NCBI GenBank assembly: GCA_964291405.2
Contig: OZ219926.1
Coordinates: 2,368,001-2,432,000, forward strand
Direction of reading: 5' to 3'
From: Thermodesulfobacteriota bacterium
GTDB taxonomy: Bacteria > Desulfobacterota > Binatia > Bin18
Length of the DNA: 64,000 bases
Of this stretch, positions 1 through 64,000 are shown one piece after another (positions within the stretch are counted from its first letter, which is position 1; the number at the start of each line of letters is the position of its first letter). The notes beneath the pieces are model-generated. The model was not told the origin of the DNA. It made no database searches and worked only from the letters and a program-made list of their open reading frames with translations. The translations under genes were made by a program, and so were the position numbers.

Positions 1-1405
1 CGTCCCTGTGATCAACAAGTGATTCCAATATATGCTCCAAATGCACACCGCGGGAGCCTTTGATCAGCATGAGTTGCGGCCCGTCGGCCTGCCGTATCAG
101 AGCGCGGACGCACGGGGCTGCTGCTGTTGCGTCGGGAAAGACATGGGCCGGGAGCCCTGCCCGAACCGCAGCTTCGGCAAGCAGCGGAGCGTACTGGCCA
201 ACCGTCACCAGGGCGTCCGACGCGGGTGTGAGCCCAGCGATATAGGCACCGATCTCTTTGTGCCGCAGCTCGCTGACTGTCCCCAATTCGAGCATATCGC
301 CCAGGACGAGGAGCAGGCGCTCACCACTATTCCGAATCGTATTGGCGGTCTGGAGCGCGTGCTGCATGGAGGCCGGATTCGCATTATAACAGTCGTCCAG
401 CACGGTGAGTTGGTACGCTGGTACGCGGCACGAAGCGAGACGGCGGGGCGCCCCCTGGGCGGTCCGTAGCGTTGTACAGGCCGCATCAAGGTCCAAACCA
501 TTCTCTAGAACTGCGGCCATGGTCGCGAGGGCCGCGGGGACGCAATGGGAGCCGATGAGCGGCAGTTGTACCTGGTGGCGCTGTCCCTGGACGTGCAGTT
601 CGAAACACGTCCCCGTCCGCGAGACCTGAATCCGCGAGGCCCGCACCTGATTGGTAGGCTGTTCACCAAAGGTGACAATTCGGCACCGGGCCTGCTGCTG
701 GGCAGCGGCCAGCAGCACGGGATCGTCGCCATTGATAATGGCCACCCCGTCGGGCGGCAGGGCCGTGAGGAGTTCGGTTTCAGCGGCCAGTACTCCGGCC
801 AAGTCGCCGAGCGTCTCGGTGTGCTCTTCGCTAATGGAGGTAATGACGCCAATATGAGGTTGTGCAAAGCGGCCCAACAGGGTCAGCTCTCCGGGACCGC
901 TCGTCCCCATTTCCAGGACCAGGAAGGCGTCCTCCGGCGCGGCACACAGCAGGGTCAGCGGCAGGCCAATGTGATTATTCAGATTTCCCTGGGTCGCCCG
1001 GCTAGGTCGTTGGGCGGTAAAGACCTGGGCCATCAGTTCTTTAGTCGTTGTTTTGCCGTTGCTGCCGGCGATCCCAATCACCCGCGCGGGCAGCCGCTGG
1101 CGGTGCCAGGTAGCGAGGTCCTGGAGCGCGATCAGTGGGTCGGGGACTTCGATTCCGGTGGCGTCGTCCGGCGGTGCGACCGGGAAAGTCGGCGAAAAAA
1201 GAAAGCCGGCCGCGCCGCACTCCACCGCAGCCAGGATATAGCTATGCCCATTGACCCGTTCGCCAGCGAGCGGGACGAACAACGCCTGAGGGGCAATATG
1301 GCGCGAATCAATGCTGACCGAGGTAAAGAGCGTGTCCGGACGCCCCCACCTGAGCGTTCCTCCGGTAGCGGTACAGATGTCGTGTGCGCGCAGTACAACT
1401 CCCAC
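1..1405 (-). CDS. murF: UDP-MurNAc-tripeptide--D-Ala-D-Ala ligase (3' end runs off window)
   Basis: Manual minus-strand translation from GTG at 1405 gives SIDSR, GIAGSNGKTTTKE, GNLNNHIGLPLT, VLEMG, DDCYNANPASM, VLGDMLELG, LIKGSRG. Absent from the ORF track because no stop lies in the window. Confidence 0.93.
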   Translation of the reverse strand, partial: MGVVLRAHDICTATGGTLRWGRPDTLFTSVSIDSRHIAPQALFVPLAGERVNGHSYILAAVECGAAGFLFSPTFPVAPPDDATGIEVPDPLIALQDLATWHRQRLPARVIGIAGSNGKTTTKELMAQVFTAQRPSRATQGNLNNHIGLPLTLLCAAPEDAFLVLEMGTSGPGELTLLGRFAQPHIGVITSISEEHTETLGDLAGVLAAETELLTALPPDGVAIINGDDPVLLAAAQQQARCRIVTFGEQPTNQVRASRIQVSRTGTCFELHVQGQRHQVQLPLIGSHCVPAALATMAAVLENGLDLDAACTTLRTAQGAPRRLASCRVPAYQLTVLDDCYNANPASMQHALQTANTIRNSGERLLLVLGDMLELGTVSELRHKEIGAYIAGLTPASDALVTVGQYAPLLAEAAVRAGLPAHVFPDATAAAPCVRALIRQADGPQLMLIKGSRGVHLEHILESLVDHRD

Positions 1406-1515
1406 AATGGGCCAACTCTATCGAGGCAGCCTAGGCGTCGCAAGCGTACAGGGTCAGAGCGTTTCCCTGGAATACGGTACGCTCCGTTGCTCTCCTGGTC
1501 GTAGCGTGTCACCAT

Positions 1516-2844
1516 GTGCGCATGAGCCAGCGGGAAGAACAGGCCAGGACGATTGTGCAGACGCTGCATCGACATGGCTATACGGCCTATTTTGCCGGCG
1601 GCTGTGTGCGGGATCGCCTGCTGGGCATTCAGGCCAAAGACTTCGATATCGCTACGAATGCCCGGACCACCGAGGTCCGCGCCCTATTTCCGCAGACGAT
1701 CCCGGTCGGGGCTCAGTTCGGGGTTGTCCTCGTCGTCCTGGAGAGCGTTCCCTATGAGGTGGCGACCTTTCGGGCGGACGGTACCTATCGTGATGGCCGT
1801 CACCCGGTGGCGGTCCGCTTCAGCACGGACCGGGAGGATGCGCTGAGACGTGATTTCACGATTAACGGCATGTTTTTTGACCCGCTGACGGACACGATCA
1901 TCGATTATGTTGGCGGGCAAACAGATCTGAATAACCGGATCATTCGAGCCATTGGGGAGCCGGCGGCGCGCTTTCACGAAGATCGCATACGCCTGCTGCG
2001 GGCCGTCCGCCTTGCCGCCCGGCTGGGCTTCGCTATCGAGCCCGAGACCTGGCGGGCCGTGGGCCAGTTCGCTCCGACGCTGACCGACATGGCCTGGGAG
2101 CGGATCGGCGACGAGGTGGTGAAACTCCTGACCGAAGGAGGTGCACGCTCGGGGATGGAGATGTTGGTGGAGTCAGGCCTGCTGGCGGCCGCGCTGCCTG
2201 AGGTTCTGGCGCTACGCGGGGTGGCGCAGTCGCCCGATTTTCATCCCGAGGGCGATGTGTTTGTTCACACACTGTTAGTTCTGCACCAGCTCGACACCCT
2301 GGCACAGCCGAGCGAGAGCCTGGCCCTGGGAGCGCTGCTCCACGACATCGCTAAACCACACTGCCAGCAGCGGGCCGGAGAGCGCATCACCTTTCACGGC
2401 CACTGTGAGTCCGGTGCGGAGATGGCGGTCGATATATGTCAGCGTCTGAAACGCTCACGCGTGACCTGGGAGCGGGTGGCCTTTCTCGTCAAAAACCATC
2501 TGCGGCTGCTGGATGCACCCCGCATGCGAGCGGCAACGCTCAAGCGCTTCCTACGCCTCGACGGTATTGGAGAGCTGCTGGACCTCGCCCGCCTGGACGC
2601 CTTGGCGTCGCACGGCAATCTTGAGGCGTATACCTTCTGCCGTCAAAAACTGCTTGCGCTTGACCCTGAGGAACTGCATCCGCCCCGGCTGTTGAATGGC
2701 CGGGACCTGATCCAGCTCGGATTTCAGCCCGGTCCGCAGTTCTCCACTATCCTGAGGGCTCTGGAGGAAGCCCAACTCGAAGGCCGGGTGCGCACCCGAC
2801 GGGCCGCGCTCTCCTGGGTGCACCAAAACTGGCAGCATCCCTAA
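1516..2844 (+). CDS. cca: CCA tRNA nucleotidyltransferase with HD domain
   Basis: GGCVRD, DFDIAT, EVATFR, RRDFTINGM, EDRIRLLR, HPEGDVFVHT, LLHDIAK. Start may be ATG 1522. Confidence 0.88.
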   Translation: MRMSQREEQARTIVQTLHRHGYTAYFAGGCVRDRLLGIQAKDFDIATNARTTEVRALFPQTIPVGAQFGVVLVVLESVPYEVATFRADGTYRDGRHPVAVRFSTDREDALRRDFTINGMFFDPLTDTIIDYVGGQTDLNNRIIRAIGEPAARFHEDRIRLLRAVRLAARLGFAIEPETWRAVGQFAPTLTDMAWERIGDEVVKLLTEGGARSGMEMLVESGLLAAALPEVLALRGVAQSPDFHPEGDVFVHTLLVLHQLDTLAQPSESLALGALLHDIAKPHCQQRAGERITFHGHCESGAEMAVDICQRLKRSRVTWERVAFLVKNHLRLLDAPRMRAATLKRFLRLDGIGELLDLARLDALASHGNLEAYTFCRQKLLALDPEELHPPRLLNGRDLIQLGFQPGPQFSTILRALEEAQLEGRVRTRRAALSWVHQNWQHP

Positions 2845-4436
2845 GAAGCCTGAGCAGTGTGCTCCGATGGAGGGAGTGTCAACGGCAGGACGACCCGGAC
2901 TGTGGTTCCGTGATTGACCTTGCTCTCGATCCGGAGTGCGCCGTTATGGGCCATGACAATATGTTTGACAATGGCCAGCCCCAAACCTGTTCCCCCCAAC
3001 TCGCGAGAACGGGCTTTATCCACCCGATAAAAACGCTGGGTCAGACGCGGAATATTGGCTTCCGGGATACCACAGCCAGTATCGGCTATGGCAATCTCCA
3101 GCCAGCCCTGTGCGCCGTTGCCTATGACATCAAGGGCGCTAACATCATGTGCCTCACGAGCGTGCTCCGCGGAGGCGGAATGTCCCCACCATGCCGGTGG
3201 CTCTCCTGCGTCGTCACGCGCAGGGTGCAGTGCCGCGGTGACCGTGACCTGACCCTGAGCTGGTGTATATTTGACCGCGTTGTCGATCAGGTTGATCAGG
3301 ACTTGGTGCAGGCGATCCCGATCTCCTCTCACGGTTGGGAGGGCGGGCGGGATATGCTGAGAGAGGGTGACCCTCCCTCGCTGGGCTTTCTCCTGTAGTA
3401 CATCAAACACTTCCTGGACGAGTTCAGGAATATGGAGTTCCTTCCGATGGAGCTCGGTCTGCCCCAATTCCAGGTTGGATAAAGTCAGGAGGTCGTCTAT
3501 GAGGCGGCTGAGACGCTCCGAGTGCCGGTCAATAATCGTGAGGAAGCGGGTCGCGTGCTCGGGGTCGTGGAGGGCACCCGTGAGCAGGGTTTCCGCATAG
3601 CCTTTGATCGCGGTGAGCGGGGTCCGGAGTTCGTGCGACACGTTGGCCACAAAGTCGGCCCGGATGGATTCGAGCTGTTTGATCGGGGTCAGATCGTGAC
3701 AGCTTAACACATGCCCGCTGGTCGTTGGCTGGCTTTCCCGAGGCGCCCCATATCCCCCGCTCTGGGGCAGGCGCAAGACGCTCACGGCGAGCTGTCGCGG
3801 CTCCTGACCCTCAACTTCGATTTCCTGGGTAACGCCCTCCGCCGATTCTGCGGACAAAAGCTGGTGTAGAACGGGATGGCGGGAAAATTCCTGAAAGGGT
3901 CGGCCCTGCCAGTCTTCCGTTGGGTCCAAACCAAACAAGTGCAGAGCGGCCGGGTTACAGCGCACGATGTTGCCATGCGGATCAATCACAACAAGGCCTT
4001 CAGCCATGCTGTGGAGCAGGGCTTCGAGTTCTTTCTTCTCGTTTTGAAGCTGCTGAAGGTGTTGGCTTTGCGTGGTGAAGAGTCGGGAGAGCTGGTACTC
4101 GATGGTGCCCAACAGGTCGTTTTTTCGGACAGGGAGGGTGGGTGGCGGGACGCGGTTCGGGACAAAAGAGTAATCGTGTCCAGCATCTGTAGGTCTGTTG
4201 GAGGACACGGTTACTCTTTCCGCCAGAAAGGCACTGAGCGCGCTCAAACGCTGCCGGAACTGTGCCCGCTGACGCAGCGCAGTACCTAGGGCGCCAAGAC
4301 CACAGGCAAGGGCTCCATACCAGACCCACTGCGGCCGGGCGTCCGCAGGAAAGAGTAAAAGGAGATGGAGCAGGAGTAGGGCCAGCAAAGCGAGACCGAC
4401 CGGAAACAGAACGGCAAAGGTAATATTGTCTCTCAC
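2841..4436 (-). CDS. phoR: Phosphate regulon sensor histidine kinase
   Basis: Two TM helices, PAS domain, DFVANVSHELRTPLT H-box, NLIDNAVKYT, RFYRVDKARSRELGGTGLGL; directly downstream of phoB. Confidence 0.93.
   Translation of the reverse strand: MRDNITFAVLFPVGLALLALLLLHLLLLFPADARPQWVWYGALACGLGALGTALRQRAQFRQRLSALSAFLAERVTVSSNRPTDAGHDYSFVPNRVPPPTLPVRKNDLLGTIEYQLSRLFTTQSQHLQQLQNEKKELEALLHSMAEGLVVIDPHGNIVRCNPAALHLFGLDPTEDWQGRPFQEFSRHPVLHQLLSAESAEGVTQEIEVEGQEPRQLAVSVLRLPQSGGYGAPRESQPTTSGHVLSCHDLTPIKQLESIRADFVANVSHELRTPLTAIKGYAETLLTGALHDPEHATRFLTIIDRHSERLSRLIDDLLTLSNLELGQTELHRKELHIPELVQEVFDVLQEKAQRGRVTLSQHIPPALPTVRGDRDRLHQVLINLIDNAVKYTPAQGQVTVTAALHPARDDAGEPPAWWGHSASAEHAREAHDVSALDVIGNGAQGWLEIAIADTGCGIPEANIPRLTQRFYRVDKARSRELGGTGLGLAIVKHIVMAHNGALRIESKVNHGTTVRVVLPLTLPPSEHTAQAS
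4165..4219. repeat. ~55-bp palindromic element family A, copy 1 (in frame inside phoR)
   Basis: AAAGAGTAATCGTGTCC...GGACACGGTTACTCTTT inverted arms. Confidence 0.85.
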
Positions 4437-4471
4437 ACGAACGGGCTGTGTTGCATCCGGTAGCCACGCGA

Positions 4472-5272
4472 TTAGGGCTCGAGCGCCTCCGGATTAAATT
4501 TATACCCAACCCCCCGCACGGTCAGGAGCAGACTGGGGTTGGCGTCATCTTGCTCAATACGCTTCCGCAGGCGGCGGATATGGACATCGACCGTGCGGGG
4601 CTCAATATAGACGTTATGCCCCCACACCAGATCAAGGATTTGGGTCCGGCTGAAAACGCGGTTGGGGGACTGGACGAAAAATTTAAGCAGTTCAAACTCG
4701 CGCAGACCCAGTTCCAGCGGATTGCCATCGAGCTTCACTTCGTAGGTATCGTAATCGATCTGCAGGCGACCACGGACATACATCTGATGCGGCTGGTCCG
4801 TCGGCGGCCCATAGGTCCGTCGCAAGACCGCCTTGACCCGAGCGACGAGTTCGCGCGGACTGAAGGGCTTGGTCATATAGTCGTCCGCCCCCATTTCGAG
4901 GCCCAGGACTTTATCGACCTCGGAGGCGCGCGCCGTCAGCATCAAAATCGGGACGGTGGCCATCTTGTCCTGTGCGCGCAACGTTCGACACACCTCAAGG
5001 CCGGACAGGCCGGGCAGCATGAGGTCGAGAATAATAAGCGCCGGACGTTCAACCATGGCAAGATGCAGACTCACTTCGCCGTCACTCGCTTCGAGAACGG
5101 TAAAACCTTCGGTTTCCAGATGATATCGAACCAGGTCACGGATATCTTTTTCATCTTCAATGATCAGCACTTTCCGCTTGGGCAAAGAGGAAACATCCCC
5201 AGCATCTGCGTGTCTATTGGAGGACACGTTTCCTCTTCCCGCCGCCTCCGCTGTCTGCTGTTGTCCCGCCAT
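4472..5272 (-). CDS. phoB: Phosphate regulon response regulator (OmpR family)
   Basis: Receiver (IIEDE, ILDLMLP, KPF) plus winged helix (RTVDVHIRRLR, TVRGVGY); GGAGG SD before ATG 5272; lies in the pst-phoU operon. Confidence 0.93.
   Translation of the reverse strand: MAGQQQTAEAAGRGNVSSNRHADAGDVSSLPKRKVLIIEDEKDIRDLVRYHLETEGFTVLEASDGEVSLHLAMVERPALIILDLMLPGLSGLEVCRTLRAQDKMATVPILMLTARASEVDKVLGLEMGADDYMTKPFSPRELVARVKAVLRRTYGPPTDQPHQMYVRGRLQIDYDTYEVKLDGNPLELGLREFELLKFFVQSPNRVFSRTQILDLVWGHNVYIEPRTVDVHIRRLRKRIEQDDANPSLLLTVRGVGYKFNPEALEP
5185..5237. repeat. Palindromic element family A, copy 2 (in frame in phoB N-terminus)
   Basis: AAGAGGAAACATCCCC...GGACACGTTTCCTCTT. Confidence 0.85.
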
Positions 5273-5285
5273 AACCTCCTCTGTT

Positions 5286-6041
5286 TTAGACTGACTCGGG
5301 TAAGGGCGAGATATGGCGTATGCTCTTGCCCTTTGCCAGATAGATCACCATCTCGGCGATATTGGTGGCGTGGTCCGCAACCCGCTCAAGGTATTTGGCG
5401 ATAAACAATATCCGCATGGCGCGGCTGGCGTATTCGGGTTCCCGCCGCATCTGAGACAGCATAGTGTTGAAAATCTGAGCGGTGAGATCATCAATCCGGT
5501 CATCGCGCTGGCATACACTCAGGGCGAGGTCGGGCGCCTCGGCCACAAAATCGCTGAGTTTGTCTCCGAGGGAGACGCGCGTATCGGGGGCAGCAGTGAC
5601 ATCAGAAGAGGACTGCAAAAACGCGTCGAGGCTGTCGCGCAGCATAGCCCGGGCGCCCTCGGCCATTTCGGGTAATTCCGGCCGCGGGGCGAGGGGCGCT
5701 TCCTTATTGAGCTCGATCGCCCGCTCACAGATATTCTCAGCAATATCGCCGATACGCTCAAGATCGGTGGAAATCCGCAGACTGGTGGTAATAAAGCGTA
5801 AATCCCGAGCGGCCGGTTGATGCAGGGCGAGCAGGCGGATACAGGCTTCATCAATGGCGACATCAAGATAGTTGACCATATGGTCACGCTCTATGACCTC
5901 GTGGGCGGTCTGCGAGTCGCGCTCGACGAACGAGGTGAAGGCATCCCCAATCTGCTTTTCAACCAACCCGCCCATTTCCAACACCTTGGCCCGAAGCTGC
6001 TGAAGTTCTTCTTCGTACTGGCTATCCGTATGAAGTGGCAT
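5286..6041 (-). CDS. phoU: Phosphate signalling complex protein PhoU
   Basis: QPAARDLR, DLERIGD and LERVADHATNIAE motifs. Confidence 0.95.
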   Translation of the reverse strand: MPLHTDSQYEEELQQLRAKVLEMGGLVEKQIGDAFTSFVERDSQTAHEVIERDHMVNYLDVAIDEACIRLLALHQPAARDLRFITTSLRISTDLERIGDIAENICERAIELNKEAPLAPRPELPEMAEGARAMLRDSLDAFLQSSSDVTAAPDTRVSLGDKLSDFVAEAPDLALSVCQRDDRIDDLTAQIFNTMLSQMRREPEYASRAMRILFIAKYLERVADHATNIAEMVIYLAKGKSIRHISPLPESV

Positions 6042-6054
6042 AAGGCCTCCGCTT

Positions 6055-6912
6055 CTAGCCGAATCGGCCGGTAATATAGTCTTCAGTTGCCTGTTTTTCC
6101 GGGGTAGTGAATAATTTTTCGGTCTTTCCGAACTCTATCAATTCACCCAAATACATAAAAGCGGTGAAATCCGAGACTCGTGCGGCCTGCTGCATATTGT
6201 GGGTGACGATGACAATCGTATACTGCTTTTTCAGCTCATGGATAAGTTCTTCAATTTTTGTCGTGGCAATCGGATCCAGGGCGGAGCAGGGTTCATCCAT
6301 CAGAACGACTTCGGGCTCAACCGCAATGGTCCGGGCGATGCACAGGCGTTGGTGCTGCCCACCGGATAAACCCAGCGCATTGTCGTGCAGCCGATCCTTG
6401 GCTTCTTCCCAGAGGGCGGCGGCGCGCAGACTCTTCTCAACGATATCATCCAACTGCGCCTTGTTGTGGATACCGAGCACCCGTGGCCCGTAGGCAACGT
6501 TTTCATAGATGGTCTTGGGAAAGGGGTTCGGCTTTTGGAATACCATGCCGACCCGTTTGCGCAGCTCGGTGACGTCAAGCGTTTGATCGAGAATTTGGAT
6601 GCCGCCCACGATAATACTGCCGCTGGTCGTACAGCCGTCGATCAGGTCGTTCAAGCGGTTTAGGCAGCGCAGCAGGGTGGACTTGCCGCAGCCCGACGGG
6701 CCGATGAAGGCCGTTACCTGGCCTCTGGCGATATCCATATCGATATGCTTGAGGGTCTGGGTCCTGCCGTCGTAGCTGAGACACACGTCCCGAATTTCAA
6801 CTTCGATATTGTCCCGCGTGCCGAGAGCGGTGGGGTCATGGCCGTTGCCCGAATCCGGTCGCGGCGGCAGGGTTACGGCGTGCCCGACTGGAGATTTTTC
6901 CTGGCTTTCCAT
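6055..6912 (-). CDS. pstB: Phosphate ABC transporter ATPase
   Basis: [49 protein letters not shown]. Start taken at MESQEK. Confidence 0.95.
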
Positions 6913-6925
6913 ACTCACTCTCCCT

Positions 6926-8554
6926 TTAGAAGGCGCCAAAGCGTAAGCGGCTACGTAAGCGGTTCCGAATCGCAATCGCAGCCAGGTTCAAGGCAATGAC
7001 AATCACAATCAGCAGCAGGGTCGTCATAAAGACCATGGGCTTGGCCGCCTCGACATTCGGCGACTGGAAGCCGACATCGTAAATATGAAACCCCAGATGC
7101 ATAAATTTTCGTTCCAGATGAAAGAACGGCCAATGGCCGTCAACGGGCAGGGTTGGGGCCAGTTTGACCACGCCGGTGATCATCAGCGGAGCGACTTCCC
7201 CGGCGCCACGGGCCATAGCCAGAATCGTCCCGGTCAGGATGCCCGGCAAAGCGCCGGGAATCACAATTTTTCGGAGGGTCTCCCACTTGGTCGCGCCCAG
7301 CGCCAACGAGCCCTCCCGCCACTCTGTTGGGATGGCGGACAAGGATTCTTCGGTGGCGACAATCACCACCGGGACGGTCAGCAAGGCCAAGGTCAACGAA
7401 GCCCACAGAATCCCGCCGGTGCCATAGGTCGGGGTGGGCAGGGAATCCTGGTAGAAGAGCTGGTCCAGCGACCCGCCGATCATATACACAAAAAACCCGA
7501 GGCCAAAGACGCCAAACACAATCGAGGGCACGCCGGCGAGGTTGTTGACCGCAATCCGGACGGCGCGGACCAGCGGACCTTGCTTGGCATATTCGCGTAG
7601 ATACAGGGCGGCGACCACGCCAAAAGGAACCACCACAATGCTCATGATGATGACCATCATGACCGTCCCGAAAATAGCGGGGAACACGCCGCCCTCGGTG
7701 TTGGCCTCGCGCGGGTCTTCCCAAAAGAATTCCCAGAAGCGCGTCACGTACAGGCCGAGGCGTTCAAACCAGTTCATATCGTTGGGCAGAAAACCACGCA
7801 CCACACCGGCGATAGCCAGCTCTTTTTCTTTGCCGTTAATGTCCTGCACAGTCATGTGATAGCGCGAGTTTTCTTGGTATAACGCGGCGAGTTCCTGGGC
7901 TTTTTCCTCGTAGGCCAGTTGCAAAGAGGCGATGGCCTCCTCAAGCGCGGCAATTTTTTCGGCGGCCCTGGTGGGGTCGGCCTCGCTGCGCTGGGTGCGT
8001 TTGACCTCGATGCGCAGTTGTTCGAGCTCGTAGTTAATATCCCCAATATCTTTCTTTTCGATGGCGTGGATATCGTCCAGCGTGTCTTGGGTCCGGGCGT
8101 GGAGTTCCAGGAATTTTGGCCAGGCCTGGTCAAAACCCTCGGCGACGATTTCTCCGTCCTGTCGCACCGTGGTGAGAAAGCCAAAAAACGGGCCCCATTC
8201 ATACCGTTCCAAATATATCGCCTGCTCCGGAAACGCATGCCCGGTCATCAGGCTGTCATCCACCCAGCGAAAATCGGAGCCGTACAGGTCACGGTTGGCG
8301 ACCTGGAATTGCGTCCGGTAGTATTCCCGGACGGCTCCGGTCTGTTGCGGAATAGCCTCCTGGGCACGGACCGACCCCAGGAGCTTTTGTCCGTTCTGAA
8401 GGTCAACGGCCCTGAGTTGGTCGGGCCAGAAGAACCCGAGCGCATTGGCCCCAACGATCCAAATGAGGGCAGCGATCATAAGCAGACTGAAGACCAGAGT
8501 GCCCCCCGTCATCCAGATGAACGGGTCGCCGCTGCGTAGAAAGCCTTTGAACAT
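6926..8554 (-). CDS. pstA: Phosphate ABC transporter permease PstA (large periplasmic-domain type)
   Basis: [42 protein letters not shown]. Start 8554 or 8635. Confidence 0.93.
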
Positions 8555-8621
8555 GCCACCCCCCCTCTTCCCCCCCAAAGGGGGGGATGGGTATTGATGC
8601 GGCACCACGGACGCCGAAGAA

Positions 8622-10964
8622 TTAGATACGGCCATAACGATCTCGTAAGCGCTGGCGGACAACTTCCGCCGCGGTATTGACCAAAAACGTTAAAATAAAG
8701 AGGAGCAGGGCGGCCAGGAAGAGGACGCGGTAGAGCGTCCCGCCGTGAGGCGCTTCCGGGATTTCCACCGCGATATTCGCCGATAAGGCACGGAAGCCGG
8801 TAAAGGGATCAAAGTCCATGACGGGCGTATTACCGGTGGCCATCAGGACAATCATGGTTTCCCCGACTGCTCGTCCGAAGCCGATCATGATGGCCGAGAA
8901 CACACCGGGGCTGGCCGTTGGCAGCACGACCCGCAGGGCCGTTTGCCAGCGCGTCGCCCCCAGCGCTAACGAGCCGGAAATCAGATGCTGGGGAACGTTG
9001 GAAAAGGCGTCCTCACAGATAGTGTAGATAATCGGGATGACGGCAAAACCCATGGCAAAACCCACAATCAGGGAGTTGCGGGGGTCGTACCGCACCCCGG
9101 TGGTGTCGTACAGCCATTGGGGGAAATCACCGGCGAAAAAGGCGGCCTCAAGCGGAGTGTTGAGCACGACACAGATGTAGATGGAGAGCATGAGCAGCGG
9201 GGCCAGGAACAGGAGTTCAGCACCCGGTTTCAGGCTGCTGCGAAAGCCGAGGGGCAGCAGCCGCCAGGCAAATGACGCACCCAGGGTCACCAAGGGCATC
9301 ACGATAAACATCAGCAGCATGGCCGGCACCATATCGGCCACCAGGGGCGCCAGCCACAGACCGGCAAAAAAGCCGAGCACGACGCTGGGCAGGGCGGCCA
9401 TCACCTCGACCGAGGGCTTGACTATATTGCGCAGCCGCGGATGCATGAACTGTGAGGTATACATCGCGCCGCACAGACTGAGGGGAATGGCTAACAGCAG
9501 GGCGTAAAATGTTCCTTTCAAGGTCCCGTAGGCCAGTGGGGAAAGGCTGAATTTCGGCTCAAAATCGTCCGTTCCACTGCTGGACTGCCAGGTATAGTCT
9601 GGGGCGTCATAGCCCTCGTACCATATCTTTCCGAACAGAGAGGAAAAGGTGATCTCCGGATGGGGATTATCAACCGTCCAGTTGTACAACTGGCCTTCTT
9701 GATTGAGAGCGATGATACCATTTGTCCGTGGGGCATAGGCGAGCTGGGTAATCGGGCTGCTGGCTGTGTCGCGGCTCAAAATGGTGGTTTCGGTGGTTGA
9801 ATACTGGATGCGGACCGTGCCGCTGGTATCGCCGGTCACAAAGCCTTTATTCCGTGGAGAGGGAGAGATGGTCGTAATAGGTGCGTCGTGGGACTGCATC
9901 ACATGAATTTCACGGAAGGGAAGTTCGGCCGGATTGTCCTGATCGCGCACCTGGAACCAGACACTCACCCCCCCGGCGTCATCTCCCATAACGAGAGAGC
10001 GGTCGCCAATCAACCAGGCCATTGCCCGGACGGGAGCCCGCCCTTGACCTCGTAAGCGCGGCTTGACCTGGGGCGCAGCGGCGTCGCGAATATCCCAATG
10101 GATCACCTCACCGGTTTCTAGTGCGGCAAACAGGTTTCGCTGTTCTGCATCTAACGTCAACGCCGTCGCGTTCGCATCCAGCGCCGCTGAGAGCTCTGCG
10201 CGGTGTTCCGATACCTGCGTCTCGCCCAAGAATGATTCTTCGACTGTTCGAGACAGGAAGAGGAGGGTGCGTGGGCCGAGCAGGGCGGCCAGTGTCATCT
10301 TCTCCTCGTCTTCGCTGGTACTCTGGTAGGTCAGAGCCTGAATAGCGCGGCCTTGTGGGTCGAGGACAATCGCCTCATCTTCCATAACCTGAGGCGTGCT
10401 GATGCGGGTCTTGCCCTCGAACGAGACCGGGAAGGAAATCGTCAGGGGAACAGCGATACCGTCCGCGGTTCCGAGCACGGCGGTGTGCGTCAGGTTACGA
10501 TAGTGCACCGCGGTGATCCGCCGCCCCTGCAGGGCTTGGATTTCATACCGTTGGAGGAGTTGGTTGTCCGCGAGGGACAGAAAATCAACCGTTCCCGCCT
10601 GGGTAATAGTGTAGGCGATTTCTCGATACTCATCGATGCCCAGCGCGAGGACATTCGTATGGGGCCCACTGCCAACCAGGTCGGTCAGCGGAATTGGCGG
10701 GGTCTCAAGCTCCGCAGTAGGTACCTTCCAGAGGGGTAAGGTTTCGGCCACGATCACAAAAAGAATCGCGGCGATGCTCAGAATCACGGCAAAGCCACCA
10801 CCGGTGATCAGAATAGTCGCAGCCTTATCAACCAGCTTTTTCCGCTGGAGTCGGCTTTTATCCTCGGTCGCCGAGAGACGGACACCGACCGGCTGCGCTC
10901 CGTTTGCGGCCGGTAGCGATGACGGTTGGGAGGGACGTTCCTGCGTCTCCGGCATGATAGACAT
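8622..10964 (-). CDS. pstC: Phosphate ABC transporter permease PstC with beta-propeller periplasmic domain
   Basis: GKIWYEGY, WQSSSGTDDFEPKFSL, LPSVVLG, GRAVGETMIVLMATGN. Confidence 0.93.
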   Translation of the reverse strand: MSIMPETQERPSQPSSLPAANGAQPVGVRLSATEDKSRLQRKKLVDKAATILITGGGFAVILSIAAILFVIVAETLPLWKVPTAELETPPIPLTDLVGSGPHTNVLALGIDEYREIAYTITQAGTVDFLSLADNQLLQRYEIQALQGRRITAVHYRNLTHTAVLGTADGIAVPLTISFPVSFEGKTRISTPQVMEDEAIVLDPQGRAIQALTYQSTSEDEEKMTLAALLGPRTLLFLSRTVEESFLGETQVSEHRAELSAALDANATALTLDAEQRNLFAALETGEVIHWDIRDAAAPQVKPRLRGQGRAPVRAMAWLIGDRSLVMGDDAGGVSVWFQVRDQDNPAELPFREIHVMQSHDAPITTISPSPRNKGFVTGDTSGTVRIQYSTTETTILSRDTASSPITQLAYAPRTNGIIALNQEGQLYNWTVDNPHPEITFSSLFGKIWYEGYDAPDYTWQSSSGTDDFEPKFSLSPLAYGTLKGTFYALLLAIPLSLCGAMYTSQFMHPRLRNIVKPSVEVMAALPSVVLGFFAGLWLAPLVADMVPAMLLMFIVMPLVTLGASFAWRLLPLGFRSSLKPGAELLFLAPLLMLSIYICVVLNTPLEAAFFAGDFPQWLYDTTGVRYDPRNSLIVGFAMGFAVIPIIYTICEDAFSNVPQHLISGSLALGATRWQTALRVVLPTASPGVFSAIMIGFGRAVGETMIVLMATGNTPVMDFDPFTGFRALSANIAVEIPEAPHGGTLYRVLFLAALLLFILTFLVNTAAEVVRQRLRDRYGRI

Positions 10965-11002
10965 ACCTTATGCTATTCTGCGAACAGGGCAAGCGGTGAA
11001 CA

Positions 11003-11032
11003 CAGACGGGCGGGAGGGCCTCCGCCCGTCTG
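11003..11032. terminator. GC-rich hairpin between pstS and pstC (mRNA stabiliser or attenuator)
   Basis: CAGACGGGCGG...CCGCCCGTCTG 11-bp stem. Confidence 0.5.
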
Positions 11033-11050
11033 CTATTTCATCCTGGTACA

Positions 11051-11104
11051 AAAAGGAAACGTGTCCGGCATCATACATGCTATTGGAGGACACATTTCCT
11101 TTTT
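11051..11104. repeat. Palindromic element family A, copy 3
   Basis: AAAAGGAAACGTGTCC...GGACACATTTCCTTTT. Confidence 0.85.
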
Positions 11105-11128
11105 CGAAGGTACGCGTGAGAAGAGCGC

Positions 11129-12097
11129 TTATTCCAAGGCCGCTCGATCTTCATTCACCAGCTTGGCAGACATTGGATAGTAGCCGTCCTTGACCACGAT
11201 CTCTTGTCCTTCCTTGCTCAGGACAAACTTGAGAAATTCCTTAGTCAGGGGGTCGAGCGCCTTGTTCGGTTCCTTGTTCACATAGACAAACAGGAAGCGG
11301 GATAAGGGATACTGACCGCTGGCCACATTCTCGTACGTGGGCTCGACATAATCACTGCCTTCTTTGACTAGCGGGATGGCACGTACGCCAGAGGTCGTGT
11401 AGCCAATACCGCTGTAGCCGGCCCCTTTTCTGTCCTCACTCACGCCTTGGACTACAGAGGCCGAGCCCGGCTGCTCTTTCACCGTATCCTTGTAGTCGCC
11501 CTTGCACAGCGCGACCTTCTTGAAGAAGCCGTAGGTGCCCGAGGCGGAATTACGACCGTACAGGCTGATCGGCGCTGAGGCCCAGTTACCGCTCAGGCCC
11601 AGGTCGCCCCAGGTGGCGGTATCCAGAGTCGCGCCGCATTTGCGGTTTTTCGAGAACAGGGCATCGACCTGCTGAATGTTGAGCCCCTGGATCGGATTAT
11701 CCTTATTGACAAAGACGGCCAGTGAGTCGAGCGAGGTCCGAACCGGAGTCGGTTTGTAGCCGAACTTCTTCTCAAACTCGTCCGTCTCTTTGCTCTTCAT
11801 GGCACGGGACATGGGACCGAGTTGGGCCGTGGCTTCAATCAACGCCGGCGGGGCGGTGCTTGAGCCTTTGCCTTCGATCTGGACGTTCACGTTGGGATAG
11901 ACTTTTTTAAACCCTTCGGCCCACAGGGTCATCAGGTTGTTGAGCGTATCTGAACCGATGCTGTTCAGGTTGCCCGAGATGCCGCTGACCTTTTCATAAC
12001 TGGGCAGGTCGGCGTCGACCTGAATCGTCTGGGCGCTTGCCACCGAGGCGCTCAGCGCCAGGGCTCCACACAGGGCCAGTAGTTTTCGCATTTTCAT
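11129..12097 (-). CDS. pstS: Phosphate ABC transporter substrate-binding protein
   Basis: Signal peptide, [31 protein letters not shown]. Confidence 0.95.
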
Positions 12098-12121
12098 ACT
12101 CTCTCCTCCATAGGGATTACT

Positions 12122-13537
12122 TTAGAAATCGACCATGAAGCGCGCCTGGACGATATCGGCATCGCCGCAGTGGTCACCCATGTCGCCTTTGTAATAACAG
12201 TCATCTTCATCCAACATCGCGCGCACATAGTTGAGCATAAAGCGCATGTTAGGGTTGAGATACCAGTTGACGCCAAAGGTGAAGTTGCTCAGCTCGCCGC
12301 CGTTCATGTCTTCGTCGTTCAGGTCTAGCATGGAGTAGCGGGCCGCGAGTTCCAACGCCCCGTAGCCGCCCTTCCAGTCGAAATTGTTCTTGGGCTTGAC
12401 CCGGTCGAACGCTCCATTCGAGGTCTTGTAGGCCCGATGCTCTCCGGTCAGGAAGAAACTGCCGAAGACGTAAAACCCGTCATAGTGGATGTCGTCTCCC
12501 GAGGGTCGGTCAACCAAGGCGCTCATCCACTCGAACTGCACCGAGGCCGGGCCGTATACCAGCGCCACTTCGGGGTTGAAGTAGTCCACGTCCTCGATGT
12601 GAAACTTCGGGGTTTCTACGAACCGGGGGCCGAGATGCGCTTCGGGCCGTTGACGCCACCGAATCCTGTTGCCCTTGTCGTGGAACGCGTGCCGGTATGA
12701 CAGTCCGAGGTGGAGGAGCTGTCGGCCCTTTTCCTGATACCAGGGCAGGGTCGTAAACCGGGTCGTGGCATTGTAGACCCCGCTGTTGCCGAAGGTCGTG
12801 CTGGTGTCGGCCGGATTGCCTTCCCGGAAAAAACCGAACGCCGCGGTAGCGCGCTTATCCAGAAAGGCCCGGTTCAAGCGCACACCGAGGTTACGACCGC
12901 TGGAGAATACATTGGGCAGCGAGCGCTCCATAAAGGTAAGGTATTTACTGCTATTCAGTTCTTCGAGCGAGAACGGCTCCTTGAAATGGCCGACCGTGAA
13001 GTTCCCGGCCATCGGGACTTTCTTGATCTGGATATAGGCATCTTTGAACGGGTCGGAGCTGGCAAAGTCGTACTGAAATTTGTACTTGATGTTGCCGTAG
13101 ACGCTGCCTTCCATGAAGAAGCGTGCCCGCCGGAACTCCGTGCCATCGCCGATTCGGCCAAACTGTCGCCGAATCTTCTTGTCCGTGCTGTAGACGGCCC
13201 AGTCGTTCTGGATTCGACCGCCGACCTTCAGCTTGAATTTGCCGTCGGCCGAGTCGAGCCGCAGCCCGCTCTTCCAGTAGGCGGCCAGAAAATTCTTCTT
13301 GCCGACGTTTTTCTCTAAGCCTTCGACCTTTTGAGTCAGGTCCGAGGCGGCCGCAACCTTCTCATCCTCGGCTTGGGCCTTAATCATCAGATCGCGGTAC
13401 TGCTCCTCGCTGATCTGCCCATTGGCTTTCAGAATATCCAGGATTTCTGCGGCCACATTCTTGGCCTGGGCTGGTCGTGCCAGCAGCAGCCCGGCCGCAA
13501 CAAGGCCGACGCAGAACGCTAATCCCAATCGTCTCAT
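12122..13537 (-). CDS. Phosphate-selective porin, OprO/OprP family
   Basis: EFRRAR, GHFKEPFSLEELNSSKYLTFMERS, GVNWYLNPN, C-terminal Phe; first gene of the pst operon. Confidence 0.9.
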   Translation of the reverse strand: MRRLGLAFCVGLVAAGLLLARPAQAKNVAAEILDILKANGQISEEQYRDLMIKAQAEDEKVAAASDLTQKVEGLEKNVGKKNFLAAYWKSGLRLDSADGKFKLKVGGRIQNDWAVYSTDKKIRRQFGRIGDGTEFRRARFFMEGSVYGNIKYKFQYDFASSDPFKDAYIQIKKVPMAGNFTVGHFKEPFSLEELNSSKYLTFMERSLPNVFSSGRNLGVRLNRAFLDKRATAAFGFFREGNPADTSTTFGNSGVYNATTRFTTLPWYQEKGRQLLHLGLSYRHAFHDKGNRIRWRQRPEAHLGPRFVETPKFHIEDVDYFNPEVALVYGPASVQFEWMSALVDRPSGDDIHYDGFYVFGSFFLTGEHRAYKTSNGAFDRVKPKNNFDWKGGYGALELAARYSMLDLNDEDMNGGELSNFTFGVNWYLNPNMRFMLNYVRAMLDEDDCYYKGDMGDHCGDADIVQARFMVDF

Positions 13538-13662
13538 ATGGTATGTCTCCTCCTCCAGTGTTGAATTCCTGCTCTGACGTTTCTCCAGTACCTCGGTTGA
13601 CGCATGACTTCTTCTATACCATTTCCGCAGATCACCCCCTCTCGTGCGGGCCAGAGATGAGC

Positions 13663-13716
13663 AGGGTAGGTTCGGGCTGTTACAAGAAAGTGACAGGGCC
13701 GTTATGAATGTGTGAA
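13663..13716 (-). promoter_or_regulatory. Pho-box promoter of the oprP-pst-pho operon
   Basis: Four half-sites at 11-bp period (TTCACA, ATAACG, GTCACT, GTAACA), then -10 TACCCT. Confidence 0.8.
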
Positions 13717-13896
13717 AATCCAGGTCGGGTACGTATCGACGAGGCTAGAGCAAAATTCACATTAGTGTAGCGTCCACCGGCCTCCGCGCGTTGCCCGATA
13801 AGTCGGGGGCGCCCTGCGCACCGGGGCAAGGTGGTGCATGGGATGCACCCGACGGAACTCTGGAGAGCACCTCGCTACACCACGGAGGAAACTGCT

Positions 13897-14310
13897 CTAG
13901 CCGATTGCCTGACAGCCTGCGGGTATTGGCTTGTTCAAAGCGAGGGAGAGCTGGTGGTGGACAAGCCGACAGAGTTCGGAAATGGAAAATGGCTTGCCTA
14001 AACAGTAGTGTACGCCGCTGTGTTGCAGTTCTTTTTGCTGCCGCTGAGAAGCAAGGGCGCTCACCACGATAATCGGCACCTGACGGACGCGCGCATCCGA
14101 ATGCCGGCGGATATATTCGAGGACCTGCCAGCCGCTTTTCAGCGGCAGCAGGAGGTCTAAGGTCACCAGGTCGGGCCCAAAGGATTCAACCCGTGCGCAG
14201 GCCTGCTCTCCATCTTCGGCGATTTCGACGCAGGAGCCCGCTTGCTCGAGATTATAGGCGATCAGGTGAGCGATACTGGGCTCATCCTCCACGACCAGAA
14301 CTTTTTTCAA
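13897..14310 (-). CDS. Single-domain response regulator (receiver)
   Basis: VVEDE, DLVTLDLLLP, VVSA, KPF; no output domain. Confidence 0.85.
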   Translation of the reverse strand: MKKVLVVEDEPSIAHLIAYNLEQAGSCVEIAEDGEQACARVESFGPDLVTLDLLLPLKSGWQVLEYIRRHSDARVRQVPIIVVSALASQRQQKELQHSGVHYCLGKPFSISELCRLVHHQLSLALNKPIPAGCQAIG

Positions 14311-14397
14311 CAGGGCGTTCCTTCCTTACGGTCAGAGGGGGACAGTAGGAATGTGAGATTGCAGGAATATGACAAGCCTGTGAAGAAGTAATGGTTT

Positions 14398-15657
14398 TCA
14401 ATGCGACTGCGCGGTGGTTTGTCTTTCCTGGGGTGATACTCCCTGAGCGGATTGGAGGGTAGAAGCGGGGGCGGTCGAAGCAAACCATCCCTCGGTGCGC
14501 TGGCAGAAGCGCACCAGCAGCAGCATTACCGGGACCTCGATGAGCACGCCCACAACGGTCGCCAGGGCGGCTCCGGATGACAGCCCAAACAGCATGGTTG
14601 CCGTGGCAATGGCTACCTCGAAATGGTTGGAGGCACCAATGAGCGCAGTTGGGGCCGCATTCTGGTACGACAGTCTGAGGACTCTGGCCAGCCCGTAGGC
14701 CAGGGCGAACACCAGGACGGTTTGAATGAAGAGAGGAATCGCAATCCAGACAATCATCAGCGGATTGGACAGAATCATTTCGCCTTTGAGGGAGAACAGC
14801 AGGACCAGGGTGATGAGCAGGGCGCTAATAGTGACCGGCGTGAGAAAGTGGAGAAACCGCTCGCGGAACCATTGCTCACCTTTGGTCCGCATAATCCACT
14901 GACGAGAGCAATAGCCCGCCACCAGCGGCAGGGCGACATACACGCCAATGGACAGCAGCAGGGCTTGCCAGGGGACGGGCAGACGGCCGATTCCGAGCAA
15001 CACATCGCCCAGCACGCCGTACAGGACAAGCATGGTCAGAGAGTTCAGCGCGACCATGACCAGCGTCAGACCGTCATTCCCCTTGGCCAGATAGCCCCAA
15101 ACCAGGACCATGGCCGTACAAGGCGCGATGCCGAGCAGGATACAGCCGGCCAGATAGCTGCGCCACAGCGGCACCTCCAACATCTTGACGCCGTCTATCA
15201 ACACGACGGTTCCAGAGCCGTAGAGCGAGCCGACCGGCAGATTGAGACCGAACGGCATCTTGACGTGGTCAACGGCATCCGGGCCGATCACATCGAGAAA
15301 GAAGGTCCCGAGAAAAAGCACGGCAATTGCATACATGGTGAAGGGCTTGATGGCCCAATTGACAAACAGGGTGAGTCCGACCGGACGGACGCTCTTCCCC
15401 GCTCGAATGACCTCGGCAAAGTCGATTTTGACCATGATCGGGTACATCATGAAGAACAGACAGATCGCGATCGGAATCGAGACCACCGGCGCATCGCCGA
15501 CATACAGGGAGAGCCCGTCGAGAAAGGTCGCCATACCTGGTGCGACACTCCCCAGGCCGATGCCTGCGGCAATGCACAACAGGACCCAGACGGTCAGGTA
15601 GCGCTCAAAGACACTCAGCCCCTGCGACGGCTTGAACGGAGATGGTTTGGTGGCCAT
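14398..15657 (-). CDS. acr3: Arsenite efflux transporter Acr3
   Basis: [58 protein letters not shown]. Confidence 0.93.
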
Positions 15658-15812
15658 GGGTATCCTCTCTCCTAAAAGAAGACAGAGTTCGCGGGAAGAA
15701 TTCGGACCATGTGACCTAAGCCAAAGAATATGACACTGACATTACAGAGCAAAGACATCTGCATGAACTGTGCATATTCTCAGTATTGAGAGTATGCGCG
15801 GACCACAGGTGG

Positions 15813-16544
15813 TTATGCGCAGCACGCGAGGTCTTCCTCGCGACGTTCCGTTGGTCCACAGCAAGCTGTTCCGGATTGTTTTTTCGCGAGTTGGCCAAGA
15901 TACGTTGTGTCCGCCAAGTAAAATGCGGTAAATCGGCTCTCAAAATCCTCAGCGACCGACTTTTCGGCAATACCTGTTGCCAGTATGGCTTCCTGCCATT
16001 GCTTCACTTTTGGAAACGCTCCGAGAAAGTCGAAGTCCGTATAGCGCTCGATAAGCGCGGCGCGATGGAGCAAGGGCAGCCAGGCGATATCCACCATGCC
16101 CAGGGTGTCTCCATCGAGGTATGGACCTTTCCCAAGCCGCGCTTCTATTCTTGCTTCCATTTTGGCGAAAGCCGTACCCAATGTTGCTCGGCCTTCCTCC
16201 AGTGTCCGTTCGTCCGTACTGCGTTGCGCACTGCATTGCGCCAGATAATGCTTTGACGCCAGAGAGGACCAGGCGCGGTCTTGGGCTTTCTTGACCGGGT
16301 CGTGAGCGGAAATTGGGTCTCCTGTCGTTTCGTCCAGGTATTCGACAATCGCATCGGACTCGAACAGGACCTGGTCATCATCTGTTATCAGAATCGGCAC
16401 CTGGCCGTTCGGAGAGGCTTCGAGAAACCAGGCCGGCTTCTTGCTGAGGTCGATATATTCGACATCGTACGGAACGTGCTTGGCCTCTAGCAGGGCGGTG
16501 ACACGCTGAACAAAAGGACACGTTTTAAAGCTGACAATTTTCAT
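15813..16544 (-). CDS. Glutathione S-transferase, Cys-type active site, with vicinal-Cys C-tail
   Basis: CPFVQRV, SPNGQVPIL, FESDAIVEYLDE; tail ACCG...ACCA. Confidence 0.88.
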   Translation of the reverse strand: MKIVSFKTCPFVQRVTALLEAKHVPYDVEYIDLSKKPAWFLEASPNGQVPILITDDDQVLFESDAIVEYLDETTGDPISAHDPVKKAQDRAWSSLASKHYLAQCSAQRSTDERTLEEGRATLGTAFAKMEARIEARLGKGPYLDGDTLGMVDIAWLPLLHRAALIERYTDFDFLGAFPKVKQWQEAILATGIAEKSVAEDFESRFTAFYLADTTYLGQLAKKQSGTACCGPTERREEDLACCA

Positions 16545-16562
16545 CCGTCGCTCCTTCTCTGT

Positions 16563-16580
16563 TGTATATTCTCTTATACA
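16563..16580. promoter_or_regulatory. Palindromic operator candidate upstream of the GST-acr3 operon
   Basis: TGTATA-N6-TATACA overlapping a TATAAG -10 on the minus strand. Confidence 0.5.
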
Positions 16581-16621
16581 GACGAATGAGGCAGGGCAAA
16601 GGATGCAAAATAGAGAGGAAC

Positions 16622-16723
16622 AAAAAAGGCCCGCAGGAAAAAGGAGGGGAAACCTGCGGGCCTCGATACACGCTGAGTCGGGGAGAACTCAGCTATGTAT
16701 GCGTGTGTTCATAAACAGTTATG
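16622..16723 (-). ncRNA. Putative sRNA with two C-rich hairpin loops, sibling copy 1
   Basis: TTCCCA-17-TATAAG promoter (16758-16730); loops CUCCCCG and UUUCCCCUCCUUU; U-tract terminator; homologous to 61695-61799. Confidence 0.75.
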
Positions 16724-16816
16724 GGAACCCTTATAGCATGAACAGACAGGCTTGGGAAGATAATGCTGCCTGAATTATGCGAATCTATATTATTAGAGAA
16801 ATTGATAGGTCCATAT

Positions 16817-18214
16817 TCAGACAAATTGTAAAAACAGGGTTAAAATACCCAAAAAGGACAAAAAGCCAAAAATATCCGTGCACGCGGTGACAAACACGTT
16901 TGAGGCCACCGCCGGATCAACACCCAGGCGACGGAGGGTCAGGGGGACCATACTCCCGACAGACGCCGCAATGATTAGGTTGGCCAGCAGCGCCAGCGCC
17001 AGCACGACGCCCAGGGTGGGATCGCCCTTCCACAGGTAAGCAAGAATGCCGGCCGCGGCACCAAGAGCCAGACCATTGCCCAACGCGATGGTCAGTTCCT
17101 TGACTAACACCCGCTTGGTTTGTGTCAGTGGGACTTCACCCAGAGCAATACCCCGAACGATGACGGTAAGTGTTTGTACGCCGGCATTTCCACCCTGGGC
17201 CGCGACAATAGTCATAAAGGCCGCCGCAATGGCAATTTGCTGAATCGTTCCTTCAAAAAAGGCAATGACAAGAGCACTCAGCGTTGTGGTCACTAAATTG
17301 AGCGCCAGCCAGGGCAAACGAAGGCGGATAGACAGCCAGGGCGAGTCCAGCACTTCTTCCTCTTCATCGAGGCCGGCAAGCTTATAAATGTCTTCCGTCG
17401 CCTCCTCCTCCATGACATCAACCACGTCATCAACCGTAATACGCCCGAGTAAACATCCTTCGCTATCGACTACGGGCAGGGAAATCAGGTCATATTTTTT
17501 AAACATCTGGGCGACCTGTTCCTGATCCAGGTCCGCCCGAACCGAAATGACCTGCCGGTCCATGACGGTTTCGACGAGATCAGTCGGGCGGGCGAGAATA
17601 AACTTCCGGAGGGGGAGGACGCCGACGAGGCGATTGGTGTTACTCACGATAAAGACACTGTGGATATCCGGGATCTCATTGCTCTGACTGCGAATCATCT
17701 CAGTGGCTTGGTCGATACGCGTGCCTTGGGACACGGCCATATACTCGACCTGCATGATACCGCCGGCGGTATCCTCGGGATAACGTAAGAGTTGGGTGAC
17801 TTCGTCGGACACGTCCTGCGGCACTTCGTCGAGAACCGCTTTGGCGCGCCGCGCCGAGAGGGAGGCCAGCAAGTCCGTGGCGTCATCAGAGTCAAGATAT
17901 TCGACCAAGTCTCCTAGCCCGTCATCCGATAGGCGCTCAACGAGATCGTCTTTGGTGTGGGCGGAAACGAGACTTAAGACCTCGGCTGCCTGTGGGGCGG
18001 CCAGAAAGCCAAACACCTTGTGCTTCACCTCAGGCTCTTCCAGCACATTCAACAACTCTGCGGTGTCCGCTGGGTGCAGGGCGGCAACCCCCGTCCGCAC
18101 AATCTCGTCCTGACCCAACTCGGCCTGAATGACGAGATGTTCGAGGGAAGGCGGTTGCGGGGAGCCCTGAGGTGAGGCCGCTGCAACCGGCGGATATGTC
18201 GTCTGCGCTTCCAT
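16817..18214 (-). CDS. mgtE: Magnesium transporter MgtE
   Basis: HPADTAE, YPEDTAGGIM, CBS pair, GRITVDDVVD, RLPWL, GGNAGVQT, GVDPAVAS. Confidence 0.95.
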   Translation of the reverse strand: MEAQTTYPPVAAASPQGSPQPPSLEHLVIQAELGQDEIVRTGVAALHPADTAELLNVLEEPEVKHKVFGFLAAPQAAEVLSLVSAHTKDDLVERLSDDGLGDLVEYLDSDDATDLLASLSARRAKAVLDEVPQDVSDEVTQLLRYPEDTAGGIMQVEYMAVSQGTRIDQATEMIRSQSNEIPDIHSVFIVSNTNRLVGVLPLRKFILARPTDLVETVMDRQVISVRADLDQEQVAQMFKKYDLISLPVVDSEGCLLGRITVDDVVDVMEEEATEDIYKLAGLDEEEEVLDSPWLSIRLRLPWLALNLVTTTLSALVIAFFEGTIQQIAIAAAFMTIVAAQGGNAGVQTLTVIVRGIALGEVPLTQTKRVLVKELTIALGNGLALGAAAGILAYLWKGDPTLGVVLALALLANLIIAASVGSMVPLTLRRLGVDPAVASNVFVTACTDIFGFLSFLGILTLFLQFV

Positions 18215-18229
18215 GCGTCGTCTCGCTTC

Positions 18230-18283
18230 AAAGAGGAAACGTGTCCAGCATCTCTCTATCATTGGAGAGCACGTTTCCTCTTT
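18230..18283. repeat. Palindromic element family A, copy 4
   Basis: AAAGAGGAAACGTGTCC...GAGCACGTTTCCTCTTT. Confidence 0.85.
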
Positions 18284-18368
18284 TCGTCCGAACTGTAGCT
18301 GCCAAATCACAAAAGATGAATGGCCTCGCCTACAGTGGGAGTGACCTGAGCAGATGCGGCCCGACGGC

Positions 18369-18421
18369 GTCACACATTTTTCACCGGAGCGTCACAATGT
18401 TGTCATACAACGAGGAAACAT
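18369..18421 (+). promoter_or_regulatory. Pho-box promoter 1 in the mgtE-ppk1 interval
   Basis: Half-sites GTCACA (18369), TTCACC (18380), GTCACA (18391), GTCATA (18402); -10 candidate AAACAT. Confidence 0.75.
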
Positions 18422-18429
18422 AGGGGGAA

Positions 18430-18511
18430 GAAACGCTATCCCTACCCCCCGCGCTGCCAGGGCATGTTGATCCTCCTCCCTAGGGTCGCCCGCCCCTGGC
18501 AGCGCCCCCCT
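18430..18511 (+). ncRNA. Putative PhoB-dependent hairpin RNA, tandem copy 1
   Basis: 5' AACGCUAUCCCUACCCCCC, stem GCGCUGCCAGGG/CCCUGGCAGCGC, apical loop CCUCCCU. Confidence 0.65.
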
Positions 18512-18539
18512 TAGTGTCTTGAACTCTTATGCTGCACGA

Positions 18540-18593
18540 ATAACCGGACTGTCATTGAGCTGTCACTCAGGTGTAAAATCTCCCCGATAAGAT
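18540..18593 (+). promoter_or_regulatory. Pho-box promoter 2 in the mgtE-ppk1 interval
   Basis: Half-sites ATAACC (18540), GTCATT (18551), GTCACT (18562), GTAAAA (18573); -10 TAAGAT at 18588. Confidence 0.78.
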
Positions 18594-18596
18594 AGA

Positions 18597-18682
18597 GAAC
18601 GCTATCCCTACCCCCCGGCGCTGCTAGGTGCCGTGTCGATCTCCCTCCCTAGGATCACACGCCCTGGCAGCGCCCCCTCCTC
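18597..18682 (+). ncRNA. Putative PhoB-dependent hairpin RNA, tandem copy 2
   Basis: Same 5' tail, stem GGCGCUGCUAGG/CCUGGCAGCGCC, loop CCCUCCCUA. Confidence 0.65.
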
Positions 18683-18845
18683 TCGCTACTGTGGGTTCAT
18701 AACCTGATGCTATCCTGGTCGATAGAAACAGTAGCGTCCTGGTGTGGGCTGGTCGGGTAGCGCAGATCGCTCTACGGGGTTGCTATTCAGCGTGCTGAGC
18801 TTATATCTATCGTTGTCGGAGCGTACACCAGATGTCTGATAGAAG

Positions 18846-18895
18846 GAGGAAACGTGTTCTCCAATGGTAGAGAGATGCTGAACACGTTTCCTCTT
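18846..18895. repeat. Palindromic element family A, copy 5
   Basis: GAGGAAACGTGTTC...GAACACGTTTCCTCTT; near-identical inverted copy of copy 4. Confidence 0.85.
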
Positions 18896-18910
18896 GACGG
18901 CGGTATCTGC

Positions 18911-21025
18911 ATGGAAGACAAGCCTTTTATTAACCGTGAATTGTCCTGGCTCGAATTCAACCGACGCGTGCTTGAAGAGGCCTTCGACGAAAGCGTCCCC
19001 TTGCTCGAACGCGTCAAGTTCATGGCCATATTCAGCGCCAATATGGACGAATTTTTTATGGTCCGTGTGGCGCGACTCAAGCGGCGTATTGCGCAGGGCG
19101 ACCTGGAGGCCGGTCCGGATGGCATGACACCGGCCCAAACGCTGACCGCTATCTCAAAACGAGTCCATGAGCTTGCCGAGGAACAACACCGGGGTTTTCT
19201 GGAGACCATTCAGCCGCAACTGGAGGCCGAGGGGATTCATATTACCCGCCCGGAAGAGTTGAACACCGAGCAGAGTCATTTTCTTGAAGACTTCTTTCGG
19301 CGGACCCTGCTGCCAGTTGTCACGCCGCTGGCGATCGATCCCGGCCATCCCTTTCCCCACCTCGGTAATCGCTCCCTGTGTCTGGTCGCAGCCCTGCGCT
19401 CGGCCGGAACCTCGCGTCTGCCCCAGACCAAACTGGCCGTTGTTCATATTCCCAGCCAAGTCGTCCAGCGTTTTATTGCGCTACCGGCTCCAGCTGGCAA
19501 GCATATCTTTATCCTGCTCGAAGATGTGGTGCGGCTGTACCTGCCCCGCCCGTATCACGGCTATGAGATCCTGTCGTGTCACGCCGTCCGGGTGACGCGG
19601 GACGCGGACTCGGCCCTGGCACTCGGCCGAACCGAAGATCTCCTCACGAGTATCGAAGAGAGCGTGCGCGACCGGCGCATGGGGACCGCGGTGCGGCTGC
19701 AATACGACTCCGACCTGCCGCAGGGCGTTCTCAATATGTTTATTGATGAACTCGACCTGCGCCCCGAAGATCTGTACGGCGGTGAGGGTTTCACCGCTTT
19801 TACCGACCTGTTTCAGCTCTATGGAGCCGTGGACCTGCCGCAGCATAAAGACCAGCCGTGGACGCCCCTGCCGGTCCCGGCCTGTGAGCAAAAGCCGGAT
19901 ATGTGGAGTGCAATTCGGGAGGGCGACATCCTGGTGCACCATCCCTACCAATCTTTCGATGTGGTGATGCGCTTTGTGGAAGAGGCCGCGACCGACCCGA
20001 ATGTCCTGGCCATTAAAATGACCCTCTACCGGGTCAGCCCGACCTCGCCTATTGCCCAGGCGCTCACGCGGGCCGCAGAAGCGGGTAAGGAAGTAGCCGT
20101 CCTGGTCGAACTCCGCGCCCGTTTTGATGAGGAAGCCAATATTACCTGGGCGCGCGCGCTCGAAGAGGTCGGCGCCCATGTGGTGTATGGCCTGGTCGGC
20201 TATAAGACCCACTGCAAGGCCTGCCTGGTGGTACGGCGTGAGAATGGTGGCATCCGTCGCTACTGCCATCTCGCAACCGGCAACTACAACGTGAATACGA
20301 GCGGCATCTACGGCGACTTCGGTCTCTTTACCTGCCGCGAGTCCTTTGGCGACGATCTCACCGACCTGTTTAACCTGTTAACCGGCTATACCCGCCCCCA
20401 GGCGTTTCACCATCTCCTGGTCGCTCCCACGAGTATGCGGGAGGGCATGATTGAGCGGATTCGGCGCGAAGCGGAACACGCCCTGGAGGGTAAGCCGGCC
20501 AGGATCATTGCCAAGATCAACAGTCTGGTTGACGCAGCCATGATTGAGGAGCTGTATACTGCCAGCCAGGCGGGGGTGGAGATTGATCTCATCATCCGTG
20601 GCATCTGCTGCCTGCGGCCCGGACTGCCAGGCATATCCGAACGGATTCGGGTAATTTCGATTATCGATCGCTACCTCGAACACGCCCGCATCTTTTATTT
20701 TCATAATGATGGCGAGGCCGAGTATTTCCTCTCCTCGGCCGACTGGATGCCGCGCAATCTGGACCGCCGCGTCGAGGTCGCCTTTCCCATCCTTGATCCC
20801 CATATCCAGGCCCAGCTTTTTGAAATACTCAGCATTCAACTGGCCGACACGGTCAAGGCCCGCACGATCCTCCCCGATGGACGCTCCAAGCGGGTAGAGC
20901 CCGACCCGCTCGCCCCTGTCCGTTCTCAACAACGCCTGTACGAATTTACCAAGACCCAGTCCGACGCTCAGATGCCCGTTGAGGGAGAGCCCGACCTAGA
21001 CGGTTTGCAGCCGTTTGAAGGGTAG
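18911..21025 (+). CDS. ppk1: Polyphosphate kinase 1
   Basis: NRELSWLEFNRRVL, DEFFMVRVA, HPFP, HHPYQSF, IKMTLYR, ELRARFDEEANI, KTHCK, TGNYN, SADWMPRNLDRRVE. Alternative GTG start at 18854. Confidence 0.97.
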   Translation: MEDKPFINRELSWLEFNRRVLEEAFDESVPLLERVKFMAIFSANMDEFFMVRVARLKRRIAQGDLEAGPDGMTPAQTLTAISKRVHELAEEQHRGFLETIQPQLEAEGIHITRPEELNTEQSHFLEDFFRRTLLPVVTPLAIDPGHPFPHLGNRSLCLVAALRSAGTSRLPQTKLAVVHIPSQVVQRFIALPAPAGKHIFILLEDVVRLYLPRPYHGYEILSCHAVRVTRDADSALALGRTEDLLTSIEESVRDRRMGTAVRLQYDSDLPQGVLNMFIDELDLRPEDLYGGEGFTAFTDLFQLYGAVDLPQHKDQPWTPLPVPACEQKPDMWSAIREGDILVHHPYQSFDVVMRFVEEAATDPNVLAIKMTLYRVSPTSPIAQALTRAAEAGKEVAVLVELRARFDEEANITWARALEEVGAHVVYGLVGYKTHCKACLVVRRENGGIRRYCHLATGNYNVNTSGIYGDFGLFTCRESFGDDLTDLFNLLTGYTRPQAFHHLLVAPTSMREGMIERIRREAEHALEGKPARIIAKINSLVDAAMIEELYTASQAGVEIDLIIRGICCLRPGLPGISERIRVISIIDRYLEHARIFYFHNDGEAEYFLSSADWMPRNLDRRVEVAFPILDPHIQAQLFEILSIQLADTVKARTILPDGRSKRVEPDPLAPVRSQQRLYEFTKTQSDAQMPVEGEPDLDGLQPFEG

Positions 21026-21140
21026 CAGCCGTCTACGTACCCGTGCATTCCTGCGTGGCGCGATGGCACCGTATCCTCTCGCCAGTACACAGCGGCGGGT
21101 ACATTGAAACCCTTGCGGAAATCCTCTAGCGTGCAGAACA

Positions 21141-22637
21141 ATGTTCGAACGAATCTCGATCCTGTGCCTGAGCCTCCTCCTGGTGAGCGTATGGGGCTGC
21201 TCGGCAACCCTCAGACGCCCCTCGGCCAAAGAATATTATCAGCAGGCAACCGACTCTTTCACAGACGAGGACTATCTGGGGGCGTCCGATCAGTATCAGG
21301 AGTTGCTGGATCAGTACCCGCTCAACCCGTACGCTGAGGAAGCCCAGCTCAAAACGGCCTATGGGCTGTTTATGGAAGAAAATTACGCCGAAGCCGTTGC
21401 GGCCTTCAAAGACTTTGAGCGGGCCTATCCGACCAGCACGCATATGCCGTTTGTCAAGTATTTCCTCGGCATTACGAACTATAGTCAGATTCGTTCCAAG
21501 GATCGCGATCAGGCCGTGACGCGCCGGGCGGACGGATTCTTTCAAGAGGTGATAGACCGGTACCCGGAAAGTGCTTTCGTTCTCGAGGCTGAGGAAAAGA
21601 GCAAATCGGCGCGTGACATCCTGGCGGCCCACGAATTGATGGTGGCAAACTTTAACGAAAAGCGTGGAAATCTTACCGCCACAAAAGCACGCTTGCGCAG
21701 CCTGATTGAGCAATACTCCGAGACGGATGCCACCGTTGAAGCCTTGGATCGGCTCGAACAGATATTGAACGAAGAGGGTAACGTCGAGTTGGCCGATTTG
21801 GCGGCCCGCGCTCAGTCTGCACGGAGAGCGACTAGCGAGGCCCCCGGCGCTGAAGAGGATGACCCAGAGGGCGAGGCGACCGACTCGGACGGGCTGCTCG
21901 TTGCCGGAGTTGATCCCTTGCTGTTGCTCGTTTCCGAATTGAAAAAACAGGAAGAGGCGGAACGCCTGGCCCGGACGGAAGCGGATGCAGAAAGGCTGGC
22001 AGCGGAAAAAGAAGCCGAGCAAGAAGAACGCGCCCTGGATGACGCCTTTGACGATGACCGATCCTACGAAGTGGGTGACGATTATCGGGAAGTAGACTTG
22101 GAGGCATTGGAAGCAGAGCGGGCAGCTCTGGAGACTCCCGACATTGAGGAGCTGGAATTCGACGTTGAGACAGACGATCTCGGACCCTTGGAACTGACCG
22201 AGCAGGATGTCTCCGACGAGGACGACATTGGTCTTTCTGACGAGGACATCCTCACCCTTGACGTCGAGAGCGACGCTATTGCGCTTGAGGAAGATGCTGA
22301 AGCGTTGGAAGCCGCTGGGGTGTTGGACGCTGAAGAAGAAGCCGAGGAGGTCGTTGAAGAGATTGCCGTAGGCGAGGACATAACTATAGAAGATGAGGTT
22401 GAAGTCAGTGCAGAGGTGGCCGAGGCAGAAGAGGTCGAGGACGACGAAGCGGTTGCCGCAGTCGAGCTGAGTGAGCCGGTTGAGCTGAATGAGTCAGGGG
22501 TTGAATACGCCGAAATAGATGAGGAAGCTACCTCTTCCGACGCTCTCACGAACGGAGATGTCGCACTCAGAACAGGACGAGAGGCCGTTCTGGGTATCGA
22601 TATTGAGGAAATAGATTTTGAGTTTGAGGACGAATGA
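21141..22637 (+). CDS. bamD: Outer membrane protein assembly lipoprotein BamD with long acidic tail
   Basis: Lipobox VWGC, TPRs (YPLNPYAEEAQL, FERAYP, RDQ, YPES, LAAHELMVANF); about half the protein is an Asp/Glu-rich tail. Confidence 0.85.
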   Translation: MFERISILCLSLLLVSVWGCSATLRRPSAKEYYQQATDSFTDEDYLGASDQYQELLDQYPLNPYAEEAQLKTAYGLFMEENYAEAVAAFKDFERAYPTSTHMPFVKYFLGITNYSQIRSKDRDQAVTRRADGFFQEVIDRYPESAFVLEAEEKSKSARDILAAHELMVANFNEKRGNLTATKARLRSLIEQYSETDATVEALDRLEQILNEEGNVELADLAARAQSARRATSEAPGAEEDDPEGEATDSDGLLVAGVDPLLLLVSELKKQEEAERLARTEADAERLAAEKEAEQEERALDDAFDDDRSYEVGDDYREVDLEALEAERAALETPDIEELEFDVETDDLGPLELTEQDVSDEDDIGLSDEDILTLDVESDAIALEEDAEALEAAGVLDAEEEAEEVVEEIAVGEDITIEDEVEVSAEVAEAEEVEDDEAVAAVELSEPVELNESGVEYAEIDEEATSSDALTNGDVALRTGREAVLGIDIEEIDFEFEDE

Positions 22638-22671
22638 GACCTGGCGCCTAGGCAGAGAGCGAGCGAAGCCG

Positions 22672-22701
22672 AGCCTCTTTCCTCTTGGGAAGAGGCTTTT
22701 T
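22672..22701 (+). terminator. Rho-independent terminator after bamD
   Basis: AGCCTCTT...AAGAGGCT followed by a T run. Confidence 0.7.
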
Positions 22702-22762
22702 ATTCTATGTCGCTGGATATTCTCATAAGGATAGACGCACTGCGTTTGGGAAATAAGACAGC

Positions 22763-23527
22763 ATGAAACACGCTGCATCCCCTATTCCAAAGAGCGTCCG
22801 TGAGGGGAAAGTCCTGGTGGTTGGCGTTGGCGGACTCGGCTCTCCGGCGGCATTGGCGCTCGCCCTGGCTGGGGTGGGAACGATTGGCCTGGTGGATTCG
22901 GACCGGGTCGAGCTGTCAAACTTACAGCGGCAAATTTTGCACTTTACCCCGGATATCGGAAAACCAAAGGTCGATTCGGCCAAGGAAAAAATTCAGCAAC
23001 TCAGTCCCTCGATAACGGTGGTGACCCATAACGAGCGGCTGCATGCGGGGAATCTTGCGGATGTCTTTGCTGCCTATGATTTTATTATTGACGGAACGGA
23101 CGGCGTGGCCACAAAGTTTTTGATCAATGACGGTGCCGTGCTCCTGAACAAACCGCTTTCTCATGCAGGTATTGTCCGGTTTCATGGTCAGGCCCTCACG
23201 GTCTTACCGAGACAAACGACGTGTTTGCGTTGCCTGTTCCCGGTTCCACCTCATCCCGATGAGAATCCCACCTGCCAGGAGGCCGGCATCCTTGGCAGCC
23301 TGGCCGGCAGTTTGGGGAGCGTTCAAGCTGCCGAGGCAGTGAAATATCTGGGTGGGGAAGGAGAACTGCTCACCGACCGTTTGCTCACCTATGACGCCTT
23401 CGCCTTACGCTGGCGAGAGGTTCGGGTACGCCCGAGCCCGCATTGTCCGTTGTGCGGCACGCAGCAGACGATTACGAGTATCCGACCCGAAGCCTATGAG
23501 TTGGAAAGGCTCTGTACTATGCTCTGA
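22763..23527 (+). CDS. ThiF/MoeB-family E1-like adenylyltransferase, active-site subunit lacking the N-terminal RYSR helix
   Basis: GVGGLG, DSDRVELSNLQRQ, GKPKV, DGTD, CLRC, PTCQEAG, CPLC; in-frame TAA at 22754 limits the N-terminus. Confidence 0.9.
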   Translation: MKHAASPIPKSVREGKVLVVGVGGLGSPAALALALAGVGTIGLVDSDRVELSNLQRQILHFTPDIGKPKVDSAKEKIQQLSPSITVVTHNERLHAGNLADVFAAYDFIIDGTDGVATKFLINDGAVLLNKPLSHAGIVRFHGQALTVLPRQTTCLRCLFPVPPHPDENPTCQEAGILGSLAGSLGSVQAAEAVKYLGGEGELLTDRLLTYDAFALRWREVRVRPSPHCPLCGTQQTITSIRPEAYELERLCTML

Positions 23528-23537
23528 GTCTGAGTAT

Positions 23538-23591
23538 AAAGAGGGAACGTGTCCTCCACTAGACACGAGATGCTGGACACGTTTCCTCTTT
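23538..23591. repeat. Palindromic element family A, copy 6
   Basis: AAAGAGGGAACGTGTCC...GGACACGTTTCCTCTTT. Confidence 0.85.
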
Positions 23592-23682
23592 CGGGCAGGG
23601 TGATTGTCAGACCGAAGCAAAAAAGTAACAGTAGAAGCCTATAAAGAGCAGATGAGTGATTCTGAATCAGGAGGGAGTGAAC

Positions 23683-23994
23683 ATGAGTGCGCAGGTCCGT
23701 ATCCCAACCCCGCTACGTCGCTTTACCGGCGGAGCGGAAGCAGTATCGGCCGATGGAGCCACGGTTGGGGCGTTAGTCGATAATATAGAGAGTAATCATC
23801 CGGGGATTAAAGAACGGCTGTGTGATGAGGCGGGCGAAGTCCGTCGCTTTGTCAATATCTTTGTGAATGGTGAAGATATTCGTTTTATCAACAACCTGGA
23901 TACGCCGGTGAACGAGGGCGACGAAGTGTCTATCGTGCCTGCTATTGCCGGAGGTTCTTTTTGCCCCCGCCTCACTACGCTCGGCACCCCCTAG
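23683..23994 (+). CDS. CysO/MoaD-like ubiquitin-like sulfur carrier with a C-terminal extension after GG
   Basis: VRIPTPLRRFTGG, RRFVNIFVNGEDIRF, SIVPAIAGG plus 12 extra residues. Confidence 0.9.
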   Translation: MSAQVRIPTPLRRFTGGAEAVSADGATVGALVDNIESNHPGIKERLCDEAGEVRRFVNIFVNGEDIRFINNLDTPVNEGDEVSIVPAIAGGSFCPRLTTLGTP

Positions 23995-24014
23995 AGAAAA
24001 AAGGGGGGTAAAGC

Positions 24015-25076
24015 GTGTCACGCCTGCTGAAAAGAGTAAACGTGTCCTCCCAGGATAGAGAAGAGATGCTGGACACATCTGCTCTTTTTCCAACCGAGGG
24101 ACCATTAGTAGCAGGTCCCCTGCGTGTCCCGTCTGTGCTGCATCTGATTGGGAATACGCCGCTGCTTGAAACTACCCGGCTGAGTGCGGACATTCCTCCA
24201 GACGTCCGGGTCTATGCCAAACTCGAAGGTTTCAATCCGGGTGGATCGGTCAAAGATCGCCCTGCGCTGTGTATGATCCAAAAAGGGATCGAGAGCGGCG
24301 CGCTGACCCCGGACAAGATCATTCTCGATTCTACCTCCGGGAATACCGGTATCGCGCTGGCCATGATCGGTGCCGTGCTGGGCTATCCGGTCGAGCTGTG
24401 CATCCCGGCCAACGTCAGTATAGAGCGGAAAAAAATCATCTCCGCGTATGGGGCAAAGATGGTTTTCAGTAGCCCCATGGACGGCTCGGATGGAGCCTTG
24501 GAGCTGTGTCGGGAACGGTTGCAAGAGCATCCCGGGCGCTATTTCAAACCGGATCAATACTTTAATCCACACAACTCACTGGCACACTACCAGACAACCG
24601 GGCCGGAGCTGTGGTGGCAGACCAAAGAGCAGATCACCCACTTTGTGGCCGGCATGGGGACCGGCGGCACCCTGATGGGAACCGGACGCTACCTGAAGGA
24701 GAAAAACTCGGACATTCAGATTGTTGGGGTTGAACCGGATGACGCCTTTCACGGCCTTGAGGGGCTAAAGCATATGGACAGTTCCATTGTGCCCGGCATC
24801 TACCATGAAGAGCAGCTTGACCGAAAAATCAGCGTTTCAACTGAAGACGCTTATGAAACGGTGTACCGGCTTGGTAGAGAAGAAGGGGTATTGGTTGGCC
24901 AGTCATCCGGTGCGGCGATGTGGGCGGCGCTCCAGGTGGCCCGTGAGATTGACCGGGGCACGGTGGTGACGCTCTTCCCGGATTTCGGAGACAAATATCT
25001 CAGTACCAATCTGTGGATCGGCTGGAAAGAGTATAATCAACGTCAGGCCAACGGTCGGGCAGAGGGAGCGGCGTGA
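24015..25076 (+). CDS. cysM: PLP-dependent cysteine synthase, CysM-like
   Basis: AKLEGFNPGGSVKDR, STSGNTG, GMGTGGT, GDKYLST; adjacent to the sulfur carrier; start uncertain (24015 or 24066). Confidence 0.85.
   Translation: MSRLLKRVNVSSQDREEMLDTSALFPTEGPLVAGPLRVPSVLHLIGNTPLLETTRLSADIPPDVRVYAKLEGFNPGGSVKDRPALCMIQKGIESGALTPDKIILDSTSGNTGIALAMIGAVLGYPVELCIPANVSIERKKIISAYGAKMVFSSPMDGSDGALELCRERLQEHPGRYFKPDQYFNPHNSLAHYQTTGPELWWQTKEQITHFVAGMGTGGTLMGTGRYLKEKNSDIQIVGVEPDDAFHGLEGLKHMDSSIVPGIYHEEQLDRKISVSTEDAYETVYRLGREEGVLVGQSSGAAMWAALQVAREIDRGTVVTLFPDFGDKYLSTNLWIGWKEYNQRQANGRAEGAA
24030..24088. repeat. Palindromic element family A, copy 7 (cysM 5' end)
   Basis: AAAAGAGTAAACGTGTCC...GGACACATCTGCTCTTTT. 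Confidence 0.8.
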
Positions 25077-25897
25077 CGGAGACATTGGGGTCCATTGGGT
25101 CCATGCTCGAAGACGCTCAGATCGAACGCTATAGCCGACAGATCATTCTACCCCAGGTCGGCGGAAAAGGGCAGGAAAAACTTCTTCGGAGTCAGGTGTA
25201 TGTTGATGGGGACGGGCTGCTCGCCGCCGCTGCGCTTTTTTATCTCGTCGCTGCCGGCGTTGGGACTATTGGCGTGACGCGGGCCAAAGCCGCTCCGATC
25301 TTTTCCGTTCTTGCGGAGCGATCCCTAGGATCAGATGAGCAGCCGGTGGCCCACACCCTCAGGCATCTAAACCCCGATTGTACCCTTGTGACCCATCTGG
25401 ATGAGGACGAACAACCGCCTCACCACTATGATCTGGTTCTGGCAACAACAGATGCATTGCACGATGGGTGGTACGCTCAGCACAAACCGTTTGTGTGGGG
25501 AGCAGCCAGCGGAGAAGGCGCCCGTTTATTCGTGAGCCGGGGAGACAGGGCTGACCGGCCATGCCTGCGCTGTCTTTTCCCGGAAAACCCACCCCGGCCC
25601 TATCGGGCCACCCCTCCGAGGAGGGGAGAGAAAACAGTCCCCTCCTCGGAGGGGTGCCGCGTAGCGGCGGGGTGGATTCCTCCGGACACGGGGACCAAAG
25701 ACCCGCTTGACTCTCCATACGCGCTCTTTTTGGGTACCCAACTCGTCACCGAAGCCCTGAAAATCATCCTCCAGCCTGAGGCGGATAACCCACCAAAACT
25801 ATTGTCATACACATTCCCAGCGTTTCACTGTGTCGAGCAGGCGGTTGAGAAGAACCCGTACTGCTCGGTCTGTTCGACGCCTGCCCAGAGTGCCTGA
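25073..25897 (+). CDS. ThiF/MoeB-family paralogue with a degenerate nucleotide-binding site
   Basis: Keeps [26 protein letters not shown] and CSVC; P-loop reads DGDGLLA; DxD-SNLxRQ motif absent. Start 25073 or 25103. Confidence 0.85.
25609..25678. repeat. CCCCTCC/GGAGGGG palindromic repeat (family C) inserted in frame in moeB-like 2
   Basis: CCCCTCCGAGGAGGGG...CCCCTCCTCGGAGGGGTGCCGCGTAGCGGCGGGGTGG; related sequences at 41902-41940 and 23964-24010. Confidence 0.7.
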
Positions 25898-25914
25898 CTG
25901 AGGAAGAAGAGGAC

Positions 25915-26862
25915 GTGGAGACCCAGGGGCCTCAGCCCGCCTCGAATAAAAAGAATTCCTATTCTCTCACGCATCTCAAGTATCTTGAGGCTGAGAGCAT
26001 TCATATCATTCGTGAGGTGGCGGCTGAGTTCGATAATCCGGTCATGCTGTACTCCATCGGTAAAGATTCGGCGGTCATGCTGCATCTGGCTCGGAAAGCG
26101 TTCGCGCCAGGGAAGCCGCCCTTCCCCCTGATGCATATCGACACGACCTGGAAGTTCCGGGAGATGATCACCTTCCGCGATACCTACATCAGACACGAGC
26201 TCGGCCTCGACCTCATCGTATATATTAACCAGGACGGGGTCAAAGCAGGCATCGGCCCCATTACGCATGGGTCCAAAAAGCACACCGACGTGATGAAGAC
26301 ACAGGCGCTCAAACAGGCGCTCGATCAGTACGGGTTTGATGCGGCTTTTGGGGGTGCGCGGCGGGATGAAGAGAAGTCACGGGCCAAAGAACGGGTGTAT
26401 TCGTTCCGTGACCGCAACCACCGCTGGGACCCCAAGAACCAGCGTCCCGAGCTGTGGAATCTATATAACTCCACGCTTGATAAAGGCGAGAGCATCCGGG
26501 TTTTTCCCTTATCGAATTGGACCGAATTGGATGTCTGGCAATACATCTACCGCGAGAATATCCCGATTGTTCCGTTGTACTTTGCCAAGGAACGTCCGGT
26601 TGTCGAGCGCGATGGGGTGCTGATTATGGTCGATGATGACCGTCTACCGCTCCATCCGGATGAACGGCCGCAATTGAGAAAAGTCCGCTTTCGCACTCTG
26701 GGCTGCTATCCGCTGACGGGGGCGATTGAATCCGAGGCGGACACCCTGCCGTTGATTATTCAGGAAATGCTGCTGGCGACACACTCCGAACGGCAAGGTC
26801 GCGTCATTGATTTTGACCAGTCCGGCTCTATGGAAGAGAAGAAAAAAGAAGGTTACTTCTAA
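25915..26862 (+). CDS. cysD: Sulfate adenylyltransferase subunit 2
   Basis: [47 protein letters not shown]. Confidence 0.97.
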
Positions 26863-26869
26863 TAGCAGG

Positions 26870-28840
26870 ATGTCTCACCAATCTGACCTGATCGCGACCG
26901 ATATCGAAGCCTATCTCGCCCAGCATGAGCGCAAGGACCTGCTGCGCTTCCTGACCTGCGGCAGCGTGGATGACGGCAAGAGCACCCTGATCGGCCGTCT
27001 CCTGTACGACTCCAAGCTGATCTATGAGGATCAGCTTGAGGCGATAAAAAAAGACTCGATTCGGCATGGCACGACCGACACGGAGTTTGATCCCGCTCTG
27101 CTGACCGACGGCCTCAAAGCCGAACGCGAACAGGGCATCACCATCGATGTCGCCTATCGCTATTTTTCGACCGCCAAACGCAAATTCATTATTGCCGACA
27201 CTCCAGGTCATGAGCAGTACACCCGGAATATGGCGACTGGCGCGTCAACCTGTGACTTGGCCATTATTTTGATTGATGCCCGCCATGGTGTCCTGACCCA
27301 AACCCGGCGACACAGCTTTATCGCCTCTCTCTTGGGGATCAAGCACATTGTTGTTGCCGTCAATAAGATGGATTTGGTGGACTACAGCCAGGAGGAGTTT
27401 GAGCGGATAGTCGAAGATTATACCGACTTTGCCGCCAGACTGGAGCTGAGCGATGTGCACTTCCTGCCCATGGCGGCACTGAGCGGCGATAATGTGGTGA
27501 ACAAAAGCGAGCATATGCCGTGGTATACGGGCAGCCCGCTGATGCACCTGTTAGAGCAGGTCTATATTGCCTCGGATACCAATCTGATCGACTTTCGTTT
27601 TCCGGTCCAATACGTCAATCGTCCCAACCTGGACTTCCGCGGTTTCTGTGGCACGGTGGCCTCGGGCATCGTGCGGCCGGGCGATGAGGTCATGGTGTTC
27701 CCGTCGCGCAAAACAAGCCGGGTGAAAGCCATTCATACCTTTGAGGGGGAAGTAGAGCAGGCCATGCCGCCGCTGGCCGTGACCCTGACGCTTGAAGACG
27801 AGATTGATGTCAGTCGCGGAGATATGCTGGTTCATCCCAACAATGTCCCCCTCATCGCCACGCACTTTGAAGCCATGCTGGTGTGGATGGCTGAAGAGCC
27901 CATGCAGCCCGGCAAGCAGTATTTCCTGAAGCAGGCCACCACCATGACGCCCGGAGTCATTACCGACGTGCGGTATCGCATAGACGTCAATACCCTCCAC
28001 CGGAAAGACGCTACGCAACTGGCTCTCAATGAGATCGGACGGTGCGCCTTTGCCCTCGAAAAGCCGATCGCCTGTGACCCGTACCGCAAGAACCGTACGT
28101 CCGGGGCGTTTGTCGTTATTGACCGCCTCACCAATAATACGGTCGGCGCCGGGATGATCATCGACCGAAATCAGTCTTTTGGGACTCCTGGGTCCATTGG
28201 GCCTTGGGGGTCAAGACTCAATGGACCCAATGACTCAATGGACCCAATGAACTCAACTATCCGGGCGGAGACCGGGTTGATTGCCGTGACCGAGCGTGAG
28301 CAGGCCCTGCAGCAGCACGCGCTCACGGTCTGGCTGACGGGTTTGTCAGGCTCCGGAAAATCGTCCATTGCGGAACGACTTGAGCAGCGCCTGCATACGG
28401 AGGGGTTCCATGCCTATCGGCTCGACGGTGACAATCTGCGCCTGGGGTTGAATCGGGACCTAGCATTTTCCGAAATGGACCGTGCGGAAAATATTCGCCG
28501 TATTGCCGAGGTCGCACGGCTCTTTAACCAAGCGGGGCTCATCATTCTGGTGCCGGTCATTGCTCCCTTTCAGGCAGACCGGCAACACGCGGCAGAGGTC
28601 ATCGGTGTGGACCGCTTTTTTGAGGTGTATGTGGACACCCCGCTTGAAGTATGCGAGGAGCGCGATGTGAAAGGACTGTATCAAAAGGCGCGGGCCGGGG
28701 AGATTTCAGACTTTACCGGCATCTCCTCTCCCTATGAACCGCCGCCAACGCCGGCACTCCGACTGACGACGGTTGGTCACACCGTCGAGGAATCTACCGA
28801 TGTCGTGTTTCGGGCGATTGCGGCTCGTATCCGTCTGTAG
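26870..28840 (+). CDS. cysNC: Bifunctional sulfate adenylyltransferase subunit 1 / APS kinase
   Basis: [34 protein letters not shown]; C-terminal [21 protein letters not shown]. Confidence 0.97.
28173..28259. repeat. Inverted array of ~9-bp GGTC/GACC units (family B) in the CysN-CysC linker
   Basis: GGTCCATTG-like units followed by GACTCAATG/GACCCAATG units. Confidence 0.7.
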
Positions 28841-28894
28841 ACGCCTACCTTTCATGTTCGCCTTGCAAATGCTTCCCTCAAGAGGAGCCCCCGG

Positions 28895-30469
28895 ATGTTT
28901 GGTCTTAGACTGGCAATCACGACAGGGATTCTTATCCTGACGTGTACGCTACCCGTGGCGAGTCAGGATCAGGAAGAAGTCGATTTCCGGACGCCAACCC
29001 AAACGGTAGAGGAGCAGTTTCTTTTTCTGCGGAAAGGGATTCAGGCAGAATATTTTTCGCGCGAAGTCGGACAAGACTGGGATCAGATGGTGTTCTGGCC
29101 GCACGGGGCCGTTCGCCCAACCCATCTGGTCGGCTGCATTGAAGAAGTCCTCGACTGTTTGAGCGGCACCTGTGGCGAGTCTTTTGTCGTTGGGGATAAA
29201 CTGACACCGAGTGTCCAGGTCATTGACTTGCAGACCCGGACGGTCACTACCCTGGTGCGCGGGATGACGATTTGCGATGGGATCCGTACCACACCGTGGG
29301 GCACGGTGGTCGCAACGGAAGAGGACTTCGTCAGCGACACCGGGGCGGTGTATGAAATCCTGGACCCGCTGACGAATGACGAGTTTACCATTCTTGAGCG
29401 AGGCAGTGGCGCTGCGCCGGCCCGGATTGTGGATCAGGCCGGCCAGGACGCCTCGGACCGCATTATCAAACGCACAGCCTTTCCCGTGATCCGCTACGAA
29501 GGCTTTCTCGTGCATGAAACCGGCGTGGTGATTGCGGGCGATGAAGAGCGACCCGGCAGCTATGAGCCGGGCGATACTGATGGCGGCACGGTGTATAAGT
29601 TCATTCCTACCAAGCTGTACGACCCCGACACCGGTCATATTGCGTCCCTCGATCAATCTCCCTTGATCGCAGGCACAACATACGCGCTGCAAGTGTCGTG
29701 TCGGGAGGACCAGCAGCAGTTCGGTCAAGGCTGCGAGATTGGCAACGGCGCCTGGATTCCACTCACACCAACCGTCGCGTCCGAGATCAGTGTTGATGAG
29801 GGCGAAACCCGCATTGGTCGCGAGGCGGCCAATGCGGCTGGGGCAACGGCTTATTACCGTCCCGAAGACCTCCATCGTGACCCGATGTTCAGCGACCCCG
29901 ACCAGCCTGATGCCGTCCGCTTCTGTTTTGCCGTCACCGGGAACCATGCCGGCAGCAACTACGGCGAGGTGCAGTGCGCGATTGATCAGAATGTGACGGC
30001 GGCAACCGGGACAACGGGAGAGATCGTGATAAACCGCTTCATTGAGGGCAGCCCCGAATTCAGTCAGCCGGATAATCTTGCCTTTCAGCCGATAACGGGA
30101 GTGCTGTTTGTTGTCGAGGACAATGGGATGAGCCAGGGGAATAGCGATGTATGGGCCTGTCTGCCGGACGGCGCGGACGACGATATCAAGTCTGACGGCT
30201 GTGTGCGATTGCTCAAAATTGCCGATGGTTCTGCCGAGTCAACCGGCTTTATTTTCACGCCGGATGGCACCGAGGCGTATTTTGCGATCCAGCATAGTGC
30301 CGACGGCAATATGCCTTTGGTGGATGATTTTCGGACCGATGACCTCATCCGGCTGTCCGGGTTTCGGGTCAGACCCATGAAGTACGATTTTGGTGCACGG
30401 ACGATGTACCGTCTCGAACGTCAGGCCTATCGATATTTCGGTTTTGGAACCGAAAACCAAATCGAGTAG
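28895..30469 (+). CDS. PhoX (DUF839)-like secreted alkaline phosphatase, copy 1
   Basis: Signal peptide, CDGIRTTPWGTVVATEE, RYEG, YYRPED, PDNLAF, VVED, AESTG, IQHS. Confidence 0.8.
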   Translation: MFGLRLAITTGILILTCTLPVASQDQEEVDFRTPTQTVEEQFLFLRKGIQAEYFSREVGQDWDQMVFWPHGAVRPTHLVGCIEEVLDCLSGTCGESFVVGDKLTPSVQVIDLQTRTVTTLVRGMTICDGIRTTPWGTVVATEEDFVSDTGAVYEILDPLTNDEFTILERGSGAAPARIVDQAGQDASDRIIKRTAFPVIRYEGFLVHETGVVIAGDEERPGSYEPGDTDGGTVYKFIPTKLYDPDTGHIASLDQSPLIAGTTYALQVSCREDQQQFGQGCEIGNGAWIPLTPTVASEISVDEGETRIGREAANAAGATAYYRPEDLHRDPMFSDPDQPDAVRFCFAVTGNHAGSNYGEVQCAIDQNVTAATGTTGEIVINRFIEGSPEFSQPDNLAFQPITGVLFVVEDNGMSQGNSDVWACLPDGADDDIKSDGCVRLLKIADGSAESTGFIFTPDGTEAYFAIQHSADGNMPLVDDFRTDDLIRLSGFRVRPMKYDFGARTMYRLERQAYRYFGFGTENQIE

Positions 30470-30470
30470 C

Positions 30471-30538
30471 GCCGAGGTCGCTCAGCTGTTCAATCAGGCC
30501 GGCCTGATCGTACTTTTCCCGGTCGTCTCGCCGTTTCA
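30471..30538 (+). pseudogene. cysC (APS kinase) fragment
   Basis: [22 protein letters not shown] matches [22 protein letters not shown] at 28505-28572 (17 of 22 identical). Confidence 0.85.
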
Positions 30539-30541
30539 TCT

Positions 30542-30595
30542 GTCATATTCCTGTAAGAGAATCGTATCAGATTTGTCACTAAAACGCCGCACTCT
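30542..30595 (+). promoter_or_regulatory. Pho-box promoter of phoX copy 2
   Basis: Half-sites GTCATA (30542), GTAAGA (30553), GTATCA (30564), GTCACT (30575); -10 candidate CACTCT. Confidence 0.8.
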
Positions 30596-30754
30596 TTTCA
30601 TGCTGGTGCAAAATTCCCGCAACACGACGAGCGTAAGGCTACGTTGTCTACAGACAACGATCCTCGGAGGAAAACCTGTTCGAAACATTTTCCAGGCTCT
30701 ACCGAGGGCGCAGGATTGGTTTTTTAACGTGCAAGGGTAAGGAGGAGAGCTTTC

Positions 30755-32326
30755 ATGTCTGGTCTCAATCGCCTTCGCAGTCTGAGCACTGCGGGGGCTC
30801 TCGTATTGGTGTTTACGCTACAAGCGGAGAGTCAGGAAGACCTAGATTTCCGTACCCCGACCCAAATCGTAGAAGAACAGTTCACTTTTCTTAGCAACGG
30901 TATTCAGGCCGAATACTTTTCCCGTGAAGTTGGCCAAGACTGGGACCAGATGGCCTTCTGGCCGCATGGTTCCAACAACCCGACCCACTTGGTCGGCTGT
31001 ATTGAAGAAGTTCTTGGCTGTCTGAGTGACCCTTGTGGAGAGCCGTTTGTACCAAGCGATAAACTGACCCCTGGCGTACAAGTGATTAATCTGCAGACCC
31101 GTGAGGTCAGTACGATTGTGCGTGGGATGACCATTTGTGACGGGATTCGCACCACGCCGTGGGGTACCGTGCTGGCGACGGAAGAAGATTTCGTGAGTGA
31201 TACCGGATCAGTGTATGAAATCTTGAACCCCCTGACGCCGGACGAATACACAATCCTCAATCGGGGGAGTGGGGGAACTCCCGCTCAGATCGTGGATCAA
31301 GACGGGAATGACGCTTCAGGTCATATTACCAAGCGTACGGCATTTCCAGTCATTCGCTACGAAGGTTTTCTCGTTCATGAGACCGGCGTCGTCATTGCTG
31401 GTGATGAAGAGCGGCCTGGAAGCTACGAGCCGGGGGACACCGATGGAGGAGCCATCTACAAATTTATCCCAGACTTGTTACGCACTCCCGGCTCGGACGC
31501 CATCATAGCGCTGGACCAATCCCCACTCGTCTCGGGGGTAACGTATGCGCTTCAAGCGTCCTGTCGGGATAATAGACAACAGTTCGGACAGGGATGTGAG
31601 ATCGGCGCGGGCGCCTGGGTAGAGCTCTCACCGACTGCAGCTTCGGAAGATAGTGCTGATGAGGGGATTCCCCGTATAGGGCGTGAGGCGGCGTATAGTG
31701 CTGGTGCATCGGCGTACTACCGTCCCGAGGACTTGCATCGCGACCCTATGTATAATGATGCGGACAATCCCAATGCCGTACGCTTTTGCTTTGCTGTAAC
31801 TGGCAATAAGGCGGCCAGCAATTATGGGGAGGTGCAATGCGCCATTGACCAAGATATCACTGCAACGAGTGGAGAGACGGGCGAGGTTGTGATCAATCGC
31901 TTTATTGAGGGAGACCCTGAGTTAAACCAGCCGGATAACCTCGCTTTTCAGCCTGTCACAGGTGTTCTGTACGTTATTGAGGATAACCCAAATGGTGACA
32001 TTTGGGCATGTTTACCCGATGGAACAGACCGAGACGTGAAGTCTGACGGGTGTGTACGTCTCTTGCAGCTGACAGACGAGTCTGCTGAACCGACTGGTCT
32101 CATCTTTACTCCTGATGGTACTGAAGCATACTTCAACATCCAACATAGCGCCGATGGGAACATGCCCTTGGTAGATGATTTTCGCACCGATGATCTTATC
32201 CGTTTGGCCGGCTTCAGGGTAAGACCGCTCAAATATGATTTTGGCGCACGGACCGAGAGATCGCTGCAGCTCCAAACGTACCGGTATTTTGGTTTTGGAA
32301 CCAAAAACCAAATCGAGGAGCCCTGA
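30755..32326 (+). CDS. PhoX (DUF839)-like secreted alkaline phosphatase, copy 2
   Basis: Collinear close paralogue of copy 1 with the same motifs; AAGGAGG SD. Confidence 0.8.
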   Translation: MSGLNRLRSLSTAGALVLVFTLQAESQEDLDFRTPTQIVEEQFTFLSNGIQAEYFSREVGQDWDQMAFWPHGSNNPTHLVGCIEEVLGCLSDPCGEPFVPSDKLTPGVQVINLQTREVSTIVRGMTICDGIRTTPWGTVLATEEDFVSDTGSVYEILNPLTPDEYTILNRGSGGTPAQIVDQDGNDASGHITKRTAFPVIRYEGFLVHETGVVIAGDEERPGSYEPGDTDGGAIYKFIPDLLRTPGSDAIIALDQSPLVSGVTYALQASCRDNRQQFGQGCEIGAGAWVELSPTAASEDSADEGIPRIGREAAYSAGASAYYRPEDLHRDPMYNDADNPNAVRFCFAVTGNKAASNYGEVQCAIDQDITATSGETGEVVINRFIEGDPELNQPDNLAFQPVTGVLYVIEDNPNGDIWACLPDGTDRDVKSDGCVRLLQLTDESAEPTGLIFTPDGTEAYFNIQHSADGNMPLVDDFRTDDLIRLAGFRVRPLKYDFGARTERSLQLQTYRYFGFGTKNQIEEP

Positions 32327-32331
32327 ACGCG

Positions 32332-34032
32332 ATGAAGCGGCTCGTGGTCAGTCTTTTGAGTCTTTGGGGTCTTTGGGGCCTGGACTCAACCAACTCAATG
32401 GCACAACCGACTCAACTAGCCCAACCGACCCGAGCGATCAGCTATCCCCTCACGTCGGTCCAAAAGGTTGAGCTGCTGAAAGGATGGACGGCGGTGTTGC
32501 CGCCCCGCTCCCCCGGATCGGGACTGGTCGGCGTCTATAACCCAGAGGCGGTGATTCCTCCGCAGTGCTACACCCGGACCGAGGGCCACTTTAATCCGTG
32601 TTACGTCTGTCACCAAGATCATATCCCGGGCCGTGAAAATCGGATGAACGATGCCCATTTGCAACGCGCGTATAGCTTTAGTGACCAAGGACAAACCAAT
32701 CGCTGGCGGAATCTGTTTGAAGACCGTAGTGAGCGGGTTGCTGCGATCAGCGATGAGGACATACAGGCGTGGATTAACGAAGATAATTTTTCCGAACTGG
32801 CCGACCGATTGGAGGCGGTTCACTTTCGAGGCTATATTCCCCGACTTCAAAACCTGTCTGATGGGGTAGCCGCCTTTGATGAGGAGGGCTTTGCTAAGGA
32901 TGGCAGCCATTGGGTGGCTTTTAGCTATAAGCCCTTTCCGAGTACGTTTTGGCCGACCAATGGGTCTACCGATGATGTCATGATCCGCTTGCCGGCCAAG
33001 TTTCGGCACATCCAAGACGGGGTCTATTCGCGCGAAGTGTATAAGGCCAATCTGGCGATTCTCGAAGCCGCAATTAAAGGCTTTGAGACCATTGGCAGCC
33101 TGCCTATTGATGAGACCCAACTCGGCCAGGACCTGAATGGTGACGGCGCGCTCGGCCGCATTCACGCCCTCACCCGCCCGGCAACCTATGTGGGGGCGGC
33201 GAGTGATACGCGGGTTGAACCCTATGTCTATCCCCACCGGACGGAATTTCTGCATACCGTGCGCTATGTCGGCGTCGACGCGGACGAGAGCATCACGAAT
33301 GCGCGGCGGATGAAAGAAGTGCGGTATATGCGGAAGCGGGATTTCCTGTCTAAAACGATCCTCGCCCATTATTACGACGAAGAGTATCAGGAAAAGCTGG
33401 AAGGCACGCTGCCCCACTATCCGGACCGCGGCCATGCGGGTCTGTACAATAAAATGGGCTGGCTGATCCAGGGGTTTATCGAAGACAAGGACGGGCGGCT
33501 GCGTTTCAATACCTACGAAGAGACTATGTTCTGCATGGGCTGCCATAACACGGTCGGCTCTACGATTGACAAGACGTATAGCTTCCCGCGCAAAATCGAC
33601 GGAGCGGCCGGCTGGGGCTATATCAATCTGCGCGGCATGCCGGACGCGCCCACCATAAACGAACAGCAGGGGGAAATCCTAACCTATCTTGAACGCGTGG
33701 GTGGCGGCACCGAGTTCCGCAACAATCCGGAAATGGCGGCACGTTGGTACCATACGGACGGGTCGGTCAATTATGCAGCCGTTGCCGCGGCCCGGGATGT
33801 CTATGAGCTGATTACCCCATCTCCCGCCCGGGCCTTATTGCTCAACAAAGCCTATAAGCTCATTGTCGAAGACCAGGACTTTATCTACGGCCGTGACGCG
33901 ACAGTAAGCCCGCCGGCAAACGTATACGAATACGTTGATAACACAACCGCCCCGACACTCCCACCGGACAAAATCTATACCTGGGATATTCGCCTCAATT
34001 GGGCAGCGGGAAGCGCGGAAGCAACAAAGTAG
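32332..34032 (+). CDS. Secreted protein with two CxxCH motifs (putative diheme c protein)
   Basis: CYVCH and CMGCH, DLNGDG Ca-loop-like motif; starts 5 bp after phoX2. Confidence 0.65.
   Translation: MKRLVVSLLSLWGLWGLDSTNSMAQPTQLAQPTRAISYPLTSVQKVELLKGWTAVLPPRSPGSGLVGVYNPEAVIPPQCYTRTEGHFNPCYVCHQDHIPGRENRMNDAHLQRAYSFSDQGQTNRWRNLFEDRSERVAAISDEDIQAWINEDNFSELADRLEAVHFRGYIPRLQNLSDGVAAFDEEGFAKDGSHWVAFSYKPFPSTFWPTNGSTDDVMIRLPAKFRHIQDGVYSREVYKANLAILEAAIKGFETIGSLPIDETQLGQDLNGDGALGRIHALTRPATYVGAASDTRVEPYVYPHRTEFLHTVRYVGVDADESITNARRMKEVRYMRKRDFLSKTILAHYYDEEYQEKLEGTLPHYPDRGHAGLYNKMGWLIQGFIEDKDGRLRFNTYEETMFCMGCHNTVGSTIDKTYSFPRKIDGAAGWGYINLRGMPDAPTINEQQGEILTYLERVGGGTEFRNNPEMAARWYHTDGSVNYAAVAAARDVYELITPSPARALLLNKAYKLIVEDQDFIYGRDATVSPPANVYEYVDNTTAPTLPPDKIYTWDIRLNWAAGSAEATK
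32350..32433. repeat. Family B inverted 9-bp array encoding a signal-peptide region
   Basis: AGTCTTTTG AGTCTTTGG GGTCTTTGG ... GACTCAACC AACTCAATG ... GACTCAACT. Confidence 0.65.
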
Positions 34033-34076
34033 CGTTGACGCGCTGTCACCTCCTTGATAGGCCCGCTACGGGGTAC

Positions 34077-34129
34077 AAAGAGTAAACGTGTCCAACCTTT
34101 TGTCTCTTTGGAGGACACGTTTACTCTTT
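34077..34129. repeat. Palindromic element family A, copy 8
   Basis: AAAGAGTAAACGTGTCC...GGACACGTTTACTCTTT perfect 17-bp arms. Confidence 0.9.
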
Positions 34130-34147
34130 ACAGAAGGAGGACCTGTT

Positions 34148-36556
34148 ATGCACGGCTTGGAAGGTGTTCGCGTATTGGAACTCGGCAATATGGTGTCTGC
34201 GGCGTATGCCACAAAGCTGCTGGCAGACCTTGGCGCCGATGTGATCAAAGTCGAAGAACCGGGTGGTGACTTGGCGCGAACCCGAGGCCCCTTTCCTCAA
34301 GGGCAGCCCGACCCAGAGCAGAGTGGCCTCTTTTTGTATTTGAATACCAATAAGCGCGGCGTGACCCTCGATATCCGCCAGGATGCTGAACGTCTGCGCA
34401 CCCTGATTGCGCAGACTGATGTGCTCATTCACAATTATGCTCCGCCGGCTATGGCCGAGCTCGGCCTCTCCTACGCGACGTTTCAGCAGGCGAATCCCAG
34501 CTTGGTGATGTGCTCGATCACCCCGTTTGGGCTGACCGGCCCGTATAAAGATTATAGAGCCTATGAGCTGAACCTAGCCCACGGGGGCGGCTGGGCCTGG
34601 CTGAGCCCTGGGGCCTCAGACTGGCCGGATCTACCTCCGCTCAAGGCTGCCGGCCACCAGGCCGACTTTCAGGGAGGACTGGCTGCGGCCATGACGAGTC
34701 TGGCCGCCTATGGCAAAGCCTACGAAACCGGCCAAGGTGAGCATATCGATCTTTCGATTCAGGAGTTTGTCGCCTCCTTCCTGGAACAAAACTTTGTCTA
34801 CTACTCCTATATGGGTCAGGTGGCGTCTCGGCTGGGCCGCCGCCTGATCTATCCCTGGGGCATGTATCAGTGTCAGGACGGCCTGATCTTTGTGGTGACG
34901 GTGGAGCAGGATCAATGGGAGCGCCTGGTTGATCTCATGGGGAATCCAGAATGGGCGAGTTGGGAAATATTCAAAGACCCCTTTGTCCGCGCCGAGAACT
35001 GGGATGTGCTCAAGACCTATCTCGACGAGTGGATGCAGGGCTGGACAGTCCAGGACCTCTTCGAGGCCGGCCAGGAGCGTCGGATCTGTTTTGCCCCTGT
35101 ATTGTCCATGGAAAGCATGGCCCAACAGGAACAGCTCAAAGCCCGCAATTTTTTTGTTGACGTGACCCACCCGAAGGCCGGGACACTGACCCATCTGGGC
35201 CCGCCCTACCAGCTCAAAGAGCCGTGGTGGGATATTCGCCGCCCGGCACCCCTGCTGGGCGAGCATAATGACGAGGTGCTGCGCGAAGCAGCCCCCCCGA
35301 CTCCGTCTCCCCAACCCCCAACCCCCGACACCAGCCTTCCCCTGGAAGGTCTGCGTGTCGTCGATTTTAGTTGGGCCTGGGCCGGGCCTTATTGTGCCCT
35401 ACAGCTGGCCCACCTGGGGGCAGAGGTCATTCGGGTTGAATCGCATGTGCGTCCCGACCTCGGACGACGTGTACCCATTTATCCAACCGGCATGGAGCCG
35501 AGCCTCAATCGCTCGGGCTATTTCAACCAATGGCACCAGGGCAAAAAGAGCACCCTGCTCAACTTGAGCAAGCCGGAAGCCATTCCCATCGTCACTGCCC
35601 TGATTGAGAAGTCCGACGTTGTGGTGGAGAACTTCGCAACCGGTGTAATGGAACGCTTGGGTCTCGGCTATGAGGAGCTGGCAGAGCGGAATCCGGCGCT
35701 GATCATGGCCTCCATCTCCGGCTACGGACATAGCGGACCACAAAAAAACTATATGGGCTACGGGCCAGCCATCGTGCCGCTGACCGGCCTGTCTTCGCTG
35801 ACCGGCTACCCTGGGCACGGTCCCCAGGAAGTCGGCATTTCGTATGGCGACCCGAATGGCGGTCTGAACGCCGCGGTGGCCATTACCGCGGCCGTGGCCG
35901 TGCGAAAACGGACGGGTAAGGGACAGCATATTGATGCCTCATTATGGGAAACCATGGCGGCGTTACTGGCGGAAGGCTGGATGGACTATGCCATGAATAC
36001 CACCCAGCCGCCGCGCATCGGCAATCGGGACCCGTGGATGGCTCCGCATAACTGCTTCCGCTGTGCCGGGCAGGAGACCGACCAAGATGAATGGGTCACC
36101 ATCGTCTGCGGGACGGATGAAGAATGGCAGGCCTTGTGCCAGGCCGTCGGGCAGGCCCACCTCAGTCAGGACACACGCTTTCGCACCGCAGCGGACCGCA
36201 AGGCAAACGAAGAGGAACTCGAACGCATCCTGACGGAGTGGACCAAAGAGCGAACGAAATGGGATGTGACTAAAACGCTCCAGGCCGTGGGTGTGGCCGC
36301 CTTTCCATCCATGAACAGCAAAGACTTGAGCGAGGACCCGCATTTGAGCGCGCGGGGCTTTTTTGCCCGCCTGCCGCATGCCGAGGTTGAGGTGCAGACC
36401 CATATCGGTATTCCGTGGCAGCTCACCGCCGCGCCAAACGGCGTCCGTTCCCCCGCTCCCCTCATGGGCCAGGACACTGAGTATGTGATGAAGGATCTGC
36501 TGAGGCATACTGACGAAGAAATTGCCGAACTCAAAGCCGCAGAAGTATTGTATTAG
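34148..36556 (+). CDS. Family III CoA-transferase (CaiB/BaiF), double-domain fusion
   Basis: Two repeats: LEGVRVLEL..LADLGADVIKVE..NTNKRG and LEGLRVVDF..LAHLGAEVIRVE..QGKKS. Confidence 0.92.
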   Translation: MHGLEGVRVLELGNMVSAAYATKLLADLGADVIKVEEPGGDLARTRGPFPQGQPDPEQSGLFLYLNTNKRGVTLDIRQDAERLRTLIAQTDVLIHNYAPPAMAELGLSYATFQQANPSLVMCSITPFGLTGPYKDYRAYELNLAHGGGWAWLSPGASDWPDLPPLKAAGHQADFQGGLAAAMTSLAAYGKAYETGQGEHIDLSIQEFVASFLEQNFVYYSYMGQVASRLGRRLIYPWGMYQCQDGLIFVVTVEQDQWERLVDLMGNPEWASWEIFKDPFVRAENWDVLKTYLDEWMQGWTVQDLFEAGQERRICFAPVLSMESMAQQEQLKARNFFVDVTHPKAGTLTHLGPPYQLKEPWWDIRRPAPLLGEHNDEVLREAAPPTPSPQPPTPDTSLPLEGLRVVDFSWAWAGPYCALQLAHLGAEVIRVESHVRPDLGRRVPIYPTGMEPSLNRSGYFNQWHQGKKSTLLNLSKPEAIPIVTALIEKSDVVVENFATGVMERLGLGYEELAERNPALIMASISGYGHSGPQKNYMGYGPAIVPLTGLSSLTGYPGHGPQEVGISYGDPNGGLNAAVAITAAVAVRKRTGKGQHIDASLWETMAALLAEGWMDYAMNTTQPPRIGNRDPWMAPHNCFRCAGQETDQDEWVTIVCGTDEEWQALCQAVGQAHLSQDTRFRTAADRKANEEELERILTEWTKERTKWDVTKTLQAVGVAAFPSMNSKDLSEDPHLSARGFFARLPHAEVEVQTHIGIPWQLTAAPNGVRSPAPLMGQDTEYVMKDLLRHTDEEIAELKAAEVLY

Positions 36557-36585
36557 ACAGGGGTTCGGGAAAAGAGGACCTGGCT

Positions 36586-37401
36586 ATGCAGTACCGCACT
36601 CTGGGTCGGACCGACCTACGCGTCAGTGCCGTGAGTATGGGTACGTGGAAAGCGTTCGATGTGCACGGGGAGCAGGCGATCGAGCATGTCGCTCGGCTGG
36701 TGACCGAAGCCCTGGCCTGTGGGGTGAATCTCTTTGATACTGCACCCATGTATGGCGAGGCGGAAAGCGTGCTGGGTCAGGTGCTGCGAGGCCGGCGCGA
36801 GGGCGTGATTATCGCGACCAAGGTCCTAGCGTCAGATCGCACCTCCGCTCAGCGCCTCATCGAAGCGTCATTTCAGAAACTTCAGATTGAGGTGATCGAC
36901 CTCATGCAGGTCCATAATATGGCGGCTTGGCGCACAGTTGCTCCACTCCTTGAAGAATACAAGGCCGCGGGACGCATTCGGTTTCTGGGCATAACCGACT
37001 ATCGAACCAGTATGTTTCCGGAAATGATAACGGCCATGCAAACCGGTATCTTTGATACGATCCAGATTCCATACAACATCGGGGAGAGAGAAGCCGAACG
37101 GGTCATCCTCCCCTTGGCTCAGCAGTGCAATATGGGTGTCTTAATCATGACGCCGCTGTGTCCGATCTTTCATCGATCCCAGCTGCTTCGGGTTTTGCAA
37201 CGGCACGATCTCTCATTCCTGGAGCCCTATGGTGTAACGACCCCAGGTCAGGCGCTACTCGCTTATCTGCTCGCAAAATCCGAAGACGCGGTTCTGCTGC
37301 CCGCCACCTCGCGCCTTGGACGGGTCCAAGAAAATACGACAGCCGGAGAGATCGCGGCATTACCACAGCAGTCGATTGGACAACTCGAAGCATTCTTTTG
37401 A
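36586..37401 (+). CDS. Aldo/keto reductase
   Basis: YRTLGRT, FDTAPMYGEAE, IATK, IDLMQVHN. Confidence 0.9.
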   Translation: MQYRTLGRTDLRVSAVSMGTWKAFDVHGEQAIEHVARLVTEALACGVNLFDTAPMYGEAESVLGQVLRGRREGVIIATKVLASDRTSAQRLIEASFQKLQIEVIDLMQVHNMAAWRTVAPLLEEYKAAGRIRFLGITDYRTSMFPEMITAMQTGIFDTIQIPYNIGEREAERVILPLAQQCNMGVLIMTPLCPIFHRSQLLRVLQRHDLSFLEPYGVTTPGQALLAYLLAKSEDAVLLPATSRLGRVQENTTAGEIAALPQQSIGQLEAFF

Positions 37402-37677
37402 CAGAGCAGGGACCAATCGGAGGACATGGATAGCGTTCTACACAGAGACGGCGGGTGCCCGGCTCCGCATTGATCGATCAGGCGCCCTCTGGCATACTAC
37501 CGCTCCTCACAGGAAGGAGACGAAGAGTCTAACGCTCAGAGATAGGGCAGGATACGCTACCGGAAAAGAGACCGTTCTCTCTGCAGGTCTCTTCCTCTCA
37601 CGAGCACGCATCCTGGGCATAATGTATAACCCTAGCCGGCATAGTTCCCGGCCAGGTAACAACACAAGGGAGATTGT

Positions 37678-39450
37678 GTGGAGTCTTTAGGTGATTGGCA
37701 GCGGAGCTGCTACTGCGGGGAGCCCCGTGTGACCCAAGTCGGACAGCCGCTGACCGTGATGGGTTGGGTGCATTCCCGACGCGATCATGGCGGCGTGACC
37801 TTTGTCGATGTCCGCGACCGTTCCGGGTTAGTCCAAATTGTCTGTAACCCGCAAGTCAGCCCCGCCGCCCATACCCAGGCGAAAGAACTGCGGCTGGAAT
37901 ATGTGGTAGCCGCGAGAGGAAGGCTGGAACGGCGCTCGCCGGAGACGATCAATCCGAACATCCCAACCGGCGAAGTCGAGCTCGTCGTGGAAGAGCTGCG
38001 GGTGCTCAACGCCTCGCGGACGCCGCCGTTTCCGATTGATGCCGAGACCGATCTGGCGGAGAACACGCGGCTGCGGTATCGCTATCTGGATTTACGTCGG
38101 CCAAAGATGTTCGAGAACCTCCGCCTCCGGCATCGACTGGCCAAAGTGGTCCGCGATTATCTTGACGGCGAGGAGTTTCTTGAGGTTGAAACCCCGGTCC
38201 TGACTCGGAGTACCCCGGAAGGCGCGCGCGACTACCTCGTCCCGAGCCGGGTCATTCCAGGCGGATTTTATGCCCTGCCACAGTCTCCGCAGTTGTTTAA
38301 GCAGTTGTTGATGGTGAGTGGGATGGAAAAATACTTCCAGATCGTGCGCTGCTTTCGGGATGAAGACTTACGGGCCGACCGTCAGCCTGAGTTCACCCAG
38401 ATTGATATTGAGATGTCGTTTGTCCGACCGAATGATGTGTTCCAGCTTATTGAAGGCATGATGGTCCGGTTGTGTAAGGAAGTGAAAGGTATCGACATCC
38501 CCACCCCGTTTCCCCGGATGCCGTACAGCCAGGCGATGGCCCGCTTTGGGAATGATAAACCTGACATTCGGTTCGGCCTGGAAATCCAGGAGCTGTCCGC
38601 GTTGTTCAGTCAGACCGACATCAAGGTCTTTCGGCAAATCGTTGCCGACGGGGGTGTGGTGCGTGGACTGATCGTATCGGACGATCCGTTCTCCCGCAAA
38701 GAACTCGATGACCTGATTCCGCTGGCTCAGGATTTCGGTGCAAAGGGCCTGGCCTGGATTCGTCTGACCGAGGACGGGTGGCAGTCCCCCTTGGCGAAAT
38801 TTGTGAGTGACGACCGGAAACAGGAAATTGAGACGGCCCTCGGGCTCAAACCAAAGGACTTGTTGCTGCTGATTGCCGATCAGGAACAGGTGGCGTGTGA
38901 GGTGCTGTCACGCCTGCGCCTCTATCTGGGCGACAAACTCGGGCTGATTGCCAAAGATGATATGCGTTTCCTGTGGGTGACGGACTTTCCGCTGGTCGAA
39001 TACGACGCGGACGAGAAGCGCTATATGGCCAAGCATCATCCGTTTACCTCGCCCAACGACCAAGATTTATCCCTGCTTGAGACCGACCCAGGGAAGGTAC
39101 GGGCGTTTGCCTACGATGTTGTGCTGAACGGCGTCGAATTGGGTGGTGGCAGTATCCGGATTCACCGCCAGGACGTGCAGCAAAGAATTTTCACCCTGCT
39201 GGGTATCGGTGAGGAGGAGGCTCAGGAGAAGTTCGGATTTCTGTTGGAAGCTCTGTCGTATGGCGCTCCTCCCCACGGTGGGATTGCCCTGGGATTTGAC
39301 CGTCTGGCCATGTTGTTTGCCGGTATGGAATCGCTGCGCGAGGTCATTGCCTTTCCCAAGACGGCCCGCGCTCAGTGCCTGATGACGCAAGCGCCGGGCG
39401 GGGTCGATACCAAACAGTTGCGAGAGTTGAGTATTAAAGTCGATCTGTAA
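37678..39450 (+). CDS. aspS: Aspartate--tRNA ligase
   Basis: RRDHGG, YRYLDLRR, STPEGARDYLVPSR, FRDEDLRADRQPEFTQID, GAPPHGG. Confidence 0.97.
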   Translation: MESLGDWQRSCYCGEPRVTQVGQPLTVMGWVHSRRDHGGVTFVDVRDRSGLVQIVCNPQVSPAAHTQAKELRLEYVVAARGRLERRSPETINPNIPTGEVELVVEELRVLNASRTPPFPIDAETDLAENTRLRYRYLDLRRPKMFENLRLRHRLAKVVRDYLDGEEFLEVETPVLTRSTPEGARDYLVPSRVIPGGFYALPQSPQLFKQLLMVSGMEKYFQIVRCFRDEDLRADRQPEFTQIDIEMSFVRPNDVFQLIEGMMVRLCKEVKGIDIPTPFPRMPYSQAMARFGNDKPDIRFGLEIQELSALFSQTDIKVFRQIVADGGVVRGLIVSDDPFSRKELDDLIPLAQDFGAKGLAWIRLTEDGWQSPLAKFVSDDRKQEIETALGLKPKDLLLLIADQEQVACEVLSRLRLYLGDKLGLIAKDDMRFLWVTDFPLVEYDADEKRYMAKHHPFTSPNDQDLSLLETDPGKVRAFAYDVVLNGVELGGGSIRIHRQDVQQRIFTLLGIGEEEAQEKFGFLLEALSYGAPPHGGIALGFDRLAMLFAGMESLREVIAFPKTARAQCLMTQAPGGVDTKQLRELSIKVDL

Positions 39451-39452
39451 TT

Positions 39453-39506
39453 GATCTGTTGGGTCGGTAGGGTCGTAGGGTCAGACCCAAAGGACCCCAC
39501 TGACTC
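39453..39506. repeat. Family B inverted array, intergenic
   Basis: GGTCGGTAG GGTCGTAG GGTC / GACCCAAAG GACCCCACT GACTC. Confidence 0.6.
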
Positions 39507-39548
39507 TTTTCATGCCACCGCCGGACACGGTTCGGCATAATCATTAGC

Positions 39549-40964
39549 ATGCTGAGAACATGTGGTCGGCGCTTAGCCGTACTCGTATTGCTCTGGCACT
39601 GCCTTGCTCCATCCTCGTCACCGGCTGCGGAGACCTGTAGCACTATCCGTACGAGCTATAATCCGACGGCGGCTCTCCGGTCTGACGCTTTTACCTTGAC
39701 GCCCGACGATCCGCGCTGGTCCGCGTTTATCGAATGGGCCAAGGCGAAAAAGCTCTATACCTTTCAAGTCATCGGACTGAGCCAACCCCAAACGAGAGGG
39801 GAAGGGCCGCCCGGTATCGTCTTCCGCTGGGCCAAAGACACGGCCTGGCAAAATGATATTGTCCTCCCTTTTGGACAGGCCCTGGGACATATGATTGCCG
39901 AACGCCGCTGGCGAGACACTGACTTTCCAGAGTTTTTTTCCTCCCGCGGCGGCATATTCGGCGTTGATCTGGCCGAGCGACTGTCCGCCATGGATGCTCG
40001 AACATTAGGCCCCTGGCAAGAGTTCTTCCACAGCGTCACCGCACCCAAAAGTCCGGCACGGCCCCGGCTCAATGCCCGGCTGCTCAGTATTGCCCCAGAC
40101 GGGCAGTCGGCTTCGATTGCCCTTGGACAGGATCGGATAGCGCTCTATCTGGCAGACCGACTGCGGAGCGATTTGGCCTTGTTTTTGACAGATTGCACCG
40201 TTGCTGAATTCTTTGAGGAGTACGACACATCGAAGCAAGCAACCCCTGGTAAACGGGCTGAGACAACCGCTGAGGCGTCAGCCCTGGGCAAAGCCATCTA
40301 CACCAGTCAGTGTAGCGGCTGTCACGGCGAGGCTGGTGACGGGCAGGGCATACTGACACTGAGCTGGCTACCGCGACCGCGCAACTTCGTGCGTGGCTCA
40401 TTCCGGTATCGTTCCACACCCAGCGGCAGTCCGCCCACCGATGCGGACCTGTTCCGCACCGTGTCCGAAGGGCTGGCCGGGAGTGGGATGCCGGCGTTTG
40501 AGGCCATCCTCAGCGAGCAGGAGCGGCGAGATGTGGTGGATTATATCAAGCAATTCTCACAGCGTTTTTCCCCTGGGTCAGAGCCCTCACCAACGTCAGT
40601 TTCGGCGCCACCCCCTGAGACGGAACAACGCATCACCCGAGGCGCGTCGATCTACGTGGATTCCGGTTGTCCAAGTTGTCATGGGGCAGAGGGCAGGGGG
40701 GACGGGCGTTCGGGTCAGGACTTGAAAACCGCGGAGGGCGATCCCATCATACCCCGCGATCTCACCCATAAATGGAGTTTCCGTGGCGGCCACATGCCGA
40801 GCGATATCTATCGACGCATTGCCAATGGCATGGACGGCTCCTCTATGGCGGCATACGAAGAAGTGTTGGAGCCAAATGATCTGTGGGACTTGGTCTTTTA
40901 CGTGCTCTCGCTCTCTCCGGAGCAGCGGCCACAAGCCGGTCCTGGAGCGGAACACAAGAAATAA
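39549..40964 (+). CDS. Diheme c-type cytochrome with an unrecognised N-terminal domain
   Basis: Signal peptide, CSGCHG...PRPRNF...GMP and CPSCHG...PRDL...SMA. Confidence 0.8.
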   Translation: MLRTCGRRLAVLVLLWHCLAPSSSPAAETCSTIRTSYNPTAALRSDAFTLTPDDPRWSAFIEWAKAKKLYTFQVIGLSQPQTRGEGPPGIVFRWAKDTAWQNDIVLPFGQALGHMIAERRWRDTDFPEFFSSRGGIFGVDLAERLSAMDARTLGPWQEFFHSVTAPKSPARPRLNARLLSIAPDGQSASIALGQDRIALYLADRLRSDLALFLTDCTVAEFFEEYDTSKQATPGKRAETTAEASALGKAIYTSQCSGCHGEAGDGQGILTLSWLPRPRNFVRGSFRYRSTPSGSPPTDADLFRTVSEGLAGSGMPAFEAILSEQERRDVVDYIKQFSQRFSPGSEPSPTSVSAPPPETEQRITRGASIYVDSGCPSCHGAEGRGDGRSGQDLKTAEGDPIIPRDLTHKWSFRGGHMPSDIYRRIANGMDGSSMAAYEEVLEPNDLWDLVFYVLSLSPEQRPQAGPGAEHKK

Positions 40965-40974
40965 GGAGGAAAAC

Positions 40975-41808
40975 ATGGGCAGACTGGATGGAAGAGTCGC
41001 CGTGATTACGGGCGGAGCCAGCGGTATTGGAGCTGCAACAGTTCGTCTGTTCGCCGCAGAAGGAGCCCGGGTTGTGGTGGCGGATATGCAGGAGGACAGG
41101 GGCCAGGAGATGGCGCGCGAGCTGGGAGACCAAGGCGCTTTTGTCCAGGTGAACGTGACCCAGGAGGCCGAGGTCAAAGCGGCCATTGAGACCGCGGTCG
41201 AACGCTGGGGCCGGCTAGACTGTATTTACAATAACGCCGGCTTTGGCGGTGCGCTAGGGCCGATCGAGAGCATCAGCGTAGAAGACTACGATATGACCTT
41301 TGATGTGCTGCTCAAAGGCGTGTTTCTCGGTATCAAGCATGCCGCGCCCATCATGAAAAAACAGCAGTCCGGCAGTATTATCAGTACCTCCAGCGCGGCC
41401 GGCGTAGAAGCCGGCATGGCGACCCACCTCTACAGTGTGGCCAAGGCGGGGGTGATTCATCTGACCAAGTCGGTCGCCCTGGAACTGGGTGAGTTCAATA
41501 TTCGCGCGAACTGCATCTGTCCGGGTGCGATTGTGACGCCCCTGGCCGTTGGTCGGCCGTCGCCAACGGACAAACAGGTGGCCGGTCTGCGCAAAGGCGC
41601 GGCCCACCTGCATCCTCTCGGTCGGGTCGGCGAGCCGGAAGAGATCGCCAAAGCCGCCTTATGGCTGGCCAGTGATGACGCGAGTTTTGTGACCGGTCAG
41701 GCCCTGGCCGTAGACGGCGGGATCACCGCCGGCCGGCCCTGGCGCGACCTGCCCGAATTTCATCGCACGCCCCATCCGATCCGGATGTACCGCGTACCGG
41801 AAAAGTAG
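40975..41808 (+). CDS. Short-chain dehydrogenase/reductase
   Basis: TGGASGIG, NNAG, YSVAK. Confidence 0.92.
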   Translation: MGRLDGRVAVITGGASGIGAATVRLFAAEGARVVVADMQEDRGQEMARELGDQGAFVQVNVTQEAEVKAAIETAVERWGRLDCIYNNAGFGGALGPIESISVEDYDMTFDVLLKGVFLGIKHAAPIMKKQQSGSIISTSSAAGVEAGMATHLYSVAKAGVIHLTKSVALELGEFNIRANCICPGAIVTPLAVGRPSPTDKQVAGLRKGAAHLHPLGRVGEPEEIAKAALWLASDDASFVTGQALAVDGGITAGRPWRDLPEFHRTPHPIRMYRVPEK

Positions 41809-41814
41809 AACTCC

Positions 41815-41940
41815 GGGGATTGGGGATGAGGGGTTCAGGATTGGGGAAGGCGCAATGTAGGGGCAACCCCCTGTGGTTGCCCTTCCTAATTCCCCAGAAA
41901 ATCCCCTCCTTGGGGGGATGGCCGAAGGCCGGGGTAGGTT
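41815..41940. repeat. Mosaic of REP-like repeats between convergent genes
   Basis: GGGGATT-type heptamers, a GTAG-type REP (GTAGGGGCAACC...GGTTGCCCT) and a family C unit. Confidence 0.65.
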
Positions 41941-41945
41941 CTGTT

Positions 41946-42410
41946 CTATGACAGCGCCTCAATCACCTCGGCAGGCGCCTGTACCAGCTCAATCAACACG
42001 CCCTCGCCACACAGCGGGAAGTCCGCATTACCCTTGGGGTGGATGAAACACACATCATAGCCGGCCGCGCCCTTGCGTATGCCGCCCGGCGTGAACCGCA
42101 CACCCTGCTCGGCCAGCCATTTTTCAGCCGCGTGCAGGTCATCGATCCACAGACCGATATGATTCAGCGGCGGGTCCTGGACCTTGGGCCGTTTCTCCGG
42201 GTCGATAGGCTGCATTAAATCCACTTCCAGTTTGAGTGGTCCCGAGCCAATCACCGCAATGTCCTCATCCACATTCTCGTTCTCGCTACGATAGTTGCCG
42301 CTCAGGCTCAGCCCCAGGGTATCGACCCAGAACTTCCGTAGCGGATTCTTATCCAGCCCGCCTACCGCGATTTGTTGAATCCCCAGCACTCTAAACGGTC
42401 GCTCACTCAT
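41946..42410 (-). CDS. VOC-family protein (methylmalonyl-CoA epimerase-like)
   Basis: [32 protein letters not shown]. Confidence 0.8.
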
Positions 42411-42573
42411 TGTTTGCTTCCCTCGTATGCCATCAATATGGGGAGTTGTATCGGTTCCGGGAGGGGGGGACAATTGGGGAGGGTATTCGAGCTATCTAGG
42501 GGCTACTCAGCCATCTATTTTTGTTGACAAGCATTGGGAATCTTTTCAGCATAGAGAAATGGGCAATGACACG

Positions 42574-44037
42574 ATGAGTGAAAAAGACGGGAAAGAACCG
42601 GAATTGGTTCGTGACAACGGTAATGTGTCTCTCAATGACCTGCAAGCCGCCGACCAGACTGATCTTATCCGTATGGTGGTAACTGTCATTGAAAACGGGG
42701 ATATCCCCGAAGCACTACGCCTAAACACCTTCTTGGGGATAGCGCAGGAACCTGCCTATCGCGCTCTCCTATTAACCTGCATCAAAGAGAGTCAGTGGTG
42801 GAGAGACCCTACCGATGGATATGGTCCGTATGGAAGCTTCGATGAGTGTGCCAAGGAGGTCGCGGGCCTCAGTCCCTCCTCCTATGGCGATCTCATCCGC
42901 ACCTGGCAATGGTGGCGGGACAAACATAAAACTGCTGAGGAATGGATGCGCCACTGTCTATTGATTCGCTGGACTGCGTGCCGAGAGATACGGTTCGCCG
43001 ATATCCCGCCTGACAAGATTGCTGCCGTGGTGGAGGGTATTTCGCAAAAGGGCCTAAAAACAAAGGAGCTGCCCGAGTACCTTCGGCGATATAATCCGAA
43101 CTATCGCTCGAACCGGGAGCAGAAGACAAATTCAATACAGAAAGGACCAAAACCCAAACAAAAGGAAACATCATCTCCAGATAGATCATATTCTATAGAC
43201 GATATCCTGCGTGACGGCTGCTTTCTTGAGCGAACCAAACTGGAAAAAATTCTCGAACGCCTCTACGACAAGAAAAATCTAATCCTTCAAGGGCCACCCG
43301 GCACCGGGAAAACTTGGTTGGCCAAACGCCTTGCCTTTGCGCTTATAGGACAGCGAGATGACAGCCGGGTACGAGCCGTGCAGTTTCACCCAAACCTGTC
43401 ATATGAAGACTTCGTGCGTGGATACCGGCCTACGAGAGACGGCAAACTCAGTTTGGCTGATGGTCCATTTCTTGAGGTAGTGAATACGGCCAAAGACTCC
43501 TCTGCCTCCTATGTCGTCGTCATTGAAGAAATCAATCGTGGAAATCCAGCCCAGATTTTTGGCGAGATGTTGACCCTTCTGGAAGCTGACAAACGAACTC
43601 AGGCAGAAGCACTGGAGTTGAGCTATCGACGGACAGACGGCGAGCGTGTCTATATTCCCGATAATGTGTACGTGATTGGCACCATGAACGTTGCAGACCG
43701 TTCACTTGCTCTGGTTGATCTGGCGCTACGGCGACGTTTCGCGTTTATAGACCTGGAACCTGTCTTTGGAAAACCTTGGCGCGACTGGGTGCACAACCGA
43801 TGCTGTGTTGATCTGGACATCCTTACTGACATCGAAAAGCGAATCCAATCATTAAACGATGAGATATCCGCTGATACCAGCCTTGGTTCTCAATTTCGCA
43901 TTGGACACAGCTATGTCACCCCTCCGTCTGGAACATCTATTGACGATGGCCGGAACTGGTTTCGACAGGTAGTGGCAACAGAGATCGGGCCCCTGCTTGA
44001 TGAGTATTGGTTTGAGGCACCCGACAAAGCTAGGTAG
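42574..44037 (+). CDS. mcrB: McrB-family AAA+ GTPase with an atypical N-terminal domain
   Basis: GPPGTGKT, VQFHPNLSYEDFVRG, IEEINRG, GTMNVAD, LRRRF, IGHSY; upstream of mcrC. Confidence 0.9.
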   Translation: MSEKDGKEPELVRDNGNVSLNDLQAADQTDLIRMVVTVIENGDIPEALRLNTFLGIAQEPAYRALLLTCIKESQWWRDPTDGYGPYGSFDECAKEVAGLSPSSYGDLIRTWQWWRDKHKTAEEWMRHCLLIRWTACREIRFADIPPDKIAAVVEGISQKGLKTKELPEYLRRYNPNYRSNREQKTNSIQKGPKPKQKETSSPDRSYSIDDILRDGCFLERTKLEKILERLYDKKNLILQGPPGTGKTWLAKRLAFALIGQRDDSRVRAVQFHPNLSYEDFVRGYRPTRDGKLSLADGPFLEVVNTAKDSSASYVVVIEEINRGNPAQIFGEMLTLLEADKRTQAEALELSYRRTDGERVYIPDNVYVIGTMNVADRSLALVDLALRRRFAFIDLEPVFGKPWRDWVHNRCCVDLDILTDIEKRIQSLNDEISADTSLGSQFRIGHSYVTPPSGTSIDDGRNWFRQVVATEIGPLLDEYWFEAPDKAR

Positions 44038-44066
44038 GCCAGACAGCGCTTACTCGAAGGATTCTA

Positions 44067-45179
44067 GTGGCGACACCGATAGCAGCGGATACTGGTCAGG
44101 TTGGCCGGATTCCGGTGCGGAATCTCTGGCTATTGATGCTGTATGCGTCCAGTCTTTTTCGGTCTAGAGATCGCGAGAAAATCACGATTGAAGAGAATCC
44201 AGATGATATCCCCGATCTCGTGGCCGAAATCCTGACATTCCTGGTTGAGCGCCGTCTGAGGCGCAATCTGAGCTTCGGATACCAGCCTAAAGACGCGATC
44301 CTTGGCCGAGTTCGGGGACGCATAAACCTGTTGTATACGGAACGGCATCAGCTCTTGGACCGGGGCAGAGTTTCCTGTCGATTTGAGGAATTTCTCGTTG
44401 ATACTCCACGCAATCGCTACGTTCGTGCGGCGCTAGAAAAGATTGCAAAAATCGTTCGGCGTACCAACCTTGCTGACCGATGTAGTACTCTTGCCACGCG
44501 CTTGAGGCGAATGGGCGTCAGCGGAGAGAAACCCGACCGAAGTGAGATATCCGCTGACCAGTTTGGCCGTCACAATACCGACGATCGACAAATGGTGGCC
44601 GCAGCCCAGCTTGCTTTCGAATTGGCACTGCCCACTGAAGAGGCTGGCCAGCAGTCTCTTTTCATGCCAGATAGGGAAGAGAAGTGGGTGAGGCGTCTGT
44701 TCGAGAAGGCGGTCTCGAGCTTTTATGACGTTGTGCTGTCCGGCTCGGGCTGGCGGGTCCATCCTGGAAAGAGACTTCAGTGGCCTCAAGGTCACAAAAC
44801 CGCCGGAATCGACGACATATTGCCATCCATGCAGACCGACATTGTTTTGGATCACGTTTCCACGAGGAGTCGCATCGTCATCGACACAAAATTCACTGCT
44901 ATTGTTACTCAGGGACGGTACAGAAAAGAGGCTTTACGCAGCGGGTATCTTTATCAGATGTATGCGTATCTGAGGTCCCAGGAGGACAATGGAGACCCGC
45001 TGGCAGCCAGTGCAGCCGGCCTTCTGTTACATCCAGCAATTGGTGAGATGGTGGATGAGTCGGTGGTGATTCAAGGCCATAAAATACGGTTCGCAACCGT
45101 GGATCTTGGAGCCGAAGCAGGGGAAATACGAAGACAACTGCTGCAAGTGGTGGGGCTTTCCACGGCGTCTTATACTTGA
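44067..45179 (+). CDS. mcrC: McrC restriction nuclease subunit
   Basis: IPVRNLWLLMLYA, VRGRI, LFEK, MQTDIVL, IDTK, YQMYAYL. Confidence 0.9.
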   Translation: MATPIAADTGQVGRIPVRNLWLLMLYASSLFRSRDREKITIEENPDDIPDLVAEILTFLVERRLRRNLSFGYQPKDAILGRVRGRINLLYTERHQLLDRGRVSCRFEEFLVDTPRNRYVRAALEKIAKIVRRTNLADRCSTLATRLRRMGVSGEKPDRSEISADQFGRHNTDDRQMVAAAQLAFELALPTEEAGQQSLFMPDREEKWVRRLFEKAVSSFYDVVLSGSGWRVHPGKRLQWPQGHKTAGIDDILPSMQTDIVLDHVSTRSRIVIDTKFTAIVTQGRYRKEALRSGYLYQMYAYLRSQEDNGDPLAASAAGLLLHPAIGEMVDESVVIQGHKIRFATVDLGAEAGEIRRQLLQVVGLSTASYT

Positions 45180-45226
45180 TCGTGTCCAAGTCGATTTACC
45201 TGCTCAGATGTGCTACGTTTCGTGCT

Positions 45227-45475
45227 ATGGAACGTTTGAATCTGACACTGAATGATGAGACTTATCGGGAGCTTCAACGACACGCGAAACGAGTCGGAAA
45301 ACCCTGTGCGCGTCTTGCTCGCGAGATATTATCAGAAGGATTGTTGCAGCGGGCAGCCCAGGAGCAACGCGAGCGACTTGCACAGGATTATGCCGCCGGA
45401 CGAGCCGACACCCGTGAAGTGTTAGAGGACTGGGAGGGGGCTCAGGCCGAGTTGTTGACTGATGCCGATGCCTGA
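45227..45475 (+). CDS. Ribbon-helix-helix antitoxin
   Basis: MERLNLTL strand plus helices, acidic C-terminus; overlaps the mazF start. Confidence 0.75.
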   Translation: MERLNLTLNDETYRELQRHAKRVGKPCARLAREILSEGLLQRAAQEQRERLAQDYAAGRADTREVLEDWEGAQAELLTDADA

Positions 45476-45854
45476 GGATATGGGCTTCCACAGAGGCGAT
45501 ATTGTCTGGATTCAGTGTGATCCATCCGTAGGTGTGGAACCACAAAAGGTCCGAACGTGTGTCATCGTCTCAAATGACATTGCCAATCAGTACGGACAGG
45601 CGGTCACGGTCGTTCCGACTCAGGCATACACCGCAGCACGCGCACGGCGTGCCTATATGGTGGACCTGCGTAAGCCTCGATCGAATCTTACAGAAGCGCG
45701 TGTGGCAAATGCCTCGATGATTATGACATACGACCAGCGGAGGATCATCAGGCAGGCGGGACGCGTTTCAGAGCAGACGCAGGAGAAGCTTGACCGAGCA
45801 CTCGGGCTCCATCTCGGTTTAGCGCCCATCACACTCAAACGGAAGCCATCCTAA
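45462..45854 (+). CDS. mazF: MazF/PemK-family endoribonuclease toxin
   Basis: RGDIVW..DPSVGVEPQKVRTCVIVSND, VTVVP. Confidence 0.88.
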   Translation: MPMPEDMGFHRGDIVWIQCDPSVGVEPQKVRTCVIVSNDIANQYGQAVTVVPTQAYTAARARRAYMVDLRKPRSNLTEARVANASMIMTYDQRRIIRQAGRVSEQTQEKLDRALGLHLGLAPITLKRKPS

Positions 45855-45882
45855 CTGTACACCGGAACGAACTGAGGGGGGC

Positions 45883-45906
45883 GAGGGTTCGAGACCCTCC
45901 TTTTTT
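45883..45906 (+). terminator. Rho-independent terminator after the TA pair
   Basis: GAGGGT-TCGAG-ACCCTC followed by a T run. Confidence 0.65.
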
Positions 45907-45929
45907 AATGCCAGGATAGAGGTCTCGCC

Positions 45930-47453
45930 ATGCTGACACGAAGACGCTTTCTGACCGTTGCCACCCAGGCCGGTGCCGGTCTGGTGATAGCCCCGGCCAT
46001 ATTCCCCCGGCAACATAGCGCTCATGCTTCTGTGCTGGTCAACGATATCCACTCGCAACTGAACCCTACCTATGTAAGCGAGGTAGTAAGGCCAGACAGC
46101 CTGGCTGGCCTCCAGACTGCCGTGCAGCGGGGCGTCCAGACAGACAGGACCATCAGTATTGCGGGTGGGAGGCATGCCATGGGGGGTCAACAGTTCGGGG
46201 CCGATACCCTGCTGCTCGACACCCGCTCGATGAATCGGGTTCTCGCCTTCGACAGCGCGCGTGGATTGGTCGAGGTCGAGGCGGGTATACAGTGGCCGGA
46301 GCTGATCGACCATTTGATCAAAATACAGACAGGAGAAACGCAGCAGTGGGGAATTATCCAGAAGCAGACCGGTGCGGACCGGCTCTGTCTGGGCGGGGCG
46401 CTGGGCGCCAACGTTCACGGCCGCGGCCTGACGTTCAAACCGATCATCAACGATGTTGAATCCTTCCGGCTCGTGAATGCAAATGGAGAGGTAAAAGTGT
46501 GTAGCCGCTCTGAAAACAGTGAGCTGTTCGCGCTTGCGATAGGGGGATATGGACTCTTTGGCGCAATCGCAAGTGTCACCCTGCGCTTGATGCCTCGCCA
46601 GAAGCTTCGACGGGTAGTCGAGATCATCGATATAGACAAGCTTGTCCCTGCCTTTGAGCAACGTATCGCAGATGGATATCTCTATGGCGATTGTCAGTTC
46701 TCCATTGACCCGGAATCCGACGGATTTCTGAAGAAAGGCGTATTTTCTTGCTATCAGCCGGTTGCGATGTCCACCCCAATTGCTTCCGAGCAGAAGCGCT
46801 TAGAGCCGGACAACTGGCGCGAACTCAATTTCCTGGCGCATACGGACCCGAGTCGTGCGTTTGACATGTATTCGTCGTACTATCTTTCTACCAGTGGCCA
46901 GCTCTATTGGTCCGACACCCATCAGCTCAGTACATATCTTGACGACTACCACAAAGTGGTTGACCGACGGACCGGCGCGCACTGGCCTGGGACTGAGATG
47001 ATCACCGAGGTGTATGTTCCCCGGCCAGCACTGGCCACCTTCCTCGCTACCCTCGCTTCTGACTTTCGCCGTGACAAGGCCAAGGTCATCTATGGCACAA
47101 TCCGTCTCATTGAAAGGGACGAGGAGGCTTTCCTCCCTTGGGCGAAGGAGTCCTACGCCTGCATCGTGATGAACCTTCATGTGTCCCACAGTCCCCAAGG
47201 GATTGTGAAAGCAACGAACGACTTTCGGCGAATTATAGAGAGGGCCATTGAACAGGGAGGGAGCTACTTCCTGACCTACCACCGTTGGGCCACGCGCGGG
47301 CAACTAGACACCTGCTATCCGCAGTTTGCAGCGTTTCTGAAACTCAAGCGGCAGTACGACCCGAATGAGGTCTTTCAGAGCGACTGGTATCGCCATTACC
47401 GGCGCATGTTTGCCGACGTGGCATCCGGCGTTCCCTCACTCACACCCACTTAA
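45930..47453 (+). CDS. Tat-exported FAD-linked oxidoreductase (VAO/DprE1-like)
   Basis: TRRRFL signal, GGRHAMGGQ, ANVHG, GGYGLFG, YDPNEVFQS. Confidence 0.82.
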   Translation: MLTRRRFLTVATQAGAGLVIAPAIFPRQHSAHASVLVNDIHSQLNPTYVSEVVRPDSLAGLQTAVQRGVQTDRTISIAGGRHAMGGQQFGADTLLLDTRSMNRVLAFDSARGLVEVEAGIQWPELIDHLIKIQTGETQQWGIIQKQTGADRLCLGGALGANVHGRGLTFKPIINDVESFRLVNANGEVKVCSRSENSELFALAIGGYGLFGAIASVTLRLMPRQKLRRVVEIIDIDKLVPAFEQRIADGYLYGDCQFSIDPESDGFLKKGVFSCYQPVAMSTPIASEQKRLEPDNWRELNFLAHTDPSRAFDMYSSYYLSTSGQLYWSDTHQLSTYLDDYHKVVDRRTGAHWPGTEMITEVYVPRPALATFLATLASDFRRDKAKVIYGTIRLIERDEEAFLPWAKESYACIVMNLHVSHSPQGIVKATNDFRRIIERAIEQGGSYFLTYHRWATRGQLDTCYPQFAAFLKLKRQYDPNEVFQSDWYRHYRRMFADVASGVPSLTPT

Positions 47454-47844
47454 AAATCCGGGCGGCCTTGAGCGTATCCGCGTACTCTTCGATCCTGGCG
47501 ATTTTGCCGTCGCGACACTGATACACCCAGCAGTATTCGTTATCGTACTGCTCGCCGTCTTTGGACTTGGCGGAGATGGCGTGCTGGACCACCGCGGTGT
47601 CGCCATCGGCCAGGATGCGGTGGATGGTCAGGCGGAAGGTCTTCATATCGAACAGTTTCTTGGGTGTGTCGCCGCCCAGTTCGGCGGCCACCGCCTCCGG
47701 GCCTTCAATGACCCCAATCGGCGTGCTCTGGGGCGGATACCAGACAATGTCTTCGGTAAACAGCGACGCCAGCTTTTTCCGATCTCCGGTCGGCAGGGTT
47801 TCGTAATAGGTTTTGATTAAGGCCCGGGTTTCTTCTGTTTGCAT
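47440..47844 (-). CDS. NTF2/SnoaL-like protein
   Basis: LFTEDIVW, ADGDTAVV, YDNEY, DGKIARIEEYADT. Confidence 0.85.
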   Translation of the reverse strand: MQTEETRALIKTYYETLPTGDRKKLASLFTEDIVWYPPQSTPIGVIEGPEAVAAELGGDTPKKLFDMKTFRLTIHRILADGDTAVVQHAISAKSKDGEQYDNEYCWVYQCRDGKIARIEEYADTLKAARIFKWV

Positions 47845-47998
47845 GGGTTCGTCCTCCTCAGGATACGTTTCTCTTCCGCTGCCAACTTGTTTGCGTCCTC
47901 ATGGTCGGCTACTGTCCGAAACATTCTTCTACGAGTGTCGGATTTTTGACCCGCTCTCGACATTGAATAGGCGAAGACCATAATATAGGCGCAACCGT

Positions 47999-49120
47999 AT
48001 GGCGCAATACGTAGGCATTTTAACCAGCGGTGGAGATTGTCCTGGACTCAACGCGGCAATTCGCGCGGTCGGCAAGGCATGTTTGGAGGCCTATGATATC
48101 CGGATCATCGGCTTTCAAAACGGCTTCCGCGGACTGGTACAGAATCAAACCCTGGAGTTAGACAGAAGGGCACTCTCGGGTATTCTGACTGACGGCGGCA
48201 CCATTCTCGGCACTAGTCGGGATAAGCCGCATCGGATGTCCATTGGGGGCAGAGTCCACGACATGACGGATGCCATCGTTGATACCTACCGGCGGCATCA
48301 TTTGGACGCGCTGGTCTGTCTGGGCGGGGGCGGCACCCAGAAAAACGCCCTCCGTCTCAAAAAAGCCGGGCTGAATATCATTACTCTGCCAAAAACGATT
48401 GACAACGATATTGCCAAGACCGATGTCACGTTCGGATTTAATACCGCGGTGGGCACCGCGACCGAAGCCATAGACCGACTGCATTCAACCGCGACCAGCC
48501 ACGATCGGATTATCGTGGTCGAAGTGATGGGCCACAGAGCGGGTTGGTTGGCTCTTCAAGCCGGGACGGCCGGCGGGGCGGATGTCATTCTTATCCCGGA
48601 AATTCCCTATCACCTTGAGCGGGTTGCTCAGACGATCCGGGAACGGACCAGACAGGGCAAGCACTTTAGCATTGTCGTGGTCGCGGAAGGCGCGCTGTCT
48701 ATCAGTGATGCCGAAAAGGTCGAGGAGCTTGTGCACCAAAAAAGGGAGGCCAAAGACAGAGAAGAAAAGGAAAAGGCCTCGGTCAAACTGGACAAATTCC
48801 ACAGGGAACATGTCGGCCATACGATTCATCTTACCCAGGAGTTGGAGCGCCTGACGGGCCAGGAGTCGCGCCTGACCATTCTTGGTCATCTGCAACGTGG
48901 TGGGACACCCTCAGCCACGGACCGTGTTCTTGCCACCTGGCTGGGCACGCGCTGCGCGCAATTACTACGCGAAGGGCGCGACGGCTTTATGCTGGCCGTG
49001 CAGGACCAGGAGCTCCGGCCCGTGCCTTTGGAAGAGGTCGCGGGGAAAAAGAAACTGGTCTCCCCGGACCATCCCCTCGTTGAAGCGGCGCGTCTGGTCG
49101 GGACCAGTTTTGGCGACTAA
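47999..49120 (+). CDS. pfkA: 6-phosphofructokinase, ATP-type GGGG motif
   Basis: [47 protein letters not shown]. Confidence 0.93.
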
Positions 49121-49155
49121 TATGCTTCGGCCTGCCCACAACAGAGGGAGACACT

Positions 49156-50082
49156 ATGAAAACGGAAGAGATCCTCGCCCATAGTCCAAAGAGCCTCACC
49201 CAGGAGCAGCGTGAGTTTTATTTCGATCAGGGATATCTGCTGCTGGAGAAATTCATCTCTGATGAATGGCTGGATACACTCTGGGCCACGACTAACGAGT
49301 TCATTGAGCAGAGCCGGGTGGAAACCCCGTCCAAAAAAATCTTTGACGCTGAACCGAGTCATACCCCGAGCACTCCCCGCTTGCGGCGTCTCATTAGCCC
49401 GGTCGATACGCATCCGGTCTATCGCGAGTTTACGTTCGAGGGACCGCTGGCCGACCTCGCCCAAGACCTGCTTGGCCCGAACGTGAAATACCACCACTCA
49501 AAACTCAACTTCAAATGGTCGGATGGGGGCGAAGAGGTGAAGTGGCATCAGGACATTCAGTACTGGCCTCACACCAATTACTCACCTCTCACCATTGGCG
49601 TCTACCTGAGTGATGTGGACGAGGAGATGGGTCCGATGGGGGTGATTCCTGAAAGCCATAAGGGACCGCTGTTTGATCTGTACAACGAGAACAATGAGTG
49701 GACCGGCGCTCTCAACGATCAGGATGTGGCCCGTGTCGGCCCACACAATGCCGTGTGGCTGAAAGGCCCGAGAGGCTCTGTGACCGTCCATAACTGCCGC
49801 ATGATCCACGGGTCGATGCCCAACCACTCGCCGCGTATGCGCCCACTCCTCCTCCAGACGTACGCGGCGGCCGATGCCATTACGCTCACGAACCTGACAG
49901 ACCAGTTCCCGCACTCGAATCGCATTATCCGTGGCGAGGCCGCGAAGTGGGTCGACTTCGATCCGCGCCCGTGCCTCATGCCACCCGACTGGTCCGCAGG
50001 CTACCGCTCCATCTTTGCCGTGCAGCAGATGGAAGAGAATGCCGGCAGCCGGACGGTCGCTGGGAACGCGCGAATGATGTAA
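49156..50082 (+). CDS. PhyH-family Fe(II)/2-oxoglutarate dioxygenase
   Basis: WHQD, IPESHKG, IHGSMPN..R. Confidence 0.88.
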   Translation: MKTEEILAHSPKSLTQEQREFYFDQGYLLLEKFISDEWLDTLWATTNEFIEQSRVETPSKKIFDAEPSHTPSTPRLRRLISPVDTHPVYREFTFEGPLADLAQDLLGPNVKYHHSKLNFKWSDGGEEVKWHQDIQYWPHTNYSPLTIGVYLSDVDEEMGPMGVIPESHKGPLFDLYNENNEWTGALNDQDVARVGPHNAVWLKGPRGSVTVHNCRMIHGSMPNHSPRMRPLLLQTYAAADAITLTNLTDQFPHSNRIIRGEAAKWVDFDPRPCLMPPDWSAGYRSIFAVQQMEENAGSRTVAGNARMM

Positions 50083-50255
50083 GCAACGAGTCGAACAGTC
50101 TCTGAGCCGACCGTGGCCCCCTTCAGGAAAGACACCCAAACGACAGGCATGAGAGAGAAGTCAGGCAGCGGGTGAGACCTGTCGCCTATGAGCATCCTGG
50201 TCAGGCGTGAATTCCTGAACACACCTGGACGGCTCTTCCCTCAGAAGGAGAAGGT

Positions 50256-51134
50256 ATGAAATTCGGTATTGTCCCGATTAATCTGCGTGAATTCACCAAC
50301 CCGGCAATGGTGATTCCGTTTGTCCAAAGGGCGGAAGCGCTCGGCTATGAGTCCGTTTGGACCGCAGAGCATGTGATTATTCCCAAGCACTATGACTCGG
50401 TATATCCCTATAATCCGGACGGGAAACTGCCGTTCAAACCTGACGCGCCGATTATCGATCCTTTGGTTGCCCTGACCTTCATCGCCTCGGCCACCACGAC
50501 GCTCCGGCTGGGCACCGGTGTCAACATCCTGCCCCAGATGAGTCCGCTCTATCTGGCCAAATGGGCCTCGTCGATTGATCATCTGTCCCAGGGACGGTTG
50601 ATGCTCGGCCTGGGCGTAGGCTGGTTGTGTGAGGAGTTTGCCGCTATTGGCGTGCCATTTGAACGGCGGGGCAAACGGGCCAACGAATATCTCGAAGCCC
50701 TCAAAGCCGTCTGGACTGGTGAGGAGGTTGATTTCCGAGGCGAGTTTGTCAACTGGCAGGGTTTTACTATGCGCCCCAAACCCGCTCAGGCGGGTGGAGT
50801 GCCGCTAGTCATTGGGGGAGTGACGGTACCTGCCATCCGACGTACGGTCAAATATGGCGACGGCTGGTATGTGATTGGTAAAGACCTGGACGACTACCGG
50901 GCCCATATGCAGGCGCTGGCAGAAGAATGTGACCGGCAGGGCCGTGACAGACAGGAACTCGAAATCACCGCCTACTGGAATTACTACGGGGAGGGGCTGG
51001 ACAGTCTCGCGGTATACGAAGACCTCGGCGTGCACCGCCTCTTGGTCAATATGCACGCGCTGCGGGCCGGCGATGTCACCACCGCCATGGAGCGTTTTGC
51101 CGACGAGGTCGTGGCCAAACACGGCCAGTCTTAG
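50256..51134 (+). CDS. LLM-class oxidoreductase, probably F420-dependent
   Basis: VWTAEHV, DPLVAL, RLGTGV, GVGWLCEEF. Confidence 0.85.
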   Translation: MKFGIVPINLREFTNPAMVIPFVQRAEALGYESVWTAEHVIIPKHYDSVYPYNPDGKLPFKPDAPIIDPLVALTFIASATTTLRLGTGVNILPQMSPLYLAKWASSIDHLSQGRLMLGLGVGWLCEEFAAIGVPFERRGKRANEYLEALKAVWTGEEVDFRGEFVNWQGFTMRPKPAQAGGVPLVIGGVTVPAIRRTVKYGDGWYVIGKDLDDYRAHMQALAEECDRQGRDRQELEITAYWNYYGEGLDSLAVYEDLGVHRLLVNMHALRAGDVTTAMERFADEVVAKHGQS

Positions 51135-51173
51135 GCGAACCTGCGGCGCGGGAAGACGGGAAGGATACGGAAG

Positions 51174-52124
51174 ATGAGCCACGTCACGTTCGGGACAACC
51201 TTGGGAGGGTTCGGGGGGGGTCTGGTTTCCGGGCCGACGCTGTGCCAGTGGGCCGAGGAAATCGAACAGCTTGGCTATGACATCCTCTTCTACCGCGACC
51301 ATGTGCTGTGGCACAGCCCGGTGCTTGACCCGTTCACCATGCTGGGCGCGTTTGCGGCGCGGACAACGAAGATCAAACTTGGCACTGGGGTGCTGCTCCT
51401 CCCGCTCCGCAATCCGACCCTAGTCGCCAAAATGATAGGCACCCTGGACTGGCTGTCCGACGGGCGGTCCATTCTCGGCGTGGGTGTCGGGGGCGAGTTT
51501 CAAAAAGAATATGAGGCCTGCGGTATTTCGCTAAGGGAGCGCGGCCGACGTGCCACTGAAGGGCTACGCGTGATTAAGAAACTCTGGACCAATCCGTCAG
51601 CGACGTGTGACGGCCAGTTTCTGCAATTTGAGAGCGCCCGGATGACGCCGCGGCCGCTTCAGCAGCCACATCCCCCGATCTGGGTCGGAGGCCGGGTTGA
51701 CGCGGCGCTGAAACGGGCCGGGACGTATGGGGACGGCTGGTTTGCATATTTTGTGACACCGGAGCGTTTTCGTACCAGTCTGGACAAGGCGCTGGAGCAC
51801 TGGCACCAACGCGAGGCTTCCTCACGGACCACGTTTACCGGGGGCGTGGTCCTGTATTTCTGCATCGCGCCCACGTACGAAGCAGCGCGAGCGAATGCCA
51901 TGCGCACGCTGTCAACGGAATATAATCAGTCGTTTGACAGGATTATCGATAAATATAGCGCGCTCGGTCCGGCCTCGGAGTGCGCGGCCGCGATTCAACG
52001 CTATATTGACGCCGGGGCACAGAATATGACGCTGCTGCCGGCGGTTCCCGCCGCCGCGACCATGGACCAACTCCGACACCTAGCGACAGACGTATTGCCG
52101 CACCTCAGGCAAAGCGGAGCGTAG
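51174..52124 (+). CDS. LLM-class flavin-dependent oxidoreductase
   Basis: RDH, LDPFT, KLGTGVLLLPLRNP, HPPIWVGG. Confidence 0.85.
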   Translation: MSHVTFGTTLGGFGGGLVSGPTLCQWAEEIEQLGYDILFYRDHVLWHSPVLDPFTMLGAFAARTTKIKLGTGVLLLPLRNPTLVAKMIGTLDWLSDGRSILGVGVGGEFQKEYEACGISLRERGRRATEGLRVIKKLWTNPSATCDGQFLQFESARMTPRPLQQPHPPIWVGGRVDAALKRAGTYGDGWFAYFVTPERFRTSLDKALEHWHQREASSRTTFTGGVVLYFCIAPTYEAARANAMRTLSTEYNQSFDRIIDKYSALGPASECAAAIQRYIDAGAQNMTLLPAVPAAATMDQLRHLATDVLPHLRQSGA

Positions 52125-52136
52125 GAGAGGCGAGCC

Positions 52137-53102
52137 TTAACGCAGCTTCCCCTCAACAAAGGGGACTTCGTAGGCTTTTTCGTGGTTGATGGGACCGTGT
52201 CCGAAATAGCCCTCTTCGCCAAATAACTCGCCGTGGTCTGCGGTAATCGTAATATAGGTATTGGGGGGGACGATATCGAAAAGGCGCTCAAACACGCCGT
52301 CAAGATAGCGCACGGCGTTGACCTGCCGCTGTCGGAGGAGATCGAGTTTGTCCTGGTCGAAGAACTGCTCTCCCACTTCATCCTCAATAAGCTTCCCGCC
52401 GACGACGGCGTCATCCAGATGCTTGAACACGCCGTGCACACCGTGAATCTTCGGCCACTCCTCGCTCGGCTCGTCGGGCAAGGCGTACGGGTAGTGCGTC
52501 TCTCCAACATTCAGCAGGTAAAACGACGGGCGGTCGGAGGAGAAGGATAAGCGCTCAAGCATGGCGGCCATGTCATTATGGGTCGGCATCAGGGTAAAGG
52601 AGTCGAAGTCCTTGTTGAGTAGCGTGGCCGGATTCAGCACGGGCAGAGAGACCATCGCGTGTGTGTGGTAGCCCAGCTTCCATTTCAAGAAGGTGGGTAA
52701 AAAGAGCTGCGGCACCAGACTCTTGAACTCAACCTGTTCAGCGCCAAGGCGGTCCCGGTATTTGAAAAAATCCCGTTTGTAATACTCCGAAGCATAGACC
52801 TGCCGCGGACTGGAATGGGGCAGCAGCCCCATCAGCAGGTTGTAATGGGACGGGGCGGTCCACGACGCATAGCTCCACCGCCGCTCGACCTCGCCCAGGG
52901 CGCTAGCCGTCTTCGACCGGGCTGCCATAAAGGCATCATACCGGCAGCTATCGAGGATCACGATGAGGTAATTATTCGTACCCTGGGGGGGCGGAAGCTG
53001 CTGCGCCTCAACGCCGGGGGATGACGTGACCAGCGGAGTCCCAGTCGGCGGAGACTCCGCCTCAGGCGTGCCCCGCTTGAAGATTCGATTCAGAATACCC
53101 AC
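52137..53102 (-). CDS. Alkaline phosphatase/sulfatase-superfamily metalloenzyme
   Basis: ILDSCRYD, SWTAPSH (Thr at the nucleophile position), ETHYPY, TADHGE, GHG. Confidence 0.75.
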   Translation of the reverse strand: MGILNRIFKRGTPEAESPPTGTPLVTSSPGVEAQQLPPPQGTNNYLIVILDSCRYDAFMAARSKTASALGEVERRWSYASWTAPSHYNLLMGLLPHSSPRQVYASEYYKRDFFKYRDRLGAEQVEFKSLVPQLFLPTFLKWKLGYHTHAMVSLPVLNPATLLNKDFDSFTLMPTHNDMAAMLERLSFSSDRPSFYLLNVGETHYPYALPDEPSEEWPKIHGVHGVFKHLDDAVVGGKLIEDEVGEQFFDQDKLDLLRQRQVNAVRYLDGVFERLFDIVPPNTYITITADHGELFGEEGYFGHGPINHEKAYEVPFVEGKLR

Positions 53103-53111
53103 GCCTACGCC

Positions 53112-53801
53112 TTAACTGACGAGCCTAACTTTTCCAGCCTGAACTAGGGGGAGCACGCGGTCAGGATCATGTCCCCCCGCGCGTAATAGGCGGATCACTG
53201 CCGCCTCTGGTAACGGCCGACCTCCACCGAGGAGGTGTGCCCGGAAGAGAATCTGGGCGGCGTGTTCAAGCATCTCCAGCTTTGAGTAGGCCTCTTGGAG
53301 GGTCTCGCCAACGGTGACAGAGCCGTGCCGGGCTAACATCAGTGCGTCGAACTGGCGGATAAAAGGATAGATGGCCTCACCAGCCTCACGCGTCCCCGGC
53401 GTGATATAGGGGACGGTTGGAATTGCGCCCAGAGCCGTTACGACTTCGGGTAAGGTCCCGTCAGCAAGCGAGACGTCGGCTAAGGTACACGCAATCGCGG
53501 TTGTCGGGTGGGCGTGAATGACCGCCGCAATATCCTCCCGTTCTCGGTATGCGGCAAGGTGGAGGGCGATTTCCGATGACGGTGCGTACTCGTCACTCAG
53601 CGCCTTCCCGTCTAAATCGGTTTCAATCAATTGCTCTGCTCGGAGGAAACCTTTGTGGACTCCCCGAGTCGTGATCAGGATACGGTCCGGTCCAAGACGT
53701 GCACTGGCATTCCCTTCGGAAGACGCAATGAAGCCCTTTTGGTACATGGCGTGGCAGATATTCACCAGATCAGTTCGTAAAGTATGCCCGCTGGTATCCA
53801 T
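53112..53801 (-). CDS. Class II aldolase/adducin family protein
   Basis: EGNASAR, PSSEIALH, IHAHP, RHG. Confidence 0.9.
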   Translation of the reverse strand: MDTSGHTLRTDLVNICHAMYQKGFIASSEGNASARLGPDRILITTRGVHKGFLRAEQLIETDLDGKALSDEYAPSSEIALHLAAYREREDIAAVIHAHPTTAIACTLADVSLADGTLPEVVTALGAIPTVPYITPGTREAGEAIYPFIRQFDALMLARHGSVTVGETLQEAYSKLEMLEHAAQILFRAHLLGGGRPLPEAAVIRLLRAGGHDPDRVLPLVQAGKVRLVS

Positions 53802-53842
53802 AACCGTTCTCGATCAGAAAGATCTTTTTCCGGACTTGGCCT

Positions 53843-53892
53843 AAAGAGTAAGCGTGTCCTCCCAGGCAAAAAAGCTGGACACGTTTACTCTT
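53843..53892. repeat. Palindromic element family A, copy 9
   Basis: AAAGAGTAAGCGTGTCC...GGACACGTTTACTCTT. Confidence 0.85.
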
Positions 53893-53998
53893 CACCGCAG
53901 ACCCCGGCAGGCCGCTCCCATAAGCAGGTGCCCTAGGTGCCTCATGCTTTGGGGCCACCGGGTTGCCCGACCAACGCCCGGTGCGTGGCTCTTCGCTC

Positions 53999-54054
53999 AA
54001 AGAGTAAACGTGTCCAGCATCTACATGTCTTATTGGAGAACACGTTCACTCTTT
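53999..54054. repeat. Palindromic element family A, copy 10 (inverted relative to copy 9)
   Basis: AAAGAGTAAACGTGTCC...GAACACGTTCACTCTTT. Confidence 0.85.
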
Positions 54055-54185
54055 CAAGACTGTCCTAGACCCGCTCCGTCTTTTTTACAAGAGAGGAAGC
54101 AAAAAATCTGCGTGAGGAATGCAATACGTGGAGAATGCTGATAGGCTATGCGCGCAAAATATAAGGAAGATGAGGAGGTATATAC

Positions 54186-55364
54186 GTGACGGCAGGCGTC
54201 GATATCTTTCACCCTTCTGCGGAGCATCGTCTTTTGCGGCAGACTGTTCGGGAGTTTGTCAAAGAGCGGGTTGAGCCGCAGGCGCTGGAGCACGATCGTC
54301 AGGAACGCTTCAATATCCCCCTCTTTCGCGAACTCGGGGAGCTCGGACTGCTGGGCATTACGGTGCCGGAAGCGTATGGCGGTGCGGGCATGGACGCGGT
54401 GGCTGCCGTGATCGCGCACGAGGAACTTTCCGCCTCAGACCCAGGCTTCTGCCTGGCCTACCTGGCCCACGCCATGCTCCTGGTCAATAATTTCTGTCGT
54501 AACGCCAATGACGAACAGCGCCAGAAGTATTTGCCGCCCCTCATCTCCGGCGAATGGGTCGGCGGGATGTGTATGACTGAGCCCTCAGCCGGCACGGACG
54601 TGCTCGGTATGAAAACGCAGGCAGTCCGCCAAGGGGATAGCTATGCCATTACCGGCCGCAAGATGTTCATTACCAACGGTGCGCTGGATGATACCACGCT
54701 GGGCAACCTCTTTCTCGTCTACGCGAAAACAGAGCAGGGTCTGAGCTCGTTTATTGTGGAGAAGGACTTTCCCGGATTTTCGCTCGGTCAACGGCTCCAC
54801 GGGAAAACCGGTATGCGCGCCTCCATGACTGCCGAACTCGTCTTTGATGACTGTCAGGTTCCGGTTGCCAATCGTCTAGGCGAAGAAGGCGACAGCGTGC
54901 TCCACATGATGCGCAACCTGGAAATCGAGCGGGTCACTATTGGAGCCATGTCTACGGGTATCGCCGGCCGCTGCGTCGAAGATATGACCCGCTACGCGAG
55001 TGAGCGGACCGCCTATGGTCAGCCGATTAACAGCTTTGGTCAGATCCAGCGCTATATCGCGGATTCCTACGCCCAATACATGGCGGCGCGAACCTATCTG
55101 TATCACACCGCGCGGAATATGGACCTTGACCAACCTGGCCATCGCATCGACTCGGACGGCGTCAAGCTGGTTGCCACGACCATGGCAAAAGACGTCGCGG
55201 ACAACGCCATGCAGGTGTTGGGTGGCTATGGCTATTTTAACGAGTACGTGGTTGAGCGCTTATGGCGGGACGCAAAGCTGCTTGAGATTGGTGGCGGCAC
55301 CCTGGAAGCGCATCAGAAGAATATCACCAAGGATTTGACGCGGCATATGGACTGCATTCGATAA
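54186..55364 (+). CDS. Acyl-CoA dehydrogenase (isovaleryl-CoA dehydrogenase-like)
   Basis: MTEPSAGTD, KMFITNG, GMRAS, LEIER, RDAKLLEIGGGT. Confidence 0.9.
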   Translation: MTAGVDIFHPSAEHRLLRQTVREFVKERVEPQALEHDRQERFNIPLFRELGELGLLGITVPEAYGGAGMDAVAAVIAHEELSASDPGFCLAYLAHAMLLVNNFCRNANDEQRQKYLPPLISGEWVGGMCMTEPSAGTDVLGMKTQAVRQGDSYAITGRKMFITNGALDDTTLGNLFLVYAKTEQGLSSFIVEKDFPGFSLGQRLHGKTGMRASMTAELVFDDCQVPVANRLGEEGDSVLHMMRNLEIERVTIGAMSTGIAGRCVEDMTRYASERTAYGQPINSFGQIQRYIADSYAQYMAARTYLYHTARNMDLDQPGHRIDSDGVKLVATTMAKDVADNAMQVLGGYGYFNEYVVERLWRDAKLLEIGGGTLEAHQKNITKDLTRHMDCIR

Positions 55365-55381
55365 GGAGGGCAAGGAGAGCC

Positions 55382-55573
55382 ATGCGTAACCTGTGGGATC
55401 GGATCATGATTGCCCTCATGGTGGGGGTGATCGGCTTTTGCCTGATAGAGATATGGAACGGAACCACGGAGCTGCTCCGTTGTGGGGTCGGCATAGGCGG
55501 AGCCGTACTGGTGATTCTCCTCAAGCTGAACGCCCTGCAGAAGGCGAGGCAGCAAACACCCTCAAACCCTTGA
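55382..55573 (+). CDS. Small two-TM membrane protein
   Basis: GGAG SD, two hydrophobic segments, fills the gap between same-strand genes. Confidence 0.55.
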   Translation: MRNLWDRIMIALMVGVIGFCLIEIWNGTTELLRCGVGIGGAVLVILLKLNALQKARQQTPSNP

Positions 55574-55594
55574 GCGCTCCGCTCGCTCTTCTCC

Positions 55595-56143
55595 ATGCGA
55601 CACAGACTCTCCAACCTTGGCAGACCTTCCAGTGTTTTTCCATCCAACGCGGAGAATGGCTTTACCCTTATCGAGCTGATTCTGGTCCTCGTCATTATCA
55701 GCATCGCCTTTGCCATTGTCGCCCCTGCGGTCGGGAATCGGTTTGGCGGCAGTGACCCGAAGCGGACGGCGGCACAGTTACGAACCACGCTGGAACTCTT
55801 ACGACTGCGGGCGCTCACGGATGGTATAGAACAGCGTCTCGTCATTGACCCCGAAGACAATCAGTATTGGCAGGAGTCCGGGCGCCAGGTTGCGGCTCAG
55901 GATGACAGCGAGGAGGAGTCCGACCACGAAGACGAGCAAATCACGTCCTCCGATGAAGACATCCAACTCTCAGCCACGAGTCTATGGGTGCGGGAGGAGG
56001 GAGAAGTCGAGTTCCGCTTTTATCCGGATGGCACAAATTCTGGCGGGGAGATCATCATAGAACAGCAACGGGGAGCGAATGAGATCGCGTATACTATCGC
56101 GCTCAATCCGCTGCTTGGGACAGCCACCGTCCGCAAAGAGTAA
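55595..56143 (+). CDS. gspH: Type II secretion minor pseudopilin H
   Basis: GFTLIELILVL; FYPDGTNSGG. Confidence 0.82.
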   Translation: MRHRLSNLGRPSSVFPSNAENGFTLIELILVLVIISIAFAIVAPAVGNRFGGSDPKRTAAQLRTTLELLRLRALTDGIEQRLVIDPEDNQYWQESGRQVAAQDDSEEESDHEDEQITSSDEDIQLSATSLWVREEGEVEFRFYPDGTNSGGEIIIEQQRGANEIAYTIALNPLLGTATVRKE

Positions 56144-56190
56144 ACGCGTCCTCCGATGTGATATAGAAATGCAGGACACGTTTACTCTTT
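56135..56190. repeat. Palindromic element family A, copy 11 (supplies the gspH stop codon)
   Basis: AAAGAGTAAACGCGTCC...GGACACGTTTACTCTTT. Confidence 0.88.
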
Positions 56191-56255
56191 CTATGCCGGA
56201 GAAGAATAGTCAGGAGACAAAGGAGGGCCGCCGTCCAGAACGGCGGCCCGTCAGT

Positions 56256-56738
56256 ATGAAAAAAGAAGACCGGAAGTGTCAGACACGCCATTGGAGCAAA
56301 GAGGGGTTTACCCTCCTGGAAATTATGATCGCGCTCTCCATCCTGGCGGTCGGCCTGGTGGCCGTGCTGGAACTCTTTGCCGGCAGTCTCCGCCTCACCG
56401 GAAAAGCCTCCCACCGCACCCAGGCGGTCATTCATGCTCAGAATGTGATGGACCGGTTCTTTGCCCCGGATTTCCTGGAAGATGGAGAGGACAGCGGAGA
56501 GCTACCGGACGGCTTTTTTTGGCGGGCACGGGTGCAGAAAATCTTTCCGGATGAAACCGAAGAAGAGGCTGCGGAAAGGGAAAACGATGAGCTGGGTGGC
56601 CAAGCGTCTCTGCTGCACATCAAGGAGATCATGGTCAGCATCGGCTGGGAGGAGGGGGAGAGCCACCGAAGTTTCGAGCTGCGTTCCATGCGCCTCATGT
56701 ACGAGGATACGGACAGCCTCGAGGAGGGGAGGCGTTAA
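56256..56738 (+). CDS. gspI: Type II secretion minor pseudopilin I
   Basis: GFTLLEIMIALSIL; start uncertain (56169, 56193 or 56256). Confidence 0.78.
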   Translation: MKKEDRKCQTRHWSKEGFTLLEIMIALSILAVGLVAVLELFAGSLRLTGKASHRTQAVIHAQNVMDRFFAPDFLEDGEDSGELPDGFFWRARVQKIFPDETEEEAAERENDELGGQASLLHIKEIMVSIGWEEGESHRSFELRSMRLMYEDTDSLEEGRR

Positions 56739-56740
56739 GC

Positions 56741-57424
56741 GTGCGCTCGGCCCGCGGCTTTACCCTGCTTGAACTCCTGATCAGCCTGACGCTCATAAGC
56801 CTGGTCAGCCTCGGCGTCTATGGCGCGCTCGGCTTTGGCGCAAACGCGCTCGAACGTGGCACATCCCGGAGTATTGAGAACCAGCGTGTCCGCGCGGCCC
56901 TGGCCCTGATTGTCCGCAAGCTGAAATCTGCCTACCCCCTCATGCTGCTGGTCGACGGCGAGCGCCTCGTCTATTTTTTTGGTGACGAAGAAGAACTCCG
57001 TTTCGTGGCCTCTGCCGACCGACCTGAAATCGGCGGGTTGGAGAAAGTCTCCTACTTCATCAAAGGAGATGAAGACGGCGAGCACGGGCTATGGATGCGG
57101 ATTTCCGCGCCGACCCTACCAGCCGATTTAGCCGAGGAACGGGAAGGGAGTTTATACTTGGAGGCCGAGGTTCTGTCCGATGTTGACGAACTGGTCTGGG
57201 AGTATTTCGGGCAACGACAAAACGAAGACGAAGAAGCCTGGCATGAGAGTTGGAACGGTGAGGAGGAACCGAAGTTGCCGCAGGCCGTCCGGCTGTCGTG
57301 GCGTGCCCAGGTGAGCAACCTGCCAAACGAATGGCAGATCGAAGTCCCGATTCAGGTCCAGGACCCGGTTTCGGAACTGCAGCGCACTCCCCAGAACCGC
57401 CGGCGGAGCCGAGGTCGGAGATAG
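56741..57424 (+). CDS. gspJ: Type II secretion minor pseudopilin J
   Basis: GFTLLELLISL; W..W...LPQAVRL. Confidence 0.82.
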   Translation: MRSARGFTLLELLISLTLISLVSLGVYGALGFGANALERGTSRSIENQRVRAALALIVRKLKSAYPLMLLVDGERLVYFFGDEEELRFVASADRPEIGGLEKVSYFIKGDEDGEHGLWMRISAPTLPADLAEEREGSLYLEAEVLSDVDELVWEYFGQRQNEDEEAWHESWNGEEEPKLPQAVRLSWRAQVSNLPNEWQIEVPIQVQDPVSELQRTPQNRRRSRGRR

Positions 57425-57429
57425 CTGCC

Positions 57430-58491
57430 ATGAAGAGTAAACGTGTCCTCCAATCAGACAAAAAAGCTGAACGCGTTTACTCTTTGCGGAACGAGCGCGG
57501 CGTTATCTTGATTGTGGTTGTGTGGGCGCTGATGGTGCTCATGGTTGTGGCGATTGAGCTCGGCCGGACCGCCCGGGTGGAGGGGCTGAGTACCGATGTC
57601 TACCAACAGGAGGTCAAAACCTATTATTTAGCCCTCGCCGGGTTGAACCGTGCCCTCTACCAGCTCATCCGGACGAGCCAGCAAGGCCGAACGCGGGATA
57701 CCCGAGACGACGATCGGCTGGGCCCACGCGACCGGCTGAGCGATGATGAGCCAGAGGAATGCCCGGACCTCTGGCTACTGGGCGATGGCCAGTGGAGAAA
57801 CGAACCCTATGGCGAGGGTGGGTACCAGGTCCGGGTCAGTGACGAGAGCGGCAAAATCAATATCAACCAGGCGGATGAGATTATTTTACGCCAGACCTTT
57901 ACCAATCTGGACTTTGATCCGGACTTCGGGGATGCCTTGGCCGATGCCATCCTCGACTGGCGCGACCCGGACCCCTTAGAGCGGCTGAATGGGGTTGAGA
58001 GTGACTATTACCTGGCCCAGGACATTTCCTATCCGGCCAAGGACGGACCGCTCGACACGATTGACGAACTCCTGCTGGTCCGTGACGTCACCCAGAACCT
58101 CTTCTACAACACCCTGAACGAAGTGTTCACGGTGTATGGCAATGCGCGCAGCGGCAATATGGCCAATGCACAAACCGCAAACGCCCTCGTACTCCGGGCC
58201 ATACAGGGGGTTGATGCGGAAACCGCGGAGGAAACGATCCGGCAAAGGCGCGAAAACTGCGGGGAAGAGTTCTTGGACGCGACCGCAGCACGGGGGGGTC
58301 TGCCCACGATTGTCACTATAGAGAGCGTCGGCTATCTGGACACCGGACGTATCACCCGCCGGCTGGCCGGAGTGATTGACCGCACAGACAACCAGTCCTA
58401 TCGGGTGCTACGCTGGCATGACCGTCTGCCTTCACAGGCCCTCCCGCTCAGAAAAGACGATTTTGAAGACGAAGAAGAAGGGTGGTTCTGA
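57430..58491 (+). CDS. gspK: Type II secretion minor pseudopilin K
   Basis: ERGVILIVVVW, DESGKININ, AILDWRDPD, ELLLV. Confidence 0.88.
   Translation: MKSKRVLQSDKKAERVYSLRNERGVILIVVVWALMVLMVVAIELGRTARVEGLSTDVYQQEVKTYYLALAGLNRALYQLIRTSQQGRTRDTRDDDRLGPRDRLSDDEPEECPDLWLLGDGQWRNEPYGEGGYQVRVSDESGKININQADEIILRQTFTNLDFDPDFGDALADAILDWRDPDPLERLNGVESDYYLAQDISYPAKDGPLDTIDELLLVRDVTQNLFYNTLNEVFTVYGNARSGNMANAQTANALVLRAIQGVDAETAEETIRQRRENCGEEFLDATAARGGLPTIVTIESVGYLDTGRITRRLAGVIDRTDNQSYRVLRWHDRLPSQALPLRKDDFEDEEEGWF
57433..57485. repeat. Palindromic element family A, copy 12 (encodes the GspK leader)
   Basis: AAGAGTAAACGTGTCC...GAACGCGTTTACTCTTT. Confidence 0.85.
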
Positions 58492-58505
58492 GCCGGGCCG
58501 TCGAA

Positions 58506-59000
58506 TTACGCCTCCAGCTCATCCGACCGACGGGCAACTTCTTCTTCATGAACGGTGAATTCCCCGTCTGCATAACTCGCCAGGAAGTATAGATCGCCTG
58601 GTCCGCGTTTCCCGAATTTTCGCGCTTGCTTTATCAGTCGGCCTCGTAATCCGGGCTTGTCGTCGAAGATCATCACCCGATAGTCAGCCCGTGCCAGAGG
58701 AAGCTTCTGGAAGTCGTCCCAGACATCCCTCTCGTTTCCCCACTCGATTTCCGCCACGAGTGCAATATCACTGACCAGAAATTTCTCGGTCGCCTTCAGC
58801 CACACCACGTCATAGAGCCACTCTGTGGGCCAAGTGGCCGCCTCAATGTTTGTGGCACACGTTTGATACTGCTCTTGTCCGCCCAGGCGCACCAATAATT
58901 TTTTGATTTTGTGCGTCCATTTCTTGCGGCCCCATCCTCCTGCTTTCTTTGCGTCTGCGGCTAGGCGATTCAACGCTCCTTCTAGTTCATCTCTCCTCAT
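58506..59000 (-). CDS. Hypothetical protein, possible PD-(D/E)xK nuclease fold
   Basis: YDVVW...LVAEIEW...DDFQKL pattern; GGAGG SD. Confidence 0.55.
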   Translation of the reverse strand: MRRDELEGALNRLAADAKKAGGWGRKKWTHKIKKLLVRLGGQEQYQTCATNIEAATWPTEWLYDVVWLKATEKFLVSDIALVAEIEWGNERDVWDDFQKLPLARADYRVMIFDDKPGLRGRLIKQARKFGKRGPGDLYFLASYADGEFTVHEEEVARRSDELEA

Positions 59001-59194
59001 TGATCCGAATCCTCCTCCCCACCTCGAAGTGCGATAAAACGGTTTCTGGTACCAGGAATCGCTGTTTTCGATTCTATCATACAGAGTCTCGGCTGTCAGA
59101 TGAGCGCGACGTAAGCCGACAGCTCTCTGAGTGGTTATCAGATGCTTAAAAAGGGATTATCGTAGCGTTAATGCCAGCGGAGGTAAGGAGAGAG

Positions 59195-59662
59195 ATGCAG
59201 CAGAAATTCATGAGCAGGGCTATAGAGCTCTCGCGCACTCATATGAGAGCAGGGGAAGACGGGCCATTCGGTGCGGTCGTCGTCAAGGGCGGAGCAATCA
59301 TTGCAGAGGGGTATAATGCGGTCATCTCCAGCAAGGACCCCACGGCCCACGCGGAGATCATGGCCATCAGGCGGGCGGCCTCTACGCTCGACAGCTTCCA
59401 CCTCGGGGGATGCGAAATCTACACCAGTTGCGAACCCTGCCCCATGTGCCTCGCCGCCATCTACTGGGCGAGAATTGAGAAAATTTATTTCGCCAATACT
59501 ACTGAAGACGCCAGAGATATTGGCTTCGACGACAAAGTTTTTTACCAGGAATTACAACGGCTGTGGGCCGAGCGCCAAATCCCCGCCCAGCAATTGCTGC
59601 GCGAGCAGGCGTTAGCGGTCTTTCGGGAGTGGCAGGGAAAGGTGGGGCACATAGAGTACTAG
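59195..59662 (+). CDS. Zinc-dependent nucleoside/guanine deaminase
   Basis: GPFGAVVV, DPTAHAE, SCEPCPMC, IGFDD. Confidence 0.9.
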   Translation: MQQKFMSRAIELSRTHMRAGEDGPFGAVVVKGGAIIAEGYNAVISSKDPTAHAEIMAIRRAASTLDSFHLGGCEIYTSCEPCPMCLAAIYWARIEKIYFANTTEDARDIGFDDKVFYQELQRLWAERQIPAQQLLREQALAVFREWQGKVGHIEY

Positions 59663-59699
59663 GGAAATTCACGATTCCGTATAGTCGGTGAGTTTCTTC

Positions 59700-59728
59700 C
59701 GTCATTCCGACGAAAGCCGAAATCCAGG
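59700..59728. repeat. CGTC-type REP-like palindrome
   Basis: CGTCATTCCGACGAAAGCCGAAATCCAG between convergent genes. Confidence 0.55.
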
Positions 59729-59749
59729 CTCCCGGCTCCGCCGAGCGCA

Positions 59750-60103
59750 TCACGCCGCGCGCGGGGTGACCTCCCGTTCGATCTTGCGCCGGAGCGTATG
59801 CGCGGCGACATCAAGATCATAGCGCGTCTGAAGATTGAGCCAGAACTCCGGCGTCGTCCCGAAATAGCATCCCAGGCGGAGCGCGGTATCAGTCGTCACG
59901 GCACGGCGGCCATGCACGATATCGTTCAACCGTGGCCGTGACACCTTGAGTATCCGGGCGAGCCGGTACACGCTGAGTTCCAGCGGTACGAGGAACTCGT
60001 CACGGAGAATCTCGCCGGGATGGACCGGCGGTAGCCGCCGCCCGGATGTCACGTCTGAGAAATCCACCCGTCCCCGGTCTACATCGCTACGCTTGATAGT
60101 CAT
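59750..60103 (-). CDS. higA: HigA-family antitoxin (orphan)
   Basis: PVHPGEILRDEFL, HTH, TALRL, FWLNLQTRYDL. Confidence 0.88.
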   Translation of the reverse strand: MTIKRSDVDRGRVDFSDVTSGRRLPPVHPGEILRDEFLVPLELSVYRLARILKVSRPRLNDIVHGRRAVTTDTALRLGCYFGTTPEFWLNLQTRYDLDVAAHTLRRKIEREVTPRAA

Positions 60104-60190
60104 GTCATCCTCACTCCTCACAAGTCCCGTGTGTCGGATTAGCGCGGCGTAATCCGACACTCCCAGCCCAGGCGAATTACGGCACCCTTG

Positions 60191-60427
60191 TCACGCCTCC
60201 TCATCCTCCAGTTCCGATTCCAGCAATTCCTCCTGTTCTTCCAGGCGGACCTGAAGGGTGCTCAGCGCTTCAAACACGGAACGCACCGCTTCCTGAAAGT
60301 CCTCCTCGGCACTGACCACTCCGGCGGCCACACGGGCTTCGCAATCCTGACTCACCTCTGCAATGGACAGTTTGGCCGACTTCACCAGACCGATCCATTG
60401 ACCGATAATCGCAAACGCATCTTCCAT
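60191..60427 (-). CDS. Small acidic helical hypothetical protein
   Basis: AAGGAGG SD before ATG; amphipathic 78-aa ORF. Confidence 0.55.
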   Translation of the reverse strand: MEDAFAIIGQWIGLVKSAKLSIAEVSQDCEARVAAGVVSAEEDFQEAVRSVFEALSTLQVRLEEQEELLESELEDEEA

Positions 60428-60485
60428 CCGGGCTGCCTCCTTTGGTAGACTAAGAGCCCTCACATCTACAGGAAAGGGGAACTGT

Positions 60486-61688
60486 ATGCGACAGGTTGCA
60501 CTCGTTGGAGCGGGGATGACGCGCTTTGGCAAACATGTGGATCGCAGTATGAAGGATTTGGCCCGTGAGGCGATTGAAGGGGCCGTACAATCGGCAGGGG
60601 TCACTACGCAGGATATTGAGGCCGCGGCCGTGGGGAATGCGGTGGCCGGTCTGATTACCGGACAGGAGTGTATCCGGGGTCAGGTCGTGCTGCGCGAACT
60701 CGGCATCGGCGGCATCCCGGTCATTAACACGGAAAACGCGTGTGCCAGTTCTTCCACCGCCTTTCATCTGGCCTGGCTCTACGTCGCGTCCGGGATGTAT
60801 GACGTTGTACTCGCGCTGGGGATGGAGAAACTCTTTCATCCGGATAAGCAGCGGACGTTCGAGGCGATTGGCAGCGCCATCGATCTTGAGCTGGCCGATA
60901 CCTTTGCCAGAGAGATGAGCGGCGAGCAGAGTGCGGGGGCCGGTCAGTCCCGCAGCGTTTTCATGGACTATTATGCCAACCTCGCCCGCCAGCATATGCA
61001 GCGCTACGGCACGACGCGGAAACAGTTTGCCCGCATCGCCGCCAAGAATCACACCAACGGGAGTCTGAACCCGCATGCCCAATATCAAACCAAGCGCTCG
61101 GTCGAAGATGTGCTGGCCGCACCCCTCATCGCGGACCCCCTCACCCGCATGATGTGTTCTCCCATTGGTGATGGCGCGGCCGCGGTCCTGGTGACAACAG
61201 CCGATAAGGCCCGCCGACTCACTACCCGGCCCGTCTATGTCAAAGCTTCGACCTTGGGTTCAAGCAATAAACAGGCGGCCGATTCCCCTGGCATCGTCCC
61301 GTCAGTCGCCCGCAAAGCATACGAGCAGGCTGGACTTGGACCGGATGATCTCCAGGTAATCGAGGCCCACGACGCGACTGCTCCAGCCGAACTGCTGGTG
61401 TATGAAGAACTGGGCCTGTGCCAAGCGGGCGAGGGCGGGAAACTCATTGACGAGGGCGTGACCCAGCTTGGCGGCCGCTGCCCGGTCAATCCAAGCGGCG
61501 GTCTCCTGGCCAAGGGTCATCCGGTCGGCGCGACTGGAGTGGCCCAGATCTGCGAAATATTCTGGCAGCTCCGCGACGAAGCGGGTGAGCGGCAGGTCGT
61601 GGGCGCCAAGGTCGGCCTGACCGAAAACGGCGGCGGCGTCCTGGACGGCGAAAACGCAGTCGCGTCCGTGCATGTGTTTAGCGTCTGA
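60486..61688 (+). CDS. Thiolase family protein (SCP-x type)
   Basis: ENACASSS, KNH, CSPIGDGAAA, EAHD, NPSGGLLAKGHPVGATG. Confidence 0.92.
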   Translation: MRQVALVGAGMTRFGKHVDRSMKDLAREAIEGAVQSAGVTTQDIEAAAVGNAVAGLITGQECIRGQVVLRELGIGGIPVINTENACASSSTAFHLAWLYVASGMYDVVLALGMEKLFHPDKQRTFEAIGSAIDLELADTFAREMSGEQSAGAGQSRSVFMDYYANLARQHMQRYGTTRKQFARIAAKNHTNGSLNPHAQYQTKRSVEDVLAAPLIADPLTRMMCSPIGDGAAAVLVTTADKARRLTTRPVYVKASTLGSSNKQAADSPGIVPSVARKAYEQAGLGPDDLQVIEAHDATAPAELLVYEELGLCQAGEGGKLIDEGVTQLGGRCPVNPSGGLLAKGHPVGATGVAQICEIFWQLRDEAGERQVVGAKVGLTENGGGVLDGENAVASVHVFSV

Positions 61689-61694
61689 TCGCTC

Positions 61695-61799
61695 AAAAGA
61701 AAAAGGCTCGCAGGGTAAAGGAGGGGAAACCTGCGAGCCTTGAACCATCGTCAGGACGGGGAGGACCTGACGATGATGACCTGAACGATTTGTTCAATG
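61695..61799 (-). ncRNA. Putative sRNA with two C-rich hairpin loops, sibling copy 2
   Basis: TTGTTA-17-TATAGT promoter (61834-61806); loops CUCCCCG and UUUCCCCUCCUUU; U-tract. Confidence 0.75.
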
Positions 61800-61883
61800 A
61801 GGAGGACTATAGCCGAGGTAGCCGACTTTAACAAGATAAGTTTAACTGAATTAAATTTGTTTTATTTATAAGATATACTTATT

Positions 61884-63176
61884 TTAAAATAAGATTTGGG
61901 TCTGGACGCGCAGGCGATCGGCACCCGTGCTCTTGCCCACAAATGGGTCTCCATCTAGGAAGCTGTAGTCCACCTGGAGTTTGACCCCGTGCCCGTACAG
62001 ATAGTAATTAAATCCTCCCATGTATTCTCGCATATCCCCTGCCGTTCTGGGGTTATTGGCAAACTGAAAATCCACCCCGGAGACCCGCCCAGCTATCTCC
62101 AGTTTTTCCGTCAGATAGTACCCAATCTGGCCGTAGTAGCCCCAGTCATGGCCGGTCTTGTTGAGGGATTCGAGATTATTACGGCGGTAGTAGCCCGCAG
62201 CCTGAACACTGAGGCTCTGATAACGGAAGCCACCATCGATGGTGACATTGGTCGTACGGTCGCCGGGCATCACGTTCTGAAAGCGGGAAGCTTGATCGAC
62301 TGGGTTAAAAGCCGCGGCCATCCCGATTGAAAGCTGCGGGTCCGGGGCCAGGGTTGGGGAGCTTTCCAGATAGCCGTAGGGATCAAGGATGTCGTATTCC
62401 AGACGCCCCTGCCAGGCGACTTCGGCGCCAGCGTTCTGCTGTCCGCCCGCGTCCAAGGCTCGGATACTGTTAGTGGCCAGCGCGTGATAGGACAGCCGAC
62501 CGACTTTCCCACTGATGTGCAGGCCAATCGCCCGGTGTAAATTAAAGGCATAATCCGCTTCGGACAGGTCCGGGAACAGCAGGTGTCCAGGGTGTGCGTA
62601 GAACTGACGGCTATAGGGCAGGAGAAAGCGCCCAGCTTGCGCCCTCAGGTATGGGGAGTGACTATACTGCATCCACCAGTCAAGCAGGGTCGATCGGTTG
62701 CTGTTGCCGAGAGTGGTCGTTTCGTACTGAAAGAAATATTTGACTTTGGGATCAAAGACATTCCCGGAAAACGCCAAGTGAGCCAGAGCCACGTCGAAAT
62801 TATTGCGGCTTCGACCAGCATCCGGGGCCGTCAGCATGTATCTAGCTTGCAGGAAACCATTGAGGGTGAGCGAGTAACGTCCATCCTTGCTGCGGATAAA
62901 AAACCCCTTGTCATACATATCCTCTGCAGCAAGGCCTTGCTTACGAGAGCCTGCCGCATAACCAAAATCGACTCCTTTCTCGGTCCGTTCCTTCTCCTTT
63001 GCTTCGAGTTCCATCATGCGGCTCTCAAGAGCCTGCATGACCTTGTGCTGCGCGGCGAGTTGTTGGCGTAACTCGCCGAGCTCATCGGCCAACACCGGGG
63101 TCACAAGGATGCTGAGAATAATACCTGCAATGAGACGAACTCGGGCGACAAAACCTCCTCTTCCTCTCATATCCAT
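61884..63176 (-). CDS. Outer-membrane porin (OprO/P-like fold)
   Basis: Signal peptide, coiled-coil N-terminus, amphipathic strands, GFNYYLYGH, C-terminal Phe; GGAG SD. Confidence 0.75.
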   Translation of the reverse strand: MDMRGRGGFVARVRLIAGIILSILVTPVLADELGELRQQLAAQHKVMQALESRMMELEAKEKERTEKGVDFGYAAGSRKQGLAAEDMYDKGFFIRSKDGRYSLTLNGFLQARYMLTAPDAGRSRNNFDVALAHLAFSGNVFDPKVKYFFQYETTTLGNSNRSTLLDWWMQYSHSPYLRAQAGRFLLPYSRQFYAHPGHLLFPDLSEADYAFNLHRAIGLHISGKVGRLSYHALATNSIRALDAGGQQNAGAEVAWQGRLEYDILDPYGYLESSPTLAPDPQLSIGMAAAFNPVDQASRFQNVMPGDRTTNVTIDGGFRYQSLSVQAAGYYRRNNLESLNKTGHDWGYYGQIGYYLTEKLEIAGRVSGVDFQFANNPRTAGDMREYMGGFNYYLYGHGVKLQVDYSFLDGDPFVGKSTGADRLRVQTQILF

Positions 63177-63354
63177 ACTCCTTCCTTTGGACGGTGAGGC
63201 GACTGTGGGAGCTCGATGCGAAACTGTACTGGGATAAAACGCGGGTAGGCGGACCGCTCCCACGGGCTCCCAGCCACGGCATAGTGACGTAATCTATGAC
63301 ACAGTACGAGAGCGATCGCTACGAAATTTTCAGCGCCGGAGTCGGTTTGAACGA

Positions 63355-63393
63355 AAAGGCCCGCAGGAGAGAGGAAACCCGCGGGCCTTTTTG
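63355..63393 (-). terminator. Terminator after ureC (bidirectional hairpin)
   Basis: AAAAGGCCCGCAGG...CCCGCGGGCCTTTTT. Confidence 0.8.
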
Positions 63394-63398
63394 TCTCG

Positions 63399-64000
63399 TC
63401 AGAAGAGAAAATAGCGTTGGGCGAGAGGGAGGACCTGAGCCGGCTCACAGGTAAGTATTTCACCGTCGGCCTTGACGACGTAGGTCTCCGGGTTGACCTC
63501 TATCTCCGGCAGGGCCTGGTTGTGGATCAAGTCTTTTTTCCCGACGCTCCGACAACCCTGGACCGGGACGAACGGCTTCTGGAGCCGTAAGCGCTGACCT
63601 AGGCCGTTTTCGTAGGCGGCGCGCGAAACAAAGCTCATGGACAGCGAGGCCGGGGCTCGCCCCAGGTGGCCAAACATCGGCCGTCCGAACACCGGTTGGG
63701 GGGTTGGAATTGAGGCGTTGGGATCGCCCATCGCCGCCCAGGCGATGAAACCACCCTTGAGGATCAGTTCCGGTTTCACACCAAAGAATTTCGGCTCCCA
63801 CACCACCAAGTCGGCCAGCTTGCCCACCTCAATCGAGCCCACCTGGCGGGCGATGCCGTGGGTCAGCGCCGGATTGATGGTGTACTTGGCAATATAACGT
63901 TTGACCCGAAAATTATCGTTCTCTCCCGTCTCTTCCGGCAGGCGACCGCGTTGGACTCGCATCTTATGGGCGGTCTGCCAGGTACGGAGTATCACTTCTC
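63399..64000 (-). CDS. ureC: Urease alpha subunit (3' part only)
   Basis: [49 protein letters not shown]. Confidence 0.97.

What the first reader, a model, noticed from the sequence alone, without database searches (positions are those of the whole stretch)
16622..16777. Unannotated sibling sRNA family (copy 1; partner at 61695-61853) with a shared upstream motif
Seen: two loci 45 kb apart share a minus-strand layout: TAATTCAG-N6-TTATC abutting a -35/17 bp/-10 promoter (TTCCCA..TATAAG; TTGTTA..TATAGT), then a ~100-nt RNA with hairpin 1 (different stems, same CUCCCCG loop) and a terminator hairpin AGGC(C/U)CGCAGG-UUUCCCCUCCUUU-CCUGCG(G/A)GCCU showing a compensatory change. Established analogy: alphaproteobacterial AbcR1/2 sRNAs use two C-rich anti-SD loops and are activated by a LysR regulator. 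Inference: co-regulated trans-acting sRNAs that block ribosome-binding sites.
Basis: partly seen in the sequence, partly recalled or inferred. Interest (0 to 1): 0.8.

Follow-up and report, generated by a model that had tools for sequence, protein, structure and literature searches.

The report
Sibling anti-Shine-Dalgarno small RNAs in Binatia
Two copies of a previously undescribed ~100-base regulatory RNA gene sit in this uncultured soil bacterium (class Binatia); their never-changing C-rich loops look built to cover ribosome-binding sites, which makes this a new family of a well-known kind of regulator.

Summary
Window 16622-16777 and 61695-61853 (minus strand) hold two paralogous genes for a ~100-nt RNA. 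Each has a shared promoter architecture, a variable 5' part, a hairpin with the loop CUCCCC, and a terminator hairpin with a 15-nt loop, UUUCCCCUCCUUU plus two variable bases.

The RNA was found in every genome searched of one Binatia family (36/36 by BLAST, 18/18 by covariance model). Outside that family there were only two weak matches in 132 genomes. Across 63 distinct copies, 23 of 26 stem pairs show compensatory changes. The loops stay fixed: the SL3 core in 60/63 copies and UCCCC in 61/63. The terminator loop repeats eight bases (CCUCCUUU) of this genome's own 16S rRNA 3' end.

No Rfam family reaches threshold. The best hits are sX13 at 26 bits and ar14 at 36 bits. No Hfq, ProQ or CsrA gene was found.

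The best reading is a pair of chaperone-independent, trans-acting sRNAs that pair with G-rich Shine-Dalgarno regions, as sX13, LhrC and the cuckoo RNAs do. Expression, targets and the regulator are untested. My target predictions were not specific. The AbcR/LysR analogy is not specifically supported. This is a new member of a known kind.

The parts
16789..16796 (-). Copy 1: distal conserved promoter block CTAATAAT (about -73 to -66)
   Evidence: Conserved at a fixed distance in copy-1 and copy-2 orthologues.
16759..16777 (-). Copy 1: shared upstream motif TAATTCAG-N6-TTATC, abutting the -35
   Evidence: It is one of only 2 such sites in the genome.
16730..16758 (-). Copy 1: predicted promoter, -35 TTCCCA (16753-16758), 17-nt spacer, TG + -10 TATAAG (16730-16738)
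   Evidence: Read. TGCTATA is conserved in orthologues. It was not called by the simple scan because the -10 ends in G.
16622..16723 (-). Copy 1: predicted ~100-nt sRNA (start inferred, not mapped)
   Evidence: Fold -43.2 kcal/mol, z -7.3. Covariance model R1 scores 105.5 bits on 16619-16704.
16666..16700 (-). Copy 1: hairpin SL2 with apical loop CUCCCC (16680-16685)
   Evidence: 14 pairs, all with compensatory changes among 63 distinct copies. The loop holds UCCCC in 61/63.
16626..16664 (-). Copy 1: terminator hairpin SL3 with 15-nt loop UUUCCCCUCCUUUUU (16638-16652), followed by a U-tract to 16622
   Evidence: 12 pairs, 98% paired, 9 with compensatory changes. The loop core is invariant in 60/63. 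It shares CCUCCUUU with the 16S 3' end.
61865..61872 (-). Copy 2: distal conserved promoter block CTTATAAA
61835..61853 (-). Copy 2: shared upstream motif TAATTCAG-N6-TTATC
61806..61834 (-). Copy 2: predicted promoter TTGTTA-17-TATAGT
   Evidence: Found by the promoter scan, 9/12 matches.
61695..61799 (-). Copy 2: predicted ~105-nt sRNA. SL1 61781-61797; SL2 61744-61777 (loop UCCUCCCCGU 61756-61765); SL3 61703-61741 (loop 61715-61729); U-tract
   Evidence: Fold -45.2 kcal/mol, z -8.3. R1 scores 87.1 bits.
63352..63390 (-). Related but separate: the ureC terminator hairpin, homologous to SL3 only (loop GGUUUCCUCUCUCC)
   Evidence: BLAST hit; sequence; R1 36 bits. It has no SL2 and no promoter motif.

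Best explanation
These are two paralogous, independently transcribed genes for a ~100-nt trans-acting small RNA that is specific to one family of the class Binatia.

Each gene has its own promoter, with a conserved three-block upstream architecture shared by both paralogues. This architecture suggests either a common dedicated activator or a common strong promoter (inferred).

The RNA consists of a variable 5' part, a hairpin presenting CUCCCC, and a Rho-independent terminator whose unusually large loop presents UUUCCCCUCCUUU.

The most likely mechanism (inferred, not shown) is that the two C-rich loops pair with G-rich Shine-Dalgarno regions of mRNAs, best of all the GGAGGGG type. That pairing would occlude the ribosome-binding site and lower translation and/or mRNA stability. 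It would need no Hfq, ProQ or CsrA, none of which was found in the genome. sX13, LhrC, RsaE-type and cuckoo RNAs work in this way.

Shown here: the sequence elements, the fold, the family-wide conservation, the covariation and the loop invariance. Inferred: transcription, the start site, the targets, the direction of regulation and the regulator.
For: Presence:
- BLAST with copy 1 matched 36/36 genomes of the same family and 0/24 genomes of other families in the class.
- Model R1 matched 18/18 genomes of the family, against 2 weak (~31 bit) matches in 132 genomes outside it.
- The 13-mer of the loop occurs in 40/41 family genomes, mostly at the sRNA genes.
- There are 2-3 copies per genome.

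Structure:
- In 30 sequences, 95.2% of cells are paired and 13/26 pairs show double changes; 0/500 shuffles reach this, and slid controls give 33-45%.
- In 63 distinct sequences, 91.8% are paired and 23/26 pairs show double changes; again 0/500 shuffles reach this.

Loops under selection:
- The SL3 loop core UUUCCCCUCCUUU is kept in 60/63 copies and UCCCC in SL2 in 61/63, while the stems vary.

Anti-SD character:
- The genome's 16S 3' end reads GGAUCACCUCCUUUCU, and the loop shares CCUCCUUU with it.
- Exact complements of at least 10 nt to the loop lie at many ribosome-binding sites, for example upstream of an amidohydrolase (15 nt), Lon (14 nt) and an enoyl-CoA hydratase (13 nt).
- The Lon site AAGGAGGGG is kept in 12/14 genomes of the genus.

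Independent gene:
- Copy 1 always follows mgtE in the genus, but the downstream gene varies (GST or ACR3).
- Copy 2 is convergent with a thiolase gene.
- In other genera the flanking genes are unrelated.
- The promoter motif is kept in 43/63 distinct copies in strict form and 49/63 in relaxed form.

Analogues:
- Both window copies have sX13 as their best Rfam hit (26.5 and 25.6 bits).
- Copy-2 orthologues hit ar14 (35.7 and 32.8 bits).
- The published mechanisms of sX13 (PMC3771888, passages), the cuckoo RNAs (PMC4615179, passages) and LhrC (PMC4132741, passages) all use C-rich loops against SD or G-rich sites. In LhrC this includes the terminator loop.

Chaperones:
- No Hfq, CsrA or ProQ was found in a genome that is 97.5% complete.
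Against: - There is no expression evidence of any kind.
- Duplex energies of the two loops against 4481 predicted 5' regions were no better than those of shuffled C/U loops. Complementarity to ribosome-binding sites is therefore not specific evidence.
- The best single predicted target, an amidohydrolase with 15 nt of complementarity, keeps the site only in the 4 closest genomes. It is lost in orthologues at 76% identity.
- The Lon site weakens outside the genus.
- Strict invariance of 13 loop bases is more than simple SD pairing would require. It could point to a protein or another fixed partner.
- The promoter motif could be inherited from the duplication and kept as a general strong-promoter element rather than as a regulator's binding site.
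Confidence: 0.6

Rival explanations
1. Decoy or sponge RNA. The invariant loops would bind and titrate a fixed partner rather than many mRNAs. The partner could be an RNA-binding protein that recognises C/U-rich loops, or ribosomal protein S1 / the 30S subunit. The sRNA could also act as a bulk competitor of the 16S anti-SD.
For: 13 loop bases are invariant in 60/63 distinct copies across a whole family, which is stricter than most seed regions. There is 8-nt identity with the 16S 3' end. No conserved mRNA target was found.
Against: No candidate protein is known, and none of Hfq, CsrA or ProQ was found. Known protein sponges carry many repeats of the binding motif, whereas this RNA has two different loops. 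All characterised RNAs with this look pair with mRNAs.
Confidence: 0.12
2. The element is not a regulator in its own right. It would be the structured 3' end (terminator plus a stabilising hairpin) of the upstream genes (mgtE, and the 459-aa ORF or ureC), and the 'promoter' would be fortuitous AT-rich intergenic sequence.
For: Only about 20 nt separate the mgtE stop (16817) from the conserved promoter block, with no terminator in between. The sRNA terminator therefore also ends the upstream transcript. An SL3-like hairpin on its own terminates ureC.
Against: The same two-hairpin unit with the same upstream blocks sits behind unrelated genes in other genera. The promoter blocks are kept at fixed spacing in both paralogue lineages while the neighbouring bases vary. 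A plain terminator does not need invariant 6-nt and 13-nt loops or a 15-nt loop.
Confidence: 0.08
3. Cis-acting leader or attenuator of the downstream gene (the GST-like gene after copy 1).
For: Copy 1 lies 78 nt upstream of a gene on the same strand and ends in a terminator.
Against: The GST gene is missing downstream in several orthologous loci, for example L016, L020, L021 and L026. Copy 2 faces a convergent thiolase gene and has nothing downstream to control.
Confidence: 0.03

Closest known systems
sX13 of Xanthomonadaceae (Rfam RF02232; PMC3771888)
   Same: Similar size (115 nt against ~100 nt), with an unstructured or variable 5' part followed by stable hairpins with apical C-runs, the last of which is the terminator. 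sX13 represses mRNAs carrying G-rich motifs near the start codon and acts without Hfq. It is the best Rfam hit for both window copies.
   Different: Scores of 25-26 bits lie far below the 50-bit gathering threshold. sX13 has three C-rich loops (4C, 4C, 5C), against two here. It belongs to a different phylum and a different locus (next to polA). There is no detectable common ancestry, so the resemblance is most likely convergent.
LhrC1-5 of Listeria monocytogenes (PMC4132741)
   Same: A multicopy sibling sRNA of about 110 nt with redundant C/U-rich motifs in a hairpin loop and in the terminator loop. These bind the SD region of targets, Hfq is dispensable, and all copies share a conserved promoter element that depends on one dedicated regulator, LisR.
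   Different: LhrC uses a UCCC motif and a third single-stranded site. It occurs in Firmicutes and shows no sequence or covariance-model similarity to the RNA here. Its regulator and inducing stress are known, whereas here both are unknown.
ar14 / 'cuckoo' RNAs of Alphaproteobacteria (Rfam RF02344; PMC4615179)
   Same: Modular adjacent hairpins whose stems drift through compensatory changes while an anti-SD-like loop motif stays fixed, with several copies per genome. It is the best Rfam hit for two copy-2 orthologues.
   Different: Scores of 33-36 bits lie below the 58.8-bit threshold. In the cuckoo RNAs the same motif, CCUCCUCCC, sits in every loop, whereas here the two loops differ (CUCCCC and UUUCCCCUCCUUU).
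AbcR1/2 with VtlR/LsrB
   Same: Sibling sRNAs with two pairing motifs, and a dedicated transcription factor acting on the sRNA promoter.
   Different: No Rfam hit to an AbcR-type family was listed at E<=10. The promoters lack the VtlR box GCAT-N3-TG-N3-T. A LysR-type regulator is not indicated.

Membership tests
sX13 (RF02232) | Covariance-model score at or above the 50-bit gathering threshold | tested here: not met
   26.5 and 25.6 bits for the two window copies. Orthologues score 24.9-26.0 bits. Nothing reached gathering threshold in the whole window.
sX13 (RF02232) | Three stable stem-loops, each with an apical CCCC or CCCCC motif | tested here: not met
   Only SL2 (CUCCCC) and SL3 (CCCCUCC) carry C-runs. 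The 5' hairpin is weak, not conserved and has no C-run. The sX13 features are taken from PMC3771888.
sX13 (RF02232) | Xanthomonadaceae; encoded at the polA locus | tested here: not met
   The homologues come from records titled Binatia/Binatota. The flanking genes are mgtE and thiolase.
sX13 (RF02232) | Hfq-independent repression of mRNAs with G-rich motifs near the start codon | not testable with these tools
   No Hfq gene was found, which is compatible with this feature. Regulation itself cannot be tested here.
ar14 / cuckoo (RF02344) | Covariance-model score at or above the 58.8-bit gathering threshold | tested here: not met
   35.7 and 32.8 bits, in 2 of 16 orthologous loci only. ar14 is not listed for the window copies at E<=10.
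ar14 / cuckoo (RF02344) | Every hairpin loop carries CCUCCUCCC | tested here: not met
   The loops are CUCCCC and UUUCCCCUCCUUU. The cuckoo motif is taken from PMC4615179.
AbcR1/2 | Sequence/structure homology, and a VtlR box (GCAT-N3-TG-N3-T) in the promoter | tested here: not met
   No such Rfam hit was listed. Reading both promoters shows no GCAT-N3-TG. The box is taken from PMC7486931.
LhrC-type multicopy CU-rich sRNA (works-like, not homology) | Several near-identical copies; C/U-rich motif in an internal loop and in the terminator loop; shared promoter element | tested here: met
   2-3 copies per genome. Loop sequences. Shared promoter blocks. No sequence homology to LhrC is claimed, and no such Rfam hit was listed.
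Generic trans-acting base-pairing sRNA gene | Own promoter and Rho-independent terminator, free-standing with respect to neighbouring genes | tested here: inconclusive
   Promoter-like elements are present and conserved, with a GC-rich 12-bp stem plus U-tract. The flanking genes vary. These are consensus matches only, and no transcript ends are available.
Generic trans-acting base-pairing sRNA gene | Conserved structure with covariation and conserved single-stranded seed | tested here: met
Generic trans-acting base-pairing sRNA gene | Expressed as a discrete small transcript; conserved mRNA targets | not testable with these tools
   No RNA run was listed as holding the sequence. Target prediction was not specific.

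The most novel reading that the evidence does not exclude
The invariant terminator loop may be a deliberate copy of the ribosome's own anti-SD (CCUCCUUU) extended by CCCC. If so, these siblings, driven by a promoter architecture used nowhere else in the genome, would act as a dedicated ribosome mimic. They would out-compete 30S subunits on the roughly 1% of genes with GGAGGGG-type Shine-Dalgarno sites. That would be a global translational switch standing in for the Hfq/CsrA networks that this phylum lacks. A narrower variant: in the window's genus the RNA also kisses the G-rich apical loop (UAGGGAGGGAG) of a lineage-specific tandem structured leader of mgtE, the gene it always follows, which would close a feedback loop on magnesium transport.
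Probability: 0.12. Interest if true: 0.65.

Novelty: new member of a known kind. Interest (0 to 1): 0.42.

Why it matters
Binatia (Binatota) is an uncultured, globally distributed soil and sediment lineage. Full-text searches found no paper that mentions it together with small RNAs. This family gives a first, well-supported handle on post-transcriptional regulation there, in a genome where none of the classical RNA chaperones or global RNA-binding regulators was found. It adds another independent lineage to the list of bacteria that have arrived at C-rich apical loops, terminator loop included, aimed at the Shine-Dalgarno sequence. That strengthens the view that this design is a general, chaperone-free solution. 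The covariance model built here could be used to annotate the family in metagenomes and to look for it in metatranscriptomes. It does not open a new kind of mechanism.

Tried and rejected
- **Rfam at gathering thresholds** over the whole window gave 0 hits.
- **Expression:** no RNA holder was listed for the sRNA sequence in public runs. Read laying was not used, because only contig-type holders of unknown kind were offered.
- **Energy-based target prediction.** I used a home-made gene finder (4481 genes). Loop-to-5'-region duplex energies were indistinguishable from those of shuffled C/U loops, so I rejected this as evidence.
- **Exact-complement targets**. The top hit, an amidohydrolase, is conserved only among the 4 nearest genomes. 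Lon is conserved within the genus, but a strong purine-rich SD is expected there anyway. Both remain candidates only.
- **A long complementary target conserved across the family.** The 13-mer pattern search returned mostly the sRNA genes themselves.
- **A wider regulon for the promoter motif.** A regex search and a PWM scan of the genome found no further site.
- **A conserved adjacent regulator gene.** Clustering of flanking ORFs in 42 loci found only mgtE, thiolase, ACR3, GST and shadow ORFs.
- **A third copy at 63349-63413.** It is only a homologous terminator hairpin behind ureC.
- **A small peptide.** The only ATG-started frame in copy 1 (7 codons) is not kept in orthologues (read).
- **The mgtE leader as the ancestral target.** The leader element is confined to part of one genus (10/14 genomes, and 0/137 elsewhere in the sample). 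The sRNA is family-wide, so I rejected the leader as the main target.
- **Earlier-findings look-ups** by place, sequence and words gave nothing on this RNA.
- Supplementary files of the papers were not consulted.

Full report
**Observation.**
- TAATTCAG-N6-TTATC lies at 16759-16777 and 61835-61853. That is 2 matches in the window against 0.02 expected from shuffles, and no other exact match exists in the 4.95-Mb genome.
- The motif abuts a promoter-like -35/17/-10 in each copy. Copy 1 has TTCCCA..TATAAG preceded by TG. Copy 2 has TTGTTA..TATAGT, which the promoter scan also called.
- About 7 nt downstream of each -10 begins an RNA of roughly 100 nt. It folds far better than shuffles: -43.2 and -45.2 kcal/mol, z -7.3 and -8.3.
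- The fold comprises a weak 5' hairpin, a long hairpin SL2 with the loop CUCCCC, and a 12-bp GC-rich terminator hairpin SL3 with a 15-nt loop (UUUCCCCUCCUUU plus two bases), followed by a U-tract.

**Organism.** The window lies in a 4.95-Mb, 57.8% G+C genome. A public-collection scan for the loop sequence brought in many records titled Candidatus Binatia/Binatota. Among those loci, every one that truly matches the RNA model (42 loci at 47 bits or more) carries such a title or a vague or doubtful MAG label. Loci from Chitinophaga, Paenibacillus and others, which only contain the reverse complement as an ordinary ribosome-binding site, do not match the model. Earlier notes on the same genome also call it Binatia.

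**Is it a real, selected RNA?**
- BLAST with copy 1 found it in 36 of 36 other genomes of the same family and in 0 of 24 genomes of 13 other families of the class.
- I aligned the SL2-SL3 core of 30 copies and tested the structure. 95.2% of cells are paired and 13 of 26 pairs show changes on both sides; none of 500 shuffles reaches these values, and slid controls give 33-45% pairing. I then built covariance model R1.
- In the window's own genome R1 finds just the two copies (105.5 and 87.1 bits) plus a 36-bit match that turned out to be the ureC terminator alone.
- Over 151 genomes of the class R1 matches 18 of 18 genomes of the family. Outside the family it gives 2 weak matches (~31 bits) in 132 genomes.
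- A larger model-guided alignment has 86 matches, 63 of them distinct. It shows 23 of 26 pairs with compensatory changes and 91.8% pairing, again beyond all 500 shuffles. An alignment fitted to the model leans towards its structure, but the MAFFT-based test agrees.
- While the stems drift, the loops do not. UUUCCCCUCCUUU is intact in 60 of 63 distinct copies and UCCCC in the SL2 loop in 61 of 63.
- Genomes carry two or three copies.

**Independent gene or appendage?**
- Within the window's genus, copy 1 always follows mgtE (24 of 30 loci fetched). The gene after it varies: a GST-like gene in 16 loci, and otherwise ACR3 or something else.
- Copy 2 always faces a convergent thiolase gene (10 of 10 loci). 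It follows either a 459-aa ORF with no Pfam match or ureC directly.
- In other genera of the family the neighbours are unrelated: PhoX-like, BacA and CoA-transferase genes. Clustering the flanking ORFs of 42 loci shows no further recurrent neighbour and no adjacent regulator gene.
- The RNA is therefore not a leader of the downstream gene and not tied to one upstream gene.
- It does sit only about 20 nt behind the stop codon of the upstream gene, with no terminator in between. Its terminator must therefore also end that transcript, and a processed 3'-UTR form is possible in addition to the promoter-driven form.

**Promoter.**
- Alignments of orthologues of both paralogues and a list of 44 distinct promoter sequences show three blocks at fixed spacing upstream of the -10. 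These are CT(A/T)ATAA near -70, TAATTCAG near -50, and (C/G)TTATCTT running into the -35.
- The strict B-C pattern stands upstream of 43 of 63 distinct copies and a relaxed form upstream of 49 of 63. More distant members keep mainly TTAT-N-TTG(C).
- A 43-nt weight matrix scores 65 and 52 bits at the two sRNA genes and at most 7 anywhere else in the genome.
- The architecture is thus private to these genes. It fits a dedicated activator bound next to a weak -35 (copy 1 has TTCCCA). It would equally fit a conserved strong-promoter/UP-like arrangement, and I cannot tell which.
- It does not contain the VtlR box, and it does not conserve the classic LysR box; both boxes are as given in PMC7486931.

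**How it probably works.**
- The genome's 16S rRNA ends ...GGAUCACCUCCUUUCU. The SL3 loop contains the same CCUCCUUU preceded by CCCC, so it is complementary to AAAGGAGGGG. The SL2 loop is complementary to GGGGAG.
- Hfq, CsrA and ProQ were not found in this 97.5%-complete genome.
- The nearest Rfam models, all below threshold, are sX13 (26.5 and 25.6 bits against 50), ar14 (35.7 and 32.8 bits against 58.8, copy-2 orthologues only) and MmgR (23.8 bits).
- sX13 is a 115-nt, Hfq-independent RNA whose C-rich apical loops repress mRNAs with G-rich motifs at the start region (PMC3771888, passages read).
- The cuckoo/ar14 RNAs keep an anti-SD-like loop motif while their stems drift (PMC4615179, passages).
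- LhrC1-5 of Listeria are multicopy siblings with UCCC motifs in a hairpin loop and in the terminator loop. These bind the SD of lapB without Hfq, and all copies depend on one regulator through a shared promoter element (PMC4132741, passages).
- The Binatia RNA has the same design, so the most likely mechanism is occlusion of G-rich Shine-Dalgarno sites by loop-mediated pairing. This is an inference from anatomy and analogy. Nothing here shows it.

**Targets.**
- I predicted 4481 genes with a simple codon-bias finder. Loop-to-5'-region duplex energies were no better than for shuffled C/U-rich loops, so energy alone has no discriminating power.
- Exact complements of 10 nt or more to the SL3 loop number 195 in the genome, and many sit at ribosome-binding sites. 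The longest are upstream of an Amidohydro_2 gene (15 nt), Lon protease (14 nt), an enoyl-CoA hydratase (13 nt), two glyoxalase-fold genes, a luciferase-like monooxygenase, a GST and an S4-domain (Hsp15-like) gene.
- GGAGGGG lies within 20 nt upstream of the first candidate start of 51 of 4481 genes.
- The amidohydrolase site is kept only in the 4 nearest genomes and is lost in orthologues at 76% identity.
- The Lon site AAGGAGGGG is kept in 12 of 14 genomes of the genus, is shortened in a second genus and is different elsewhere.
- No long complementary site conserved across the family exists apart from the sRNA genes themselves.
- Targets therefore remain open, and Lon is the best single candidate.

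**Membership and novelty.**
- The RNA fails the defining tests of sX13, ar14/cuckoo and AbcR (scores, loop motifs, taxon, locus, promoter box). It shows no sign of common descent with them, but it works like them by every feature I could check.
- It is absent from Rfam 15 at curated thresholds.
- Full-text searches for Binatota + 'small RNA' and Binatia + sRNA returned no paper. Subscription journals and supplementary files were not covered.
- I therefore class it as a new member of a known kind. It is solid and useful for annotation, and of moderate interest.

**Limits.**
- There is no expression data: no RNA run was listed as holding the sequence.
- The start sites are inferred from promoter geometry.
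- The related genomes are kin, so the counts are not independent.
- Genomes outside the family were sampled, not exhausted.

Noticed in passing
window 18405-18705 (-), between mgtE and the divergent ppk: The mgtE 5' leader holds two tandem structured units of about 95 nt that are 84% alike. Each has a long stem, GCGCUGCCA/UGGCAGCGC, flanked by G-runs, and a G-rich apical region, UAGGGAGGGAG. The unit occurs nowhere else in the genome and has no Rfam match even at E<=10. It is present, single or tandem, upstream of mgtE in 14/20 genus genomes fetched. By model R2 it occurs in 10/14 genomes of the genus and 0/137 others sampled. Covariation is weak because the sequences are close. It is a candidate lineage-specific riboswitch or attenuator for a Mg2+ transporter. 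Its G-rich loop, and the stretch UCGGGGAGA at about 18590-18598, are complementary to the sRNA loops.
   Followed up: partly
window 18845-18900 and 18235-18295: A hairpin-forming element of about 58 nt covers the start of ppk (plus strand). It recurs as its reverse complement just upstream of the likely mgtE start, where it creates a 14-codon upstream ORF resembling the ppk N-terminus (read).
   Followed up: no
window 63352-63390 (-): The ureC terminator hairpin is homologous to the sRNA's SL3 (same stem; loop GGUUUCCUCUCUCC; R1 36 bits), but it has no SL2 and no promoter motif. In genomes lacking the 459-aa ORF, copy 2 follows ureC directly. The hairpin may therefore be a relic left by the insertion of that ORF.
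   Followed up: partly
whole genome G000: No Hfq, CsrA or ProQ homologue was detected in a genome that is 97.5% complete.
   Followed up: partly
loci L050, L085, L089, L110, L098, L102 (public records): Metagenome bins labelled 'Enterobacteriaceae' or 'Klebsiella pneumoniae' carry full-scoring copies of this Binatia-type sRNA (47-89 bits). Those bins are probably mislabelled or mixed.
   Followed up: no
window 61884-63263 (-): A 459-aa ORF upstream of copy 2 has no Pfam match at E<=0.001. It is present in only some genomes of the genus.
   Followed up: no

Follow-up and report, generated by a model that had tools for sequence, protein, structure and literature searches.

The window, i.e. the whole 64,000-nucleotide stretch of DNA that was analysed, carries the core Pho regulon on its minus strand, from phoR through phoB, phoU and the pst genes to a phosphate-selective porin gene (Table 1). 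phoB lies between phoU and phoR and encodes the presumed activator, and the top NCBIfam match of its product is the PhoB model TIGR02154, at 274.7 bits and below the equivalog cut-off of 296.2 bits. In the same window, 5 kb from the pst promoter, the divergent genes mgtE and ppk1 are separated by a 696-bp gap. This gap is the site of two units of ~167 bp (18369-18682). Each unit consists of four Pho half-sites, a weak -10, a C-rich start and a GC hairpin.

The first-pass annotation had described the unit as duplicated with an identical tail, a GC stem and a C-rich loop, and all of these parts were located. The 20-nt start AACGCTATCCCTACCCCCCG stands unchanged at 18432 and, 166 nt further on, at 18598, and the two units also have in common a 16-nt piece of the stem and 3' side, CCCTGGCAGCGCCCCC (at 18494 and at 18662). 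Their loop regions share 81% identity over 31 nt. C exceeds G across the units, and the GC skew reaches -0.36. The same annotation had considered that the unit could be a high-copy genome-wide repeat. We rejected this possibility: only two copies of the unit exist in the source genome, and the high-copy element at the locus is a separate 53-nt palindrome with 153 loci in the genome. The palindrome copy at the ppk1 site is there in some species and missing in others.

Between unit 2 and ppk1 lies a proximal promoter-like box, TTGCTA-N16-TATATC, which every close ppk1 locus retains, even the three that have no unit (L039, L043 and L083). The interval from unit 2 to ppk1 is only weakly conserved among the close ppk1 loci and has many indels. 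A sigma-54 reading of the proximal box and of a block upstream of mgtE was tried and rejected, as the -24/-12 spacing did not fit when judged by eye.

Table 1. Features of the Pho region and of the mgtE-ppk1 gap (positions in the window)
Feature	Position	Strand	Basis or remark
phoR	2841-4436	-	
phoB, response regulator	4472-5272	-	Response_reg and Trans_reg_C
phoU	5286-6041	-	
pstB	6055-6975	-	
pstA	6926-8662	-	
pstC	8622-10964	-	
pstS	11129-12097	-	
Phosphate-selective porin (porin O/P)	12122-13537	-	
Reference Pho boxes, porin-pstSCAB-phoU-phoB-phoR promoter	13679-13716	-	cores TCAC, TAAC, TCAC, TAAC
mgtE, magnesium transporter	16817-18214	-	Pfam MgtE, MgtE_N, CBS; TIGR00400, 313 bits
53-nt palindrome repeat	18231-18283	-	
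Promoter 1 Pho-box array	18369-18407	+	cores TCAC 18370, TCAC 18381, TCAC 18392, TCAT 18403
Promoter 1 -10-like hexamer CATAGG (putative)	18419-18424	+	11 nt past last half-site
Unit 1 C-rich 5' tail AACGCUAUCCCUACCCCCC	18432-18450	+	unpaired in folds; identical in unit 2
Unit 1 hairpin, loop CCUCCUCCC at 18472-18480	18451-18505	+	fold and covariation
Unit 1 pyrimidine-rich 3' flank, without U-tract	18506-18527	+	sequence
Promoter 2 Pho-box array	18541-18577	+	cores TAAC 18541, TCAT 18552, TCAC 18563, TAAA 18574
Promoter 2 -10-like hexamer GATAAG (putative)	18586-18591	+	CCGATA.gA conserved in type-2 promoters
Unit 2 C-rich 5' tail	18598-18616	+	identity with unit 1, fold, alignment
Unit 2 hairpin, loop CUCCCUCCC at 18641-18649	18617-18674	+	fold, covariation
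Unit 2 CU-rich 3' flank CCCCUCCUCUCGCUAC	18675-18690	+	conserved among species
ppk1 proximal promoter-like box TTGCTA-N16-TATATC (putative function)	18774-18814	+	
53-nt palindrome repeat	18843-18895	+	
ppk1, polyphosphate kinase 1	18911-21025	+	Pfam PP_kinase N, middle, C1, C2; NCBIfam TIGR03705, 872 bits

Putative Pho-box promoters of the two units

The Pho box of E. coli has an 11-bp period and a CTGTCAT-type consensus. In both promoter 1 and promoter 2 the half-sites follow a period of exactly 11 bp, and the putative -10-like hexamers stand 7 nt before the conserved, predicted RNA start. The pst promoter of the same window, TTCAC-N6-ATAAC-N6-GTCAC-N6-GTAAC, has the 11-bp period as well, and promoter 2 shares with it the layout ATAACS-N4-TGTCAY-N5-TGTMAC. 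In all three promoters the last half-site ends ~8-11 nt before the predicted -10-like hexamer. PhoB binds direct repeats, and activation is described as requiring a strict spacing to the core promoter (PMC10294691).

Such arrays are rare in the genome. Four TCAY cores at 11-bp spacing occur once in the 4.9 Mb, namely in the promoter of unit 1, and TGTCAY-N5-TGTCAY also occurs once, in the promoter of unit 2. A crude half-site weight table, built from the unit promoters, was then used to scan contig C3 (nearly all of the genome) for three half-sites spaced by 11 bp. The unit promoters took ranks 1, 2, 5 and 11, with the promoter 1 array at the top score and promoter 2 at ranks 5 and 11, which is circular for both promoters given the origin of the table. 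The pst promoter came in at ranks of about 17 and 29 among roughly 9.8 million positions, and this result is not circular.

The conservation pattern points in the same direction. Across 19 genomes the half-sites and the TAYCYT -10 of the pst promoter are at least 90% conserved and the spacers are variable. The unit promoters show a footprint of this kind: the half-sites are at least 90% conserved and the spacers vary in 19 type-1 rows, counted after one type-2 promoter had been set apart from a block of 20, and the half-sites are likewise conserved in 8 type-2 promoters. The -10 position of promoter 1 is conserved across species as CATAGG, TATAAA, TAGAAA or CATACT. These hexamers are non-consensus, and a simple scan of 18100-19000 found no sigma-70 consensus promoter. 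The earlier description of four Pho half-sites and a -10 in each unit, with the period kept while the spacers diverge, was thus borne out, with the qualification that the -10s are weak. Taken together, the comparisons suggest that the boxes of the unit promoters are credible PhoB sites; binding by PhoB is what we infer from them, since the NCBIfam score of the phoB product lies under the equivalog cut-off.

The conserved hairpin and its distribution

Both hairpins fold far better than expected on the plus strand. The hairpin of unit 1 reached -34.9 kcal/mol (z -5.45) and that of unit 2 reached -37.8 kcal/mol (z -7.91), and none of 200 shuffles was as good in either case. The folds of the opposite strand were far less exceptional (z -1.85 and -2.78). 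A consensus structure and a covariance model were built from 27 distinct aligned units, and the hairpin of unit 2 was the top match of the model with 105 bits. The consensus hairpin has 19 pairs. Pairing was kept in 95.9% of the 513 cells, versus 33-48% when the partners were slid by 1-3 columns. Double changes that keep the pairing were found at 5 pairs (13 cells) among the 27 units, and 0 of 500 shuffles came up to the actual values of the covariation score or of the paired fraction. We gave more weight to the slide control than to the shuffles, since related sequences can exceed shuffles. By our own count, 74 cells are G-U pairs on the plus strand, which the other strand would show as A-C mismatches, and only 5 cells are of the opposite kind. 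Judged from the alignment, the hairpin is a conserved RNA structure of the plus strand, and the G-U pairs place it there. Six units carry a G-G mismatch at the stem variants GCUGCCAGG/CCUGGCAGC and GCUGGUAGG/CCUACCAGC, where two stem variants seem to have recombined.

The best-conserved letters are those of the unpaired tail and the loop, where every column is either invariant or conserved to at least 90%, and the stem columns covary. The conserved block starts at the predicted RNA start and takes in the unpaired segments. The exact loop CCUCCUCCC is present in 4 of the 27 distinct units (win_u1, L012a, L013a and L019); the other units have CUCCCUCCC and CCGCCUCCC, which are the commonest loops, and variants. 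Three further candidates were tried and rejected. When both units were folded as one RNA, the 5' arm of unit 1 paired with the 3' arm of unit 2, which we take as a by-product of their likeness. Pairing of the tail in cis with 18746-18765 appeared in the leader fold; this segment is missing from many relatives and so cannot account for the conservation of the tail. A second locus with two CCUCCUCCC motifs (G000:C3:725650-725830) gave z-scores of -1.0 to 0, no better than shuffles.

A covariance-model search of relatives, as the first-pass annotation had proposed, found the unit in 19 of 27 congeneric genomes, with one or two copies in each. Five of the 8 congeners without a match are 65-89% complete, and two others (loci L039 and L083) show remnants of a deletion. 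The search gave one weak match in a second genus, g22 (1 of 2 genomes), no unit in the 25 genomes of genera g18-g21 and g23-g26, and no unit in 136 genomes sampled from the rest of the class. The weakly matching g22 genome, G059, has three half-sites at 11-bp spacing, a C-rich tail, the CCUGGUAGG/CCUACCAGG stem as in L014 and a UUUCCUCA loop, and by these features the match is a true homologue. In the other g22 genome, G058, the half-sites number four and the stem is that of G059 and L014, so that divergent homologues are found in both genomes of this genus. As found by these sequence searches, the module occurs in two genera of one Binatia family. Its loss by deletion in several congeners (L039, L083) indicates that the unit is dispensable.

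The surroundings of the unit differ among the genomes. At all close ppk1 loci with a unit except that of G021, a co-oriented unit is found 90-520 nt before ppk1, and the close loci with no upstream unit are L039, L043 and L083. G021 has an intact type-1 promoter with its unit beside mgtE, followed by a convergent Gp49/HTH pair; ppk1 is 5 kb off and is preceded by the remnant of a type-2 box, which lacks a hairpin. G001 has two units 6 kb apart, of which unit a precedes a gene for a 1681-aa cadherin-like protein and unit b precedes ppk1. The G059 unit adjoins an alkaline phosphatase gene and lies upstream of an unrelated 91-aa ORF, and that of G058 has a convergent DUF3047 gene downstream of it. 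In G013 (L083) a remnant of two half-sites lies directly before the proximal ppk1 promoter, without a hairpin. Across these contexts the unit behaves as an autonomous module which is not tied to one downstream mRNA. The proximal box that ppk1 retains where a unit is missing also speaks for autonomy.

Transcripts, targets and possible functions

No hairpin-plus-U terminator was found in 18100-19000 by a simple scan, and the sequences after the two hairpins, CCCCCCUU and CCCCCUCCUCUC, lack a U-tract. A textbook terminator is present elsewhere in the window, at 22671-22698 after bamD. The weak U-tracts had been noted as a caveat in the first-pass annotation, and so had the possibility that copy 2 is the ppk1 leader; both cautions hold, and the second gains weight from the RNA data. 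In one RNA-library run of four, X2, a 354-nt contig of a close relative covers 18528-18687, 18770-18842 and 18911-18969, and thus runs from the promoter-2 boxes across unit 2 and the proximal box as far as the beginning of ppk1. RNA ends are not visible in such contigs, and DNA may be present in the library. The X2 contig fits read-through, a leader or DNA better than a small RNA starting at 18598, since it spans both the promoter-2 boxes and ppk1. Its end at 18528 abuts adapter letters 16 nt past the C-run of unit 1, which is a weak hint of an RNA end. The cover in runs X1, X3 and X6 is limited to the 5' end of ppk1 and the repeat. Unit 1 (18386-18493) has no cover in the four runs, which does not indicate silence.

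No Hfq was detected in the 97.5%-complete genome, and Rho is present. The 3' end of the 16S rRNA carries the canonical GAUCACCUCCUUUCU, and the genome's 16S sequence finishes with GGAUCACCUCCUUUCU. The CCUCC loops of the units, GAUCCUCCUCCCU and GAUCUCCCUCCCU, are true anti-SD look-alikes because the 16S end is canonical. The target prediction which had been proposed earlier gave no standout target. Exact 11-mer complements of the tail and the loops occur outside the locus about 22, 20 and 15 times, which is around chance level (a rough expectation is ~2 per 11-mer). dnaN and a DUF1326 gene had the best complement matches overlapping an SD. When pairing was scanned without gaps, the highest-ranking match of the tail had 17 pairs and lay ~115-133 nt upstream of the gene of a small secreted protein of no family, and a conserved G-rich box in the porin-pst leader was only within the top 0.02-0.3% of positions. 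Among the top matches of these complement and pairing searches in the one genome, none was a phosphate-related target.

With middling confidence, we regard the units as small RNA genes which are switched on by PhoB and work independently of Hfq, and from whose leaky ends PhoB-driven transcription also passes into ppk1. In this model phospho-PhoB would bind the four half-sites spaced by 11 bp, which would replace the -35 element, and transcription would begin ~7 nt past the weak -10. The RNA would consist of a 19-nt unpaired C-rich tail, a GC hairpin with an anti-SD-like CCUCC loop and a pyrimidine-rich 3' flank. By analogy with other RNAs that have C-rich loops, namely cuckoo RNAs and 6C, the exposed tail and loop may act on G-rich or SD-like sequences, and would do so without Hfq because the organism appears to have none. 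The 3' end is probably inefficient, Rho-dependent or processed, since the hairpin has no U-tract. Transcription from the units would probably also read on into ppk1 and add PhoB control beside the gene's own proximal promoter, which would resemble the read-through from prrF1 to PrrH. The start site, the RNA ends, PhoB binding, the action in trans and the targets are all parts that we infer, and the case as a whole rests on comparative evidence together with one ambiguous RNA contig. The phosphate-starvation sRNA pair proposed in the first-pass annotation keeps its credible Pho boxes, its plus-strand RNA structure and its autonomous contexts, and is weakened by the absence of a canonical terminator and by the target searches, in which nothing stood out for the suggested repression in trans.

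The strongest competitor, possible but tentative, is that the unit is a pure cis element. The Pho promoters would then be distal, PhoB-dependent promoters of ppk1, and the tail, hairpin and flank would form its leader, either as a stabilising stem-loop or as a rut-like Rho attenuator that meters PhoB-driven transcription, with no role in trans. The position of nearly all close units, co-oriented and 90-520 nt before ppk1, is what a leader would have and counts against a discrete small RNA, as does the lack of a terminator although the textbook example after bamD shows that the window has one. The X2 contig linking unit 2 with the coding region of ppk1 fits a leader, and so does the G013 remnant that adjoins the proximal promoter without a hairpin. 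C-rich, G-poor RNA loads Rho, and the skew of the units, the missing intrinsic terminator and the presence of Rho agree with an attenuator. A gene-specific leader is harder to reconcile with the intact units that face a convergent gene in G021 and G058, or with those upstream of unrelated genes in G001 (unit a) and G059. Two tandem copies of promoter and hairpin would be needless for it, the letters of tail and loop are conserved beyond the need of a stabilising stem, and the stretch separating unit 2 from ppk1 shows little conservation and many indels. The weak -10s, the PhoB score under the equivalog cut-off, the chance-level target counts and the loss of the unit in several congeners count against the reading as PhoB-controlled small RNA genes itself.

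Other explanations have less to recommend them. It is rather improbable that the array acts at the DNA level or is decaying, as a doubled PhoB-binding region for mgtE and ppk1 with an incidental or insulating palindrome and no functional RNA. The location between divergent genes, the deletions in some congeners (L039, L083) and a copy number ranging from 0 to 2 would suit such an element, but the pairing is strand-specific (74 G-U versus 5 A-C cells), the fold z-scores favour the plus strand and compensatory changes keep the stem. Conservation also runs from the predicted start over unpaired segments, and a second genus has the complete module in other surroundings. A small peptide starting at a GTG or ATG in the 5' arm of the stem is very improbable. 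The first-pass annotation had stated that no ORF is conserved, which is right with one qualification: 22 of the 27 distinct units have a start codon (GTG, ATG or TTG) at ~nt 21-38, after which the frame stays free of stops for 15 codons or more. This frame nevertheless starts without an SD, is buried in the GC stem, is interrupted or missing in 5 of the 27 units and is shifted by 1-nt indels in the loop; the stem changes are RNA-compensatory rather than synonymous, and C-rich sequence is stop-poor by composition.

A bolder version of the small RNA reading, which we consider unlikely, is that the unit pair is induced by PhoB and imitates the 3' end of the 16S rRNA. Made in large amounts, the RNA would compete for Shine-Dalgarno sequences across the genome and slow translation initiation, and its leaky, possibly Rho-dependent end would meter ppk1. 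If true, this would be a translational brake under phosphate starvation that spares the phosphorus-costly use of ribosomes and is coupled to polyphosphate synthesis. With its two promoters, its covarying hairpin and a copy number that is naturally 0, 1 or 2, the locus offers a compact test case, and it poses the question how a nutrient-responsive small RNA gene and the leader of its neighbour ppk1 can be one element. If the units are only the ppk1 leader, the finding is an ordinary one.

Comparison with known RNA regulators

The regulators of bacterial phosphate homeostasis described so far are almost all proteins (PMC11522486). A small RNA driven by Pho boxes would give PhoB a post-transcriptional arm, here in the uncultured class Binatia. 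We found no description of such an RNA, nor of any RNA regulator in Binatia, in the literature searched or in Rfam. The whole window gave no Rfam match at the gathering score, and a search of 17000-20000 up to E = 10 returned only a chance miRNA match on the 53-nt repeat, by which a known RNA family was rejected.

The loops had earlier been compared with those of cuckoo RNAs, and this comparison amounts to no more than a resemblance. Cuckoo RNAs such as RSs0680/CcsR have 2-4 adjacent hairpins in one transcript with anti-SD-like C-rich loops (PMC4615179). The units share with them the C-rich loops, in unit 1 with the exact CCUCCUCCC, the side-by-side copies, and stems altered by compensatory changes around a loop that stays the same (PMC4615179). 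They differ in having a single hairpin per promoter, with the two units split by the second promoter, and in their loops: all cuckoo loops described are CCUCCUCCC, as opposed to 4 of 27 units here (PMC4615179). The cuckoo screen of 2,680 genomes reported Alphaproteobacteria only, and RSs0680a is bound by Hfq (PMC4615179). The present units come from Binatia, another lineage, with no Hfq found, and have a Pho box, a conserved C-rich 5' tail and no Rfam match. As far as these sequence features go, the unit RNA is not a cuckoo RNA.

The layout resembles that of prrF1 and prrF2 of P. aeruginosa, which are tandem, near-identical small RNA genes responding to one scarce nutrient, and the read-through from prrF1 that gives PrrH is part of that biology (PMC2851614, PMC10597452). 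The prrF genes differ from the units in being repressed by Fur with iron, as against the proposed activation by PhoB, and they have no likeness to the units in sequence or structure. Each prrF copy has its own regulator-controlled promoter; the PrrF RNAs are Hfq-dependent and have canonical terminators.

For the mechanism, the closest case is the 6C small RNA of the high-GC Actinobacteria, whose C-rich loops act on multiple mRNAs without an RNA chaperone, the same mechanism as proposed for the units (PMC6486639). The units belong to another phylum and have no match in Rfam. Rfam includes a 6C model. The 6C RNA has two C-rich loops in one molecule, and we know of no Pho control of it. For the regulatory logic, the comparable case is PhoS of Bacillus, a small RNA that the Pho two-component regulator induces when phosphate is scarce; it differs in arising from the phoPR 3' UTR, whereas the units have their own Pho-box promoters upstream of ppk1 and an unrelated sequence (PMC11522486). 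In conclusion, these analogies suggest that the unit RNA would be most similar to the Hfq-independent C-rich-loop small RNAs in its mechanism, to prrF in its layout and to PhoS in its logic.

The Pho island and the genes upstream of it

A complete Pho island lies on the minus strand, and its promoter carries an array of four Pho half-sites that is kept in 19 genomes (coordinates in the table). The pstC-like permease has weak WD40/beta-propeller-like matches at residues 250–450, N-terminal to its BPD_transp_1 domain, and pstA is likewise long (578 aa). The porin-pst operon leader contains a G-rich box conserved at 90% or more over 19 genomes. It partly complements the units (the two hairpin copies preceded by Pho boxes upstream of ppk1) at their C-rich flank and loop, but ranks only within the top 0.02–0.3% of genome positions.

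Between the Pho island and an SBF-family transporter gene, there is a gene for an orphan receiver-domain protein, for which NCBIfam gives PhoB as the top match, over its receiver half. A Pho-box-like array was found about 60–100 nt upstream of the transporter gene, which may be a further member of the Pho regulon. For the separate repeat that precedes the pst promoter, over 20 near-identical copies were counted in the genome and in congeners.

Features of the region and one look-alike on the main chromosome (contig C3)
Feature	Position	Strand	Remark
Pho island (porin O/P, pstS, pstC, pstA, pstB, phoU, phoB, phoR)	2841-13716	-	complete
pstC-like permease	8622-10964	-	780 aa
G-rich box ACGAGAGGGGGTGATCTGCGGAAA	13621-13645	-	porin-pst leader
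Four-half-site Pho-box array	13679-13716	-	Pho island promoter
Separate ~36-nt repeat	13744-13780		upstream of pst promoter
Orphan receiver-domain protein	13897-14310	-	137 aa; NCBIfam
SBF-family transporter gene	14398-15657	-	
Pho-box-like array	15715-15756	-	rank ~21 in genome-wide half-site scan
53-nt palindromic hairpin repeat, mgtE side	18231-18283	-	
Conserved block TTCGTCCGAACTGTAGCTGCCAAATCACAAAAGATGAATGGCC	18283-18326		directly upstream of mgtE-side repeat copy
53-nt palindromic hairpin repeat, ppk1 side	18843-18895	+	
Intergenic stretch, two CCUCCUCCC motifs	G000:C3:725650-725830		

Variants and look-alikes of the units

At the ppk1 locus of one congener (L040, 2245-2391), two head-to-tail copies of the unit hairpin follow a single promoter and tail, and the second copy starts directly after the 3' flank of the first. 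Elsewhere on the main chromosome, the opposite strand of the intergenic stretch contains a 14-nt perfect complement to the loop of unit 1; the stretch did not fold better than shuffled sequence.

A palindromic repeat beside mgtE and ppk1

The block upstream of mgtE is strongly conserved across congeners in the locus comparison and could serve mgtE as a promoter or leader. Rfam searches of the region and the whole window gave neither an M-box nor any other match for it. The block adjoins one of two local copies of a palindromic hairpin repeat (consensus AAAGAGTAAACGTGTCCTCCAATAGACATGAGATGCTGGACACGTTTACTCTTT), each ending 16 nt before the ATG of its neighbouring gene, mgtE or ppk1. The ppk1-side copy produces GGAGG-N4-GTG in frame with ppk1. 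Among the 153 loci of the repeat in its own genome, the orientation relative to gene starts had no clear bias (107 versus 80 of 153), and each congener has about 100 candidates. Since the same site is filled in some species and empty in others, the repeat looks mobile, resembling MITE or REP elements.

Follow-up and report, generated by a model that had tools for sequence, protein, structure and literature searches.

Genes and features of the operon

The window—the whole stretch of 64,000 nucleotides analyzed here—comes from a sponge-associated bacterium and carries two ThiF-fold genes within a cysteine-synthesis operon. The names MoeB1 and MoeB2 are used as labels only. The features of the locus are as follows:

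21141–22637, + strand: BamD/YfiO-like lipoprotein with an acidic tail (Pfam YfiO, 131 bits)
22763–23527, + strand: MoeB1, 254 aa, catalytically complete ThiF/MoeB-family subunit without the N-terminal Arg-finger helix
23656–23994, + strand: ThiS/MoaD-type ubiquitin-like sulfur carrier, CysO-like (Pfam ThiS, 69 bits)
24015–25076, + strand: CysM-type cysteine synthase (PLP), ORF opening with GTG at 24015 (Pfam PALP, 238 bits)
25073–25897, + strand: MoeB2, 274 aa, degenerate ThiF/MoeB paralogue with helix and zinc site retained
25103–25186, + strand: Arg-finger helix of MoeB2, residues 11–38 (from conservation, alignment, and predicted interface)
25580–25685, no strand assigned: palindromic dispersed repeat, an in-frame insert in the crossover-loop stretch of MoeB2 (residues ~170–205)
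25915–26862, + strand: CysD, sulfate adenylyltransferase small subunit (Pfam PAPS_reduct, 195 bits)
26807–28840, + strand: CysN–CysC fusion, GTPase subunit and APS kinase (Pfam GTP_EFTU, 160 bits; APS_kinase, 212 bits)

The two paralogous adenylation-fold chains differ in that one has a nucleotide site and the other lacks it. MoeB1 matches the Pfam ThiF profile (PF00899) at 240.4 bits over profile positions 17–237 of 238 (cut-off 28.1) and aligns to residues 28–248 of Escherichia coli MoeB and 26–245 of ThiF. Its nucleotide site features G21-V-G-G-L-G26, D45/D47, S52-N-L-Q-R-Q57, K69, and D113; the zinc cysteines are C154/C157/C228/C231, and C171 is the catalytic-loop Cys, aligning by offset to ThiF C184 and MoeB C187. 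The hallmarks of an active fold—GxGxxG, the Asp at the end of strand 2, the Arg of NLxRQ, Lys86, and Asp130 in E. coli MoeB numbering—are all present, and the catalytic motifs are invariant across 26 aligned sequences. At the N terminus, approximately 25 residues of canonical MoeB/ThiF are unmatched in structure–sequence alignments: only 15 residues lie ahead of the first strand, and a TAA stop, read directly from the DNA, is in frame upstream at 22754–22756. The helix motif [RK][YFW]xR[QHN] was not found in any forward frame over 400 nt upstream of the window MoeB1 P-loop. The first-pass annotation had described MoeB1 as keeping the ThiF/MoeB catalytic motifs but lacking the RYSRQ helix, with a stop at 22754, and motifs, alignments, and TAA all agree with this.

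MoeB2 matches the ThiF profile at 61.9 bits in two stretches (cut-off 28.1). The ATG at 25103 (M11) is the first residue in 20 of 23 aligned homologues and, judged from this alignment, is the more likely conserved start. The helix carries the motif E18-R-Y-S-R-Q-I-I25, in which Arg22 (codon 25136–25138) aligns by offset to R14 of E. coli MoeB and R11 of ThiF, and the zinc cysteines C164/C167/C264/C267 are retained. The nucleotide site is replaced throughout—GDGLLA for GxGGxG, R70/K72 for DxD, FSVLAER for SNLxRQ—the K86 position carries no Lys, and the loop Cys is also lost; across its family MoeB2 conserves no part of the active-enzyme feature set (P-loop, Asp, NLxRQ Arg, Lys86, and Asp130). 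The account given at first pass, of ERYSRQII and zinc cysteines kept with P-loop and SNLxRQ lost, holds up with one refinement: the window copy still has two of three P-loop glycines and D127 (the D130 equivalent), neither of which is conserved across the MoeB2 family. Both genes are called MoeB/ThiF adenylyltransferases in the source annotations, although MoeB2 almost certainly cannot bind ATP. The name MoeB, given to both proteins at first pass as well, proved loose: neither passes an NCBIfam MoeB, ThiF, or MoeZ equivalog cut-off, with MoeB1 reaching at best 276.3 against 449 (NF006444; TIGR02355, 173.5 against 376.55; TIGR02356, 206.7 against 275.25) and MoeB2 scoring 86.5 or less. TIGR03882 matches MoeB1 weakly (33.1 bits, below its cut-off of 36.9). 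Cys103 (LNPDC) is invariant throughout the MoeB2 lineage. The dispersed repeat in MoeB2 has 48-nt arms that are 73% complementary, with 76 matches in its own genome (E ≤ 0.01, both strands, query included), and the stretch that bears it shows 18 to 22% identity among orthologues.

The carrier and CysM genes both sit between MoeB1 and MoeB2, and the whole features a CysO-type arrangement: a Gly-Gly carrier of the ThiS/MoaD fold adjoining a CysM-type PLP enzyme and an E1. The carrier, likely starting at the ATG at 23683, passes NCBIfam SAMP1 (65.3 bits, cut-off 60) and moaD_arch (53.6 bits, cut-off 49.5). Its sequence runs to ...AIAGG and then adds a tail of 12 residues, SFCPRLTTLGTP; the GG is terminal in 16 of the carriers from 31 related loci whose tails were compared. 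CysM, for which the ATG at 24066 is a possible true start, passes TIGR01136 cysKM (350.9, cut-off 344.15) and stays below the cut-off of TIGR01138 cysM (378.5 against 394.2). Among the operon genes, with CysM, CysD, CysNC, BamD-like, and PhoX-like neighbours, no E2, catalytic-cysteine domain, or ubiquitin-fold domain was found, nor do the operon genes encode a rhodanese domain or a JAMM. The BamD-like neighbour probably lies outside the E1 system. Elsewhere the genome encodes a stand-alone Prok-JAB (Mec-like JAMM) protein (64.2 bits, cut-off 25) and, on the same contig approximately 2.1 Mb from the operon, a third paralogue: a complete rhodanese–MoeB fusion (L001 1066–2286, 406 aa) with a CAGGVRS rhodanese loop, RYARH, an intact P-loop, and SNLQRQ. 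RNA-library support for the locus consists of one short contig.

Co-inheritance and selection of the pair

A MoeB2 profile retrieved 32 related loci, all Binatia-labelled, with the gene order BamD–MoeB1–(ThrC-like)–Ubl–(CysM)–MoeB2–CysD–CysNC. The BamD-like gene lies upstream and CysD downstream of MoeB2 in most of them, and a ThrC-like (MetM-like) gene stands beside the carrier in many sister loci. RYxRQ is missing from all 29 complete upstream MoeB1 orthologues, even when read stop-to-stop, as well as from the window copy, whereas all 32 MoeB2 orthologues keep ERYSRQ and have lost the P-loop, DxD, SNLxRQ, and the Lys. Over 400 nt upstream, [RK][YFW]xR[QHN] was not found in any frame in 29 of 30 cases, the single match lying 382 nt upstream. 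Because it recurs in every related locus examined, the complementary pattern is far beyond chance; the co-occurrence of the two gene types elsewhere, on which the first-pass annotation had staked its proposal, is what these loci display.

Four single-MoeB operons fetched from the same class (L102–L105) encode a MoeB with the helix and all motifs, and their genomes hold no MoeB2-like match above about 136 bits. In the loci examined, the helix is lost from MoeB1 only where the same operon carries a helix-bearing paralogue. Four further loci represent intermediate states: both paralogues intact (L106); helix and ATP site in both, with an altered catalytic-loop motif in the downstream one (L100); a helix-less upstream and an intact downstream paralogue (L097); and a helix-less upstream paralogue beside a downstream one whose ATP site is partly lost (L101). 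In a tree that took in 74 of 99 rows, all 23 MoeB2 rows cluster in a single clade (SH-aLRT 100), and the 20 truncated MoeB1 rows fall on one side of a branch with support 90, beside the upstream paralogues of family f3. Rhodanese-type MoeBs (approximately 400 aa) are found across the whole class irrespective of MoeB1 truncation.

The MoeB2 frame is open in all 32 loci and in the window. Over the same nine pairs, each with dS < 1, dN/dS is 0.27 to 0.40 for MoeB2, 0.11 to 0.21 for MoeB1, and 0.07 to 0.14 for CysM; MoeB2 evolves two to three times faster than MoeB1. Its values, far below 1, indicate purifying selection instead of the pseudogene-like decay that the first-pass annotation had named as fatal to its proposal. 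Across the 32 orthologues, in 10-residue bins, residues 11–40 are 85 to 98% identical, compared with 45 to 54% for the former ATP-site stretch 71–90. Among orthologues down to about 36% identity, 31 positions are invariant; they cluster in the helix, interface, and zinc cysteines, 17 of them lie within residues 11–38, and Arg22 is one of the invariant residues.

Predicted complex and candidate mechanism

The first-pass annotation had suggested modeling the complex. The prediction of MoeB1 with MoeB2 yields an ipSAE of 0.91 in three runs, against 0.01 for the best of three controls, although it cannot separate a heterodimer from a MoeB1 homodimer. The runs share at least 92% of contacts, with a partner pLDDT of at least 75. 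The pass mark admits 58 of 80 solved complexes along with 2 of 110 mismatched pairs; passing it may reflect only memory of, or likeness to, solved MoeB and ThiF homodimers. In this ATP-free model the predicted interface comprises MoeB2 residues 15, 18–23, 25–26, and 28 and MoeB1 residues 51–52 and 54–58, the SNLQRQ segment, and so supports a dimer that sets the MoeB2 helix against the ATP-site segment of MoeB1. The predicted interface residues of MoeB2 are 72% identical, compared with 53% elsewhere (Mann–Whitney p = 7e-4, indicative only as the sequences are related).

We consider it reasonably probable, at roughly 0.6, that MoeB1 pairs with MoeB2 to give an E1-like adenylyltransferase for the CysO-like carrier, an asymmetric heterodimer in which only one active site remains; we infer the physical heterodimer, the donation of Arg22 in trans, the sulfur chemistry, and that MoeB1 depends on MoeB2. 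MoeB1 would take ATP–Mg and the Gly-Gly C terminus of the operon's carrier and form the carrier adenylate. MoeB2 would act as a pseudoenzyme in which N-terminal helix, dimer interface, and structural zinc site persist, with the invariant Arg22 entering the MoeB1 ATP site in trans and standing in for the helix that MoeB1 has lost. The acyl-adenylate would then be converted into the carrier thiocarboxylate—candidate sulfur sources being sulfide from CysD/CysNC-fed assimilation or a persulfide, possibly via Cys171 of MoeB1—and CysM would use the thiocarboxylate for cysteine. In the window species the 12-residue carrier tail would have to be cut first, plausibly by the stand-alone Mec-like JAMM peptidase whose gene lies outside the operon.

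An arginine finger given in trans, put forward at first pass for MoeB, is stated for MoeB and ThiF in the available text of PMC13139853 (2026). The same text states that these fingers are not essential, that the R59A change in Tcd1 takes just 26% off the ct6A/t6A ratio, and that an arginine finger is missing from E. coli TcdA. On these statements MoeB1 alone could retain activity, and of the obligate heterodimeric E1 proposed at first pass, the complementary, co-inherited, and selected pair with its predicted docking stands, whereas "obligate" is unproven. MoeB1 could then be a self-sufficient, TcdA-like homodimeric E1 without a finger and MoeB2 an accessory pseudoenzyme instead of a catalytic partner, with jobs such as carrier holding or delivery, a CysM scaffold, Cys103 sulfur relay, or regulation. 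The reported non-essentiality, the presence of all in-cis catalytic residues in MoeB1, and the invariance of Cys103 speak for this account. It is unlikely, as it leaves unexplained why conservation in MoeB2 peaks in the helix, above all at Arg22, why helix loss is limited to operons with a helix-bearing paralogue, and why MoeB2 conserves a homodimer-type interface with predicted docking on MoeB1.

The partner of MoeB1 might also be the rhodanese–MoeB fusion, which would give both finger and persulfide and leave MoeB2 redundant or otherwise employed. The motifs of the fusion and an operon without a rhodanese domain would suit such a role, but the distance of its gene and the fact that MoeB2 co-varies with MoeB1 truncation, whereas the ~400-aa rhodanese–MoeBs do not, make it improbable. 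That MoeB2 is a functionless, decaying relic of an old duplication, its complementarity coincidental, is strongly disfavoured: the open frames, the low dN/dS, and the clustering of invariant positions oppose it, against long branches, faster evolution, the in-frame repeat in a loop, and a match in the same genus (G345) split into profile positions 1–63 and 49–232, as after a frameshift or sequencing error. The heterodimer with MoeB2 as Arg donor is the preferred reading. A stronger version—that Binatia independently evolved an obligate, eukaryote-style E1, with MoeB2 as finger and interface donor and MoeB1 unable to act alone—is tentative, with the odds somewhat against it. The same holds for its proposed steps, of which relatives would keep successive stages: two intact paralogues, then helix loss in one, then ATP-site erosion in the other. 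As a further option within this version, the invariant Cys103 of MoeB2 might serve as a novel sulfur relay in place of the rhodanese domain that is missing.

Textbooks set symmetric bacterial MoeB/ThiF homodimers against asymmetric eukaryotic E1s, in which one adenylation half is inactive and the other active. In the available text of a 2025 E1 review (PMC12355090), prokaryotic E1-like enzymes are given only as homodimers or an E1–E2 fusion. If true, the preferred reading would provide a bacterial split into catalytic and pseudoenzyme E1 subunits and imply that asymmetry can arise without conjugation machinery; the intermediates and the small, soluble proteins would offer a tractable before-and-after test of how a duplicated homodimer becomes an obligate heterodimer. 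Should the obligate version hold, the loci would form a natural series for the entrenchment of E1 asymmetry after duplication, and an arginine finger that is dispensable in E. coli MoeB could become indispensable.

Comparison with known systems

In YcaO cyclodehydratases, the inactive E1-like partner domain (TOMM "C protein"; compare the weak TIGR03882 match of MoeB1) is a bacterial protein of the ThiF fold that no longer binds ATP and serves as a non-catalytic partner. It pairs with the YcaO enzyme and binds the leader peptide, and completes no active E1 paralogue's site.

The mycobacterial CysO–CysM pathway uses O-phosphoserine. Like the mycobacterial CysO–CysM–MoeZ–Mec and Streptomyces MetO–MetM–MoeZ–Mec systems, the present locus features a carrier beside a CysM-type enzyme and an E1, with a Mec-like JAMM in the genome. 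Unlike in these systems, two rhodanese-less E1 paralogues replace the one rhodanese-fused MoeZ, the JAMM lies outside the operon, and CysD and CysNC are fused into it. The roles of MetO, MetM, MoeZ, and Mec in the Streptomyces homocysteine pathway are listed in Table 2 of PMC13759103, as far as its available text goes.

E. coli MoeB–MoaD and ThiF–ThiS are symmetric homodimers with ATP and carrier on both subunits (available text of PMC12355090). MoeB1 aligns with both over the whole fold (E 1.5e-45 for MoeB, 2.7e-49 for ThiF) and has equivalents of MoeB Gly41, Arg73, Lys86, Asp130, Cys187, and the zinc cysteines. Each MoeB/ThiF subunit, however, carries its own N-terminal helix, whereas here the features are divided between two genes.

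Yeast Tcd1–Tcd2 is a ThiF-fold heterodimer that arose from duplication and acts as tRNA ct6A dehydratase (PMC13139853, available text). There the subunit judged inactive gives an Arg59 finger to the partner ATP site and the active subunit returns none, which resembles the ThiF-type pair with an inactive Arg donor proposed here. Tcd1–Tcd2 differs in being eukaryotic and anchored to the mitochondrial membrane, in acting on tRNA and not a Ubl, and in having an extra C-terminal domain; Tcd1 lacks one ATP-site arginine only, whereas MoeB2 lacks nearly the whole site.

The eukaryotic split put forward at first pass agrees with the available text of PMC12355090, in which the SUMO E1 consists of an inactive half, SAE1, and an active one, SAE2, and in which the gamma-phosphate site of UBA1 is held, as in MoeB, by two arginines, Arg57 from the inactive and Arg515 from the active half. 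Like SAE1–SAE2(UBA2) and NAE1(APPBP1)–UBA3, MoeB1 and MoeB2 are paralogous adenylation-fold subunits, one inactive through lack of a nucleotide site and one active; the eukaryotic pairs form pseudosymmetric dimers, and the MoeB1–MoeB2 dimer is a predicted one. Unlike the eukaryotic heterodimeric E1s, MoeB1 (254 aa) and MoeB2 (274 aa) consist of the adenylation domain alone. As the operon lacks a catalytic-cysteine domain, a ubiquitin-fold domain, and an E2, the pair probably yields a thiocarboxylate that feeds biosynthesis rather than a protein conjugate; it resembles the adenylation core of a heterodimeric E1 and is no conjugation E1. Since MoeB1 and MoeB2 group among bacterial paralogues on the tree, their origin is independent of the eukaryotic E1s.

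Composition of the operon and of its two E1-like paralogues

The window belongs to a genome of 4.95 Mb in three contigs. Its closest public relatives are labelled Candidatus Binatia, and the public runs containing its stretch are mostly sponge metagenomes. The two ThiF/MoeB-family paralogues—MoeB1, the proposed catalytic subunit, and MoeB2, its putative degenerate partner—are arranged as follows:

21141-22637, + strand, BamD/YfiO-like gene
22763-23527, + strand, MoeB1 (254 aa)
23656/23683-23994, + strand, ThiS/MoaD-type ubiquitin-like carrier
24015-25076, + strand, CysM-type cysteine synthase
25073-25897, + strand, MoeB2 (274 aa)
25915-26862, + strand, CysD
26807-28840, + strand, CysN-CysC fusion

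Polyphosphate kinase flanks the operon upstream and PhoX-like genes downstream. The gene content of the unit is that of sulfate activation and protein-thiocarboxylate-dependent cysteine synthesis, and the operon is therefore assigned to this function. On this region, metatranscriptome libraries offer only short contigs, which cannot give a transcription level, may stem from DNA carry-over, and leave uncovered stretches that carry no meaning. A 233-nt contig without differences spans 24910-25139—the end of CysM and the start of MoeB2—and the other RNA-library contigs are 90 to 95% alike and, hence, come from relatives.

MoeB1 features the P-loop GVGGLG, with G24 aligned to Gly41 of Escherichia coli MoeB by alignment offsets; D45 and D47; the SNLQRQ motif, with R56 aligned to MoeB Arg73; K69 and D113, aligned to MoeB Lys86 and Asp130; two CxxC pairs; and C171, aligned to MoeB Cys187 and ThiF Cys184. 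The roles of MoeB Gly41, Arg73, Lys86, Asp130, and Cys187 are as described in excerpts of PMC12355090. The N-terminal RYSRQ-type Arg-finger helix is missing: the match to the Pfam ThiF profile begins only at position 17 of 238, the alignment begins at residue 28 of E. coli MoeB and residue 26 of ThiF, and an in-frame TAA (22754-22756) lies three codons upstream of the ATG. The alignment of MoeB2 begins at ThiF residue 3 and MoeB residue 4, which makes R22 the counterpart of ThiF R11 and MoeB R14. After the helix, the P-loop position reads GDGLLA, the two aspartates are replaced by R70 and K72, FSVLAER stands in place of SNLxRQ, and the lysine is missing. The first-pass annotation, which had described two MoeB paralogues with complementary losses around a carrier and CysM, was thus accurate in its sequence features, as judged by the alignments to MoeB and ThiF and by the TAA at 22754. 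Both proteins score below every MoeB, ThiF, and MoeZ equivalog cut-off.

An N-terminus of MoeB1 overlooked because of a frameshift, a small upstream ORF, or a wrong start is ruled out by this stop codon together with a motif search. In the window and in 28 of the 29 loci whose upstream MoeB1 is complete, all forward frames of the 400 nt upstream are free of an RYxRQ-like motif (29 of 30 cases), and the sole match sits 382 nt upstream. Three further loci are incomplete here: L024 and L032 stop short of MoeB1, and L027 holds its 3' part only. The RYxRQ-like motif is equally absent from all 29 complete MoeB1 genes, even when read back to the previous stop, and their start codons precede the P-loop by no more than about 32 residues. 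Across 26 orthologous MoeB1 sequences, the mean column identity is 75%, and all catalytic residues are invariant.

Reading by eye, a terminator-like GC-rich hairpin with a T run (22660-22705) directly follows the BamD-like gene, about 60 nt upstream of the MoeB1 start, and a 19-codon ORF (22707-22766) terminates in an ATGA overlapping the MoeB1 ATG. Neither is conserved where the BamD-like frame abuts MoeB1. As a source of the helix, the 19-codon ORF was rejected: it carries no RYxRQ-like motif and is impossible in loci whose BamD-like frame continues into MoeB1.

Conservation of MoeB2 and the predicted complex

A database search with MoeB2 yielded intact homologues of 99% to about 40% identity. 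When 23 of these were aligned, the 28-residue helix stretch (residues 11-38) and the four zinc cysteines showed little or no variation; the P-loop region differs between sequences and even contains insertions, and the stretch replacing DxD...SNLxRQ is freely variable. Scanning one genome per species with the MoeB2 alignment identified true orthologues at 32 loci (L008-L039, 36 to 91% identity), with canonical MoeBs of other phyla scoring below them. In all 32 orthologues, ERYSRQ is retained and the motifs of the nucleotide site are missing. Their identity amounts to 85 to 98% at residues 11-40, 45 to 54% at residues 71-90—the former ATP-site stretch—and only 18 to 22% at residues 171-210 of the crossover-loop stretch; 17 of the 31 invariant positions fall within residues 11-35. 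MoeB2 evidently tolerates free variation in the loop that, in active relatives, bears the catalytic cysteine.

Pseudogene-like decay of MoeB2, named in the first-pass annotation as the reading opposed to its proposal, was not found: in nine pairs with unsaturated synonymous change, a dN/dS of 0.27 to 0.40 leads to the rejection of functionless decay. The same pairs gave 0.11 to 0.21 for MoeB1, 0.07 to 0.14 for CysM, and 0.05 to 0.16 for CysD; MoeB2 is under constraint, but a looser one than these three.

The crossover-loop stretch of the window's MoeB2 (about residues 170-205) contains a palindromic dispersed repeat (25580-25685) that is in frame and translated, which explains the odd Pro/Arg/Gly-rich insert in MoeB2 of the window's lineage. 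Its arms are 48 nt long and 73% complementary, and at E ≤ 0.01 its own genome holds 76 matches to it, both strands counted. An Rfam scan of 22500-26000 found no family above threshold, with sub-threshold hairpin matches on this repeat only. In addition, contigs from other runs pile up at 25585-25627 with unrelated flanks.

The complex prediction, which covered the MoeB1–MoeB2 heterodimer alone and used our own alignments, reached an ipSAE of 0.91 in three of three runs, whereas the highest-scoring of three controls reached 0.01; the runs share at least 92% of contacts, and the partner pLDDT is at least 75. In calibration, 58 of 80 solved complexes passed the mark, as did 2 of 110 mismatched pairs, and these counts are only roughly valid with own alignments. 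The predicted interface takes in residues 15, 18-23, 25-26, and 28 of the MoeB2 helix, MoeB1 residues 51-52 and 54-58—the SNLQRQ segment at the ATP site—and the symmetric helix pair of MoeB1 174-190 and MoeB2 211-230. MoeB2 residues predicted at the interface are 72% conserved versus 53% for the rest. Because homodimers of MoeB and ThiF are solved, the predicted complex speaks for likeness to these homodimers rather than for binding of these copies, and it is compatible with a MoeB1 homodimer as well.

Cys103 of MoeB2 (25379-25381, motif LNPDC) is invariant in all MoeB2 orthologues and adjoins predicted interface residues 98-101. In f3, another family within the window's class, the intact downstream paralogues already have this cysteine; the compared canonical MoeBs have V at this position.

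Distribution of the pair and proposed order of its evolution

The order BamD-MoeB1-Ubl-CysM-MoeB2-CysD-CysNC recurs across the 32 orthologue loci, with variants that carry a ThrC-like gene between MoeB1 and the carrier (at least 10 loci) or lack CysM (four loci, L035-L038). The ThrC-like gene encodes about 427 aa with an N-terminal Cys-rich CxxC...CxxC motif; it occurs in many sister operons (L025-L038, L089-L106) and is absent from the window's operon. It recalls Streptomyces MetM, which is described in excerpts of PMC13759103 as a carrier-thiocarboxylate-dependent homocysteine synthase, and suggests that, in sister operons, a homocysteine synthase of MetM type draws on this carrier as well.

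Among 151 genomes of the window's class, all 19 members of the window's family (its own genome included; one, G345, in two pieces) exceed 240 bits with the MoeB2 profile, the three f3 genomes give 141 to 171 bits, and the rest give at most about 136 bits. The split match in G345, a genome of the same genus (G345:C1:781281-782045), covers profile positions 1-63 and 49-232 and is a frameshift or a sequencing error. Moderate matches of about 270 aa in the class and phylum (125 to 168 bits) were rejected as candidates for extra MoeB2s, since the 18 fetched regions held mostly canonical intact MoeBs.

In four class members with a single-MoeB operon (L102-L105), helix, P-loop, and SNLxRQ are all intact. 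The three f3 genomes carry both paralogues in three differing states: both are intact in L106; both have the helix and the nucleotide motifs in L100, where the catalytic-loop motif of the downstream one is altered; and in L101 the upstream one lacks the helix and the downstream one lacks both the SNLxRQ Asn and the residue equivalent to Asp130. Beyond the class, four loci (L094, L095, L098, L099) feature two intact MoeBs around a ThrC-like gene and the carrier. In L097 (G020, another class; 8025-8858 and 5299-6135), the upstream paralogue lacks the RYxRQ helix and the downstream one is fully intact; this may be the split at its first step, or one that arose independently, beyond the window's family. 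L096 (G036, another class of the phylum) carries at 3371-4210 an RYSRH helix fused straight to ...GLGCPA, so that the first strand is gone and little of the P-loop is left, and an intact paralogue at 228-1037; here the site was inactivated in another way, in a copy that retains the helix next to an intact one.

In an unrooted maximum likelihood tree of 74 rows (quick search), the degenerate MoeB2s form one clade with an SH-aLRT of 100 and a long stem, and the downstream paralogues of f3 adjoin it. A branch with a support of 90 has the truncated MoeB1s on one side, beside the f3 upstream paralogues and the helix-less gene of L097, and the genes of the single-MoeB operons come next. Since the tree is unrooted, we infer the order of steps; the simplest reading is an old operon-internal duplication, then heterodimer formation, and then complementary loss. 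Drawn from gene sequences, the comparative evidence is strong.

Proposed mechanism and comparison with known systems

The asymmetric E1 would be a heterodimer with one active site, to which MoeB2 would supply Arg22 in trans. Yeast Tcd1–Tcd2 is an analogous pair according to excerpts of PMC13139853, in which the finger of MoeB and that of ThiF are called catalytically non-essential. The role of the finger is the weak point of the mechanism; therefore, the contribution of MoeB2 may be to stability no less than to catalysis, with MoeB2 as the sole partner providing a helix for the groove of MoeB1.

The operon contains no rhodanese. The third ThiF-family gene of the genome, about 2.1 Mb away (G000:C3:4497800-4498534; L001 1066-2286), is a rhodanese-MoeB fusion of 406 aa with all motifs intact and probably acts on Moco or thiamine carriers as their housekeeping E1. 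The window's carrier bears a 12-residue tail, SFCPRLTTLGTP, after Gly-Gly (23959-23994), which implies proteolytic maturation. Across 31 related loci, the carrier ends in similar tails in 9, in SG in 3, in other short tails in 3, and at GG in 16. A stand-alone Mec-like JAMM gene elsewhere in the genome (C3:3669849-3670196; L088) may encode the protease that trims the tail.

In a literature search of partial coverage, no paper was found that describes a heterodimeric E1 of the MoeB/ThiF type in bacteria, or these Binatia genes. Operons of carrier, E1, JAB, and cysteine synthase were described by Iyer et al. 2006 with a rhodanese-fused E1, and the excerpts of that paper (PMC1779556) contain no two-E1 operon. 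The attraction of the finding is its link to the origin of E1 asymmetry. The proposed MoeB1–MoeB2 pair resembles in function the adenylation core of SAE1-SAE2 and NAE1-UBA3, and its functional likeness to yeast Tcd1–Tcd2 is even closer. It is not a member of these families: it features no Cys or UFD domain and no E2, and it is of bacterial descent.
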